NCBI GenBank assembly: GCA_010093705.1
Contig: MU006089.1
Span: 3,126,061 to 3,190,060 of the forward strand
DNA from: Patellaria atrata CBS 101060
Taxonomy: Eukaryota
DNA length: 64,000 nt
Direction of reading: 5' to 3'
Positions 1-64,000 of this stretch are shown in pieces. Under the pieces are notes generated by a model. That model saw only the letters and a program-made list of their open reading frames with translations, did not search any database and was not told where the DNA came from. Both the position numbers and the translations under genes were made by a program. How positions within the stretch are numbered: position 1 is the stretch's first letter; each line of letters starts with the position of its first letter.

Positions 1-3000
1 GAGCTTCTGCGATAGAGCCCAGAGATTGACGAGGACGTTCAGCTGTATTCCTCAAACAGTACAGTACCGAAAACTGCTGGAGATGAATCATTAAATCAAG
101 GGGGTGTAATAATACCTGATAATGATGATATTTTCTTGCATGTTGATATACGGGATCCTCATAGGTTCGAAGCCCTCGAGGGAAATATGACACGCGAATC
201 TGTGGGAGATACAGTATGACCAGCAGCGTGTGCACAGTCACACAGCAACCAAGCCTTTCACATGGAGTTCTTAGCCCATAACTTAAGTTGAAAGGTGACA
301 CTTCTCACAGCTCATTTAGGCGTCCCCATAACTGTATGTTGATTACAACGAACGGTCTTTCATACTCTTTTGGGTGCAAGGATCTGACCGGATATCCACG
401 CGACGGACGATTTACGTGAATCGAGGCGAATTGAAGTGATCGCCGACTGCCCAGTAAGGCGTGAGTTGACATGGCACGCATGGTGAGGCTGGTGAACAAT
501 GATCTACAAGATAGTTTTAGGCTATTACCTTCGAAAGACCTAGGCGTGGCTTGTACATGTACTGTACCCCTGCGCACAAAAGGTGATGAGAAACGAGAAA
601 AACAGCTCGCGAGCAACGACATGTTGATGTCGCATGCGGCAGCGGGCAGATCTTGCCCCCAGATGATACACCACCGCGTACCGCATACATTATTTCAAGG
701 CCAGGTTTGTGAAATCAGCAAACGTCTCAACCTGTAGCCCTTTTGTTTGATGATACTGTAGGGGTAGATCTTTGGAAAACGAATCGGAACATGCTGCCAT
801 CCCATAATCTCGAGGCGGCTGGGTTTGAGCAAAGCTCTGACATCTTTCATCTCAGGCACGCAGCCTCCAACATCTGAAAGCTGAGGCATGAGACGAAGAG
901 TTCGTTGATGGAAGACGAAGAAGGCAGGACAGTAAGGACATACCTCCGGTGGCGCTCTAGTTGTCGGCCACTATCATCGAATCATTTGAATGATTTGCAT
1001 GCAAATAATAGTTACTCGATTTTTCTTTTTCCCCGTAGTTGTCCGCTCAATTCTTCATCTCACGATTCGATATAGACGGCGATCGGTTTGTTCGGCGAGA
1101 AAGGCGTGGTACTATATATCTATCAGCGTGACACGAGACGACATGGAGGTGTATCCTTAAACGTCCAGATATCGGGGCAGTAAGTTACAGTACTGGGAGA
1201 ACTTACGGCATGATTCATGTGATGAATGACGGAAAAGGAACGACTTGGACCGGGTGGCCTCAGCCCCAAGCTACTAACCCAAGTAGAAGGGCGGGAGATG
1301 GTGTGAACGAAAGCCCATCAAGCCCTGAAGTCCCTGTAGGCTCTCAATTACTGTCGAGTGTCGACCCCGTAGATCTGTAACGAAGGAAGTCTAGGATTAC
1401 GTGCAAAAAACTAGCGCCTGCCCCACCGAGCTTTAGGTTGTTCTTGGATCGGATTCGCTTTTACTATCTTGTCTCGAGCGAGCCTCAATTCCTGTTCTCC
1501 CATCCCGCCGTTTGGCAATAGCAGAGAGGGGACCGCGAAAAGGCCTGAGGTTGCTGGATGATGACCTGGCCAGGAGAAAGGACCGCAGCCTAGCTGCCTA
1601 GCGACCTCATACCCTCAATACTTCCTTTTTCAATTGCATGCATCTTGTCCTGCATCTTTGCTTCCCTTCCATCATTCTAAAAGAAGCAATGGTGCTGCTT
1701 CTCGACGTACGCCTTGCCCGGTTGGCTCTTCTCTGCCTTATTTGATTCCTGACCTTCCTACGCTTCGTTCAAAAGGATACCTAGCCTTGTGAGCTTATAT
1801 ACCGTAGCGTGCCGTGCTTTGGCCGTGTATTGCTGTAAGCCTGTATTGTTTTCGATAATAAAAAAAAACCTCCCACTTTCCAATCCTCACTACTAGAACC
1901 TCAATCGGCTTCCCGTCCCTGGCGACCCTCCACGACATCTCACGGATCTCACTCTTTCCCTTCCTAGTTATTAAGGATTCAATCTTGACGACGACTGGTT
2001 GAGCTCAAAGCGTGGCGTTGGCGCTGTGCTTCCTCCCCTTACACGCTGTGTCATCCTGCTATTTACCTTAGAATCCAGTTCTCTGCTGCCGTGCCGATGC
2101 TTTAGAGGCCCGTCCACCTCTTTTCAGCCAGCGGAAGATTTTCCTTCTCTTAACTTATATACTAGCGAACTGGGTTCGGTGATTTTTTCCTACATAGGTT
2201 GGAGACCATAGAAGCTAGAAGTTGGAAGTAGGAACGGTCTGAAGAGCCGAAGTCTGCCGCCTTTCCTCCGCCGCAGCCACCAGCTTTTACTAGAGTTTAG
2301 CTCTGCTTGTCAGGCTGGACTTTATAAGGTACCTTACCGTTTTCATTCCAGAAGAGGCGTCGAAGGGCTGCCAATGAGAGCTTCAATTGTACCTTTCAGA
2401 CGTTCGTCATTTCCCTATATCCCACTCACCAGACTTCAATCTTCCTATAAAGTCCAGCCGAGGTCCCTCTAACTCAATCTGCTCAGAATATCTGGATTCC
2501 CATGTTACATTGATTTCTCCGAAAGGTGTCAGGATCAGCTCTCATCTCGGTCTCTCGTGATTTCATTCTATGCGTTGTCAATCCAGCAGAACTAGCATCC
2601 CAAAGATTGAAAGAAAACAGCTCACGTATACACAAAGTCGCGCAAACAGCGTTTCCTGAGATTCTAAGCCACGTGGATTCGCACGAGTCAATAGCGACCG
2701 GCACCTGTGCCTCACGTTTCCGATCCGCAGAGACAAGGAGACCCTTTTTTGCGCCTCGTTTCGAAGCACAGTTTCAAAGCCTTGTTGAACATCAACAGTC
2801 GTCATCTCAGGGATTTACCCCGCTGAATTGTGGGATCACATTGTCTGACGTCTGTCACTTGGGCGTCAACCTGTCTAGCCAAGGACATTACTGCCATTCA
2901 CAATAAAGAATCTCGAGGTCCACCTAGAAAAAGGTATCTTAGACCTGGCGCTGGATCCGAGCTACGCGCATTGAATTTTTATATCCAGACTATTGTGCCC

Positions 3001-3272
3001 TTCTTAACAGAAGTATGTGAGACTCCCCTCTTTCGAGTTGTATGTCCATATCTAACCAGACAGTCTTAACGGTTCAGTCCAGTGGGACTGTAGTACGTTG
3101 TGGTCTTCTGTGGCATTTCCTGTCAGCTACGTAGCTTTTGAGTGCTCCAGCAAAGAAGATACACTTAGAAAAGCTGGCATCCTTCTATGCTACTCCCCCT
3201 CTCTCGCCGTTGGCGCATCACAAGACCCTCAAACCCTCCCTGGGATCATCTCTGACAGGCCGGCACACTGGG

Positions 3273-3552
3273 ATGGAAAACAATGATAGACGACAGAGGC
3301 AGAACAACCCACCAATCTATGCAGGCCAACCATTACTTTCACAGGCATCGACATCCTATTCTCCTGCAGGCGGGTCAGGCCGTTTTCGACCTCCAGCATT
3401 GACAGCGCAATCTCCAACGTCAGCACCCGCCGAGGGTAGAACCGGACCTTCCCAGTATTATGGTTATGGAGAAGCGTCGCAGTTTAATGCGCCACAGGTT
3501 CCTTCTACTGGTATGCAGTATCAAACCGAGTACGGACCGGAGACGGCACGCG

Positions 3553-3606
<54 letters not shown>

Positions 3607-4591
3607 ATCAGTACGGATCGAATATGCCAAACATAATGTACAATGATCCTCAGCAACAGCAGACGTCCCCTCAGGCACCTTACGATACTGTGCAACCGTA
3701 CCAGTCACGGCAAACCGCTGCAGGACTCGATGTGCTATCGAACCAATTCAATGTTCCACAACAATATTATGTGCCAGGTGAAAGCGTCCCAACTAGTGAG
3801 CCCGCCAATGCTATTGCAACGCCAAATGTACCCTCGCAATATTCGTCGATCTCTTATACTTCGCAACAGACTCCTGCTGGACGAGAGTCTCTTGGTTCAC
3901 CATATGCGACAGGGATGTCGCAACACGCGCAAGGACAACCTCAAGGAGGGTACGACCAGTCCGCACAGCCCGACGATTTAGCTAAGGCGTACGAGGATTA
4001 TCAAGTTCAACTCAAGAAAGCTTTCAAGCAGGTTCATGACGGCCATCTCAGCGATGCTGGGAGGTTGATTGAACATTTGTCGAATTTTCTCGTCAGTCAC
4101 GCAGATTACTTTGGTAAGTTGGCTTGCGATTGAGCAAAATTGGCTTGCAGACTGAACATTGACCTTAGGCTTAGTTCGCGACATTGAGGGATTACATCAA
4201 GAAAGACTTGAGCTTTGGGAAAATTTCAACAACTGTTGGCTCGCACTTCTTCAGCGACAGAAAGATATGATGCAATCCATGGTTGATACAGGACAACGAC
4301 CAAATCCACCCGAGAGTCTCATGGATCAAGCATATCTGGAGTTCTTAGGGAAAGAAATCGTAAGGTTGTGCGATGTTATGGAGAAGCATGGGCTGGTTGA
4401 TTATCAACTCGGCATCTGGGAAGAAGAGATCATTGCGAGTAAGTGATTGCTATTGCGCAAAGAAATAATTGGTGCGCTAATAACGTCAAGTGATCACAAC
4501 TTGTCTCGACATGATCGAAAACAATCCAAATGTTCCCCTTTCGGAGCATTCACAAACCGCACCATCTGCCTCGACCTCTCGCAGACGATAG
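3273..4591 (+). CDS. Uncharacterised fungal protein: Q/S/Y/P-rich low-complexity N-terminus with polyQ, predicted helical C-terminal domain
   Basis: ATG at 3273 (MENNDRRQ). Introns 4114-4168 and 4439-4490 (both GTAAGT..AG) join the ORF pieces in frame: ...HADYF/GLVRD...WENFNNCWLALLQRQK...GLVDYQLGIWEEEIIA/MITTCLDMIE...RRR*. Stop TAG at 4589-4591. Confidence 0.8.
3555..3605 (+). repeat. (CAA)17 microsatellite encoding polyglutamine
   Basis: Uninterrupted CAA x17, in frame in the 3273 CDS. Confidence 0.97.
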
Positions 4592-5516
4592 AAACGTTGG
4601 CTCACACATTCGGCTTCACTCCACATATACACACACTCTATCTCTTTTGTTTTGGGTGGAACTTTGATCTTGGATGCATTGAATACTAGAAGAGCCTCTT
4701 TCCACTAGCATGATATCCCGGTTGCTTTAGAATTGCATGATTGTCCTTGCGGAAAGACGCTGCCAGATTTTCACCTCGAGACCGTCCGTAGTCATCGGGC
4801 GTTGAGTGGCTATGCTTCTGAATCATGGCGCGCCGTGTTTCCTTTGTTTTACAACCCCACATGAAGAATTTTGGGCTTCCTGATGGTCAGACGGAGTTTT
4901 GCATTTGTCAGGGATGGTTGGAAGATGGGGGGAAATATTCCAATGAGTTTATAGAAGGTAAAACTTGCATGGATGTATTGGCGACAGTGGCGTTCCAGCA
5001 AGACAGGCAAGATGTTTCGGTATTTGACTTTTTGTTTTTTTTTTGAGATATGATTGGGGAGCAAAGGAAGAGATGTGATTTTACGATGGTTGGGCAGGCT
5101 AGGGTAACAAAGAAAAGCATGAGGGTAACAGGTTAGGAAAAGTTTCTCTCTCAGGCTCGTACACATCTTTTCCTATGATCTCTTTTCGTAATCTCTTTCC
5201 ACTGCTTTGTACATATGGATCAACAAGTGTACAGTACAGCTTCTGTAACTTCCATTAGGTTAGGCCTAGTGTAACATTAGAAGGTTAGGTACCTTACTAC
5301 CTTACACATCCATTGGCAAATGAAGGCATCCTTTGACTGCGCTAAGGTAGTTCTAGCTCTTTAGTTACACTAGAATGCATTTCCGTTCCTGGATTCACAT
5401 CTAAATTTCTTGGCAAAGTCGTATGATTTGGGCTCTTTTTCAGCTCCTGGCATCCCGGTCTCCACTAAGGCTGTCGTAGCCTTAAGGTACCATACAGTCA
5501 TTTACCTTTGCTTACT

Positions 5517-5536
5517 GTACAGTACAGTACAGTACA
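5517..5536. repeat. (GTACA)4 pentanucleotide microsatellite
   Basis: gtacagtacagtacagtaca. Shorter copies of the same unit occur near 57-67, 5229-5239 and 6574-6589. Confidence 0.7.
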
Positions 5537-8500
5537 GCTTATCCAACTCTCACAAGCAGGGCTGGAACTGGTTCTACCTTCACCAAGGACCAAGGGACCT
5601 TACGTTTCGCATAATTACCTTTATGCTGCCCCTCACCTCCCGTCACCCCGCTTTCCGTTCTCAAACAAAGAAACAGAAGCCACAATCTAGACTAAATCCA
5701 TGAGATGATTAGTTCCATCTCTAACAAGCGAGATGGTCTTAAATGAGCATGAATTCAAATGGATAATAATAGCAACGGAAGTTGAGGTTTCGTCAATCTC
5801 TCCCTAATCCGAAATTGCTGTGCGGCCGTTAGGCGACGAATGAGAGGAGGGAGATGAGGTCAAAAGCACATCCCGTGTCCAAGGCATCGGGGCCGCCTCA
5901 GCGACGATCATCCGCCTGGGAAATCTGGTGCCCCTTTGTTCTCCCTTATCAGCCAGCCACTCACGTATTCCCCCAGTACAATGCTAAAGGTTTGCTAAAA
6001 ACCTTCTTGCTTTTTGTTCTCATTCCCACGAATCGGCGTTGCTGCCAGATCGCCCTGTTTTTATTCGCAATGCAATCGTGATGGAACTACTGACTCGGCA
6101 AAATTATACAGGTACACTACCAGAACACTTATCAATTATTGACAACTCATACCTTTTCAGCCTTGCATCTTTTTTGATGTCTTTTTCAATATCAACACCG
6201 CTTCTTGACTACTAGGCGAAATCCGACCTTCCGGTCCTGCTTGCGTTCTCGTCTCCAGGAGCATGGGTTTGTTGCATCCCCCCTTTTTCTGCTCCCTAGT
6301 TCATCCTTCACACCGAGGACTGTCAATACATAGCTTCCACTCATCACCACCAACAAAAACCAGCAAATTTTTGACTGGAATTAACATGGAACTGCATCCA
6401 ACTGCGTCACGATACGAGGACCCCTGCGTTCACAACCAGTGGTGAAACTGGAATACCAGCAACTCTTGTCGACGTGCGTCTTAAGGCGCGGGCCGCACCA
6501 TCAATGGGCGGGGACGGCAGGTTGCCTTGGGTCAAGAGCAAGGGAAGACGAACTCGACCGTACGATACTGTAAAGTACAGTACAGTACATGTTACTGCTT
6601 CCTTGACGCCGCCGTTGGGGTTCCTGTTGGATCTGACAATGCATCATCAGGTCCCCCGCGTGGAGGGGCACAGCAGTACGGACAACTCTAACCTCGGACG
6701 GCCTGGAGCACATCATATAGAAGACTCTCCAAGCACCTCGTCTGGTCACGTTATATCTCCGAATACACGCACTTCATACCGCCGCCGTCTCATCGCGACG
6801 CAGCGTCGTTCATGCGACCCCTTGGTCCCCATCGGATCCCCGTTTCGGGAAAGCGGGGCACTTTCCACAGAGGGATTAAACTCGGCACTCCCGACCCCGA
6901 CCAAAAACCAGCGTTTGCATAAACGTCAAATATTTGGAATCATAGATCTGGAAAAAAGAATATTTCAGATTTGTCTCTCACAGATGTTGAAACGTCAAGA
7001 TAATCCCGCTTTCTTATCGGCGGTCTTGTCTTGCGTTCATGCGTGAGGAGATCAGAGTAATCCGGCATGTATGGAGGAAAGGGCAATCTGCGACAGAAAT
7101 ATTTGTCAGGCTGAGTGACCTACGTGAACAACCAATTCTTTGGGTTTTTTTTTTCTTTGTGAGGATGAGGGATGGAGGATGGGGAATGAGACTGCACTGC
7201 TGTGATGGATGGCGGTCGAGAGTAGAGTAGCTATACATTACTCTACGGTGAGTAGAACGCGCTAGGGAAACGCGAGAGGAATCAGACTATACAGAAACCT
7301 GCCCCCCACCCCCCAGATTTTCTCACGACTCCATTCCTCTTCACACCAATCTGCTCGTGTACAATAAAAGGGTATGGTAATCCTTCGCCTCTTAGAAAAC
7401 ACCCTTCTACCCATCTCCGATCCGTGAACTCTCCCTTAGCAGATACTCTATCTATAATTAAATCCTCTACTACCGTTACCATTCCCATCCCCCTCTCTCC
7501 CCGTTTCCCCAGCAAACGGTGCAACTACCCTTTCCCTTTATCTCTAGCATCCGCAAACAGCCGCCGCTGAACTTGTCACCGCTGAACCCCTCTCGTATCA
7601 CTCTGTTCCACGACAGACCACAGATATGCTCGATCGTCTTTGTGCGGGGGAATTTGAGCGGGAGGTTGTATGGCTAGTTCTATCGACGCTTTCGTCGTCG
7701 TCTCATCACGACTACGGTCGGATTGGGACTTGGATGTGGAGGAGGTGAGGTGAGTTGAGGAGGTGAGGTGATCTGAGGAGGCGGGAGTATAAGTGAGGTA
7801 AGTGAGGTGAGTGCAATTTGGTCGGTTGCTTCGACGGAGTGATGAGGTGTGGTACCGTACGCTACTGATGTCTTAATGATTGGGTTTGGGGATGGGGGTT
7901 GATGGGGGTGGTCTACAACCCTCACCCCCACCAAAGAATTAAGCAAAATATATGAAGCGTTAAAACTTATCCAACTCCGTCCTCTTCCTCCCTACTTCCT
8001 CCTCCTTCGTTCCCTCCGGTATAACTCACTCCCTCAAAGGTAAGTTCGACCGCTGAAGACGGCAAAGGTGCCGATGTCCGCCGTTGTGGTATCTTGGTGT
8101 TTCTCTAGCTTTCGCAAGCAATACCTATCTAGACAGTACGAAACGAGCATACTTGGAGTTGATAGATGAATAGATATCTCGGTAAAGTCAATGTCGACTG
8201 GGAGGAGGCATTTTATAAACTTCAGAAAATGTATAGTCCTTCCCCTAGGTCAGCGTTCTGCTTCATGCTGTATGTTCTGAGAAGGCTCCAGTTTGTGGTT
8301 TTCGTAGAAGTCTGCCGAAGGTGGACTCTGCTACTGTACTGTATGCTTACTTGTTATAGGGTCCTCACCTCTATTATTCTTGTCCTAGGGTATGAGGAAA
8401 AGGAGATGGATGGGAAAAGTTAAAGAGATCAAAAATAGAAATGAAAGATTATGGACTCGGGCTGGAGATCTTACGTTACTGTAGGTTTCAAGTCCTTGAT

Positions 8501-8693
8501 ATCTATTTCCGTTTCCGATCTGTTTGTGATTATACGGATTAGACACTGCCAACGTGAACACCTGGAAGATGGTCTTTATAATCCTATACTTCTGTTAAAT
8601 ACGCCGCATAGTACGAGCTAGATTCGAGAAGGTAAGATATAGTACACACTAACATCGAAACGTGCATTTTCAAACCCCAATGAACGACCCTCC

Positions 8694-9525
8694 TCACACC
8701 GCTCTCCCCCCGTCCACCTCCAAATTCACCCCGGTAATAAACCTCCCCTCATCACTCGCCAAAAACAGCGCCGCATTAGCAACATCCATCGGCTCCGTCA
8801 GCCGTCCTAGCGGCACATTCGCAATCAACTTCTCCCGATTCTCCTTCGTATCCTCGACCCCGGCGAACGCGCTGAACAGGCCCGTACCACTCAGCAGCGG
8901 CGCGATGGCATTAACGCGGATCTGGTCCGGTCCGAACTCCGCAGCAAGCCCCTTAGTCGCATTCGTGACGGCGCCTTTGGTACCGTTGTACCAGACCAGC
9001 CCGGGCCGCGGCCGCACGGACCCGATGGAGGAAATGTTGATGATGCTGCCGCCCGTGCCTTGGGACTGCAGTTGCGGGACGCAGACGCGGACGGAGTGGA
9101 AGATGGACTTTACGTTTACGGTGAAGATGGTGTCGAACTCGGCTTCGGTGACGGAAAGGCTGGGTTTGTTCTTGTATGTCGTGCCGGCGTTGTTGACGAT
9201 GATGTCGAGGCGGCCCCAGGTGGCGAGGCATACGCTGACGGCTTCCTTCCAGTGGGATTCTTCAGTCACGTTCATTTTTAGGGTTTTGATGTTGGAGCTT
9301 TTTAGGCTTTGGGCGGTGGTGGTGGCGGCTGAGGAGTTGAGGTCGCCGATTAGGACTTTACAGCTTTCTTCGGCGAACTTTTGGGCTATTGCTGCGCCGA
9401 ATCCACTTGCGCCTCCTGCGAGTCCAGTTGTAAGTGCTTGGAGTTTTGGTTTGAGTGGTCGTCGGGAACGGACCTGTCACTATGGCAACCTTGCCGTCCA
9501 ACCTGTCCAAACCTTGGGATGTCAT
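8694..9525 (-). CDS. Classical short-chain dehydrogenase/reductase (FabG-like)
   Basis: MTSQGLDRLDGKVAIVT, then intron 9473-9416, completing TGGASGFG. Also NNAG, catalytic YNGTK, IRVNAIAP and C-terminal ITGVNLEVDGG. Confidence 0.93.
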
Positions 9526-10441
9526 TGTACCTTCGTTCAGATAGTAGTTATGAGAGAATATGGAGATATGTATTTTCGTTGTGATCTACACATCCATATA
9601 TATTTCAAGAGTTGCGGCAGTGTGAGTTGAACGTCATCAGGTCCTCAAAGTAAGCGGGGAAGGGGTAACGCGGGGTTTGTCACCTATTGTGGTAGAAGCA
9701 GCGGAAGTACTGTCCGTTTCTAGCAATACATACCACTTATTCTTCGTCTTACATGTAGAATTTTGCATGGTGCAGTTTGGTCTTATAGGAGAGGAACAGG
9801 TACACTCCCGTATCCGGGGAGAGATTGTTGGAGAAGCATAAACTAACCACGCTTCTAGGTCCTGTACAGCGGAGTACGCTAGGAACAATATCTTTACCTA
9901 TCTCGTCAATTCCGAGGCGGTAAGAACTGAAGGACACTGATAACGTGGTCCGCCCTCTTTGGGACGAGATATTGGATGTCAGTGAAAATTCGGTGCTGAA
10001 AGTTAACCATCGTCCTTCCCTACGTGCCTACGTCTGATCTAGATATGGGCAACAGCCTAGGAAACCGCGCGGTTTCCAAATTGCCGAGAGGTTGGGTCTT
10101 ATAACAGTCTTGTCAAAAGTTAATATCAGGGTCAAGTGTTTGATGGGTGATACTATCGCAGTAGAATAGGGGGTGAATAGGTGATGAGACAGAACCTGAA
10201 GGGGTCACTTTGGCACTCCCGCGGCTCGGCTATGAGCTGCACCATGGTCCGTGCGTAGTGACGAAACCGAACGCGAAAACACGAGGAACAAGTCATTGGA
10301 CGTTGAGATAAAGATTCCTACTCCCCTTGCTTTTAGGGCGGTGTGCTATTCTACCCTTCAATCAAATTTTGCTCGCGATTCTACATATGTAAAAGAGATA
10401 TCCATACTCTCCAAAAGCTCATATTTCTAACAATTGGCGAA

Positions 10442-12365
10442 ATGACGACTTTGATCCCTCGATCACCATATACGAAAGAGGAACTTGATAAGCTTTACCC
10501 TAAGGACCTACAAATCCAACTTGTTCAAATTGTAAGATGAAGTCTGGCGCACATTAGCCCATGCAACTTCACTCCCACTTCCCCTCCATATCTTCTCATA
10601 TAAAGACTAAGTTCTTCTTTCATCTAGCTTCTCCGTCATGGTTCGTCCAGTGTCATTGTGAAGCGCATGGTAGCTAAACTCTCTAGGCGAACGTACTCCT
10701 GTGTCCGCACGCTTTCAAAATGTGAGTGAGATCAACCGCAACTCAGTAGACCATTCACTAAATACATATCGCATAGGCCGGTTTAGCTCCTTGTATGATC
10801 ATCCCCTCGCGACTCTCTTAGAACGGTCACTGAAGTTCCCTAGACTGGCCATACTGTAGTGCAGCAAAACAAATAAAGAGCGTTATTTTGAATAACAAAG
10901 ATTTTAAAAACTGGGATGAGCTGAAGTATAGAAGAAGAATCGAAACATTCGGTAAGGGTGATACGCCCACTGTGGCTGGTGGACCAAGTGGCGAATATGA
11001 CTGTGTTTGGTAGGTCAATCTCAGAAAAATTCATACCAGGGATATGATGATAATGATGATGATTCAAGCACGCCCGGAGAACTAACAGATACGGGGCGCG
11101 AGACGACATTGGCACTTGGTCAACGATTACGGCATCTTTACGTTGAGCAACTAGGTTTCATGCCAAAGTTGATCTCGGACAGTGACATGATCTATCTACG
11201 AGCAACGCCAATTCCCCGAGCCTTGGAATCTGTCCAGCAGACATTTTGGGGACTGTATCCTCCTAGTGCGAGAACAGCAGATTTCCCGACGCCTACCATT
11301 ATAACGAGATCCTACCAGGATGAGACCCTTTTTCCGAATGACATACATTGTAAACGGTTCGCTCAACTAAGTAAAGCATTTGCACAGAGAAGTGCAGAAA
11401 AGTGGAATGACAGCGATGACATGAAGTACCTGACCGATCTACTCTCTAAGTGGATGCCTGATGGCAAGCCCGTAGCCGTTGACTCTAGCCCACGTCTATC
11501 TGGGATCATGGATACAGTCAATTCCACTCTAGCACATGGTAAAGAAACTCGTCTACCCTCTGAATTTTATGACAAGAAAGCCCGAGATATTCTCGACAAA
11601 GTGGTAAGCGAAGAGTGGTTTTCTGGTTATCGGGAATCGCTGGAATTCCGCGCTTTAGGTATTGGCGCATTATGGGGGGACATGATGAGCAGGATAACTG
11701 GAAGTGTCGAGCGAAATGGGCATGATGGTATAATAGAAATAGGCGGAGAAGATGGAGCTTTAGGACAGGGTAGGGGCGGAGAAAAGGACCTCAAACTCGC
11801 ACTCTCCGGATGTCACGATACAACCCTTGCTGGGGTAATAGCGAGTATAGGAGCGTTTGAGGATGAGAAATGGCCCCCTTACACGAGCCATGTAGCAATT
11901 GAGCTCCTCCGGAAGACTAGTAGGCCCTCTCCTACTAGTACAGATATCACTCCTGGGAAACCGGAAAGGGAGCAGACCAGTAGCTGGTGGTCCTCTCTCT
12001 TCGGCCTTGGAAAGAGTACTAGCAAACCTTTCGATACCAAAATCGGCCGTAGACCTATGGCTGATCTAACCGAAAGCCAGAGGAGATCTCTCGACGGCTA
12101 TTATGTGAGAGTGAGATACAATGATGAGGTTATGCAGATCCCAAGCTGTCGGGAACAAGGTAATCACTATGAAGGTGATACCTCTCTTTGCACTTTGGTA
12201 AGTAAAGTGTATTTGTTCTATTTCATCCGTTCAGAGCTAATATATATAAAGGAAGCTTTTAAGAACGTTGTCGATAGATTTATACCACAGAATTGGAAGC
12301 AAGCTTGTAATGCAAACTTGGATGCTCCACCCATTCCAGAAAAGCCCGAGCCGGCGGGATATTAA
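10442..12365 (+). CDS. Histidine acid phosphatase (branch 2)
   Basis: Inferred introns 10532-10627, 10641-10686, 10722-10776, 10793-10843, 11010-11068 and 12198-12251 rebuild LLRHGERTP and GELTDTG. The HD motif is in LSGCHDTT. Confidence 0.9.
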
Positions 12366-12753
12366 TATGTGATGGGAGCGATTTTGATGGTTACTGGCTC
12401 TGTACATACAATACCGTCACATCTCACGTAAATAAAGAGTGGTCCCTCGTCAGGAATTTAGTTTCTATTAGCCACAAATAGATTGTTCATTGTTAAATAC
12501 CTAATCTATTGTACATAAACGCTTAGAAACCTATGATGAATGTAATGTACGTGCGCTTCTGAGCTTAATAAATAGCCCTCTTCCGCAACCAATATGTTGT
12601 TCTGGTCCATAGATGCGATTTGATAAAAATGTACGGACTTTTGGCGGAATTAAGAAGTCCAATGCCAAGCCTAGATTTTCCAAATATTTTCTGGACCTCA
12701 GATATTCGAAGCTCGGACACGCAAATTCAACAACATATCAACGACTGCGCGGA

Positions 12754-15220
12754 ATGGCTTCTACGCGCAAAACTCGCGATGTCGACGATGATATTATCAT
12801 GACCCTATCTGATAACGACTCTGGTCTCGATATACGATCAGACGACGAAGATCTGCCCTCCGCACAGCAGAATGGAGCGAAGAAGCGTAAGAGAGTGCCG
12901 GAAGCAATCAATGGCAGTAAAAAGAAATATAAGAAGCAAAAAAAGAATACTAAGGATGAAAGGGGGGCTGAGGGCCCGATAGAAGCAGACACTGATTATG
13001 ATTGGGCGGCTGAAGGCGTCGATGATGGTGCGATGGACTCTGATTTTGAGTTTCAGATTGGGGATGTGGATACCGGAGTTACGGAAGATTTTGATGGATG
13101 GGGATTAAGTAAAGGGAGAGAGGAAGAGAATGGTACGAAAGGTGGTAACCTGAAGGGTGTGGATATTGATGAGATTATTGCCCGACGGCGGAGAAAGAAT
13201 AAGAAAGTAGATGGAGATGATGAAGAGGATCCGGATGATGTTGAGGTTGATGATACATTCGCTGGGTTCGAAGAGGACGATGAACTGCTGGCTGAAGACG
13301 GATTCGGTATGGGAGCTGCAGGGGACGATGATGATTCTGACGTTACCGACGGAAATGAGGAAGCTGGAGGCTCTGACGATGAGGATATAGAAGATGGAGA
13401 TGCATCAGACGACGATTCGGTGGCATCTCCTGTTGCACATCCGGACGATTTTGCCTCGGATGCATCCTTTGAAGTTGATGATCGAGAAGATCCGGTAGAA
13501 GCTGAACGGCGAGCTGCATTCTTTGCCCCTGAAGAAAAGTTGGATATCCATAAGGAACAAATTACCAAAACCGCAGGGTCATTTCAAAGCATGTCTTTAT
13601 CACGACCAATTCTGAAAGGTTTAGCTGCTGTGGGCTTTACCGCACCAACTCCGATTCAGGCAAAAACTATACCAGTTGCACTTTTGGGTAAAGACGTCGT
13701 TGGTGGCGCTGTGACTGGTTCAGGAAAAACTGGCGCGTTCATTATTCCCATTCTCGAACGCCTCTTGTACAGACCCAAGAAAATCGCAACAACCAGGGTG
13801 GTTATCCTTATGCCGACGAGAGAATTAGCAGTCCAATGTTTCAATGTGGCTAAGAAACTTGCTAGCTTTACCGACATCACGTTTGCTCAGATCGTCGGTG
13901 GTTTCAGTTTAAGGGAGCAAGAGCAGGTCTTGAAGTCTAGACCAGATGTTGTTATTGCTACTCCAGGTCGATTCATCGATCATATGCGCAATTCGGCTAG
14001 CTTTGCCGTGGAAACGCTCGAGATCTTGGTCCTGGATGAGGCTGACAGGATGCTCGAGGATGGTTTCGCTGACGAATTGAACGAGATTCTGACAACAATA
14101 CCCAAATCGAGACAAACAATGTTGTTCTCGGCTACTATGACCGATTCTGTCGACAAACTCATCCGCGCTGGTTTAAATAGACCGGTTCGCTTGATGGTTG
14201 ATGCTAAAAAGCAGACTGTTTCTGGTCTTGTACAGGAGTTCGTTCGAATACGTCCTGGGAAAGAGGATAAGAAACTTGCATATCTCATGTATCTATGCGA
14301 ACATGTTTACACCGAGAGGGTCATTGTATTCTTCCGGCAAAAGAAAGAGGCACATCGAGTACGCATTATCTTCGGTTTATGTGGTCTGAAAGCAGCAGAG
14401 CTTCACGGAAGCATGAGTCAAGAACAGGTAACCCTTTTCAAATCTCAGAGGATGTAATTGCTTGCTTACAAATATCTAGCGCATACAAAGTGTTGAATCT
14501 TTCCGGTCTGGTGCGGCCAACTACCTGCTAGCTACTGATTTAGCATCCCGTGGTCTAGATATCAAAGGTGTTTCTACGGTACTAAATTACGGCGCCCCTC
14601 AAACGCACGAGATATATCTCCATCGTGTTGGCCGTACTGCACGTGCAGGGCGTACCGGTCGTTCATGTACCATCGCATCGGAACCCGATCGCAAAGTCGT
14701 CAAGGCGGCGGTCAAAGCAGCTCGAGCTCAAGGAGCGAAGATTGTCTCTAGAATCCCACCATCCGAGGATATCGATGCTTGGCAAAAGAAGTTAGAAAGC
14801 TTTGATGAAGAGATCGACGACATCTTGAAAGAGGAGAAAGAGGAGAAAGCCCTGTCACAGGCCGAACGGGAGGTTAAGAGGGGTGAAAATATTGTCACTC
14901 ATGAAACTGAAATCATGTCAAGACCCAGGCGGACGTGGTTCGAAAGCGAAAAGGAGAAGCAGAAAGCCAAAGACGCCGGACGCGTAGAGTTAAATGGTCC
15001 GAATGTCCTAGGGACGAAGCTGAAGAAAAAGCTTAGCGGCAAGGACAAGAAGAAGCTAGCGATGAAGGATGAGAGGGCAGAGGGCAGGCCGTGGAAGAAG
15101 GGTTCTGCTGAGAGGGCAGGAAAGGGGTTTATAGCGAAGATGAAGAGCGGTGCTAGGGGAAAAAGTAGTAAGAAAACAGCAGGAAAAGCCGATGGAAACG
15201 CCAAGGGTAAACACAGATAG
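12754..15220 (+). CDS. DRS1: DEAD-box RNA helicase Drs1/DDX27 (60S biogenesis)
   Basis: Acidic N-terminus, Q motif [30 protein letters not shown]. After intron 14428-14479: [18 protein letters not shown], and the Drs1-type tail [12 protein letters not shown]. Confidence 0.95.
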
Positions 15221-15763
15221 TGACGGTGGTACGCATGCGGTGTCCCTCAAACGTAACGAGTCCGTCGTCATTCTATTATCACGTGTTCATCCTTTGTCGT
15301 TATTCCTTTTTTTATTCTACGCTATTGCTAATAACGCATTGACTTGTTTATACAGCTCACGAGGTCTAACATAGATTGAGCTCACAATGCCTTTTACTGC
15401 AAACTTACAGAATGTGATGGGAGCTCACGAGTGGAGATTAGGCAGAACCGATCCTTCGAATAAGCTCCGTGTATTGTACATGTGCAATAACAATAGTGAA
15501 TGGGAGAACGTCGTAAACCGATCCCGGGGAGCTTTTTCACTGTCTCAAGTGGTATAACTGTACAACCCAAGTTTCTAGCTTAATGCTATTCAAATATTTC
15601 TTCCCTCCCAATTTTTCTGCCTTTCCTTTTTACAACATCCGGTACAATACATACTAGAGATCAATATATCAATACATACCTACCCGATACCGAATATATA
15701 CCTGCCCTATTTCAAATATATACTTACCTCATATTAAATACGTACCTACCACATACCTGCAAA

Positions 15764-16591
15764 ATGGATGCCGATAACAGCACCACTGGAAGCTTCGAGA
15801 TAATGGACGCTATGGTCAGCAGCATTGAGAGCTTCAACGCAACGCACACGGTGAGCAGCAGCTCCGAGAATTTCGAGATGGTGGAGGAGAGTAACGAAGA
15901 CAACTTCGAATATGCGGAGGTTGAGAGTTACCACTCTGGGGACTTCGAAGGAACGAACATTCCCGATAGTCTCGAGACCATGGATACAGAAAGCACGGGG
16001 ATCGAGAGCAACACATCAACAGAAAATGCTACAATGTCACCCACGTCGGCGAAATCCAGACTTTCAATCCGTGGATCGATTCCTGCACGACAACTTATGA
16101 CTCTTCCCACGGAACTCCAACTTGAGATAATCTCTCACATGAATCCGGCGGAGAGAACAGTGTTGAAATTAACCTGCAAATACTTCTACCGCTTCAACGA
16201 GCTCGAGACGCTTCCCTCTTTCTTCAAGCATCCGCCTCTAGACGCGCCAAGCCATTACCATCCGCAATCCATATACCTCAGGAAACTCATCCAGTCTAGG
16301 GCTATCGACTTCACTGGTTGGCCTTGCTTAAGTTGTGAACGATTTCTCCCGTCGTTCAAGTTCACCAAGACGGTGCAGGAAGAAATGCGCTGGGTAAGGA
16401 AAGACCAGGACCCTCAAGCGATGAGTGCCCTTGTTCTTTTGTTCGCCATGTCGTCTAGGAAGAACCACCCGTCGAACACTAGGTACAAGAGGCTCATTTA
16501 TGGGGATCTTCACTGCGCGGAGTGCGACGACAAGGAGTTTAGGGATCTTGCGGCTGAGAGGGAGACTCTCTATGGGAACTCGGAGGAATGA
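15764..16591 (+). CDS. F-box protein with CxxC motifs (array copy A)
   Basis: Intact 275-aa ORF. F-box LMTLPTELQLEIISHMNPAERTVLKLTCKYF, followed by WPCLSCERFLP and LHCAECD. Confidence 0.8.
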   Translation: MDADNSTTGSFEIMDAMVSSIESFNATHTVSSSSENFEMVEESNEDNFEYAEVESYHSGDFEGTNIPDSLETMDTESTGIESNTSTENATMSPTSAKSRLSIRGSIPARQLMTLPTELQLEIISHMNPAERTVLKLTCKYFYRFNELETLPSFFKHPPLDAPSHYHPQSIYLRKLIQSRAIDFTGWPCLSCERFLPSFKFTKTVQEEMRWVRKDQDPQAMSALVLLFAMSSRKNHPSNTRYKRLIYGDLHCAECDDKEFRDLAAERETLYGNSEE

Positions 16592-16610
16592 GAGCTTGGC
16601 GAGCATTGAG

Positions 16611-16718
16611 TTCAAACGGCTCACGTTTGGGGGTTTGTATCGTTAGGATTGCGATGAAAAGGGGCTGAGGGATCTTGAGGCAGAGAGGCAGAAAATTCAT
16701 GGCAGCTCGGAGGAATGA
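16611..16718 (+). pseudogene. Degenerate tandem duplicate of the last 36 codons of F-box copy A
   Basis: FKRLTFGGLYR*DCDEKGLRDLEAERQKIHGSSEE* aligns without gaps to YKRLIYGDLHCAECDDKEFRDLAAERETLYGNSEE* (16484-16591). Confidence 0.85.
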
Positions 16719-17590
16719 AAGGTTGGATGTGCCCTTGACTTATATTTATGGCTGAACAGTGAGTGTTCTTCCTGTGTCATGGCGCTCTTGTCTTACCAAA
16801 GCATAGTTTACTTTACCCAAGGATTCGCTGGTCCATTATATAGCTTATTACCATCACAATAGAATATAGGGACGGAATACACTTCATTAGCGATTCAAAA
16901 TACCACAGCTTCGCAAAATGTATAGGACAACGGGTGCTTAAGGACTATAACATGGACAGAACAGAGTATCTTTTCGGACATTGTACAATTTCTATTCCGT
17001 CTCTTCCATTGTCGTATTCCTCGTCTGCTCCACGCTTGTGCTTAAGGTAAACACACAATTCCAGTGTACGGAAAACTGGACGATACACGAATAAAGCCCA
17101 ACTGGCGTACGATATAGCCGTATAGACAATAGAAGTCGTTGGTAACGCGCTAGTGATTGTTCAACAATCGTATAGAGACTCGGGAATGCCAACCTCGACG
17201 TTGGAGGCTATAAAGTATGAGGAAGCATCGTACCTGCACACCAGCGGCTTCTTACTGCTCAAAAACAAGGAGTCTTTCAAACGCTTTATATAGTACGTTA
17301 ACAGTACACTGGAGTTTTATCTTGGATCCCTATAAATATCCATTTCGTCTCGAGTCCTACCTCATTTCTATTCTCTAAAGCATCTTATATCTACTTTCTA
17401 CAACTTCCAATTTCCAACTTCTACTCCCTTAACAGCGTCAACAACAAACTTGAGAGCTCGAATCATTGCCACTCGAGATTAAAACCCCTTTGAAAATTTC
17501 CCCCAGACGGATATCGCAGAGGATTTCGCACCAGCGGATGACGGTCTAGCGAATACAACGCCAAACGACCATGGAGAGTTGAGTGTTATA

Positions 17591-18080
17591 CCAACCCCTG
17601 GACGAACTCTGCTAACCATACCCCCGAACTCCAACTCCAGGTATTCGCGTTCCTCAGCCCAGCGGAGAAACTAGTCTTCAGACACACATGCAAGCACTTC
17701 TACGCCTTCAAAGAACTCGACACGCGCCAGGAATTCTTAGCAGGTACCTGCAGCATCCCGCAGTACCGGTACATCGACACGCTCATCCGGACTTCACTAG
17801 CTGGCCTTGTCTCGCGTGCAAGCAGTTCATGCCGGCTAAGAAGTTTCCCAAGAAGGTCGAGCAGAACATCCAATTGGTGAGACAGTAGACGTTTTCGAGC
17901 GTGTTTCTTCTCTGGAAGGCTGCTAATGTGGAGAAGGATATGCCGTTGGGTGATAGGCGGGGGAAAGCTGTGTATGGGGATTTGATTTGTCACGAGTGCG
18001 ATGAGAAGGAGACGGTTGAGCTGGAGAAGTACACGAGGAACCTCTATGGAAACCAGGGGGAGAGGGGGGGTGGATATTAA
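17591..18080 (+). pseudogene. F-box/CxxC pseudogene (copy B, paralog of A)
   Basis: RTLLTIP[frameshift]ELQLQVFAFLSPAEKLVFRHTCKHFYAFKELDT...[frameshift]DFTSWPCLACKQFMP...VRQ*(17886-17888)...YGDLICHECDEKE...LYGN. Colinear with copy A. The 5' limit is uncertain. Confidence 0.85.
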
Positions 18081-18752
18081 CCCCAATGTCATGGTTGGAG
18101 GATAAGTGCACTGTACGAGTGGGTTTTCTTTGTTTATCTCCTTTCTGGCGGATTCTGGTAGATATCTGTTTCGGGCTAGGTACAAATATAGTATTGTCTT
18201 ATATTCAAATAGCTTACGAATCTTTTGTGAGTTCCTTCTAGTCTACTTATCTTTTGTTCTCAAAATTCAAATATACTAAAAGGGGCTCAGAGTGACATGT
18301 CACAATGTTGAATAATGTACGTGTCGATCCCCTATGATAATGTGTTACGTCAGCTCATCTATTGACCCATATATCAACAATCCAGCAGCTGCTTTTTATA
18401 GCCGTGCGTACTGTCAACTGAACACCCGGGAGTAGAGTCCTCCAAGTTACACACCAAATGCAATTCCCCAGCGTCTTCCAGCGCCGCCAGTGCGGGGCGA
18501 CGAATCAACCCCTTTCAGCAGAATGAAGACCTCAGAGCCCTCCCGTCACCCATCTCGTTCGACCTTTAGCCATCTCTAATAGAAATCCAGTGCGCGTTAT
18601 AGGATCTCGTCACACGTCAGTAAGGGAGTCTTCAAAGGCAAGCAGGCCCAAGGATCAGACTTGGAATTGTATGTGTTGGAATACTACTGAAGGTAAGGAG
18701 TGAGTTAACTGGTTTAAGGCGTACGGATTCAGACTTCGAGTACGAAGACCAC

Positions 18753-19538
18753 ATGAGGATCGAAGATGTGCCGAATGGTCCCTTTCTAAACCTACCGGAC
18801 GAGTTGCACCTCAAGATTATATCTTACCTTGACCCATTATCGAAAGCAGAGCTCAAACGGGTCAGTTGTCACTTCAGAGGTTTCAAAGAACTCGCTGTCA
18901 TACCTTCGCCATTTCACTACTTTACACTAGATACTCCGGAACAGGAAAAGCGGTTCCTTGGGATACTGTATCAAAGAAAAGGGGTTCCTTCTATAAACCA
19001 CCCCTGTCATAATTGCGAGAAGTTTCTTCCCCCTTCCGAGTTCACTGAAAAAGCTTCTAAATGCTTCAAGAGGAAACTCGCGCGTATACGTTGCATTACA
19101 TGTGCGCTAAGATCAGGGATGGACTATTCTGAGTCTAATTCGTACGTGTGTAGTTTAACACAATGCGGAGGAGGCCTGGGTGGAATGGTCATCAAGGTTG
19201 GCGGCCGCAAGCCTGGAGAAGAAGCGAAGAGGGTCTATGGTTGTACTATATGCAAGACTGCTCAAGACAAAGCAGGTTGCAGGGGGTGTATGGGGTGCGT
19301 GAACTGCGTGAACTGCGTGACGCTTGCCGATGTTGTGCAGGGACTAGATCAGGAATTCGGAGGCTTCTTCACGTTCATTGAAAGCTGTAAGAGAGTTATG
19401 AAGGAGTTCCCGCGGGGTTGTTCAGGTGATCATGTCCGGAAGCTGGCTCGCCTTCCTTGTCAGTTATATGATCTCGAGGTGTTGGAATATCATATCCATG
19501 GCAAGAAGATTGCTACGGAAGTAGTGACTGGTGAATAG
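18753..19538 (+). CDS. F-box protein with multiple CxxC motifs (array copy C)
   Basis: Intact 261-aa ORF. F-box FLNLPDELHLKIISYLDPLSKAELKRVSCHFRGFKEL, then HPCHNCEKFLP, RCITC, CTIC and CRGCMGCVNCVNC. An upstream exon is not excluded. Confidence 0.8.
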   Translation: MRIEDVPNGPFLNLPDELHLKIISYLDPLSKAELKRVSCHFRGFKELAVIPSPFHYFTLDTPEQEKRFLGILYQRKGVPSINHPCHNCEKFLPPSEFTEKASKCFKRKLARIRCITCALRSGMDYSESNSYVCSLTQCGGGLGGMVIKVGGRKPGEEAKRVYGCTICKTAQDKAGCRGCMGCVNCVNCVTLADVVQGLDQEFGGFFTFIESCKRVMKEFPRGCSGDHVRKLARLPCQLYDLEVLEYHIHGKKIATEVVTGE

Positions 19539-20120
19539 TCCGTAGCCGGAACCCCTATTCTTTGTTTTATACATAGATGTCAGTTAGTGTCAAACGATCC
19601 ATGTACAGATCAATAATTTAATACACACAATACAATGACAAATTGTAATTTGTGGAAATTGAGTAATATTATGCATTCGATTTCTCCGTTGACCCATTAC
19701 CTAACCGGTCACGTTATCCGTGAGTCGGTGGTATTCGTATGCTTCCCTATCCCTTCCCCTACCCGTATGTCTACCTCCCAGTGGGTTTTCCGCACACTAA
19801 CTGTACGGTTGGAAGCTCTCGTACACTTTGACTCTCCTATATTAGGAATCCTCGGGAGAGTGAGCGCGTAGGACTTGGAAGAATATCGATTTAAATTTTA
19901 GACTTGGAGTGTTCTTTGTTCTTTCCGGAAAATAGACTTTGACATGAACAGAACATGAACATCGAACCTAGGCTCCTCAGTATCCCAGGTGAGCTGGTAC
20001 TAGAGAGATCCCTTAGGTGAGATGGTGGAAATCAATTTCCAAAAGAGCAGAGATGCTCGAATGAAACCCTAGAACTATATCTAAAGTCTTGGCGTTCAAA
20101 AAAACCCTTTAAAAACTCAC

Positions 20121-20244
20121 GAATTTTTTGGTCATTAGCTTAACGGATAGGAATAAAATAACTTCGTTCGGTTATCTATACTCCTGATGAAAAATCTCGA
20201 AGATCCATGTGTGACATTAATTTTCGGTATATGGTGGTAAAAGT
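20121..20244. repeat. Dispersed non-coding repeat, copy 1
   Basis: Colinear with 31306-31431. The core atgaaaaatctcgaagat(c/t)catgtg is 24/25 identical. Confidence 0.7.
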
Positions 20245-20754
20245 GAAATTTCAAAAACTTGAGAATGTTGATGCGTAGCGCGTTGAACGTCACGCGTGTT
20301 TTGGACGGGGGATTTTCGGCTTGTGTGACCTCGCTTAATCTACGGGGTCTACGGGGAACTATTATCAATATTGCGAAGGTGAATTTCCTTTCTCATGCAC
20401 GATACACCTCCACAAACGAAAGTCCGATGTAACATATTACACCAAGTTTCTGATTAGCATGGGCGCAATAAGCCTTTAGAGATTTTATGAAAGGGAAAGG
20501 TTGAGCTATAGAGCTCATAGTGTACCTGCATTTCTAAGCTAGTAGGTGACTTGCTCCTATGTGAATAAACCCCTTTTCAAGTCTGACTCGTCCAAACCTC
20601 CAGGTCATGCCTTGAACATGTATCCATACGCCCAAGATATTAGACTATCCACTTATAAAACAAAGTAAATACTTGTAGAAGTCTAATCCACGTTATACAC
20701 GGACATAGATCGTATACATCTTTTACTTAAAATTAAAATAGGAATAACTTTTTA

Positions 20755-21289
20755 ATTAACATGCGCTTCAAAGTGCACAACCCCAAACAGCTTGGACAGT
20801 CCGGCACGTATCGCACAGGTAAACTTTCTTGTCTCTGTGGTGTCCGGTTTGGATGTATAATCCAGGAGAATGACAGCGCTTGCTTGAACTGATTCTGTCC
20901 AGACCGCATTGCAGGCAGAATTCCAGCACGGCATCTTCGTCGTAAAGTCCCTTGATTTGGGTCGTAGCTGAAGGCTCTAGTTAATAGAAATTTCTTGCAA
21001 TGGGAACAAGGTAACTTAGCTCCTTGAACTTCCTGAAGTGTCGATTAACTCGCTTGAGCATGAACTTGGCCACATGAGAGATGATCTCCAGTTGTATCTC
21101 GTCGGGAATGCTGAGGAGAGTGACTTTGGGAATGGATTTGGATTTTGTATTGTCCGTGTTAGATCCGTTGAGGGAGGGTAGTGCTATATCTGATAACTGT
21201 CAACCAATCTGCAATAACAGATACAAGCAAAGGTCGGAAAATTACCCATATTCTCTTGTGAGAAGTGAAGAGGTTGTCATAGGTAGCAT
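20755..21289 (-). pseudogene. F-box/CxxC pseudogene (copy D, closest to C)
   Basis: TLLSIPDEIQLEIISHVAKFMLKRVNRHFRKFKEL, then PCSHCKKFL in a shifted frame, FCLQCGL, and KVYLCDTCRTVQAVWGCAL*SAC* (compare RVYGCTICKTAQDKAGCRGCMGC in copy C). Contains deletions, frameshifts and stops. Confidence 0.8.
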
Positions 21290-21527
21290 GTTTATTCTTT
21301 CAGAGACCCTACTTATATCATGCACAGCGCAAGTTATCTTATCGATTGTGCAAACGCCGATGTAGTTACGTATGAGCGTTTCCATGGGCCTTCTACAAAC
21401 AATAGAATGAACGGTATACATATATCAACGGATCCTAGTCGTGGTCAGGAAGTACACAACGAGGAATATACACGAAAATTTCCAGAAAGAAATCATCTTC
21501 CAGCACTAACCATCATATACCCTCAAT

Positions 21528-21890
21528 ATGGTCCCCAAACCACCATGCACCATCCTCAGCCCTCCAGACGAGTTACACCTCCAAATCATTTTTTTTACCT
21601 CGACTTCAAATCCAAATTCAAGTTCATACGCGTGAATCGCCACTTCAGGAGCTTTAAGGAACTCCCATCCCCAACAGATGTCTCCGAAAGACGTGCTGCA
21701 TAGGAGCGCCTGGACACCTTTCTCGAATACCGTGATGCAGGCGTCATTTCTTATCTCAAGTATCCTTGCATGTCCTGTAAGCGGTTCCTCTCTTGCAGAA
21801 AGTTTAGCGAGGATAGGTTTAAGTTCACGAAGCGGGTATATCGGTCGTCGTACTGCCTCGGATATGAGGTGGAGCGCTACGGTTCTTGAC
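21528..21890 (+). pseudogene. F-box/CxxC pseudogene (copy E)
   Basis: MVPKPPCTILSPPDELHLQII[frameshift in T8 run]YLDFKSKFKFIRVNRHFRSFKEL...AA*(21701-21703)...KYPCMSCKRFLSCRKFS. Confidence 0.8.
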
Positions 21891-22290
21891 TTGGGGGTTA
21901 GTACGTAAGAGGTGTACGTATACTGTACTGCCGTAAGATCTGGTTGGAATCTTGACTAACTAGTCAGCTATTATTGTTATTACGGCTGGTTCAGCACAAC
22001 TTTTCTACAATTTACCAACTCAGATATATATGTAGGCGTGTAGTATATCAAAAGAGGAAATCCGGATTTTGGTGTGAGAAAGTTAGAGCCTAAGGAGGAT
22101 TTATGTGAATCGAAGTAAACCAAATGCTAAATCAAGTAGTCACAAAACAGGAAGTCATGGAATGAATGCGCCTGCATCAATGTCAGATATATGCCATGTC
22201 TCAACTCATGCTATATTCATGAAAGTTCTATATGTGTACCCGTCCCTCACCCTTGTCTCAACCATACCATCATACAACACCACTACATAA

Positions 22291-24535
22291 TCAGCTCGGT
22301 GGAAACCCATGGAACAACCACGCCCACTTGCTTTGTCTCTGATTCTGATCAAACTCGAAGGAAAGCCCTCTCAGAAGCCGCACACTCGGCTCATCATTCC
22401 ACATCTCCTTACCAAAGAGGTGGTTCTCAGCAATCCGCTCGAAAGGGTCACGAGCATCATCAGGTATCTTCGCTCTGTATACGAATGTCTCACTAGGTGC
22501 GTACGGATCGGAAGCACCAAACGCAAGAATGGGCCATGTGATACCGGCGCTGTCGCCGTGTTGTCTCCTGAGGTCGCTTATATGTTCGTAGAGGAGGTCG
22601 GCCATGCAATAGTCATAGTCATCATCGATGCCTACCTTCTCAGATACGTAGGGGTTGAACCAAGGGGCTGGGTAGTTGAGGATATTGAGCAAGCTGAGAC
22701 GAAGGTTTAGGATGACTGCGTCCTAGAAGAACGTGAGTAACTGATTGCGAAATTTAATTGGAGTGGAGGGATTTGAATTTCAACTTACGAACAGATCTGT
22801 AAACTCGCGGTTGCTGAATGTCTCCCTATGCTCCGCATTGGAGACTCTGGCGCTAAGGTCTGCGTGAAAGCGTTGACCTCTGATTTGAAAGGAGGGAAAG
22901 GGTATCCCCAGATGCTCTAGCCGAGTGCAAGACTTGAGGAATTTAGCGAGTGAAACAGAGTCGTAGGCATGAAATTCGTCTATGAGTCCTGGGTCGTCCT
23001 CAGGGTCACTGGGTTCTACGATGCCATCTCCCGACCGTACATTTATGTATAGTAATTTCAAAGACTGACACTGTCTTGAGAGGTAATCCATTTTCGGTAA
23101 GGAACCATCCTTCTCTTTAACTCCTCTTAGGCTGACGTATAGTGCTTTAAGTTGGTTCTGGGGAAGGCCGTGCAACAGCTTATTGAGTGCGCCCGGGGTG
23201 GATTTATTTACGGGCAGATAAGGTGCTTCACTGTGAACTAGTTCGATCTCCTTTAGCTTTGAAACATCATTACTCACAATATCCCAAAGCAGAAGATCTG
23301 CTCGAAAACAGTAGCTTAGCGATAGGTGCTCAACGTTCGTGAGTTCGAAAAGTCGACCCCAGGAGCTCTGATATTTGGAAAGCTCTACATCGAAAAGACT
23401 GAGCCTTCTAAGGGAAGATGGGCTCTGAATTTCCAAGGAGTGTAGTACCCTAGAAGGATCGCTAAAGTGCATAGTCTCTGGATTGTTCGGGTCGAAATCT
23501 AAGCGATAATTCCTCAAGTCCAGCTGGAGGTCTGTGATCCGGTGATGTGCAAGTATCTGACACACGAGTTGTAATGTATGCTTATCATGTACTATTGAAT
23601 TCAAAGCAGAGACACGTTCCAGGTGATTTAGAGAGGAGGTCAAAGTGCTTGGACCCTCGGAACTGTATAAGTTGTCGCGCTCTCTGCGTTCTCTCTTTCG
23701 GACCTCTCCAGGTATTAGTGGAGAAGTCACCCAGGGGAATAATCCGGGTAGACTGAACATAATGGATTTGAGTCCTTTCTGTCGTCTCCATAGGTCCAAG
23801 GTTTCAAGAATAGGCATTGGAAAGTGTGCAAACCACCTAAATTAATAGTCAGCACTGATTATGTATCTCGTTGTCTATCAGTACATTCCCCGTCCACTGT
23901 ATGCGAATAATCTATTAAGAATAGATTTAACTACCATGCACCCGACTTAGAGTGTCCTTGACTCTGCTATACAGTGTGAAAATCCTTACGGAGGGTTCCC
24001 AGTCGTACATAAAACTTAATCGGATAGCGAAAAAGGAAGAGACATACTGGAAGTCAGTTAATTGATCTTTCGGCAAAATATAAATGAGATTCGACAGTCT
24101 ATCATATAGCCGCGCTGCTATGTCTTGGTCTTCCACAGGAGATTTTCCAAAGTTTGGGCAACCTAGAATCTTAACTACGCGGACATATGGCAAACCAGGG
24201 TTATGTTTTGACAATAAGCTATCATATCTCTCGCTGGATTCAAACATTAGGTCGAGACTGATATCGAGACGAAGATGGTTATAGAGGTGGAAGAGACCAA
24301 GTGAATGACATTTGCGGTTCACTCGGAGCAGGTAGGGCATATCGTTATTGTTATTTACCTTTAGATGTCAGTCATAATTCTCGGGGGAGCGAAGAGATAT
24401 AACCCATACAAAACTGAATATGCAATTCAAGACATCTTCATTCAGATCGAGGAGGTTATTCTGAGCTCTTTGACCTGTAGACCTAGAGAGATTTCTGATA
24501 GGTAGAGAAAGCGTATCCGTGCCTAATGTAGACAT
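22291..24535 (-). CDS. F-box-like protein with a degenerate leucine-rich (RNI-like) region
   Basis: ATG at 24535. NLLDLNEDVLNCIFSF/V...YLLRVNRKCHSL is F-box-like. Introns 24409-24359, 24047-23837 and 22788-22723 join three ORFs in frame. LxxLxL repeats: LRRLSL, VEHLSL, LKEIEL, LKALYV, LKLLYI, LEHLGI. The 3' end may extend to 22201 through a GC-AG intron. Confidence 0.75.
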
Positions 24536-25810
24536 ATCGACTAAATTAAATGGCTAAGAACTGATAATTGGAAGTAAAAAGTTGAAGAGGATACGCTGAA
24601 GAGAATGGAATGTTTTAAAGGGGGCTAATGATATGTAAAAGAGCAATAGATCGGCTTAGGTCGCTGTATTGCATATGGTTAACAAAGCCAGCACAGCTCA
24701 GTTATATGAACAAAAGTGGAAGATAAGCTGACATATACACTTGATACTGTGCTGTAGTATGACGTTGGCGATGTATCCTCGACGTGCGTTGCAAATCATC
24801 TGCTCTCATGAGCCTTCAATTGCACGTTGACTATATGCAATTGTTTTTAATTTACACTGAGCTACGATTTATACCCAGGAGAGAATTGGGAGTAATGCTA
24901 TTAAGATCATGGTTGGCTTATACTGGTCCTCCCCTTCAACTCTCCCTTTGAGATCTCCATTTCAGTCAGTTCAGATCAAATTCTGCGGAATCGAAGGGGT
25001 AACTTGTAAGTGGAACCCGAAGATACTAAATGTGAGATTTTATACCGCGTGTCATTCCTAACATGAGTCAGGTCCAGGGAATGGTTGACTCTATTCGATT
25101 CCTATCATGCTACGTTTCTCCTCCCTTCATATGTAGCACTAAGAGTTGGTAGATGTTGAGCAGTCTGTAGTTACGCAATTCTTGATAAAAGGTGATGCTG
25201 CTTGACAGTATTCCCGTCGTTTTTCTAGAGAGCGGGTTGGGATTTTGAGTAGATATGGTGGGATAACGGACATCCTTACGCTCTCCCTCGACTAAATTTT
25301 AAAGGAAATAACATGTATGAGGTCGTAAAAGCGGGACACTGCCCAGAATGTTGACATAATAGTTATAAGTTTGGTGAAGCTTTTGTTGTTGTTGCTCAGG
25401 TGTTGTCGTTTTCGGATTTGCGGCTTGATTAGGTTAGACTCATCCCGTGATCGTGTGTCTCTTTGTGTCGCTTTTACCGCAGCATTGCCTGTTAATCAGA
25501 TTCCTTATCGATGATAGGACTTTGAATTTGTCCCAACAGGAGTAATTAAAGCAGAAAAGCCTGAGAACTCCCATAGTACTTTATCTGTAGGCTTCCTTTA
25601 TGGTGACTGATTGACAGGCGTGTACCTCTCAGACCAGGCTCTGACTGGCCGCTTCTTCACACGTCATTCGCGTACATTTTTCTACAGCCGCCCAAGCTCA
25701 AGCTCTTCCAACCATTTCGCAAACACCAACACGTCGCTCACGCGATCAACGACAACTTAACTCGACCAGCTTGAAGGAAGCCAACCTCTCTCATTTCTAG
25801 AGTGATCAAG

Positions 25811-28185
25811 ATGTCTAGATTCAACGTGTCGCTGTCCCCACCGCCGCCTTTACTGTTCAAGTTCCCTCCAGATCCGTCGCCGCCTACCCTTCCGCCGCCC
25901 TCAGACGAGCGCACGCTTGCAAGCCCATTTCCTATCAACCCGAAGTTCTACAACAATGCCTTGGATTGGAGAATTCCCATAATCTTTGCTACCTCCTATT
26001 TCGTGGTGGTTACTGTGATGAACTGGTGGAATCGTAAACGCGGGAACAAACCGTTCTGGATTAGCACTACAAGGCCATTCTACGCTTTCGTCATTCTACA
26101 CAATATTCTCCTTGCAGTCTACTCCAGTTTGTCATGTTACGCAATGATTTGGGCTTTGAAACGGTCCCTTCCGCACTGGACCGAACCTGATCTCGTAGTG
26201 CGCGTTACCGACGCCTTGTGCAAGATGCATGGTCCTCGAAACTTGGGTGATGCTACCTCGTACAACCCTGAAACTGAGCAATGGGAGTTCAAGAACCCAA
26301 TCATGAAGCTTACTGAATTCGGTACACCTGATCCTACGGACGTTGGCAGGATGTGGAATGAGGGACTTGCATTCTGGGGCTGGTTCTTCTACCTCTCCAA
26401 GTTCTATGAAGTGTTGGATACTGCAATTATCCTAGCAAAAGGAAAGAGGAGCTCAACTTTGCAGAAGTACCATCATGCTGGTGCTATGGTCTGTATGTGG
26501 GCTGGCATACGTTATATGTCTCCACCTATTTGGATGTTCGTGTTGGTTAATTCCGGGATACATGCACTCATGGTAAGAATGCTTCCGATACGGTTCTGGA
26601 TTCCAGAATCATTTCATGTCATCGCGTTCTAGACATACGCATTACGAACGTGTTGATGAACTGACTGGTAATATAGTATACGTACTATACGCTCTCAGCG
26701 CTTGGTGTTCGTATACCTCGTAAGCTCAAGCAGACCCTCACAACGATGCAAATCGCCCAATTCGTTGTGGGCGCAAGCTACGCAGCCGCTCATCTCTTTG
26801 TCAATTACACTATACCAGTTTCGCTACCCTACACTTTCATGAAGACGGTCTCCAATGTTTTTTCTACCGTATCCACGGCCTTTCCCTCCGCTACTAACTC
26901 TGCTACCGCCTCGGTTGTTACTGCAGGCGTCGGGAACATGCTAAAGAAATTTGTTTACCGTGCAGCTCAGATGGAGGGTCTGGCTGGAAATGTCGAACAA
27001 GATCACACCTTGCAGATTTTCGAACAGGTAGCAGAGCCTATTGAGCATATTATCAATGAGGTGAAACACCATATCACAAAGGAGGTCCGATATGAAGACA
27101 GTACCGAAACGGTTTTTTGCATTACAACGAGTGGGCAGTCTTTCGCGATATGGTTAAATGTCGTATATCTTCTTCCATTGACCGGTCTCTTTATCCGCTT
27201 TTTCATACGGTCTTATTCGAAGCGTACCGCCTCGACTACTAAGCATCCTACACAGACGAATGAGTTTGGCAAGTCAATTAATGACGCAGCTAAAGGTGTT
27301 TCGCACAAACTCGACAGTTTAGACAAGAAGTTTGAAGACAAGGTAAGCGAAGTGGGTGTCCAGTTTTCCCAAACCGTCTCTAAGACGGTGCAACAGACGT
27401 TCGAGGGCATGAAAGGAACTGGCGCAGTCGTACCGGAAAAGATGAAGGAGATCGAAAAGGAAGTGAAGGAGGCTGGAGAGAACTTCACGAAAAAGCTGAA
27501 GTCAGAATTGAGAGATTTAAACGGTGAGAACGGCCATGAGGCAAAGGAAAGCGCCAAGAAAAAGTATGAAGAGACGAAGAAAATGTTAAAGGACGGATTC
27601 AACGACGGAGTCTCAAGCTTCCAGGAAAAATTGGAACGAGCTTTGAGCCCTGAAAGAAATGGACAGCGCAAAACGATCATGGAGGAGACAAAAGATAAGG
27701 CGGAGAATGCGAGTGAGAAGATCAAAGGAGAGATCAAGTCCTCCGCTGAGACAGTAAAGAGCGGAAGCAAGACCCTGACAGAGGAGTCTCGCGAGACAGA
27801 AAGGTCTGAAACGACTCAAGACATTGAAAACGACCCCAGGGCTTTCGCAGATGTAGTAAATAACCGAAGCAATGAGGAAGCAGAGGAGTCGAAGAAGGAA
27901 GAAGAAGAGTGGAAGCAGGAATACGAAGGAGCATCCTCCCCCGATGTTGAGCGATCTTGGGCCGAAGTTGTGAAAGAAAGCTCGAGCGAAGACACGGAAT
28001 CTAAGGAGGAGACAACGGAATCTATGGAGCAGGCGACTATGGAGTCTAGGGGGGAAACAGCTTCTGATATCAACAATGATTCACGGTCGTGGGCGGAGGT
28101 AGTAACGGAGGGAGTCGATGGTGATGCATCTGAACCGAAGAAGATGGACATGACCACCGAACAGGCAGATAAAGACGACTCGTGA
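25811..28185 (+). CDS. GNS1/SUR4 (ELO) family fatty-acid elongase-like membrane protein with a long charged C-terminal extension
   Basis: FYLSKFYEVLDT, LQKYHH, NSGIHALM/YTYY (intron 26573-26676), TTMQIAQF and LFIRFFIRSY, followed by about 315 aa of E/K/S/T-rich tail. Confidence 0.88.
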
Positions 28186-29294
28186 CGACATATAGGAGTT
28201 ATATGATGGTTAGCGAACAGCTGTGTATCATTTCAAGCACTGTAGAATTACCGTGAGTTAGTAATGGAGTTATTTATCTCTTCCACCGTCGTGCCATTCC
28301 TCGCCTACCGTAAGCTCGCTTTTTGAAAAGGTCTAGACTCCTGTATGGGAAGCTAGAAATGTACGAATGACGCTCTAATCCTACACGGAGTTGATCTTAC
28401 AGGCAAGGAAGGTTAGTCAATACAGCTGAATCCCCGGTCTTCTAGCAATCCTTTGGTAAGCGTAGCATAAAGGGGATACGCGGAGTTCCTCTCTTCTATC
28501 AAACCCTGATCACGAAAGGGAGTTGAAAACGGCCATAGTGAACACTAATCATTTTTTCCACAATGGGAATTCCCTTTTCAACAGCTTTGTGAAGTGGTGC
28601 TTGTCCGTTCATGCGCCTTTCGTAACCGTTCATGATGGTTACACCATGTTCATGTTTCCTTTTAAACCTTAGAACCTACAGTATTAGAGGAAGGTGGCAG
28701 AACTCAGAACCTTAGCAAGTACTTAATAGAGCTTTCCAGCCAGCAAGGCTGCATGTTTATCATGCATAGCATATCTCCGGGACGTTGATCGATCAACGGG
28801 CCGAACCGAAAAGGGTCAATTCTCCACATTGACGATCAACGCGATCACCGATTAGGAAGCTCGCCTCTCCTTTCCCCTCCATCCCCTCCATCCCCTTATC
28901 AACGTTCGCCCACATCAACATCGATACTTATGTCGCAAAGTAGATGAATCTACCCTAGCACCAAAGGCCACACCCTCCTCTCACCTTCCGTCCTGGCAGG
29001 AGTCAAGACTTCTCGACGAGGAGGCTGGGCTAGGCATCTCTTGTCTTCTTCCTTATTCAGTGTAGATTTTAATATACACTCGCCCATTCAACGCAAACTC
29101 ACCATATCTCTATACAGCGAGTGGACCTAGCAGCGCAGAAATGAGTTGTGCACCGGTGATAGAAGTGATAGGGAAGACCAAGTTCCACAGGGGTAATACA
29201 TGACGATGAAGACATAAAGAGCGCATGTTTTCTTGCGTTTCGAACTCATCATCGACGCAGAAGATCTCACAGTTTAGTCAACTCTTAGTTCAAG

Positions 29295-30689
29295 ATGAAA
29301 CCTTCTATTTCTCTTCTAGCGCTTATGGCCTCTTCGGCCGTTGCGCTTACAATTCCTACGACCGACGTAGAGGTTGAGGTAGATACACTAGCAGAACGAA
29401 AGGTGCTCTACGTCATTGAACTCGCACCTGGAGAGACGAAACAGGTTACTGAGGAAGAGAAATGGGAGCTCAAGAAAGTAAGTAATCTATATTTCAAAAC
29501 GGAAACAAAAAAGACGAGCCTGGATACCGCGTGTAGAATTGTCTAAAACGTGACAACAGCGAAGAAGCTGTCTATAAGATGCCTCAATGCTCAGCTACAA
29601 ATTGAAATATCAGATGGAGATATAAAGTATAACATGAGACTTACATCATGTATAGGAGGGCAAGCACTTCATTGACATCACCGACTACCAAGCCGTTGAA
29701 AATGCCCACCTCAATAGCCGTCAGATGTCAGCAGCTGCATTTCCCACTACGATCACCCAACAGACTAGAGTCAATCCATTGCTGAGTCAACTCAATAAGG
29801 CCAACCTACAGTCCAACCTTCAGACCTTCACCAACTACCAGAACCGGTACTACCGTAGTTCCTACGGACAGCAGTCCTCCCAATGGCTACTCCAGCGTGT
29901 GCAAGCTGTCATCAGCGCTTCCGGCTCAACTGTTGCGACTGCTCGCGCGTTTACTCACTCATGGGGCCAGAGCAGTGTTATTGCTACTATTCCCGGAACG
30001 AGCACCAAGACAATTATAATCGGCTCTCACCAGGACAGTATCAATCTCAACTCCCCATCTACCGGCCGAGCCCCTGGCGCAGATGACGACGGTAGCGGTA
30101 CCGTCACCATTCTTGAGGCTCTTCGAGTCCTCCTCACCGATTCCCGGGTAAAGGCTGGCCAAGCACCGAATACCATCGAATTCCACTGGTATGCGGCCGA
30201 GGAGGGTGGATTGCTTGGCAGCCAGGCCATCTTCAACAATTACAAGAGCGCCGGCCGCAATGTTAAGGCTATGCTCAACCAAGACATGACCGGCTATATC
30301 CGAGGCACACTCGATGCGGGAGCGAGAGAGAGCGTCGGTATCGTGACAGATTATGTGGATGCTTCTCTTACCGAATTCATCCGCAAGGTTATTACTGCGG
30401 TAAGATACTTAATGTTGCTTCTGGCTTTTACAAGTGCTGATAGCATTGGTAGTATTGTACAATCCCATACGTCAACACCCAATGTGGTTATGCCTGCAGC
30501 GATCACGCTTCAGCTAGCAGGGCTGGATACCCATCTGCTTTCGTTATCGAGGCTAAGATGGAGTATACTAGTGATTTGATCCACACGACTGGTGATACGC
30601 TGTCGACGGTTAGTTATGATCATATGATTCAGCATGCTAGAATGACCACTGGTTTTGTGTATGAGCTCGCTTTTGCGACCAGCTTGTAG
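29295..30689 (+). CDS. lap1: Secreted leucine aminopeptidase, peptidase family M28
   Basis: Signal peptide. Introns 29478-29655 and 30400-30452. Motifs [40 protein letters not shown] and IHTTGD. Orthology (lap1 versus a paralog) is not verified. Confidence 0.93.
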
Positions 30690-31305
30690 TTGAGAGAAGA
30701 GTAAGTAGACATCAGCAAGAATATGCATTGGGGTGGTAGTAAGGCGTCAAGGTGCTACTAGAATAGATGGTTTTATCAAACTGTTCCCTCATACCGTTCC
30801 GCAGTCCTCTTCCCCCTGAACCAGCCAACTGCCTGAGCGATCAACCGCGCGCCTCTTCCAAGCTCTCAGAGTCCACGAAGACAAATCGCAGTTTTCATCA
30901 GAGCAGACCAACAGGCGTCAATGTGCTCTTTGTTATAGGACCAAATACGACGATCAAATGTGTAGCCAATCAGTATGCGCAAAAGACGCCATCATACAAA
31001 ATAGCCGCCGGCTCCAGCGTTGAACGAAAAATGCGCATGCAGATGGCTACTTTGGTGCTAGCTTCCATCATGCATAATTGGAATGGAAGTTTAATAACGA
31101 TGGCGAGTTTTGGATTCATCTCTTATGAAGAATTAAACGTACCTTTCGCAGTACTGTACGGAATAGAGGAAGTAAAAATGGATGTGAGGATCTAATTGTA
31201 TGCGCTCATGCGGATTAGTTATTAAGCTTTGTCTGGTGTGTCTGGCACGAGCCATATCCGAGATCGTGGCATAAAATGCTCTTGAAATGTTCTTTAGAAC
31301 GGTGT

Positions 31306-31431
31306 GAATTTTTTTGGTTATTTGCCTGACAATAAGTAAAACAAGACATTGATATGGTTATCTGAAGTCTCCATGAAAAATCTCGAAGATTCATGTGCTA
31401 TATAAAATTTTTGGATAAGGCGGTAGAAAGT
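31306..31431. repeat. Dispersed non-coding repeat, copy 2
   Basis: Same orientation as 20121-20244. Shared blocks: gaatttttt(t)ggt, ggttatct, the 25-nt core, and ggYggta(g)aaagt. Confidence 0.7.
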
Positions 31432-32427
31432 TCACTTTTCTTGAAAGAGCGGGCGATTGGACGGTTGTGAATGAGGTCTGAAAGAGGAAATCAGTCTGCT
31501 TAGTCACCATATTATCCGAAAATACGCCGGTAGACCTCATTACGTTCAGAAATCTCTTTCTTTCTTCTCGTACTCATTCTTCGACGGGTTCCTGTCAATG
31601 TTAACGCGTTGATATACTTTGAATAATCATACGACCTACACTACCCTCAATGAGATGTGATGTTGTATCTCTATTCGGTCTTTGTAGTGCGCTATTTCCC
31701 TTAGTAGGTATATTGCCGGACGTTCACCTCGAGGCATACGGTTGATGGAAGATGGTAGCGAGTAACATGTAGATGTGATAGAGGTATGAGGACATTCTTC
31801 CTTCTTCCATTCTTTCATTAGTCTCATATGATGATACCATTGCAATTTCACAGACCTGTTCTGAACAATTATGTGGATAAATGCTTGGAGACCTTCTGAA
31901 TCGACTTCAATATTGTCAAAGTTATTCGACTTCTATAATATGTACCAGTTGACTGACATTTGCGTTACTGTAAGCAGTATGGATTCGCTTCGATTCTTTC
32001 TCTTGTTCGGTTCGAGATCAATTCCTCCAGGAGCGCCGAGTCAACGCAGGAGGAACAATGTAAACTTTGTGCTATACCGTTTAGTTCAGCTTTCTTGGTC
32101 TGAAATAGATACCTTTGTTCTATTATTGCATAGTACACACAAGTAGAAAAAAGAGCTCTTTGTTCAGATGTCATTACAATGCTATTCTAGGACTCGATTT
32201 TTGATCAAGAAAATAAAACTACATTCATTCTTTCTGAACAAAGATGGGAAGATGTGATGATATAAACCTAAGTCTCCTCAACTTTGAACAGATACAACTC
32301 ATCACAATCGACATCCACTGAAAGCCTTGCCCTACCATAGTGTTATTGCTGCGCAATCAACGTTAGCTTTGGCAACCATATCAATATATCGTATACTATC
32401 TCACCAATCAAAAGACCAATCAAAATC

Positions 32428-34980
32428 ATGACCAACGGAAAGAACAACCGATATGCTGAGCGAGCCTCGCTCTCGAACAATGGTCTTGGTCTCGGAAACG
32501 ACTTTGAAAGTTCTGATTACCCGAGAATGTCCTTTAGTGGCTTCAACGGGGATTTCAGCACAATGGGAGATGATGTTCCTGCTGATCTATACATTAGACA
32601 ACAAAGTATCCCAAACAACATGGCGAATCCCTATTTCGGAGCGGACCAGTATCAAGGGAATTACAACGTGAGTAATACGATTGACATGAGCCTCTTCGAT
32701 ATTGACACAATGCAGGCATTAAATGAGGCACTGGAAGGGACCGCTTATCAAGACATGGATGGAATAGGTGCTAACGGAGTAACCCAGTACCCGGAGCCTA
32801 GCTTAGGGACTTACACCTATGCTCCCGATCCATCGATGTACGGAGTTTATAATCCCCTTGCTAATGTCGACGCAATGCTCACTCAAGATGCTCTCCAACC
32901 TGAGATTGGAATTAGGGAAGACGTTGTCATTACAAAGAGAAAGACAAGTGGCTCGACCGATACATCGAAGAAGTCGAACACAAGCTCCAACGTATCCAGC
33001 TTAACCAGAGCTCGTAAGCGAACAAATACTAAAGTTACCGCCAAGTTTAGGGCTGAGAAGCCTCGAAAGGATTCTACGCATTACTGGGTCAGGACCAACA
33101 CAACCACAGCCGGCAAGACTTCCAGGACAGGTAAGATCAACCAGTTCGACCCGTCAACCGTCTATAAGCAGCTTCCAAACGTGATGCCTGACTGGCATTC
33201 TTCGAGTTACAAGTTTAAGTACAACAAGTTCGGTGAACTTGAGCAGAAAATATTCTCTGTTGAGAAGCTAAGGCAGTTTCTTTTTGAACATCCTAAGACG
33301 AAAGATTGCGAACTCAAATTGTGGATTCAGAAATCACCTGCCGACTCAGCAAGGCGCTATCCCTTTCCTCACAGCAATAAGTGCCGATTCGCTGATTGCC
33401 CTATGCAAGTATATCAAACCGGTACTATCCTTCACGGACATTACCGTATTGCATTTGACGAGAAGTGGTTCAAATACAGGGACAACTCTGATCCTTTCCG
33501 GATGGCGGGTTATGTGCATCTTTATTGCCTTGAGCGCTTCATGGATTTCCCGAAGATCTGCAGGAAACTCGACATCGAAGTTGATGAGCGCTTCTTGGTT
33601 AGTGAGCCCAATGCTCGCTTTGCCGCTACTTTGAACGGTTCTTCGGAGGCAGGTATCGCCAGAACTTTCATCGATCTATGCAAGAGGCGCAAGTTGGATA
33701 AGGAGTTCCCCGATTATCCTAGGCACAATGAGTTCCACCGGGGAGAGCAAAAACCCCATGAATACACTTTAACTCGTGCGATGAATTATGAGCGCATTTC
33801 CAAACGTCCGACTGCTCAAGTCAAGGAATTCGAGCGACGTGGTTTACAAGGCTCTCACGTTCTGATTCACATGGGCGACTTGGAGATGTTCTGCTTGGCG
33901 AAGCTAGCTAGGAAGGAAGTCAAGCTCAAATCGAAGAAGCGCGCGAAGAAAGACGTAGAAGAATCCGATTCAGAAGAGTCGGAAGCTGATGACGGGATTC
34001 CGCAACCTAAGAAGCGCAGGTACAACACAAAGAAGAGGAGATCAGTGGTTCCTGATACTCCTGATACTCCTTCGACTCCAGGGTCACCCCTTTCTGTCGA
34101 TACTCCCACTACTGGTGTGCGTCGTAGCGGTCGTGTAAGAAAGAGTGTCAACTACAACGACGATAGGAGTGAGATCGAAGAGGGCGAGAACCGTGCACCA
34201 ACTCCTCCGCACCCTGATGCTCCCGCATATGCCAAGGCACAAGCTGGTGTTCCCCTGAGCGAAGCACCCACCCCAAGGTCATCTGTATCTGCTGGGTCAA
34301 ATCCTTTCGGTCGACCAAGCAGGATCCGCAAGTCATCCCACAACGCTACGCAAATGTCTCCCAGATCCGTTCCGCCGATGCGGATGACGGCTCCTATGAT
34401 GGCAAATACCATGATGACGCCGATGACCGACGTAGTACCCGTTGCACCCATGCTGAATCAAAATTTCATGATGGCGAATTACGATCCTTCACTCATGGAC
34501 CCAACGTTCAATCCTCCTGTTCAAGAGACTGCGGACTTCGACGATGTCGCTGCTTTGATTCAATCTTACAACCAAGGTCAACATATTGCGACTCAAGCGG
34601 AATGGAATCTGCCCGCCGACACGTTCACTCCTCCTCAAGGTTACGCAACTTGCCGTCGCCGCAGCGTTCGTATCGCGACCTGCACAAGCAACAGCAGTCA
34701 AGGTACCGCCCGTAAGAGTTCGCGCGGCTCGCGCGGCTCCTATAAGGACCAGGGGACTCAGACACTGTTAAGCTTCGGCCCCAACGAGGTTTTCGACCCG
34801 AATGAGTTTGGTAGCTTCTTCGATCTAGGAGACACTACTTTCGATGAGGATTTTATCGGAGACGGCTCCATGCCCGCCCTGCCGGAAGGGTTGATGTTGC
34901 CGGACGCACCTGTAAGGAGGAGTGAGAGAATCGCGAGTATATCAACTCATAGGTCGCGTAGCTCTAAAGGCTCTAAGTAA
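32428..34980 (+). CDS. Uncharacterised 850-aa, probably nuclear protein with a central globular C/H-containing domain
   Basis: Uninterrupted 850-codon ORF with low-complexity ends and basic NLS-like tracts (KSKKRAKK, PKKRR, KKRR). The aromatic-rich core contains CRFADC...HLYC. Confidence 0.85.
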   Translation: MTNGKNNRYAERASLSNNGLGLGNDFESSDYPRMSFSGFNGDFSTMGDDVPADLYIRQQSIPNNMANPYFGADQYQGNYNVSNTIDMSLFDIDTMQALNEALEGTAYQDMDGIGANGVTQYPEPSLGTYTYAPDPSMYGVYNPLANVDAMLTQDALQPEIGIREDVVITKRKTSGSTDTSKKSNTSSNVSSLTRARKRTNTKVTAKFRAEKPRKDSTHYWVRTNTTTAGKTSRTGKINQFDPSTVYKQLPNVMPDWHSSSYKFKYNKFGELEQKIFSVEKLRQFLFEHPKTKDCELKLWIQKSPADSARRYPFPHSNKCRFADCPMQVYQTGTILHGHYRIAFDEKWFKYRDNSDPFRMAGYVHLYCLERFMDFPKICRKLDIEVDERFLVSEPNARFAATLNGSSEAGIARTFIDLCKRRKLDKEFPDYPRHNEFHRGEQKPHEYTLTRAMNYERISKRPTAQVKEFERRGLQGSHVLIHMGDLEMFCLAKLARKEVKLKSKKRAKKDVEESDSEESEADDGIPQPKKRRYNTKKRRSVVPDTPDTPSTPGSPLSVDTPTTGVRRSGRVRKSVNYNDDRSEIEEGENRAPTPPHPDAPAYAKAQAGVPLSEAPTPRSSVSAGSNPFGRPSRIRKSSHNATQMSPRSVPPMRMTAPMMANTMMTPMTDVVPVAPMLNQNFMMANYDPSLMDPTFNPPVQETADFDDVAALIQSYNQGQHIATQAEWNLPADTFTPPQGYATCRRRSVRIATCTSNSSQGTARKSSRGSRGSYKDQGTQTLLSFGPNEVFDPNEFGSFFDLGDTTFDEDFIGDGSMPALPEGLMLPDAPVRRSERIASISTHRSRSSKGSK

Positions 34981-37549
34981 GTGATTTCGATCTCTTTGGA
35001 TGCTTATTGTGCAACTTTGATAGGTAAGTAAGGTAAGGTAATCGATTGTTTTGTCATTACTTATTGTTTATTGTTTTGTATTATCACATGTCGGCAATTC
35101 GTTATGAGTCTTTTTTTCTGTTTGCATTATATCATGTAAGCGTTTTTGCATTCGCATCTATCACATGTAAGGCTTTCAGCATTCGCATCTAGGTTCTGTC
35201 TGCATTTCTGCATCTTTTCAATTTCATGAATCTGCTGTGCAGATTATCAAACATTCTCTTTATTCCGTCGTTATTTTACAAGTCCTCATTCTTAGTCATA
35301 TTCTCTCCGTGGATCTTAGCTCATCGCGGAATGCCCTTGATCAATATCCTTTCTTTAGCCAATACTCTTTTGCTCGCTTTCGCGCCACTTCTCCCATTGT
35401 CAAATTCTTCCAACTGTTTCTCACCTGTGACGTTCCTTCCTTTGGTCTTTTGTATTATCGCCTCGTTTTATCATTCTTGTTTTGCGCCATATCGAAAGTC
35501 CAACCTCTGATCAAGGAACGAGAACGGCATAGTCCCATAGTGTAGTGCCGAACATCTACTGCCTAATACTTGAGAAGGTCGGTGACAGGAGGCACATAGT
35601 AACGAAGGGCGACTGGTGCCACTTTTCTCTATCATTTCCCCTTCCATGGCTTTCTCTTTACTTATGACATAATTCTGAAACGGTCGTCGATTCTACTATA
35701 CAGGGGGGTGGGTATGTATGAAAGAGGCCCGGTCGTCTATAGGACTTAACTATACAAGTCTGACAGTAATTGTTCGGCAAGCTTCGATTTATACTAAATG
35801 ATAGGCTTAATCAAAGGCCAAAAGAGAATATTCTGTTATTATTTTACCCGCTTCAATCAAGTATTCCTTAAACTTCCCCTTCAAGCATCACAACCATTAA
35901 TAAGTATCTGGTGACGAAAAATCCATGCTTTTCTATGATGACCGGTTTCAATAGTACCAACGACACTAGATTAACAGTATAGAGAATTGAATTGACTTGT
36001 ATGATAAGTACATACGGCTGTAATTCGATGGATTAGGGTAGCTCGTTATACCATATATTCGCACTTGATAAGTACTTAAATTAAAGCAGTGCGTTGTAAA
36101 AGGAGTAAAGGAAATGAATTCCGTTACGACAAAACCGACTCCAAAATTGGAAAATCATAATCTGTTCACTCCATATCTCGAATCTGCTTTCCGCCGCCAT
36201 CTTTTTCAGGTCAAGAATGTTCCAATGACCATGTTCGATATTTAGGGGACTAATGCCGTAGAATCTTCCTACAGCCCTTCTCCGCGAGCACAAGCTCGTC
36301 CTACGTCAAATGTTCCAACGTCAGATTTGCGATTGAGTAGCTAAGAATGTGACGTTGAATATCGCACCGGCGTCGACAGCGCGCTGTGTTACGGTCCATC
36401 ATAAAGCACGTCAACAAATCGACCGCAGCGAATTCGTCCCCGGTAGCCCAAGTCGCACACATCGCCCTCCGTGAAAGACAGTTGATTCCCAAAGCCGCGC
36501 CAACGCCTCAGCCACGGCGACTTTGATCGCAGGCACGGCAATATCGATGCCTATGCCAGCGGTGCCAGGGTTTCGCCCGAGGATCTGCGACGGAGTAGAA
36601 TTTGAAACTGAGTCCATCCATTGCCGCCCAGAAGAACGGGTCGAAATGCTGATAGTTGATATCGTGGCATGCGAACCTTAACGGATGCCAAGAGGAGAGG
36701 GATTACTGTAAGGTAGCATCGCATGACAACACTGCACTGTTAAAGTTACTTCAATAATGGAATTCTCAATAGCGATCCATTACTAGAACTGGGGAAAGAC
36801 TAAAGTCATGTTTTACGACTCCTGGAACCCATTCTGGCATTTTGTTCAGAGTATCTCAGTGCGTTGTTGGGCCTCTTTCGGTAATGAAACATTTAGAGGA
36901 TAGGAGTTTCGTGAGTTGCGGTTCCCCCCTGCTGCAAGATTAGAATTAAGATAATTGCTGAATTGGTCTACGCATGAGAGCAAGTTATGATCCCTTGGGT
37001 TGTTGAGAGATACCCATAATACGTTCCGTGGTAACGCCATACTAAACTCCACCTGATTCACCAGGCCCGAAAAAGTCCATCTACGCTAATGTTCTTTATT
37101 TCCTTCAGCCAAACTCGAGACGGGATAGAGATACGACCTCATTGTTGCCTACCGCGTTAAGCCGCATCGACGTTTTCAATCCTCGATGGTGGTCTAGCAA
37201 TCTTTACTGTGCCCTGGAGATCTCACGTCAGAGCTTGTACCCGCGTTCTGCTTTGCAACCGACAAAGGGGTGATCCACAGGTCACAGACTGTTGGGATGA
37301 TGCTCTTGCCCCATAGTCAAAGTGTGTCAGAATGCAAAGGGAATGATGACTACAGCGGAAGAGCATTATGAGGTCTTAGTCCGCTCGTGATCGCTGTGGT
37401 CAAAAGTGTACAATATTAGAACTGGTTGGTTTTACACTAATAGCATTTGCATTCTCAATGCAAGATGGCAATATTCGCGGCTCCAATCGAGGCATTGGCT
37501 AGCTTTAAAGATTCTAAAAAGCAACATCACTCTAAGCTCTCTATTGACT

Positions 37550-39276
37550 GCAAATGAAAATCAACCTCCTAGGCCTAATGCTCGTCAAGCATGCTTCATC
37601 TCGGCAGCGCACGAGATTTTTTTCATACTTACAGCGACAATGAGCGTGGCCATGCCAAGTTTCCTTAGGGGGGACCATAGTCATATCCTCATTTGTAGCA
37701 AAGGATCTTGATATGACCACTTCTCAGATAACATGGATTACAGCCTCATCAGTGTAAGTCTCTCACCTTTCCCCCAAGAAGAGCAAAAACTGACGATGAT
37801 AGCTTAACTTCAGGCTCATTCATCCTATTCTTCGGTAAGGTTGCAGATATGTTCGGTCGGCGAATCATCTTCATCTCCAATATCTTTCTTTTCGCTGTCT
37901 TCGCACTCGCTACAGGCTTCTCGCGCGATGGAATCACTCTAGATGTCCTGAACGGAGTTATGGGCTTCGTTTGTGCGGCAACTGTACCTACTTGCTAAGG
38001 TATCCTTGGTAGCCTATACGAGAAACCGTCCAGGAGGAAGAACTACGCATTTACCTGCTTCAGCGCGGGGAATCCGCTTGGTTTCATGTTCAGTTATATT
38101 TTCTCTGGAATTGCTACACAGCTCTTTGGATGGTGGGCGGCGTTCTGGCTGCTGGCTATCATCTACTTGGTTGTAACGATCGTTGCTTGCTTTTACGGTC
38201 CCCGTGGACGACACCGAGAAACTATCTCTGACGGTTCAGTCACTTTGATGTCGTTGGTGCAGCGTTGACTGTTGGCGGTATCGGATCGTTCTCAACTGGC
38301 CTTAGGTAAGCAAGCTGTTCTGAGAGATGCAACGGAAGCTGATAGATACTGTATAGTACCGGTTCAGATGCTCCTCAGGGGCTGGAAGACGCCACACGTG
38401 CTAGTATTCATCGTGCTAGGTGTCCTGATAATGGCTACTTTCGTGTGGTGGGAATGTCGATTTCCATATCCGCCCATGCCAATGAAAATCTGGCGCGATA
38501 GGGATTTCTCTCTGGTCCATCCGCTGCTACTTCAGTAGTATTTTTTTGCTGATTTCACTCAGCTTATGATGATTCTATTGCTCGGTTTTGTAGCTTTTCC
38601 GCCTATGACGTTCTTCGTTGCGCTATATCTACAGAAGCTATCCGGATATTCCGCATTAAGCACACCGATGCACATGCTTCCCATGGCAGTTAGCGGGATC
38701 ATTATGAATGTAAGTTTTGCAATGTTTGAGCAATTCACATCGATGATATTGATAATTTACTCTAGATCATTGCCGGATTAGTGTTACACAGAGTTTCCAA
38801 CTAGCTATTAATGGGCAGAGGAGCTCCGGCATACACAATCGCCTTCCTCCTCGTAGCTGTCCAGCGCTCTGGGGATTCCTACTGGGCATTCACCTTCCCA
38901 GCCCTAGCCATCGTCGTAATCGGAGCCGATTCCGAGCTCAACGTTGCTAAAGTGAGTACTAGATCCCTCCATCACATACCCGCATTACCCCTGATTCATC
39001 ACGTCCCAGATGTACGTCCTCTCCTCGTTACCCAAGTCGCAACAACCGATCGCCGGCTCCATCTTCCAAGCGATCACGAAAATCTTCGTCACGGTCGGTC
39101 ACGGTGTCTTCACGGCCGTTTTCAGAAGAGTTGAAGAGAATCCTGCGACGTTGGGCTACTATGCGCATGACTCCTTTGAACCGTATGCTGCTACTTTTTG
39201 GTGTACGATGGTGTGCACTTTTATTAGTTTGCTGCTTGTCCCGTTTCTTACGATTAAGATGCAGGGTCATGGATAA
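37550..39276 (+). pseudogene. MFS drug:H+ antiporter-like transporter pseudogene
   Basis: MFS motif A FGKVADMFGRR and typical segments (SAGNPLG, GWKTPHV, PMKIWRDRDF, SYWAFTFPAL, QQPIAGSIFQ). Disrupted by a frameshift near 37667 and an in-frame TAA at 37996-37998. Start not found. Confidence 0.85.
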
Positions 39277-39675
39277 TATATGGGGACCGTGGTATAAGAG
39301 CTCTTTGACTTTATCATATAGAATGTACTGACTACTAAAAATGATGGGATTATACCTCAGTATGCAATTATACTGGAGGTGCGGAGTGTACTAAAGAGGA
39401 AATTACACTTCAGAAGTGTATCGTATCCAGAAATTAAACCGTACCAAAGAGTGAATTATACCCAATGCATAGACTATACAAAGAAGTGATTCTACGAAAA
39501 GGCCGTGTTGAAGCCGAATCTACGACACTCAAGGAACAAGTCCTACCCCACGAGATGAACTACCCGTACCAAAGCGCCCCATCTCACAAAAACCAGCAGG
39601 AATATAAAAAAAAAAAAACCTTTGAAACTCACCCCAACTCCTATATCCACCAAACTAAACGACACACCCCCCATC

Positions 39676-40410
39676 CTAATACCACATCAAATGCATACTA
39701 TCTTCCCCCCTCCCCAACTCCCGCACCAACCCCCCAAACGCCCTCCTCCCCCTCACCGTCCTAAACCTCAAACACACCCGCCACCTAAACCGCGGACCGG
39801 ACCTCTGTCGCCTAATCCCCCCCTCCACCTTCGTTGGAAACCTGAACTCCCCCTCCCCCAACTGTAGAGCCCGGAGCCCAGTGCGCATCCCGTACACGGC
39901 TCTGAGTTGTCGGAAGCGGATCTTGAGGACGCGCCGGACCCGGACGCGGGAGTTGTGGATGTGGAGTTTGATGCCTTTGCGTATGAGGGGGGTGGCCGGG
40001 GGGGAAGGGGAAAGGAATTCGGATGAAGAGGGGGAAGGGGAAGGGGAAGGGGAGCGCGGTGTGTATACCTCGCGTACGGAGATCTTGTCGCCGCGGAGGG
40101 TCCAGTAGATTTTCTTGTTCTCTTGTACCGGATTTGGGAGGAAGGGTTTTAGGGGTTCGATGCCGGGGGTTTCGGGGTACGGGAGGTTGGTTTTGAGGCG
40201 GAAAAAGGGGGTTGGCGCCTCGGAGTCGTCGGCGAGGTAGCCTGCGTCTTCGGCTGCTGAGGACTTGCGGGATACTGGGGGGGTGGGGAGGAGAGGTTGG
40301 TTGTTATGGCAGGTTTTGCAGGTGCGCTCGAGACAGGGGCGGTGAAGGGTTATGGTGGATTTGGGGGTGTAGTAGTCGATTTTGTAAGTTTTGTGGCGGC
40401 AGGGGGGCAT
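39676..40410 (-). CDS. Hypothetical Pro/Arg-rich protein
   Basis: 244-aa ATG ORF with an N-terminal Cys cluster (PCLERTCKTC). No recognisable family; low complexity. Confidence 0.35.
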   Translation of the reverse strand: MPPCRHKTYKIDYYTPKSTITLHRPCLERTCKTCHNNQPLLPTPPVSRKSSAAEDAGYLADDSEAPTPFFRLKTNLPYPETPGIEPLKPFLPNPVQENKKIYWTLRGDKISVREVYTPRSPSPSPSPSSSEFLSPSPPATPLIRKGIKLHIHNSRVRVRRVLKIRFRQLRAVYGMRTGLRALQLGEGEFRFPTKVEGGIRRQRSGPRFRWRVCLRFRTVRGRRAFGGLVRELGRGEDSMHLMWY

Positions 40411-40980
40411 GGGGGGGGGGTTTTTTTTTTTTTTTGGGAGGGGGTTTAGTGTGGAAGAGATTGGATTAAGGAAGAGAATATTGTTTGAAGGTGACTTTGA
40501 TAGGAAAAGAGGCGTCTGAATAGAAATTTGTGTTTATGTGGAAGAGGTTTGAGGGAGAAAAGGCTGTTTCTGGGAGAAGAGAATGCTGGTCGTTGTTTAC
40601 GTTTCGGGATTCTGTTATTAACTGGATGATGGGAAAGAGCTTTTGACTAGACTGTAAAATAAGATTTGACTAGGTGCACGAATACACAATTTGATGTGTT
40701 CAGGATACTGATCTTGAATTGACGGAGAGCGACTTTGAGATACAGATGGGAATGATGCGAATAGAATGAAACGCGGACCTGCCGTATGGATGTGATATCC
40801 CTGTACGTGTCGAGGTACACTGAACAGTATAAACATTTTAGAACTTAGAAATCTTCCTTGTTATTTATTGATCTCTATGTTATTCTTTGTTTAAGTTGAT
40901 TGTTCTATTGTTAGTTTGCTATAATTGTTCTTTCATATATCCTTGGTAACAAAGAGAGTTTGTCGATTTTCAGAGTTCCG

Positions 40981-41541
40981 ATGGATATAGAACGGAATAG
41001 TGATTATGAAAGGAAAGTCACGTTCTCAACCACAGTTCACTTCATCCTGCCATGGTTCGAATCTGTACTATTCTCGACCCTTGCTGAAAATTTATTGGGC
41101 CCTGCAAGAGGAATAGAAGCATCACTAGGTGTCGACCCCGGTGCGGCGAGCAAACCGAAGCGTAAAAAGGTTGAGAGCAAGAGCAAGAAGGGCAAGGACC
41201 TTACGACGGAGGCTACTGATGATATGATGTTGGATCCGAGCTTTGTGGAAGGCCTGCCTACAGGGTTTGCAGTAACAGACGTTAGCATAACGTTAAGAGT
41301 GGCGGAAAAGGATACGGTAATTCCAACCGATAGTTTGGCAAGCGGGTTGGGGAGAACGAGGATGCAGAGGGCAAAAGAGAAGGCAAAGAAAGCTCCAAGG
41401 CACGTAATAAAGATCGTGAAGAGATTAAAAGAGTTGCACGCAGCCAAACAACGGAAGAAGGGCAAATTGCACGACCTTTATCCAGAGTCCAACAAGCGCC
41501 TAAAATCCAAAGCACGTAACATATTTTTAAATCCTCTGTAG
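40981..41541 (+). CDS. Hypothetical Lys-rich protein or gene relic
   Basis: Open frame from ATG 40981 with protein-like composition. No family motif. The downstream sequence looks like decayed coding DNA. Confidence 0.3.
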   Translation: MDIERNSDYERKVTFSTTVHFILPWFESVLFSTLAENLLGPARGIEASLGVDPGAASKPKRKKVESKSKKGKDLTTEATDDMMLDPSFVEGLPTGFAVTDVSITLRVAEKDTVIPTDSLASGLGRTRMQRAKEKAKKAPRHVIKIVKRLKELHAAKQRKKGKLHDLYPESNKRLKSKARNIFLNPL

Positions 41542-43782
41542 GGTTAAATGATTTGTACGATCCGGAAGTTTTTGTATGTTCTCGCTTCTGATGTACACCA
41601 AAGTCGGAGAACCCCTGAGAGTGAACAAACGGGAAGGAAGAAATTTTACGACATAGGAAGAGGTAAACTATTGTCTCTAGGTTGAACGATGAAATATTGT
41701 CTTTCGCGAATATATGTCTCTGGTGTTTGTACTGTACGAGGTTTTGGAAAGTTTTGAATCGTACGGGAGGAGAAAGTTTTTCTGAGTTGGTGCAAGAGAG
41801 GCTTTGAGACGGCCCGCCTGACTTTTTATAAGAGATTTGTCCTTAGTGATTAAGTACATTACATTTACAGAAAAGACCTACGAGTGCTGCGTGATGAGAA
41901 GAGGGTTCATCTGGTCTCTATTAGGATATGCTTTAGAGTAAAATATCCCCTCTATACGCCATTAATCAAACTCTCTTGCCTGGATGATCTTTCATTCCGG
42001 GCCTGATGGGTATAGAGCTTGTAGTCCTGGCTCGTGTTCGTAACAAGTGCTGAGGATATGAAGTTCAAAGGCCGTTATAAGTTCTACTCTGCGAGGGTTC
42101 TTCCTTAGCGGTGAATAGTAGAGAAGAAAAATGGGAGTCTGAAGTCAAACTTTAAGCTCAAAAAATGGAGGATGAGCATTTTAACGATACACGAAGCCAC
42201 CTAAAATACTGTTCGCTTTTCAATACAGCATCCTAAAGCAGTAGAATGTCTCAATGTACCAGCATCCTCATTTTTCTCCCCTCGAGCCCAACTTTGCCAC
42301 CGAAATGTTGAGGGACTGTATGATCGGGTATTTGACGGCGTCTGCGACGCCGTTTGGAGATCACTGGAGATCCTGATATGGGTCATGAGAGGATGTAGAA
42401 TTATAAATTGGGAGGAAACTCCTTAGTGCTTCATATTCGTGGTTGTCGAGAAAAGCGATAGAAATCTTTGGAGATCTCCATACTTCTGCTTCGGTAGGAG
42501 TAAAATTTAGAACATACCCTGTCATGTGGCTCCCTCTTATCTGTCTTTGTCTTTCGCATTTCTCATGGTTGGCCACTCCCTGGTACTGTGCTTTTTCTTG
42601 TATTCGCTACGAGCCTACGCCCAGTCGGTACTGTCGAATCCAATTCATTAGACGGGAGACCCTACGTGTCAATATAACTGAAGTCAAGTCCACTACTTGT
42701 AGAAATTACATACAGTCAAGTCAAATAGAAGATGGATTGATGAGGAAAGAGATGAAACGTTATTTCACGCGACGGTCAGTAAGGTAGAGATATATAATGA
42801 ACTAACTATACCGAATCGGGAAGCTTACATCTGAACCTCCATCGAACGCAGCAGCACAAATGGGGAGCCGGTCAGACTGTGGCCAAACAGTTTCTCCATT
42901 CCGTTAGAAACTATTATTCTCACCCCCCAAAAAGGGCGATTCCCCTCACCAATAGGTACTCCAACCTCCTCCGTCCTCCCCCGCACCCCTCTCCCCATCC
43001 CAAGCCATCCCTCCCTACCTCCCCAAACCAAAACCATCCACCTACATCCCATCATCGATCGTCTGCGCCTCCGCTCCGTCATACCACATAAGGTAGTTCT
43101 AAAAGCCGACGGGAGCGAGACCGGCATCCGACTTGCCCGTTCCGGTTATGTGCATAGCTTCGTCGAACGGCGTGGTATGCGTTCCGATTTGGAAAGGGGA
43201 AGGTGATGGATTGGGAAATCGCTCCTACTGGGGTAGTTTCGACTCTACCCCGCCATGGCCTTGCATCCCCTCCATTTTCGGGATTGGCTGGATGACGGGA
43301 GGATGTCCAGTGGAGGGTAGAAGATGGGACCTTCTGCTTTTAGTTCTATCGGGGGTCCGGGACTCCTTTGGGGTTGTACTGTACCTTACCGTTGATGCCG
43401 AGATAGATGGATGCGTGTGGGAGTGTAGCGAGGGAGGTCTACTACGAGGACCATGCTGCTGTAACACTAAGTCCATACCTGCCTTACCCGATGAAGATGC
43501 TCGCATACCGATGCTCGCATACCTACACAGAGGGTATTTGAAATGGAACGTCTTCCGCCGGAGAGTCGGGTATCAGCTCCATAGCTACTGCAAGAACTTC
43601 TTCCGTGGACAGCCGGCTCGGTTGAATACCTCATGCTGTGTGTGTATGGTATGATAAGAGTACTTATCACACCTGTACGGTAGGTGTATAGTACAGTGTA
43701 TTCTACTGTAGATTTGACAACGGACGAAAGACGAACGATAGAAAGCTCAAGCATTGGAAGATCTCTTCTTGAAGTCCAAAAT

Positions 43783-43817
43783 CCCATATCCCCATATCCC
43801 CATATCCCCATATCCCC
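43783..43817. repeat. (CCCCATAT)n tandem repeat; G-quadruplex-like on the minus strand
   Basis: cccatatccccatatccccatatccccatatcccc. Confidence 0.85.
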
Positions 43818-44082
43818 AAAGGAGTGTATTAACATTAAACACAACGCTTGCCGCCCACATTATGCATCCCCTTAGTCCTAAAACCCCCCAAAAAAGCGAA
43901 CGTATCTGTGCATTTTCCCATCCAGGTCACGCAAACCCAAAAAACCAACACCCACGCAATGCATCCATCAGCGCTCTAATACCACAATGATTGTAATGGC
44001 CGTCCAAAACCCTCCTAAAGGACTCGCCCATCCAGCTACCCCATAAAACCACCTCATAGAAGTAAGGTACCAGTAGCCCCAT

Positions 44083-45234
44083 CTAAATCATCCCCCTCCC
44101 CCTCTCCCTCCCAACCCCCTCACTCCCCGCACTCCCTCCCCCTCCCCTCCAACTCTCCCCCGTCCCCCCACTCCCCCTTTTCTCCTCCCACTCCTGTTCC
44201 CCAGGCCACCCATGAAACCCATCCACGCCATGGAACCCCTCGCCCCCATACCCATAACTATACCGTCCCGTCTCATCGTACCGGAGTCCATAGCTCTCGA
44301 CCGGCGGCGCCCCCTGCGCGATGCGGGTTTCGATGGTCCGCCGGCGTTCGCGGCGGCGCCCGAGGATGAAGGCCCCCAGGAAGGCGGCGATGAGGAAGAT
44401 TCCCGCGGGGATCCCGACGCCGATGGCGATTTGGGCTGTGGTTGTGAGACCGCTGGAGGGGGTTGGTGAGGCCGATGAGGATGGGGAGGTGGATGGGGAG
44501 GTGCGGGCTTCGTCTGTAGGTGAGGGGGAGGGGTTCGATGAAGGCGATGAGGTGGGAGGGGTTGAAGAGTTTGCCTCTGCTGATGGAGATGCTGAAGAGG
44601 ATGGAGCGGTGGAGGGAGCCTCGGATAGAGAGGGAGAGGGAGAGGGAGTACCGGATATAGTATCTAGTGCGAGGGAGGAGGGAACGGCCGGTGATGAGGA
44701 TGGCAACGAAGTTGTAGGACTTGCTGAGACGGCTGTTGTTCAAATTGTTAGCGAGATATTTTCATAGTCTTCCTCTCGAATATTGAATATGCGAATGTTT
44801 GCTCTGTTTCTGTTCTCCATGCACACAACACTAATTTCCTAGGAGCTCACTTACCAGCACAATATTGTTCCCCGTATTGAGCCACCACTGCTCCATCCGC
44901 TCCACAAGCTTGATTAGCACAGTCTCTGACACCGAACTGGAAGTTTGCAGCATTGCATATGCAGTTCTTGTCATCGATACCGCACCCGAATTGGGCGCTG
45001 GCAATAGTGAGCATGTTTCTGACACATGTTTGCTACATGAAGAATTAGCATCTCAACTTCCGAGAAACTGGATAAGAGATTCAAGCCAGAAGTAGGTCCT
45101 AATCTTAGAAAATCGAAAGCTTAGGAAGGTAAACTTACCCCACAAGCCGGCAAAGTGTTCACATCCTGAGCCACGACCCTCGCCGCCCACAGCCCCAAAA
45201 TTGCGAGCAACGAAACCTCATTTCTCAAAATCAT
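44083..45234 (-). CDS. CFEM-domain single-pass membrane protein
   Basis: Signal peptide. Introns 45138-45033 and 44854-44733 rebuild an 8-Cys CFEM domain (LPACG/QTCV...GCGIDDKNCICN...VRDCANQACG...EQYCA). Then an S/P/T stalk, TM AQIAIGVGIPAGIFLIAAFLGAFIL and RRRERRR. Confidence 0.87.
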
Positions 45235-46207
45235 GTCTGAGATATGACGTCCCAACTCCAGAAACGAAGTTTTCAGAAACGAGATCTCGCAATCCCTTTC
45301 CCAAAGTCCAAGGAGTGGCAAAGGCAAAACCAGGCGTGGAGAGAAAGGCCTCATATCTATATACTATACGTGTTTGAATCGGGTCCGGCCCTATGTGACG
45401 CAAATAGCTAGGGCATTCTTAATCTTCCGCATAGAGTAGGTCCCTTTGCTAAGTCGAAAACTACTTAAGTTATGCGCGTAATCTCGAGTTGCATATTAAA
45501 AGATGGCTGCCGGCCCAATCACCTAAATGCAGCCGATGCATGGCTAAAGTGCTACATTACCAGGAGAAGGTCATGCCGAAGGTAAGAGTACGGTATGGAC
45601 CATTGCGGACCATTACACGCTTGCTGAAACGTGGAAGGAGGACAGTGTCTTTGTGTTTGTAACCGTGTGGAATTTGCATCTTTCTTTTGGCTTTCCAGTC
45701 ATACAGAATGCTCCGAGTTTTTGAGCCTTTGTGATTTCAAAATAGGGGGTTCATATGGAGTTGGCGCTGATCATTGGTGTAGCGGGGTCGCGGGACGATC
45801 AAATCAGCATGGCGGGGTGTACTGCTGTGCTCCCATGCTTCTCAGCCCAAAGTCTCATCTGCAGACCCTCACACAAGTGGCGTATCTCTGAGTTGGGACG
45901 ACGAGATTCTAGAAAATGTTTGTGTTTCCTACATTCTGAAGCCAAAAGGGGTATCTCTCGTTTACATAACTAGTGTACGGTCTGGTCTAGCATCAATCCG
46001 TGTCTTAGATACCAGCTCTCAGACCAAGACGCCATACCTTCCAGTAGAATCCCAAAAGCGCCATTGCTCTCGCTTGGTTCGAACTAAGACTGTGTGTAGA
46101 AAGAAAAGATATATGTACGAATACATAAGTGAGGATCAAGGGAGTGATCATGATAATTTCACATAGTCCCGAATGTACCATTCAAGTATTTGCTAACTAT
46201 ACTTCAT

Positions 46208-48645
46208 TTATCGTAACCCGGATGATCCCCAAGACGGAGGAGGTTGCTGATGCATACGATTACCATAAACAGGATTCCAACTGTAAGAATTCGTGTTGCT
46301 GCTGGCGGCACTGTTTTGTGGAGGAGGTACGGTATACGACTGCGAATGTACAGCAGTCTGTACATTCGGTGCTGAGTGCTGTTGTGCCGGATTTGGTGCA
46401 GTTTGGTATTGCTGGAAAGTATTACTCTGAGTTCTTTGCGTCTGAGGTCCTTGAGATCTTGAATTTGCATCTAGTCCAATAATTAGCTTCGGTTATTCTA
46501 CCTTTATAACGTAGTACATACTGTAATTATTAGAATCGAGATACTGCTGTAGCTGGTATATCGGATGTTGATGTTGAATATTTTGATCCTGAGACGTTTC
46601 TTGTTGATTGCTCGTGTTCATCTGTGGAGCTGTCGCCATGTGCTGTTGCTGTTGCTGTTGGCCCCCTCTTGGCTGATTTGCATGGCTTTGTTGCACTGTA
46701 GTCCACTGCTGATTGGCATTGTTCTGCTGACTATTGCTACGCTGTGGCATTGTGGTGACATTTTGAGAGTTGCTACGCTGGACACTGGGCGTAGTTTGCT
46801 GGCTGGTGTTTCTATGCTGTTGCGCGACAGCAGCTTGAGCCGTTGCTCTAGCGTTAGATGCCTGGCTTGCTTGCGATATTTGAGAGTTGGCTCGAGAATG
46901 TGTGTTCTGATTACCTTGCGTGGGTTGTGGTCTACTCCTTGGGGGTGGTGGTGGCTGGGGTTGGTTAACTTGTGGGGCAGCAGTCCTCTTTGCAGGCGGT
47001 GGAGGAGGAATGGGAGTTGCTGTTACTTCTTCCTCTTGTGGAGGCTTTTTCGTATCTTCCAGTTGCTTAACTCTCTGCTCCGCTTCTAGTAATCTTGATT
47101 TCAACTGAGTAATCTCATTGACCGCTTCACGGAGTTGGCTTTCTAGTCCCCCGTTTGGACTAGTAATAGGTGCGGTGGTTGGAACTGGTACTGAAGCTGC
47201 AACTGTAGCTGGAGCTGGAGCTGAATGCTCTCTGGTGAGATCAATGGCTGAATTCTGCTGACTCGCGGGATGCGTTTTATGGAATACTGTTGCTTGAATT
47301 TTCGCAACAGAATAGACACAGGTCCGCATTTTCTCTACACACTCCTTACATTTAGGGCGAGCGGAGTCACACTGTAGAAAATCAGTGATTGAGGCATTTG
47401 AGTATGTTAATGTCAAAACATACCCTCACTCGTTTGATTCTACAAGAGTCACAGCTCTTATTCATCTTAGGGCCAATCACTTTTAACAATCCATTCCCCT
47501 CAAGACTAGGTTGCTGCTTGTCAGGGGTTGTGGTAGGAGCAGGATTGCTCTCAGGTGCAGGTTGCTCCTCATCAGTGCGTATAAGGTTGAGCAGGGAATG
47601 AAGGCTCTGCATTCTCAAGTCACTTTCAATCGTAGTGGATGATTGTCTTTCTTTCTCTGCTTCCCTTTTTTTACGTTTTTCTTCCTTTCGTTTCTCCTTT
47701 TCTGGATCAACGTCTTTCTGTTTTCTGGCTTCTGCCTTCTGAGCCTCAATTGCCGCAGCTTTCTCCGGATCTGTCAACTCTAATATCTTCATCCTTTTCG
47801 AATCTTTCCTTGGCGGGGGTGCCCTAGCTTCGTACGATCGATGAACGGGTACATGCCTATAGGTAACCTCTAGACTTTGTTTCGTTGCGGAGAATTTGAC
47901 AGCGAGAACACCGCGACAGTCATATACGGGCTTTCTCGCTCTTTTGCCTACGAAGGGTTAATATATATCATGCTTGCTTAATATCTTAGACTGCGATACC
48001 TTGAGTTAAAGCTTTCCCATTCGCAGCACGGTCTTTGTTGAGCAGAGAGTCATTACAATAATAGGAGAAGCGGAATGCCTCATCTTCTCTACTCTTCCAA
48101 TTATTATGAAAACTGTATCTATATCCATCTACTTTTTGTATTGAATTTACGACAGTCTTAGCAATAGCACGTTGCTTTTTCATAGCCTCCTTCTCATCCT
48201 GAGGCTGCTGATTATTGATCGCTTCCATGATGCTCATCGGCGTTACAGTGGTGCTGCTGGAAGTAGGACGTTGCTGTGGCCCTGCTGCATATTGAGCACT
48301 TGTACTAGAGCCATTCTGGTACCACTGGGATGGAGGGCCGTTGTTATCAGAGCGGGGAAGGTCGACTAAGAAGGATGTCCCAGGCCAGAAGGAGAGCTCG
48401 CAGGACGAGTGTTCAGCTTCCCTCTCTTCATCTTCCAAATATGCCTTCAATTGAGCTTCAAAGTCTTCGAGAGAGGCTACTTTACAACGCGTGATCTGAG
48501 ACTGAGGATCTTTGGCGGAACGACCGCGTGGCAATGATACAGGTCCATGTGTCCACGGTTCATCGGTTGTCGAGCTGGATCTGGTGTTTTGATTTTGGGC
48601 ATGTTGAGGAGTTATGGGTGTTATGGGAATATTGTAGTCATCCAT
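46208..48645 (-). CDS. Zn(II)2Cys6 transcription factor-like protein with an additional N-terminal C2H2-type (WRKY-GCM1-like) domain and a Q-rich C-terminus
   Basis: ATG at 48645. Introns 47999-47948, 47423-47372 and 46521-46471 join four exons in frame. Zinc cluster CDSCRIKRVR/CDSARPKCKECVEKMRTC, then a coiled coil (LESQLREAVNEITQLKSRLLEAEQRVKQLE). Confidence 0.85.
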
Positions 48646-49485
48646 CGTCCCAAGCAGCAAGCGCGCACCGGAGTAGTGGTAGGTATTATTTCACAGGTAA
48701 TAGAGAGGTTGCTGGCTACAGGTGCTTTACTCCGTACAGTACGAGGCCTGCAGCGTGCGCTTGTCATCCCTGACGAACTTGGGAGAGAAAGGTGTGGGAC
48801 AGACGATTTGGCACGGACTTTCTAGCCAGAAGAAGATAAGTGCTCTTCCAAGCCTTGCCTAAGCCGCATTTATCATCGCGCTGGTCTATTATCCAGCCAT
48901 CCTTCTTTTAGATTAGTTACATCTCTACGTGATAACTCACCTCCACAGCCACCTCACGTGCCTGCCCAGAGTCTCGGCCTTGGCAAAGTACCCTCTCTAA
49001 AAAGACACCGGACCTGCTCATGGGATTACATCACACTGCCTTATGCTCGCACACACCCATGCCAGCCATCCCATCTAGGGAGATCTACCTATGAATCGCC
49101 TTTGCGTATTACCTTAACTCTTCCCAGTCCAAAGTGCATACATCGGGGGCCTGTCCATACGTACCAACTATGTCTTCCCCTTATCCTATTACGATATTTA
49201 CGCTTCCCAAGATAAAAGCCGCTGCTGAGCTCCTAGAGTCTAATATAAAGCTAAGGAGACTAAGGTAATGAAATGGTAAGGTATTTCTTATACTTAGCAT
49301 GTCTAAGGCAGCTTCCTACTGTTCATCCAATTTCACACGATCATAGCTGTCTGACTTCACCATCTGCTCTCATATTCCCCTTATTGTGCCTCCCTCGTGC
49401 AAGACACCTACCCTCTGACTCCCTCTATACCATTCTATCAATATAGAATACTCTTAGCATTACATTGTGCAGATCCTATATCACC

Positions 49486-50712
49486 ATGAACTATCCTACA
49501 CTCAAGGCCTTTGGCCTTCAAGCGCAGCAGCATATTCAAGAAACTCAAGGCGAGCACGAAGCACGTAAAACAGCTGGATTTCCTGAATTTGAAGCAACTA
49601 TGCCTTTCCTACCTACTCGCTCGGGTTCCTTATCCGATAACCTGTCCTCCTACTTGGGGAAGCGGAACCCCTTCTATCGTAATGTAGAAGCAAACAAACA
49701 TACCGTCTGGTTGTTCGACAATACCGCATCTCGGCCTGCGCCCAATAAACCATGGCAAGCCGAGTTCGTTGCAGCATATTTTATTAAGAGTAGTGGCAGG
49801 GATGTTAGCACTATCGTGGCTGATATTGCTGAGAAGATCGGTATAGCGAAGGGCGACAAGGCCGAAGCTACCATCGCGGAGCGGATTCAACCACTACTCG
49901 ATACTATTTGTCCAGCTCATAGTGTCACTATCGATGCTGTGGGAGCCGGAATAAAACGTTTAGGACCCAGTAGTCGCGATGGTGTGAGCAATGATATTAT
50001 CCAGTTAAGAGGAGACTTTGCCGACGGGCATACCGCGATATCAGATGCCACTATCAGTGTGACACCGCAGCCTATGACAACTACATTTGCGGATGCGACA
50101 GGATGGGCTGTGATTAGTGATGTCGACGATACTATCAAGAAGACCATGACGGCTTCTCCGGTAGGGATTCTCAAGACTACCTTCGCGGATGACCCAGAGC
50201 CTATCGCTGGTATGCCAGAATTATACAAATACGTGGTCCAAAAGTTGGACAACCCGCCTTTCTGGTACCTCTCTGCCAGCCCTTACAACTTGTACACTTT
50301 TCTCCGCTCCTTTCGCGAAACGTATTACCCTCCTGGAACTCTTCTCCTCCGCGAAGCCTCATGGTGGAATCTTGCTGGATTCCTCGCATCTTTGACCCAG
50401 GGCACGCAAGCATACAAAGTTGATAACATGGAGAAGATACACAAAGATTTCCCTAAGCGTAAATTTTTATGCATAGGTGACAGCACTCAGTCGGACCCAG
50501 AAACTTACGGTGAGATGGCCAGGCGACATCCGGGATGGATTGGAGGAATATTCATCAGGAGAGTACAGAATGTCACCGCGACAGAGGGCAACGACCAAAA
50601 CCACTCAGAGCGGTTTGAGAAAGCCTTTAAGGATGTACCAACGAACATTTGGCATGTATTCGATGACCCATCGGAACTCTATGACTGGATTGACAACCTC
50701 TTGGCTGCTTAG
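49486..50712 (+). CDS. App1-type phosphatidate phosphatase catalytic-domain protein (HAD-like)
   Basis: VISDVDDTIK (DxDxT), YLSASPYNLY, IGDSTQSDPETY and IFIR. Intronless. Confidence 0.88.
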   Translation: MNYPTLKAFGLQAQQHIQETQGEHEARKTAGFPEFEATMPFLPTRSGSLSDNLSSYLGKRNPFYRNVEANKHTVWLFDNTASRPAPNKPWQAEFVAAYFIKSSGRDVSTIVADIAEKIGIAKGDKAEATIAERIQPLLDTICPAHSVTIDAVGAGIKRLGPSSRDGVSNDIIQLRGDFADGHTAISDATISVTPQPMTTTFADATGWAVISDVDDTIKKTMTASPVGILKTTFADDPEPIAGMPELYKYVVQKLDNPPFWYLSASPYNLYTFLRSFRETYYPPGTLLLREASWWNLAGFLASLTQGTQAYKVDNMEKIHKDFPKRKFLCIGDSTQSDPETYGEMARRHPGWIGGIFIRRVQNVTATEGNDQNHSERFEKAFKDVPTNIWHVFDDPSELYDWIDNLLAA

Positions 50713-51346
50713 ATACCCATTTTTACATGCATGAGGTCAATGTTTCCCTTTTTTTCTTTCCTGGGTGGTATTCTTCTGTTCCCGTCTTACAATAATCATT
50801 CTTTTTACCTCTTATCAGGGGTTTGTTTGACCCACGGCATTTTTAAAGAAACTATCTTTCACTGGTTTGATGTCATTTTACATCCGATCTTTTTGCATTA
50901 TAGTACAATATGTATACGCTCTGAATAGTATCTTTGAACAGGTTTCGACTTTTAAGAATGCAATTATTCGTTTTCTACATATTTACTGCGTTCCTCGTAC
51001 TCAGCGACATAAGTGTAATGAACGTCTCAATGATTGTCGTACGCACCGATGCTCCAGCGTTACTATGAATACTAGTCAACTTTGCTGAAGAAAACTAAAA
51101 GAGAAGCATCATACCGTCGAATCAGCTGCACTACACCGACAGTTACCCCCTTCGAAATTCAGACGACTGATAAGGGTCAGATGCTGAAGATCCTAGCCAA
51201 AACCGACTAGTCCATATCGGGCGTGTTGCATAAAATCTTCGAACATCGAGGGCGAGAAAACGCAATCGCTTGCAGAAATGGTTCAGCCTAGCTCAGCCCT
51301 ATCGTGATTAATACGAACCATCAGTTTGCATCGCGCGCCATCTATA

Positions 51347-51940
51347 CTAAAAGCTGATGTTCTTCCAGATCTTGATGTAGCTTACTACGTCATGCAACTC
51401 TAGCATCACCGGCAGCTCAACGGTTCCGTTCAACCTTGGCAGCTCGACGATCTCGTCTCCTGAGTCGAAACGGTTGCGGATGACCATCACGAGGTCCTTA
51501 TCGTTGAGCCCAGCGATGTACAGCTTGACCACCAACGGCCTCCATTTCTGCTCAAGGTCGTAATATATTCCCCTCGCATCCTGGGTATAGGTCGCTAGGT
51601 TGAGTTCGCCTTGCTCGAGGTCGGCGAGCTCATCGAGAGACAGCTCGTACGATGACGGTGGATCATGCTCGAATTTTTTCTCCAGCGCCTCGGTGCTTTT
51701 TTCGAACGTGTCCTTGTCCTCGTCCGGGAGCTGATCATACCAATCCTTTGCTTCGCCCACCAAATGGTCCTCTAAAAGTATCAAATTGTGTATGTCAGCT
51801 TCCTCCTCGAGAAGGTCGGGCAAATCGTCCATATAGAGGATTCTGGCTGTTAGGCGAAACCGCGTTGCCCATCCCACCGCATCTTCAGACTCCTGGCCAC
51901 CGAACTTTTCGAGTTTAAGAGGGGGTGCCGGTGGGGTCAT
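51347..51940 (-). CDS. Stand-alone Ty3/gypsy-type Gag capsid-like protein (197 aa)
   Basis: KFGGQESEDAVGWATRF, HLVGEAKDWY, TFEKSTEALEKKF, LADLEQGELNLATY (MHR-like) and LYIAGL in canonical order. Intact ORF. No CCHC knuckle, protease or pol downstream. Confidence 0.75.
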   Translation of the reverse strand: MTPPAPPLKLEKFGGQESEDAVGWATRFRLTARILYMDDLPDLLEEEADIHNLILLEDHLVGEAKDWYDQLPDEDKDTFEKSTEALEKKFEHDPPSSYELSLDELADLEQGELNLATYTQDARGIYYDLEQKWRPLVVKLYIAGLNDKDLVMVIRNRFDSGDEIVELPRLNGTVELPVMLELHDVVSYIKIWKNISF

Positions 51941-53121
51941 CGGACAAATGAATGTATTTAGTAACCGTCGGATTAGTAGTGATAAGAGTGAGTGATTTTT
52001 GACTTCTGTCAAGTATGGATATACGGAGAAAACATGTGTAGGTTAATTGACGATTCGCGTGGAATTGTTTGGAGTTATTGTTTAGAATAGATGTGAAACT
52101 ATACATGGTAAACTGCAACTGCCCTGCTGGACTATTATGAGTCTATTTGCGCAACTTAGGAGGGAAAGATCGAATGTATGTCAATGTGAAATTGGAAATC
52201 ACAGCGGAATCAACTGGGGCTCGCTGGAACGGTATCTCGTCCTAAACCACTACGGAACATCGGGTACTATGGAGTCTTTTTCTCGGTAGCGGGACATCCA
52301 ACCGTTCCTTACATTCGGAGTTCTGAGAGAAGCGTTCATAGAAAGAAAGAATGACTTATATAAAAAGGAATTCACTTCGGACAAGTATCTACCGTAGACA
52401 GCAACGATAATTTTGAAACACCATCGGACTTATACCTCACGTCTATAACATCAACACTCGTTATTCTGCTTGGCTTGGTCGGAAAATATTATTGCGTTCA
52501 CCATTTTCCGGGGCTCGATATCCTTGGGTGCATAAAAGGTTTTATTACGGTAGTCATCACATTATGTACGTATTGGTACATAAATGGAAGGAGCAAAAGC
52601 AAAGGGTCCCTATTCGAGAACAAACGATATTGAGTTAGGATAAGGGGGAATGTTGGGGAGCGTGGTGGGCAGGGCCCTTTGTCTAGTCGTAACGTCGTCT
52701 GACGGGATTAGCTAGACGAGGGACGAGCCAGAGATGGGGATAGAGAGGTGGAGGATTGGGGAGAAATGAATGGTGAGGAATGTTGCTGTGTATTCCTCCT
52801 GCTTAGTATTTCTCGAGGGCCATGAACTCGGGAGGTTATGGTAAGCTGAGGAATAAACTATTCGAGACGAACGGGGCATATAATCCGATTGAGGAAGCAC
52901 ATTGACAATGGTTATCAGAATGTCATTCACATTTCACTTGTTCTTTAAATGGTCCCCTAAGACTCTTCGAGCCCTGAGGTAAAGTTACAAGATTTGTGGA
53001 CTCACAGTCCGAGGAATGCACACGACTACATTAGATGCTATGTCGTAAACGGACAATTGAAAACAATTACAGGAAACATGCTGGAAAAAACTGGGCAATC
53101 GCATCTAAATTCATATATACC

Positions 53122-54707
53122 TCATCTTCGCACCGACTCGTGCGCCTTGAGCGGATCATCCCGATATGTATTCGGAGGTAATTCGTACTGCATTCCCGGA
53201 TTATACGGCTGCCAGTTACCCTGCATTTCAACAGGCGAGGTGGGACGTCCGTATGGCGCCTGCATCATCGGTGGAGGACTCGTGTTCATGGGAGTTCCCA
53301 TCCCCTGATGCTGCGTATACACCTCCGGGCCGTGATCGTAATATGGCTGCTGCGGATAGCCGTGATGCAGCGCAGGATTCATTCCCATCCCAGGGCCAGA
53401 AGCTCCGACAGGGCCTTGAGCTTGCTTGTTCTTCTTCGAACGCCGCCAAAAGAAGAAAAGGAGGCCGAGGATTAGCGCAACGGCTGCTGCTGTGCCGAGG
53501 CCGATGCCGACTGCTGCGCCGGTCGATAGACCATCATCGCCACCTTTGGAACTGGTAGAAGTTGGATCGGATGGATCGGTCCCTGTGGAATCTGCTGAGT
53601 CCCCTGTGCGAGTTGGGTCTGGTGCATCAGTATTCTCCGCGCCCCGCGTAATTGTTACCATTCGCGTTGACGTAACTGTTGTATCGGCATCAACGAAAGT
53701 TGTCGCAACCCGTTGCTCTTGAACCGTTCTTGTGAGGGTGTCCGTGCTAGTCAAAGTAGATACTATTGTCGTATCTATTGTGGTAGTTGCTGTTGCGGTC
53801 ACTGTTTCATAGATAGTGTTGGTGTTTTGCCTTTTTACGAGCAATCCGATCCTGGAAAGCTTCTCTGAAAGTGCGTCAAGGTTCGGAGACGTTAGAAGAG
53901 TCACAATCGCAGGATCAGACTGCGTTTTGGTACGGATCGGAGCGTAGATGGATTGTGTAAGAGGTAACTGATTTAATGTCGCATGTGCCCGTGGCTTTGC
54001 TCTTGCGGCAGCAGTCCGTTTGGCACGTCGCTCCTCTAATGTTGTAGTGCGGTCTACGACAACAGTAGCCGTATCGACATCTGATGCTGTCACCATTCTA
54101 GTACTGTATTCTGTCTGAGTAATAGTTTGGGTGATAAATTCTGTGTCGAAGGACGTGTGGTAGTCGTATTCCGAACTCCAGAAAGTGGACGTTATTGTCG
54201 AGGTTACTCTGCGACTCATTAGATTTTCATTATCCAAGAATGATTAAGAAGTACCTACTCTGGCGACACACAGCCGGTAGAACGACAAAACTCGAATTCA
54301 CTACAGCATCCACTGCTAGATGCAGGACAGCAGATGAATCCCGTCGCTTGACAGCAGTAATCGATATTGCCATTCGCACAGCAGATGCCGCATCCTGTAC
54401 ATGTACCACCTCCTGAACATGTTCGAATACCATTCGAATCGCAATCTCCCTGTCTCTTTTCTAATACCGACGGAGGGAGTGGAGAGGATCCAGGACGGAT
54501 TGTAGGTTGTATTTGAGCTTTGATTGTGGATGTTGATTGTGCTGAGGGATACAATTGTGGCCCATATTCTGCGACTAGGTTTTGGATTGCTGTAGCATTG
54601 TCAAAGTTCAAGTTGATTTGTAATTCAAGGTCGTCTAGAAGTGTAGAAGTCGTGAAACTTATGAGAGAGAGAAGGGCTATAAGGCGAATATATGAAGGCG
54701 TCTCCAT
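53122..54707 (-). CDS. Secretory-pathway single-pass membrane protein: Cys-rich domain, Thr-rich stalk, Mid2-like TM, Pro/Gln/Tyr tail
   Basis: Signal peptide METPSYIRLIALLSLISF. Cys cluster after LEKR. Intron 54258-54209 joins the two ORFs. TM GLSTGAAVGIGLGTAAAVALILGLLFFFWRR. Confidence 0.82.
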
Positions 54708-56963
54708 TGCCCTTTTGCGCTTTGCACTCTCTTTTCGAAGAGAGTACAATAGGTTCTGTCACTGCAGGACTTCCATCAAGAAGAAAAGTCCGTCGAGAAA
54801 TCCAGATCGGTTGAAATTGAGGTGGATACCGTACGATCAACGGTTTTCCAAAGGGATGCAGGGCGGTACCCTGTGTTCCGGCGCGTAGACATGATAAATT
54901 TATAAGCGTACCTCCATCTGGGACGTGCTGGCGGACATTTCTGCCAATGATACAAGATGTCTTTGGACCCCACGATGCTTTGGTTTCTGTTTCTGCTCGG
55001 GTAGTCGAAAACAAAGTAAAGGTTTGGGGGACTCACGGGAAGGATTTTCTCTAACCCAAAGTCCAGATGGGATACTAGTGGGATGAGCTTTGATACGTTG
55101 ATAAAACAAAATGAATTCCGCCAGACAAGGTTATGCATCCGAAAGAAATGTCTCGAACCAACCACATCTCCGGAAGAATGGTCGACCCCACAGATCCAAA
55201 CACCTTATCCAGACATATCAGGCGTTTGAATGCCGTAAAAGAAGATTTTGTACTCCGTACAGTAACGATGTCTGTTTCTGCACTTCTCTGTAGTTACGCT
55301 TGCCATATACTCATCGGGGACACTCGGAGCTAGATATCTGAAGGTTTCTCCTGTATATGAAGGTGTTGTACAATACTGGACAGTAAAGCAGGACCACAGC
55401 TTTTAATAAGTCCTTCGATTTGTGAGGTCTGCTCTTCATCCGGTTCCGCGGGGTCTGGACCTGGTTTAAGAGCATCGTTTAGTACCCCGACCTGTGCCGA
55501 TAAGACTTTCTTATGTGCTAGCCATAACAGCTGAAGATGATCGATACCTAGTGATACTTATTAGCACGCTTAGTTCTAGTTCTAACGCATAATAAGACTA
55601 GCTAACAGTTTGGCGTTTCGACCCTAAGGAAGCTTGTACTTAACGAATATCTGGAGATTTAATAAGAGAACTGTGAACAGCCTCGTACTACTGATGTGCT
55701 ATAGACATTACCTTATAGTTGTATAGACCTGATGTAAAATGAGAAGGAATGACTTTCCATTAGATTCTTAAATGAAAAGAGTCATCGGGAAATTGGTAAG
55801 GGAATCGGTAAGGTGCAACTTCAGAACGGCTCGCGCGAGACAACTTAGAAGATACCTATTCGTGTATAAGAATAGGGTATCCCCACTCTGGTCGACACAA
55901 AAACTTCGGGTGGGTCGGGTGAGCTTATGTGTATTCTAGTTGTAACATTCCGGTCTAATTTAGGGTACCTCTCACCGCGTCTCAACTTTAAATCGACCGT
56001 CACACCCAAAAACTTACAGTACAATCATGCAGATAGTTGATTACGCAACCAATCACCCTCTATACTCCTCACGCTGACAGTCCCTAAATTCCCTATGGAC
56101 CGCTCAATGGAGATGCCATCCTCTTTCTACTACCCTTAGAGCTGGTCCCTAGAACGAGATCAACGATTTCAAATGAGGGAAATATCAGCTCATGATTCCC
56201 TAGTACAGATATTATTGATCGTTTATCTTAAAAACAAGGAACAACAGCAGGAGAAAGAGAAAAAGAAAGGGACTTATGATATTGAAGCGTACACATACTC
56301 GCCTCTTAATGTTAGTTATAGAACATTTCCAAAGGCGTTAAGGGGCTCTTCCAAGACACTCTCAATGACCATTTGTCCCAAATTCCATAGTTCTGTTAGA
56401 TCGTTACCTTTATTCCAAACTTCCTCAGCTTAGGGATACTGAACAGTATGGAGTAGAGGGCTGATGTCCCGGCAAAATCAACGAGTCACACTGTTAGAAC
56501 TAACTTGTCTCATGAAACAACTCGGACATGGCCATCAATCTTTTGTACAGCAGTAGCGTTCTTTATCTACAACAAAACATTGATATGCATTTGGGAGTTG
56601 CTTTAAAACCCACAATGCATTGCATCTTACCTGGTGTACATACCCCGCAGATGTACTTATATACATACCTCTTCGGCATTGCGAACAGCGCCGGACACAG
56701 CGTCTTTAATACTCTATACCCTTGATAAAAATAGTATGCAAGGCCCATCACATTCCATTATTAGCTGTACCTTGCCTCAATACGTCACTTAGAGCTATTC
56801 TACGGGCTAAATCCTTAGTATATAACGATGCAGCCCAGAATGGTCGCTACAATTTTTCCTTGTACTGTTACTTTACAATTCCGGATCATACGCCGTATAC
56901 GAGGGTACTGGACCAGCAGTTCATATAGTTCTTGAGAATCGAATCACGTTACGTCCCGCCGCC

Positions 56964-58386
56964 ATGGCTTCGAGTACGCGGCGTCTTGATCAATTGGCTG
57001 CATCAGTCTCCTCTTCTGCAGCCATTTTAGGGGAATACCTCGAATCCCGAAACTTACCTCAACCTTCCGTTAATGTGGGTGGTCTAGCGGGATATTCGGG
57101 TTTGCCGCCTGATATTTCGACGGCAAGGAGAAGTCTGCAGGAATCTGTGCTCGAACTAGCTTACCTAGCTTCTGGCCCTCAGGAATACATGATTCGGTAC
57201 ACCACTGAAGTGCGTTTTCAATTCTGTATCTACATGCTATACCCTGATCTCTGTTGCAGTATGTGGGGATTACCGCGTTGCGGTGGATTTATCACTTCAG
57301 AATTTTCGAACATGTTCCACTGGATGGAGTGGTATCTTATAAAGAGCTTGCTAAATTAGCTGGTCAAGATGAAAGAACATTAAAAAGGATTGTTAGGCGC
57401 GCGATCCTGAATAGATTCTTCATTGAGCCACGCCCAGGTTATATCGCGCATACGAGCTCAACTGCACTCTTACTGAAAGATTCTGATGTTCGGGACATGG
57501 TAGGTCTAATGATTGAGGAAGGCTTTGATTCTAGTACCAGGTATTCGGAAGCCTACGAAAAATGGGGTCCAAGCAATAGCGCTACAGAGACCGCATTCCA
57601 GTTAGCTTTTCAAACAGATCTTAAGTATTTTGATTGGCTAGAGCAGAGACCCGAAAATTTGCGTCGTTTTGGAGGTATGATGAAAGCTCATGGCACCAAT
57701 GAGAGCTATTCTAGCGAAAACTTCGTCAAAGTCTTCAACTGGAGTTTGATCGGAGAGGGTAAAGTAGTGGATGTAAGTAGGAAAGTATCCATCTACCAAT
57801 TTGAGAACTGATAATAGAAGATCGGCGGCGGACTTGGGCACATGAGCATTGCCATCGCAAAGGAGTTCCCGAACATCAAGTTCGTCGTGCAAGACTTCCC
57901 CGATACTGCAAAGCAGGGAGCCGAACGTTGCTCTGAAGAGCTTAGAGACAGAATCTCTTTCGAAGGTTATGATTTTTTTAACCCACAGCCAGTCGAGGGA
58001 GCGGACATATATATGCTCAAAGCGGTATTACATGATCATCCCGATCCTGACGTAGAAAAGATAATCAGAAACACGGTTACAGCCATGCGGCCAGGATCGA
58101 GGATCCTCATAATTGACGGTGTCCTCCCTGAACCAGGTGCAATGCATCCAGTTGAAGAACGCGCTGTCAGGTAGGTGCATCCCGATTCGATGTTGTGGAT
58201 GGCTTGGATCTCACCAGCTACAGGAGCCTTGATCTTCAGATGGGTATGTTCTTCAACGCCGGCGAAAGAGACCCAGAGCAATGGTGCAGCGTTATCGCCA
58301 ACTCTGATCCAAGATTGAAGGTCAAAAGTATTAACAGGGTTCCGGGAAATGTTAGTTCTGGTATAGAAGTAGTGTTCGAACCCTAA
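56964..58386 (+). CDS. SAM-dependent O-methyltransferase (Methyltransf_2, fungal secondary-metabolism type)
   Basis: Introns 57210-57259, 57773-57820 and 58171-58223. Motifs VVD/IGGGLGH, VVQD, YDFFNPQP, VLHDHPD and NAGERD. Confidence 0.92.
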
Positions 58387-58643
58387 AATGTGAGAGAAGA
58401 GCGTAAAACACGTTCTATATCGAAACGTTAAGTTGTATCCCCTATAAACCTAAAATGGAAGATGGGGATTTTAATCTATGAATAATAGAGATCATCATGA
58501 TAGTCCTTGTATGTCGTTCACGCAGTTTAAATCAACTGGTGCTATTACATTATATGATTGATGAAGCCACAATAACACATCGAGAAACGTAGAAAAGAGA
58601 CTCATAATACGCATGAAGGGATTCCGAATCGCTATTGATCGCT

Positions 58644-59492
58644 TTATTTTTGGCCCACTGCAACCAGAGCCTTCACCCTCACCCTCTCGATAACGTCCTC
58701 TTCCTCGACAAACCAGCCTTCGATCTCTCCCATCTCCATCTCCGCTACAACAACATCCTGAGCATCATCCCACCTGTCTTCATCGTACTGTGTCCACCCA
58801 CCTGCAGGTTCGCCGTAATACCCCCAAGCCCAACGTGACCAAGTACAGAAGCAATCTTGCTCTATCCAAGCCTCTTTTTCAATGAACTCCACGTTCTCCC
58901 ACGCAGCGTCCCTAACGATGTTCTGGACAAGCTGCGTATCGTTGACCTGATCTCTAGCTAACCTTGGTGGTAGAGGCGCATCAGCTCCCCGAGTGCTGTA
59001 GTGTGCTTTAGTTAGCGCCTTAATCCACGGTTTTTCAGTCCATACAGCAACCGCAGCTGTCCCGCCGGGTTTCAACGTGCGCCAGATGTGCTTTGCTGCA
59101 CCGATGGCATCCGGATGGTTATCTAGGGCGAAGCCAGTATAGCTGATGTCTATACTCTCGTCAGGGAAATAGAGTTCAGCCGGATCGACCTCTGATGCCA
59201 TCACAGGCCAGTCTCCGTGCTTGGCCAGCTTTGATTTGAGGTGTCTGAAGAGCGTGGTGTTGTTGTCGGTAGCTATGATCTTGAGGCCGGTAGGCGGATC
59301 GGAGGCGATGACTTCCTCGGTCATGGAGCCGGACCCGCACCCGTTGTCATGGAATATGGTTGTGGAAGTAAGCTCAGGAAGGTGTGGGAGGATATCGCCA
59401 GCGAGAGCGTTAGTGACATTGTCGGTGAGTTTCTGGAGAGTTTCGCCGGTGATCTTGGGAAGTTGTTTGGGTATGAACATTGAACGAGACAT
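58644..59492 (-). CDS. Class I SAM-dependent methyltransferase
   Basis: 282-aa ORF with motif I FHDNGCGSG, IIATD, FPDESID and RTLKPGG. Confidence 0.85.
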   Translation of the reverse strand: MSRSMFIPKQLPKITGETLQKLTDNVTNALAGDILPHLPELTSTTIFHDNGCGSGSMTEEVIASDPPTGLKIIATDNNTTLFRHLKSKLAKHGDWPVMASEVDPAELYFPDESIDISYTGFALDNHPDAIGAAKHIWRTLKPGGTAAVAVWTEKPWIKALTKAHYSTRGADAPLPPRLARDQVNDTQLVQNIVRDAAWENVEFIEKEAWIEQDCFCTWSRWAWGYYGEPAGGWTQYDEDRWDDAQDVVVAEMEMGEIEGWFVEEEDVIERVRVKALVAVGQK

Positions 59493-61050
59493 ATCTGCTG
59501 ACTAGGATGCGTAAATAGATAGAGCCAAAAGCAAGTAGTAATGACCGGTTATACAGTCTTTTATGGCAGATTATCTACTGGCTCTGGAAGTGATACGAGT
59601 CAGAAATTGAATGGATTTATATCCTGCATAGCTCTTATATAAGTAATGTATATCCCGTCTCAGGTATTCATCTTGTACGCGTTTCGCTTTGCTGGATTCT
59701 CCTTGGCTACTCCTAGAAGGCCATTTGTCACACACATCGATGCTTTGTGGTCTTCTTGAGCCATTAGTACGGCGCAGAAGTGAGAAAGTAGTCGGGATTG
59801 CGTGGGATCACCTGCGGTGTGTTCCATTCTCTAGGTTATGTATCCGTGCCGAATCTTCATCATACTTGAGATTAGGTGGAAAGGGTGAAGCTCCATACTA
59901 TATTCCTCACCGCAACGATGGATAAGGAAGATAAAAACGTATACATTAGACGTCATCTCGGGTCTACCATACATCTATAGTTTAGCTCTGTCAATATCCC
60001 GGGCGATGGGGTCTCCGATGTACTTTGTGCACCAGTTCGCATAGCGGACGAAATGGCGCGGTAACCTTAAATCCATCTAGATTTCGAAGCTCCATTTATG
60101 ATATACAATGAGATCCAGGTGCATAGCTTCCGGATTTACTGTAGATAGCAGTTCAGAGCTCACACAAATCCCTAGGGTATAATTTATGCTCAATGGTCGG
60201 TTTGACAACGTTGGTTGTTGTTGATAGAAATGTTCTGAATGGCTGAACCTAGACCTAGGTCTGATCAGTATCTTCACTAGCTGTAAGTATGCTAGCTCGG
60301 GAGTCTTTTCAGAGCTTAATTTCAACCCATCGTTCTATATGAATTCCTATCTCTTGTATTATCTTTACAATACCTTTCTTATTTCGATAATCTATTCGCG
60401 GATTGTGCGCATTTGCTAACGTAGAGGCCATTCAAAGCAGGGTTTTCAATCTCCATTGCATCAAAGCTCTTCATCTATGTGGATGGAGTACTAGCAGCAT
60501 AAACGGGAATCGATACTCACCAACACGATTTCTCTGCGCCTAATATAACGTCGGGAACTGGGAGATTCACAAGTCCACTGTTTAAGATGATGATTGTGAG
60601 GAATCTGTAAAAGGCGGATTGAAAATGCGGATTAAGACTGGTGAACCCAATGCTTTAACCATGCTTATATTCTTGATCAGAACTTTATAATATTTCTTGA
60701 CAATCAGTCTCTTTCATTTGCCGTAGATTACTCTTAACTGCTCTCCGTGCTTCCTTATATACTTTACGCTCTGTCCGCCCCTCCCCTTCCGCATATCTAT
60801 TCGATCTTCTAAGTTGACACCTTTCCCATTCGTCTTCTCCATCACCTCTAGGTAAAAAAAAACTTTAGTATACTTAGAATTCCATTTTCCTATATAGCAA
60901 AATAATTCTCTACTGCTATTCTATGGGCTTCTGTTTAATATCACCAAGCAGAGCAAAAAAAAAAAAAAAAGGAATCTCTCTTTTAATACGGCCCGTCCCT
61001 CCGTATCTCCCTCAGGGCACAATCCTGAGACCTCCCCCCATTCTCGGCTT

Positions 61051-61147
61051 TGGCAACGCCGGGAATCGAACCCGTGGCGCCGGGGAGACCACAACACTTG
61101 GATGACATGATGCAAACCTGGGGCTCACACCACTTGACCACCGTGTG
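61051..61147 (-). tRNA. Degenerate intron-containing tRNA-like gene (apparent anticodon TGC); probable pseudo-tRNA
   Basis: A-box-like TGGTCAAGTGG, perfect B-box/T-loop GGTTCGATTCC, anticodon arm CCAGG-TTTGCA-[~25 nt]-C-CCCGG and 3' CGTTGCCA. The acceptor stem pairs poorly and the other stems carry mismatches. Confidence 0.6.
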
Positions 61148-61959
61148 GATTTATATGAAAGCTTTTTATCTATTCAAGAATATATAAGGACCTGATCTGA
61201 TTTCCGGTGGGGTAAGTTAGGCGATGCGGAAGTCGTGTAGATTTGCTGCGAGCTTTGCAGTAGGCGATGTCTACTCTTCCACTCACAACTATTATAGAGT
61301 TTCATGATCAATCACTTTGATCTTGTAGGTAGTTTATGTGAGTCGCCTGAAGCAGGTATCATACTCGTTATACGAAAGTGTCAAGTTTCATTCCAAAAGC
61401 TCTTATCAGGAAGACAGGAACGTATGACGATTTGGGTGTGAAATCCTTTTTGCCCACCAACGACAAGACTACAGCATCCTTCTGCATACCGTGGATAGAG
61501 GTTGTTCGCATTATTTATCATTCAATCCTCTTTGAGCAATTCAATATCCTTTATCGTATCAAAGAATACCTGATAAAGTAAGACTTGTGGTTACAGGAAA
61601 GAAGGCACTATTCATCGTATGCGACACGATGCTGTATCTCCGGATGTACAGAAGACTCATTAACTTAAGCACATTCCAAAGCGGCAGAGGCATACTCGAC
61701 ACTTGATGAAGACTAACGAAGGCTTTTTCACTCAGTCGAACCCAAGCTTATCATATCATAACTCCAATTGAACGAATACTAAATATTCACTCTTTGATAA
61801 ATCAACATCACAGATGTACCAGTACAACGCCCAGCGCTTGAATCTCTCAGGCAATAGTCCAATCATATTTCTCCATTGACGATCCTTCATCATCTCGCAT
61901 GAAAGCGAGGCAAAAGCAAACAGACTCATCCACGGTACTCACACTCATGGCGACAGGAA

Positions 61960-63848
61960 TCACAAGATCAACGCCCGCTTGCCTTCCTGAACATGCACGC
62001 CGTGAAACCCGAACCCAATAGGACCTTCACAATCCGCTCTTCCAACCTCCTTCATTGTTCTAGCATCTAAACAAAGGAGATAACTCTTCCCCCTATATCC
62101 ATTCAGTACAACGCTCAACAACACCCCGGCGTCCTCATCCTCAGCACCCGGGTCGCGTATAAAGACAGGTTCTCCTGGACTCTGGCCATTCTCGCTCCAT
62201 ATCAGATGCCTCTCCTGCTCATTGGGATACTGCGAATCAAACTTCACCAGCGCGTCCACGAAGGTGCTGATACCCCGGTCTAGAACACCGTACGTGTATC
62301 TGTGCGGTCTGGTCAGGAATGCCGGGTTGATATTCGGTAGCTCGGGTGTCCAGCGTATCGATGTCGAGTACAGGATTTCCGCGGTCCGTGGCTTACCTGC
62401 TACTGCTTTCGTATCCTGGATTGTGTGTGCTGCTGTTACTGTGGTAGAAGAGGGAACAGCGGGTAGTCGAAACCGCCGGAATGATGGACGCGTCGAGTCG
62501 CCCTTCACACCGACAAATTGCAGCGCACCCGGTGTCGTGGACAGCAGTTGGTTGTAATAGAACCGGTGCAAGATATCCAGATTGTCATATGCCACCAACT
62601 CAGCTACAATATTAATCCCATCCTTACCTTTTTCCTCCCAAGCATTAACGGTATGAAAACAGAAGAACGCTGGCGTTGTATATGTCGCCACTAAACCCTT
62701 CCCATGCCGCCTATCGATGACATACCACATCGCATCCCTTGAGGAATCCCACGGCCCAATAGCGTCGAGGATGTTGCGGTACCAGAGCACCGAGAGGCCA
62801 CCGGCACTGAAGTGCGAGCCCCAGATGCAGAGGAGGACATAGTTCTCCGTTAACAGGATCGAGTGGAGGTATGCAGGTGGCGCGGTTATGGATGCGAGAA
62901 TCTCGGTTTCTCCGGTCGATGTTAGGGTGCGGAAGACACGGTATGTAGAGCTACCACCGAATTCGAGGTTGAAGTTGTAGACGTCGCCGGTCTGGGGATC
63001 AGATTTAGCGTGTGCAGCTGCAAGGGGTCCCTTGAGAAGGGGGTGCAGAACTCGCTGGTTGGTGATACCAATGGGTTCGAGGGTAGACGGATCGATGCGG
63101 GCGAAGGAGGATGCATCGGTTCTGAGGTGGAGGGTCTGGATACCAGAGGAGTGCCCACTGGGTTCGTCGGATGGGCTGGTAATGCCAGGAGCATTGGGCG
63201 ATAGTGTCACGCCGATGTTCGCGTCGCTCTTGTTGTAGACAAGCGGTCCGCTAGCAACTTTGAATGTACTCATCACCTTCTTGAAGTAGCTCTGACACGG
63301 ATCCCGCTTTTGGGCGAAGCTGAAGCCCTCAAGGGTACCTGTTCGTCGGATCTTCTCGAGTTGCTCGTCGACGGTGTGGCGGGAGTTGTAGAAGACTTTT
63401 ACGGGCGAGTTTGGTTCTGAGGGGGCAATGATTTCGAAGCGGTGGACTTGGTTGTTGCCGTCGAACCAATGGGACTTTTCAAAGACTGTGCCGTTAGCTG
63501 TAGGGACTTTGTAGCCGCCTGGGCCGGTGCGGTAGAGGGTTCCGGCTGCATAGGCGGGAATGTTGCCTTGGACTGCGAGCTCGATCTGAGTCCGCTGTTC
63601 GTAGTCGTTGTTGAACTGCTCAGATTAGCATTTGGAGGAAAGGGGTGCTCGTTACAGCATACGCCTATATCATTTTGCCACCCGTTATACGGCTGTAATA
63701 ACTCTTCCTTTCCTTTCGTCTCATTCTGAGAAGCTGGAACTGACCGTATGCTGAAGGTACTAAACCTCTTCGACAACCGGTCAGTAGAGTTTCTCCGCTT
63801 TTTCACCCCATTCAACTCCTTCGGCTTTCCGCTCCCGAATATCGCCAT
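61960..63848 (-). CDS. Carotenoid cleavage oxygenase (RPE65 family), CAO-2/CarT torulene-oxygenase-like
   Basis: ATG at 63848, intron 63662-63616. Motifs GTLYRTGPG, SHWFDG, SFAQKRDPC and GEPVF, plus four Fe-ligand His (AAHAKSD, YLHS, FCFHTVNAWE, FGFHG). Confidence 0.9.
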
Positions 63849-64000
63849 CGGAGGTAAATATCTTAGTCCCAAGCTCTTGAACACCAGCCTCGACACTCTA
63901 ACAGAAAGATCAAGTAACGATGATATCTCAAGACCCATGAGTCTTCTTGAGCACTGTCTCAAATAGTGTAACGTAGTATAACCACCTGGGGGGTTTTCGG

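Follow-up and report, generated by a model that had tools for sequence, protein, structure and literature searches.

A stand-alone, capsid-only Gag gene between host genes in Patellaria atrata: candidate domesticated capsid or undecayed relic

Is an intact capsid reading frame that lies between two host genes, with no retrotransposon around it, a gene kept by the fungus or a piece of a mobile element that has not yet decayed? The question is raised by an open reading frame, here called P0001, in a gene-dense stretch of the Patellaria atrata chromosome. The window is the whole stretch of DNA that was analyzed, 64,000 nucleotides in length, and its coordinates are used throughout (Table 1). Fungal annotations contain many hypothetical proteins of the solo "gag domain-containing" kind, the majority of which are regarded as transposon debris. 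The initial annotation of this DNA proposed that P0001 is a solo, capsid-only Gag derivative without a retrotransposon around it. The Pfam, fold and flank searches described below agree with this proposal.

The reading frame was examined at the nucleotide level. It runs from ATG to TAG and is uninterrupted over 197 codons, as had been stated, and the identical 197-aa sequence is already present in NCBI, UniRef and nr. The stop-free frame extends to 231 codons, and the 34 additional codons upstream of the start contain no ATG. After the stop, 12 codons remain open and the 13th is again a stop, which is the frame re-closure that had been noted. A larger spliced gene was considered and rejected, because the NCBI product is the exact 197-aa protein and the N-termini of the relatives align with the start of P0001. 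The translation context is unremarkable, with a C at position -3, and an out-of-frame upstream ORF of 63 codons (51915-52106, minus strand) overlaps the ATG. The GC content at the three codon positions is 0.61/0.30/0.67, compared with 0.41-0.43 in the flanks. The codon-usage fit of P0001 (0.013, host ORFs 0.006 +/- 0.011) is uninformative because codon bias across this genome is very slight. Decay by RIP, reported as absent, was likewise not detected within the ORF (TpA/ApT 0.63; (CpA+TpG)/(ApC+GpT) 1.11), and the indices of the flanks are close to the window average. The counts from a scan for sigma-70 promoters and intrinsic terminators were at the level of shuffled sequence; these are bacterial models and are not applicable to a eukaryote.

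Table 1 Features of the P0001 locus in window coordinates.
Feature	Position	Strand	Description
Capsid-only Gag derivative ORF (P0001)	51347..51940	-	intact, ATG to TAG, 197 codons + stop
N-terminal capsid lobe, helical bundle	51662..51922	-	residues 7-93; AF2 pLDDT about 77-97
Second capsid lobe (CA-CTD equivalent)	51461..51661	-	residues 94-160; LxQG...Y and YIAGLND motifs
Low-confidence tail	51350..51460	-	residues 161-197; pLDDT 42-50
3' flank	50713..51346	.	634 bp, shared with converging App1 gene; linker, CCHC, protease and pol traces absent in any frame
5' flank	51941..53121	.	1181 bp; LTR-like repeat, tRNA and Rfam match absent
App1-type phosphatidate phosphatase gene	49486..50712	+	Pfam APP1_cat E 1.9e-49; 100% identical to named Patellaria atrata protein
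Neighboring ORF, 365 aa	53122..54219	-	Ser/Thr-rich, one hydrophobic segment; reads as single-pass membrane protein; no Pfam family

The encoded protein carries the marks of a retroelement capsid. All five capsid-type motifs that had been listed were found in the claimed order between residues 12 and 141: KFGG at residue 12, LVGEAKDW at 60, DTFEKSTEALEKKF at 77, LEQGELNLATY at 108 and YIAGL at 141. They coincide with the nine invariant columns in the alignment with eight relatives (F13, G15, L56, G62, A64, F90, Q110, Y118 and D147), and all nine residues are kept in P0001. The Pfam family Retrotrans_gag (PF03732) was identified above its cut-off of 24.1 bits, with 27.6 bits and an E value of 3.6e-6 for residues 59-146, which correspond to positions 6-96 of the 97 in the profile. 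Among the ESM-Atlas feature matches, the ten best family-bearing ones share the family or clan of the top one, which is Retrotrans_gag. The Ty3_capsid family (PF19259) reached 20.7 bits over residues 49-129 (E 3.1e-4) against a cut-off of 29.1, a cut-off that two of the relatives also missed, with 25.8 and 26.5 bits. The Ty3/gypsy label of the initial annotation is upheld only in part: the basis for it is the Retrotrans_gag match, the structural matches of Arc/PEG10/PNMA type and the gag-PR-RT order on the 6.5-kb contig of the closest relative, and the Ty3_capsid score lies below its cut-off. The protein had been described as strongly acidic, and its pI was calculated as 4.36, with 43 D+E against 20 K+R. 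The CCHC knuckle is missing as reported; the protein has 0 cysteines, and the pattern C-x2-C-x4-H-x4-C was absent from all six frames of 50000-53200.

The fold was predicted with AF2 from an alignment of 15 sequences. The model (pLDDT 78.5, pTM 0.69) is helical and two-lobed. A comparison with capsid structures had been recommended as a check, and retroelement capsids ranked at the top; the lack of a capsid-fold match, which had been named as a refuting outcome, did not occur. Among 48,161 chains searched independently of Foldseek, retroelement capsid domains took all of ranks 1-16, and 27 of the 50 matches listed were retroelement capsids. The Z values were 9.3 for dArc1, 8.2 for Drt2, 8.0 for Arc, 8.0 for PEG10, 7.6 for RSV CA, 7.5 for PNMA2 and 7.4 for copia, and by the tool's own warning Z values of 7-9.5 are in the range where common helical arrangements can give matches. 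Foldseek itself returned none at E<=0.001 (best 0.073), and when its list was examined again, capsids held ranks 1-14. The Ty3 capsid entry itself was absent among the structural matches listed. With VIA-align, the N-terminal lobe was superimposed on dArc1 (6s7x) with Z 9.3-9.5 and an rmsd of 2.7-2.8 over 75 residues, and on Drt2, Ty1', Arc, PEG10 and PNMA2 with Z 7.5-8.2. This lobe holds most of the excess negative charge, with a net charge of -14 in residues 41-93. The second lobe, when searched alone, gave only generic helical repeats, and its support is mainly at the sequence level. Positions 92-149 of the family profile align to the CA-like C-terminal domain of PEG10 (7lga, E 0.0096), the highest-placed capsid when the profile was searched against solved structures, and the copia capsid aligns across residues 7..170 of P0001. 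A homodimer prediction with two copies of residues 5-165, run without controls and without the family alignment, scored 0.00 against a mark of 0.32. Homology to the relatives reaches about residue 186, and the stop follows about 11 codons later; the tblastn match of P0002 (residues 2-177), the closest relative, extends to window position 51383. These data show that P0001 codes for nothing but the two-lobed capsid (CA) portion of the Gag of a Retrotrans_gag (Ty3/gypsy-type) LTR retrotransposon. The protein starts where the ancestral Gag started and stops shortly after the second capsid lobe.

The relatives were searched at several levels. When 1.84 billion representatives were searched exhaustively with HMMER, the best match other than P0001 itself had 32% identity (E 1.6e-6), and eight Gag relatives align over residues 5-160 of P0001 with 26-34% identity. 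In a word-index search, one of 161 candidates passed, and it was P0001 itself. A metagenome scan with P0001 matched 595 pattern stretches and gave 0 relatives. A search of about 15 billion clustered proteins, which include those annotated in this genome, gave nothing within 50% identity of P0001. A family profile was then built from an alignment from which the relatives' long C-terminal regions had been removed, and of 4136 candidates it accepted 8 proteins at E<=0.001, 6 of them new and short. Two relatives carry a name, one from Diplodia and one from a Chaenotheca MAG; a gag-only gene, P0010, is present in Diplodia intermedia. In a leave-one-out comparison with the family profile, P0001 scored 108.8 bits, which places it third among nine proteins (range 68.1-121.0). 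P0002, which sits in a gag-PR-RT element, reached 86.7 with its N-terminal Gag part, below P0001. No ortholog of P0001 was found in any searched collection; the next-best match of the neighboring App1 protein is only 64% identical, which indicates that no close relative has been sequenced, so this absence says little. Twelve species of Patellaria have recently been newly described (PMC11767155).

The comparison with these fungal LTR-retrotransposon Gags shows what P0001 shares and what it has lost. The locus of P0002 encodes gag, CCHC and PR in one ORF, followed by an RVT_1 ORF with an FMDD box. Integrase is absent between gag-CCHC-PR and RT, and the 6.5-kb contig ends inside RT, before any RH/INT. 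The CCHC knuckle is present in the relatives P0002, P0011 and P0005, and the aspartyl protease in P0002 and P0011. P0001 has the N-terminal start and the invariant residues in common with these Gags, but it has no CCHC, PR or RT. Its net charge is -23, whereas that of the same region is near neutral, from -2 to -6, in all eight relatives.

The surroundings of P0001 were then searched for the remainder of an element. Flanking by host genes had been claimed; the App1 gene on one side was confirmed by Pfam, and the ORF on the other side, without a Pfam family, is of a Ser/Thr-rich membrane type. No LTR pair was found around P0001 within 44000-60000, in line with the initial annotation; the longest direct repeat was 35 nt at 71%, and none brackets the ORF. 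Bracketing terminal inverted repeats were also absent from the same interval. The longest was 27 nt at 78%, and capture by a DNA transposon or Helitron was rejected on this basis. When six relatives (gag, gag-CCHC and gag-CCHC-PR) were used in tblastn, only P0001 was matched, and the flanks gave nothing at E<1. RT, integrase, RNase H and transposase domains were found in 0 of the 51 other large ORFs scanned in the window. The window contains no tRNA gene, and no Rfam match lies near P0001. P0001 thus stands alone, without NC, PR, pol or LTRs, and is not within a resident LTR retrotransposon.

Copy number was evaluated from sequencing runs. P0001 is the only copy in the window. The only two runs listed as containing the sequence carry the label "RNA?" but were judged to be DNA by their contigs of 10-13 kb spanning intergenic DNA, and no RNA run is listed for this stretch. 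Contigs of 10.6 and 13.1 kb cross P0001 and both flanks with 0 differences, and their depth equals that of neighboring contigs (323.6 vs 318.1 and 456.6 vs 455.5). Copies sharing 31-mers would be expected to break such contigs; since the contigs are unbroken, near-identical copies are probably absent. Many near-identical copies had been named as a sign of a recent transposon fragment, and the unbroken contigs at single depth disfavor them. From this assembly behavior P0001 looks single-copy, a statement that covers near-identical copies; diverged paralogues or a parent element may lie elsewhere in the genome. An intact ORF, in single copy and outside any element, is also one of the features of a co-opted gag gene in the sense of Wang and Han (2021), and P0001 has it; syntenic orthologs and purifying selection with expression are others. 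One recent insertion that deletions had cut back would be indistinguishable from a retained gene.

We infer that P0001 is an exapted gene kept by the host and not a decaying fragment, because its capsid determinants are as intact as those of element Gags and the other parts of the element have left no trace. The host may make use of the protein. That it is a retained host gene, with a capsid-poisoning restriction factor as the likeliest role, is a tentative reading, which we place a little short of an even chance. By analogy with Ty1 p22, DRT2 and Fv1, the capsid lobes of P0001 would attach to the Gag proteins of related retrotransposons or assemble jointly with them. The lack of an RNA-binding part and the net charge of -23 would then spoil particle assembly or genome packaging, and P0001 would act as a dominant-negative restriction factor. 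A more far-reaching version is doubtful: P0001 could be the first case of a fungus exapting a Gag of Ty3/gypsy type, lineage-restricted, kept intact by selection and driven by it to extreme acidity. It would be a decoy subunit that joins the assembly of retrotransposon Gag and blocks RNA packaging or shell closure, and an independent, two-lobed counterpart of DRT2 and p22.

About equally likely as a retained host gene is a non-functional relic. Here deletions would have removed the LTRs, NC, PR and pol of a single LTR-retrotransposon insertion, too recently for the remaining gag to have lost its open frame, and the gene model would be annotated debris; this is a quite possible history. Most solo gag ORFs are fragments, real element Gags are among the relatives, and orthologs are absent from all collections searched. 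The stop about 11 codons beyond the end of homology is as expected if a deletion breakpoint had met a chance stop, and the last 37 residues are modeled poorly. A young relic, however, implies a recently active family, yet the contigs are unbroken at single depth and nothing within 50% identity was found among the roughly 15 billion clustered proteins. Clean deletions would also be needed on both sides, since the 634-bp and 1181-bp flanks hold no pol, PR, CCHC or LTR remnants. In addition, P0001 retains every family-invariant residue and its full fit to the profile, and the charge has shifted strongly without damage to the frame. A retained host gene with a role outside defense, of the Arc/PNMA/RTL8 type, is improbable. 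In that case the lobes would self-assemble into particles or serve as a scaffold or adaptor. Both lobes are present, as in the capsid-forming dArc1 and PNMA2 (Ty1 p22 and Drt2 are CTD only), the top structural match is dArc1, and both PNMA2 and dArc1 were matched whole-length in Foldseek, over 142-200 aligned columns. Against such a role, P0001 has no RNA-binding segment, and its extreme negative charge would oppose the binding of cargo RNA and perhaps self-assembly. Orthologs are absent, as for the restriction-factor reading, and no fungal precedent of a particle-forming co-opted Gag was found in the literature search.

Gag-only, non-autonomous LTR elements (TR-GAG-like) are known in plants, and P0001, which spans a complete CA between a start and a stop of its own, might be the coding part of such an element or of another mobile unit with unseen ends. 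This is very improbable given that bracketing terminal repeats, direct or inverted, are absent from 44000-60000, tRNA genes are absent from the window and the DNA assemblies contain the sequence only once. A chance ORF or a non-Gag protein would fit the results obtained from the single sequence: the PDB search gave no capsid and only weak DnaK-type matches (best E 0.39), and AF2 reached a pLDDT of only 31.4. This reading is refuted for practical purposes by the Pfam score above the curated cut-off, the eight independent Gag relatives aligned over residues 5-160, the leave-one-out profile score and the top structural ranks, all of which are capsids.

The retained-gene reading was compared with known systems. 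Fv1 of the mouse, a solo host gene derived from ERV-L gag that targets incoming capsids, is the classical restriction model; it is mammalian, of retroviral origin and much larger than P0001. Arc/dArc1, PNMA2 and PEG10/RTL, the Ty3/gypsy-derived genes of animals, have the two-lobed capsid fold in common with P0001 and are also solo without pol. They are of independent origin, with 10-21% identity to P0001 in structural alignments, and their conservation, expression and, for some, capsid formation are proven, whereas P0001 is known from its sequence and model. In Saccharomyces cerevisiae, DRT2 and Ty1 p22/p18 are likewise fungal, stand-alone and capsid-only, without NC, PR or pol. Their folds are related to that of P0001, with Z 8.2 for Drt2, 8.1 for Ty1' CA-CTD and 7.6 for p22 (PDB 9rxy, 9rxw and 7nlh). 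DRT2 and p22 are of Ty1/copia origin and comprise the CA C-terminal domain only, whereas P0001 belongs to the Retrotrans_gag family, has both lobes and is far more acidic. According to the available part of PMC10951436, DRT2 is a domesticated capsid-CTD gene from Ty1' gag that restricts Ty1' in yeast; it is located in a transposon relic locus, and its expression and restriction activity were shown. P0001 has no such relic context.

Fungal gag co-option is thus already known, from DRT2 and from Crtg12-14. In the accessible portion of Wang and Han (2021, PMC8321522), three co-opted fungal gag genes are described, Crtg12 and Crtg13 from Ty1/Copia and Crtg14 from Bel-Pao; two of the three are in Dothideomycetes, the class of P. 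atrata, and no Ty3/gypsy-derived co-option in fungi is reported there. Like P0001, these genes are single-copy, gag-only and fungal, and the locus coordinates in the portion of the supplement at hand suggest about 185-215 codons, which is similar to P0001. "Patellaria" does not occur in that portion. By the description in the same source the Crtg genes were defined via syntenic orthologs across families, whereas P0001 has no syntenic ortholog so far. With regard to a possible homology to the Copia-type Crtg12/13, P0001 matches the Retrotrans_gag family, and its relatives in HMMER are of the gag-CCHC-PR type. A usable paper on the repeat content of P. atrata was not found in the literature search.

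Retroelement capsid genes have repeatedly become host genes, as shown by Arc, PNMA, PEG10, Fv1 and yeast DRT2. The described fungal cases are few, and those found in the available parts of the two sources are of Copia or Bel-Pao origin (PMC8321522, PMC10951436). If P0001 is debris, it shows how cleanly a piece of gag can remain and be annotated as a gene. If it is maintained, the independent cases would grow by a capsid gene of Ty3/gypsy type from a filamentous ascomycete, and its unusual negative charge suggests a simple idea, that of a capsid turned into an assembly poison.

The capsid ORF is uninterrupted over 197 codons from ATG to TAG. A further 34 stop-free codons without another ATG lie upstream, and the same frame is shut again 12 codons past the stop. 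The capsid-type motifs were found in the order described by the initial annotation, at residues 12, 60, 77, 108, and 141. The protein contains no cysteine and therefore no CCHC knuckle, and no CCHC pattern was present in any frame of 50000-53200. It is strongly acidic, with a pI of 4.36 and 43 D+E versus 20 K+R. The uninterrupted frame, its early closure, the missing knuckle, and the acidity had all been noted previously and were verified here.

The protein matched Pfam Retrotrans_gag over residues 59-146 with 27.6 bits, above the curated cut-off of 24.1. To find relatives, HMMER was run exhaustively over 1.84 billion protein representatives. At E<=0.001, 11 proteins were found, namely the capsid-ORF protein itself, eight Gag relatives, and two bacterial repeat proteins, which matched on about 22-25 residues and were treated as noise. 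The Gag relatives are 26-34% identical and align from their own N-termini to residues about 5-160. Retrotrans_gag was detected at E<=0.001 in six of the eight, an aspartyl protease also in P0002 and P0011, and CCHC knuckles are visible in P0002, P0005, and P0011. At the locus of the closest relative, P0002, one ORF is organized as gag-CCHC-PR. Next comes a second ORF, in which a reverse transcriptase was recognized by RVT_1 and an FMDD box; no integrase lies between the two, and the contig ends there. This domain content and gene order indicate that the family is one of genuine LTR-retrotransposon Gags with Ty3/gypsy-like gene order. The Gag assignment of the initial annotation holds, and the Ty3/gypsy label is partly backed, by the gene order as far as the contig extends but not by Pfam Ty3_capsid, which scored 20.7 bits, under its cut-off of 29.1. 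The look-alikes in ESM-Atlas are also Retrotrans_gag clusters.

Two further observations concern the relatives. At the P0002 locus (4158-6470, plus strand), the RT-bearing frame is open for ~600 codons ahead of the RT domain without a recognizable domain; this charged, low-complexity stretch is either a long PR-RT linker or non-coding. P0003, P0006, P0008, and P0010 (159-188 aa) are likewise short, each a predicted gag-only protein that lacks CCHC. One of them is annotated as a gene in Diplodia intermedia, also a Dothideomycete, on a contig of 1.5 Mb. They may be fragments, or they may represent capsid-only genes that recur as a class.

The structure was predicted by AF2 with a pLDDT of 31 from the single sequence, and with a pLDDT of 78.5 and a pTM of 0.69 from a 15-sequence alignment. 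In the model, nine helices lie within residues 21-159, and the tail (161-197) is poorly modelled. The capsid-fold search proposed earlier gave no Foldseek match at E<=0.001; the ten best rows were all dArc1, dArc2, PNMA2, or PEG10 (E 0.073-0.5). In a Foldseek-independent alignment against 48,161 chains, ranks 1-16 of 16 were retroelement capsid domains, and retroelement capsids made up 27 of the 50 rows listed. The top match was dArc1 (Z 9.3, rmsd 2.7 over 75 residues), with Drt2 at 8.2, Arc at 8.0, PEG10 at 8.0, RSV CA at 7.6, PNMA2 at 7.5, and the copia capsid, spanning residues 7..170, at 7.4. When the Foldseek list was re-examined, ranks 1-14 were capsids, including Ty1' CA-CTD (Z 8.1) and Ty1 p22 (7.6). 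Z values below 8-13 may reflect a common helical arrangement, so weight is placed on the uniform identity of the matches together with the evidence from sequence. Taken alone, the second lobe (residues 94-160) matched generic helical repeats only. Its identity as a capsid-CTD rests on Pfam and on the family profile, which matched the CA-like C-terminal domain of PEG10 with E 0.0096.

Two neighboring ORFs flank the capsid ORF and leave an interval of 2.4 kb between them.

Features of the window around the capsid ORF
Feature	Position	Strand	Evidence
Three consecutive ORFs (278, 136, 219 aa)	46493-48645	-	No Pfam family
App1-type phosphatidate phosphatase gene	49486-50712	+	Pfam APP1_cat, E 1.9e-49
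Capsid ORF	51347-51940	-	
365-aa Ser/Thr-rich ORF, one hydrophobic segment	53122-54219	-	No Pfam family
150-aa ORF	54255-54707	-	No Pfam family
O-methyltransferase fragment	57818-58171	+	Domain scan of large ORFs
ubiE/COQ5-type methyltransferase	58647-59501	-	Domain scan of large ORFs
RPE65-type carotenoid oxygenase	61963-63624	-	Domain scan of large ORFs

The position between two ordinary host genes was confirmed on the App1 side; the other neighbor has no Pfam family. Over its 408 aa, the App1 ORF shows 100% identity with a protein recorded for Patellaria atrata (Dothideomycete, Patellariales), which assigns the window to this fungus. The annotated protein has 444 aa, the additional 36 or so residues presumably coming from an upstream exon or start. 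The N-terminus of the 150-aa ORF is signal-peptide-like and its C-terminal half Cys-rich. A gap of 35 nt separates its end from the start of the 365-aa ORF downstream on the same strand; the two may be exons of one gene for a secreted or membrane protein. The three consecutive ORFs are Gln/Pro/Ser-rich and resemble exons of a single gene; a short Cys-x2-Cys...Cys at the end of the middle one is reminiscent of the fungal zinc-cluster DNA-binding motif. The methyltransferase and RPE65 ORFs, close together in 56800-63700, may belong to a small group of metabolic genes.

Within 44000-60000, direct repeats reach at most 35 nt (71% identity) and inverted repeats at most 27 nt, and none brackets the capsid ORF, in agreement with the proposed lack of an LTR pair. 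RIP indices are normal, as the reported absence of RIP decay implies. Six relatives (gag, gag-CCHC, gag-CCHC-PR) compared with 49000-54000 by tblastn matched the capsid ORF only, all else having E above 5, so the statement that no protease or pol follows is upheld. No RT, integrase, RNase H, or transposase was detected in 51 further large stop-to-stop ORFs of the window, which carry ordinary host domains, including DEAD helicase, ELO, M28 peptidase, F-box, methyltransferases, and RPE65. The window contains no tRNA genes, and 48000-56000 no Rfam matches.

The tblastn copy-number check suggested earlier found a sole copy in the window (next match E 4.4). Contigs of 10.6 and 13.1 kb from two DNA sequencing runs cross the ORF and both flanks without differences, at the depth of adjacent contigs. 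From this assembly behavior, rather than a count, we infer that the genome contains no second, near-identical copy with shared 31-mers. The protein is a singleton whose one-member 90% cluster is present in NCBI/UniRef/nr, and the ORF is therefore already annotated. No ortholog was found by the word-index search (one of 161 candidates passed, the protein itself), by HMMER among the representatives, or by profile search (8 matches among 4136 candidates), and a metagenome scan gave no relatives (0/595 pattern matches). The best non-self match of the App1 neighbor is 64% identical, which means that the searched collections include no close relative of Patellaria atrata and that the lack of orthologs says little.

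All nine residues invariant in the eight relatives are kept. In a leave-one-out comparison, the profile used to score a member always excluded that member, and the three close sequences were left out together. The capsid-ORF protein scored 108.8 bits, third of nine (range 68.1-121.0); for the element Gags P0002 and P0011, the N-terminal Gag part scored 86.7 and 112.3, respectively. GC by codon position is 0.61/0.30/0.67, and the flanks have 0.41-0.43 GC. The net charge is -23 versus -2 to -6 for the same region in all eight relatives, with the excess mostly in residues 41-93.

The capsid ORF derives from an LTR-retrotransposon Gag, of which it encodes the capsid only, and it stands alone as a unique sequence in a gene-dense region. 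Its domestication is a plausible hypothesis, and the chance that it is a retained gene is about even. Retention is favored by the absence of any other element remains on either side, the apparent absence of near-identical copies, capsid determinants on par with element-borne Gags, and a greatly changed charge in an undamaged frame. We infer that a neutral fragment of such age that its element and family have left no trace would very probably carry stops or frameshifts, which counts toward maintenance. Retrotransposon debris has a substantial probability of its own, somewhat under even. Solo gag ORFs are usually fragments, and a single insertion, quickly trimmed, would look identical. Homology with the relatives ends near residue 186, ~11 codons ahead of the stop, as from a deletion breakpoint; the poorly modelled tail, the unremarkable start context overlapped by an out-of-frame upstream ORF, and the failure to find an ortholog also fit debris. 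An Arc/PNMA-like cellular role is unlikely, and membership in a non-autonomous element is very improbable. A retained gene would most likely act by capsid poisoning, as Ty1 p22 and DRT2 do; by this analogy, retention with such an action is a serious possibility, a little under even and about as likely as debris.

Gag co-option is already known in fungi. DRT2 is a domesticated Ty1' gag gene encoding a capsid CTD that restricts Ty1' in S. cerevisiae (PMC10951436), and Wang and Han described three fungal co-options, the Copia-derived Crtg12 and Crtg13 in Dothideomycetes and the Bel-Pao-derived Crtg14 in Tremellomycetes (PMC8321522). No Ty3/gypsy-type gag co-option in fungi was found in the searched literature, itself available in part. 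If its co-option is real, the capsid ORF would differ from the known fungal cases in its source superfamily, its retention of both capsid lobes, and its extreme acidity. It would then add one more fungal gag co-option to those already known.
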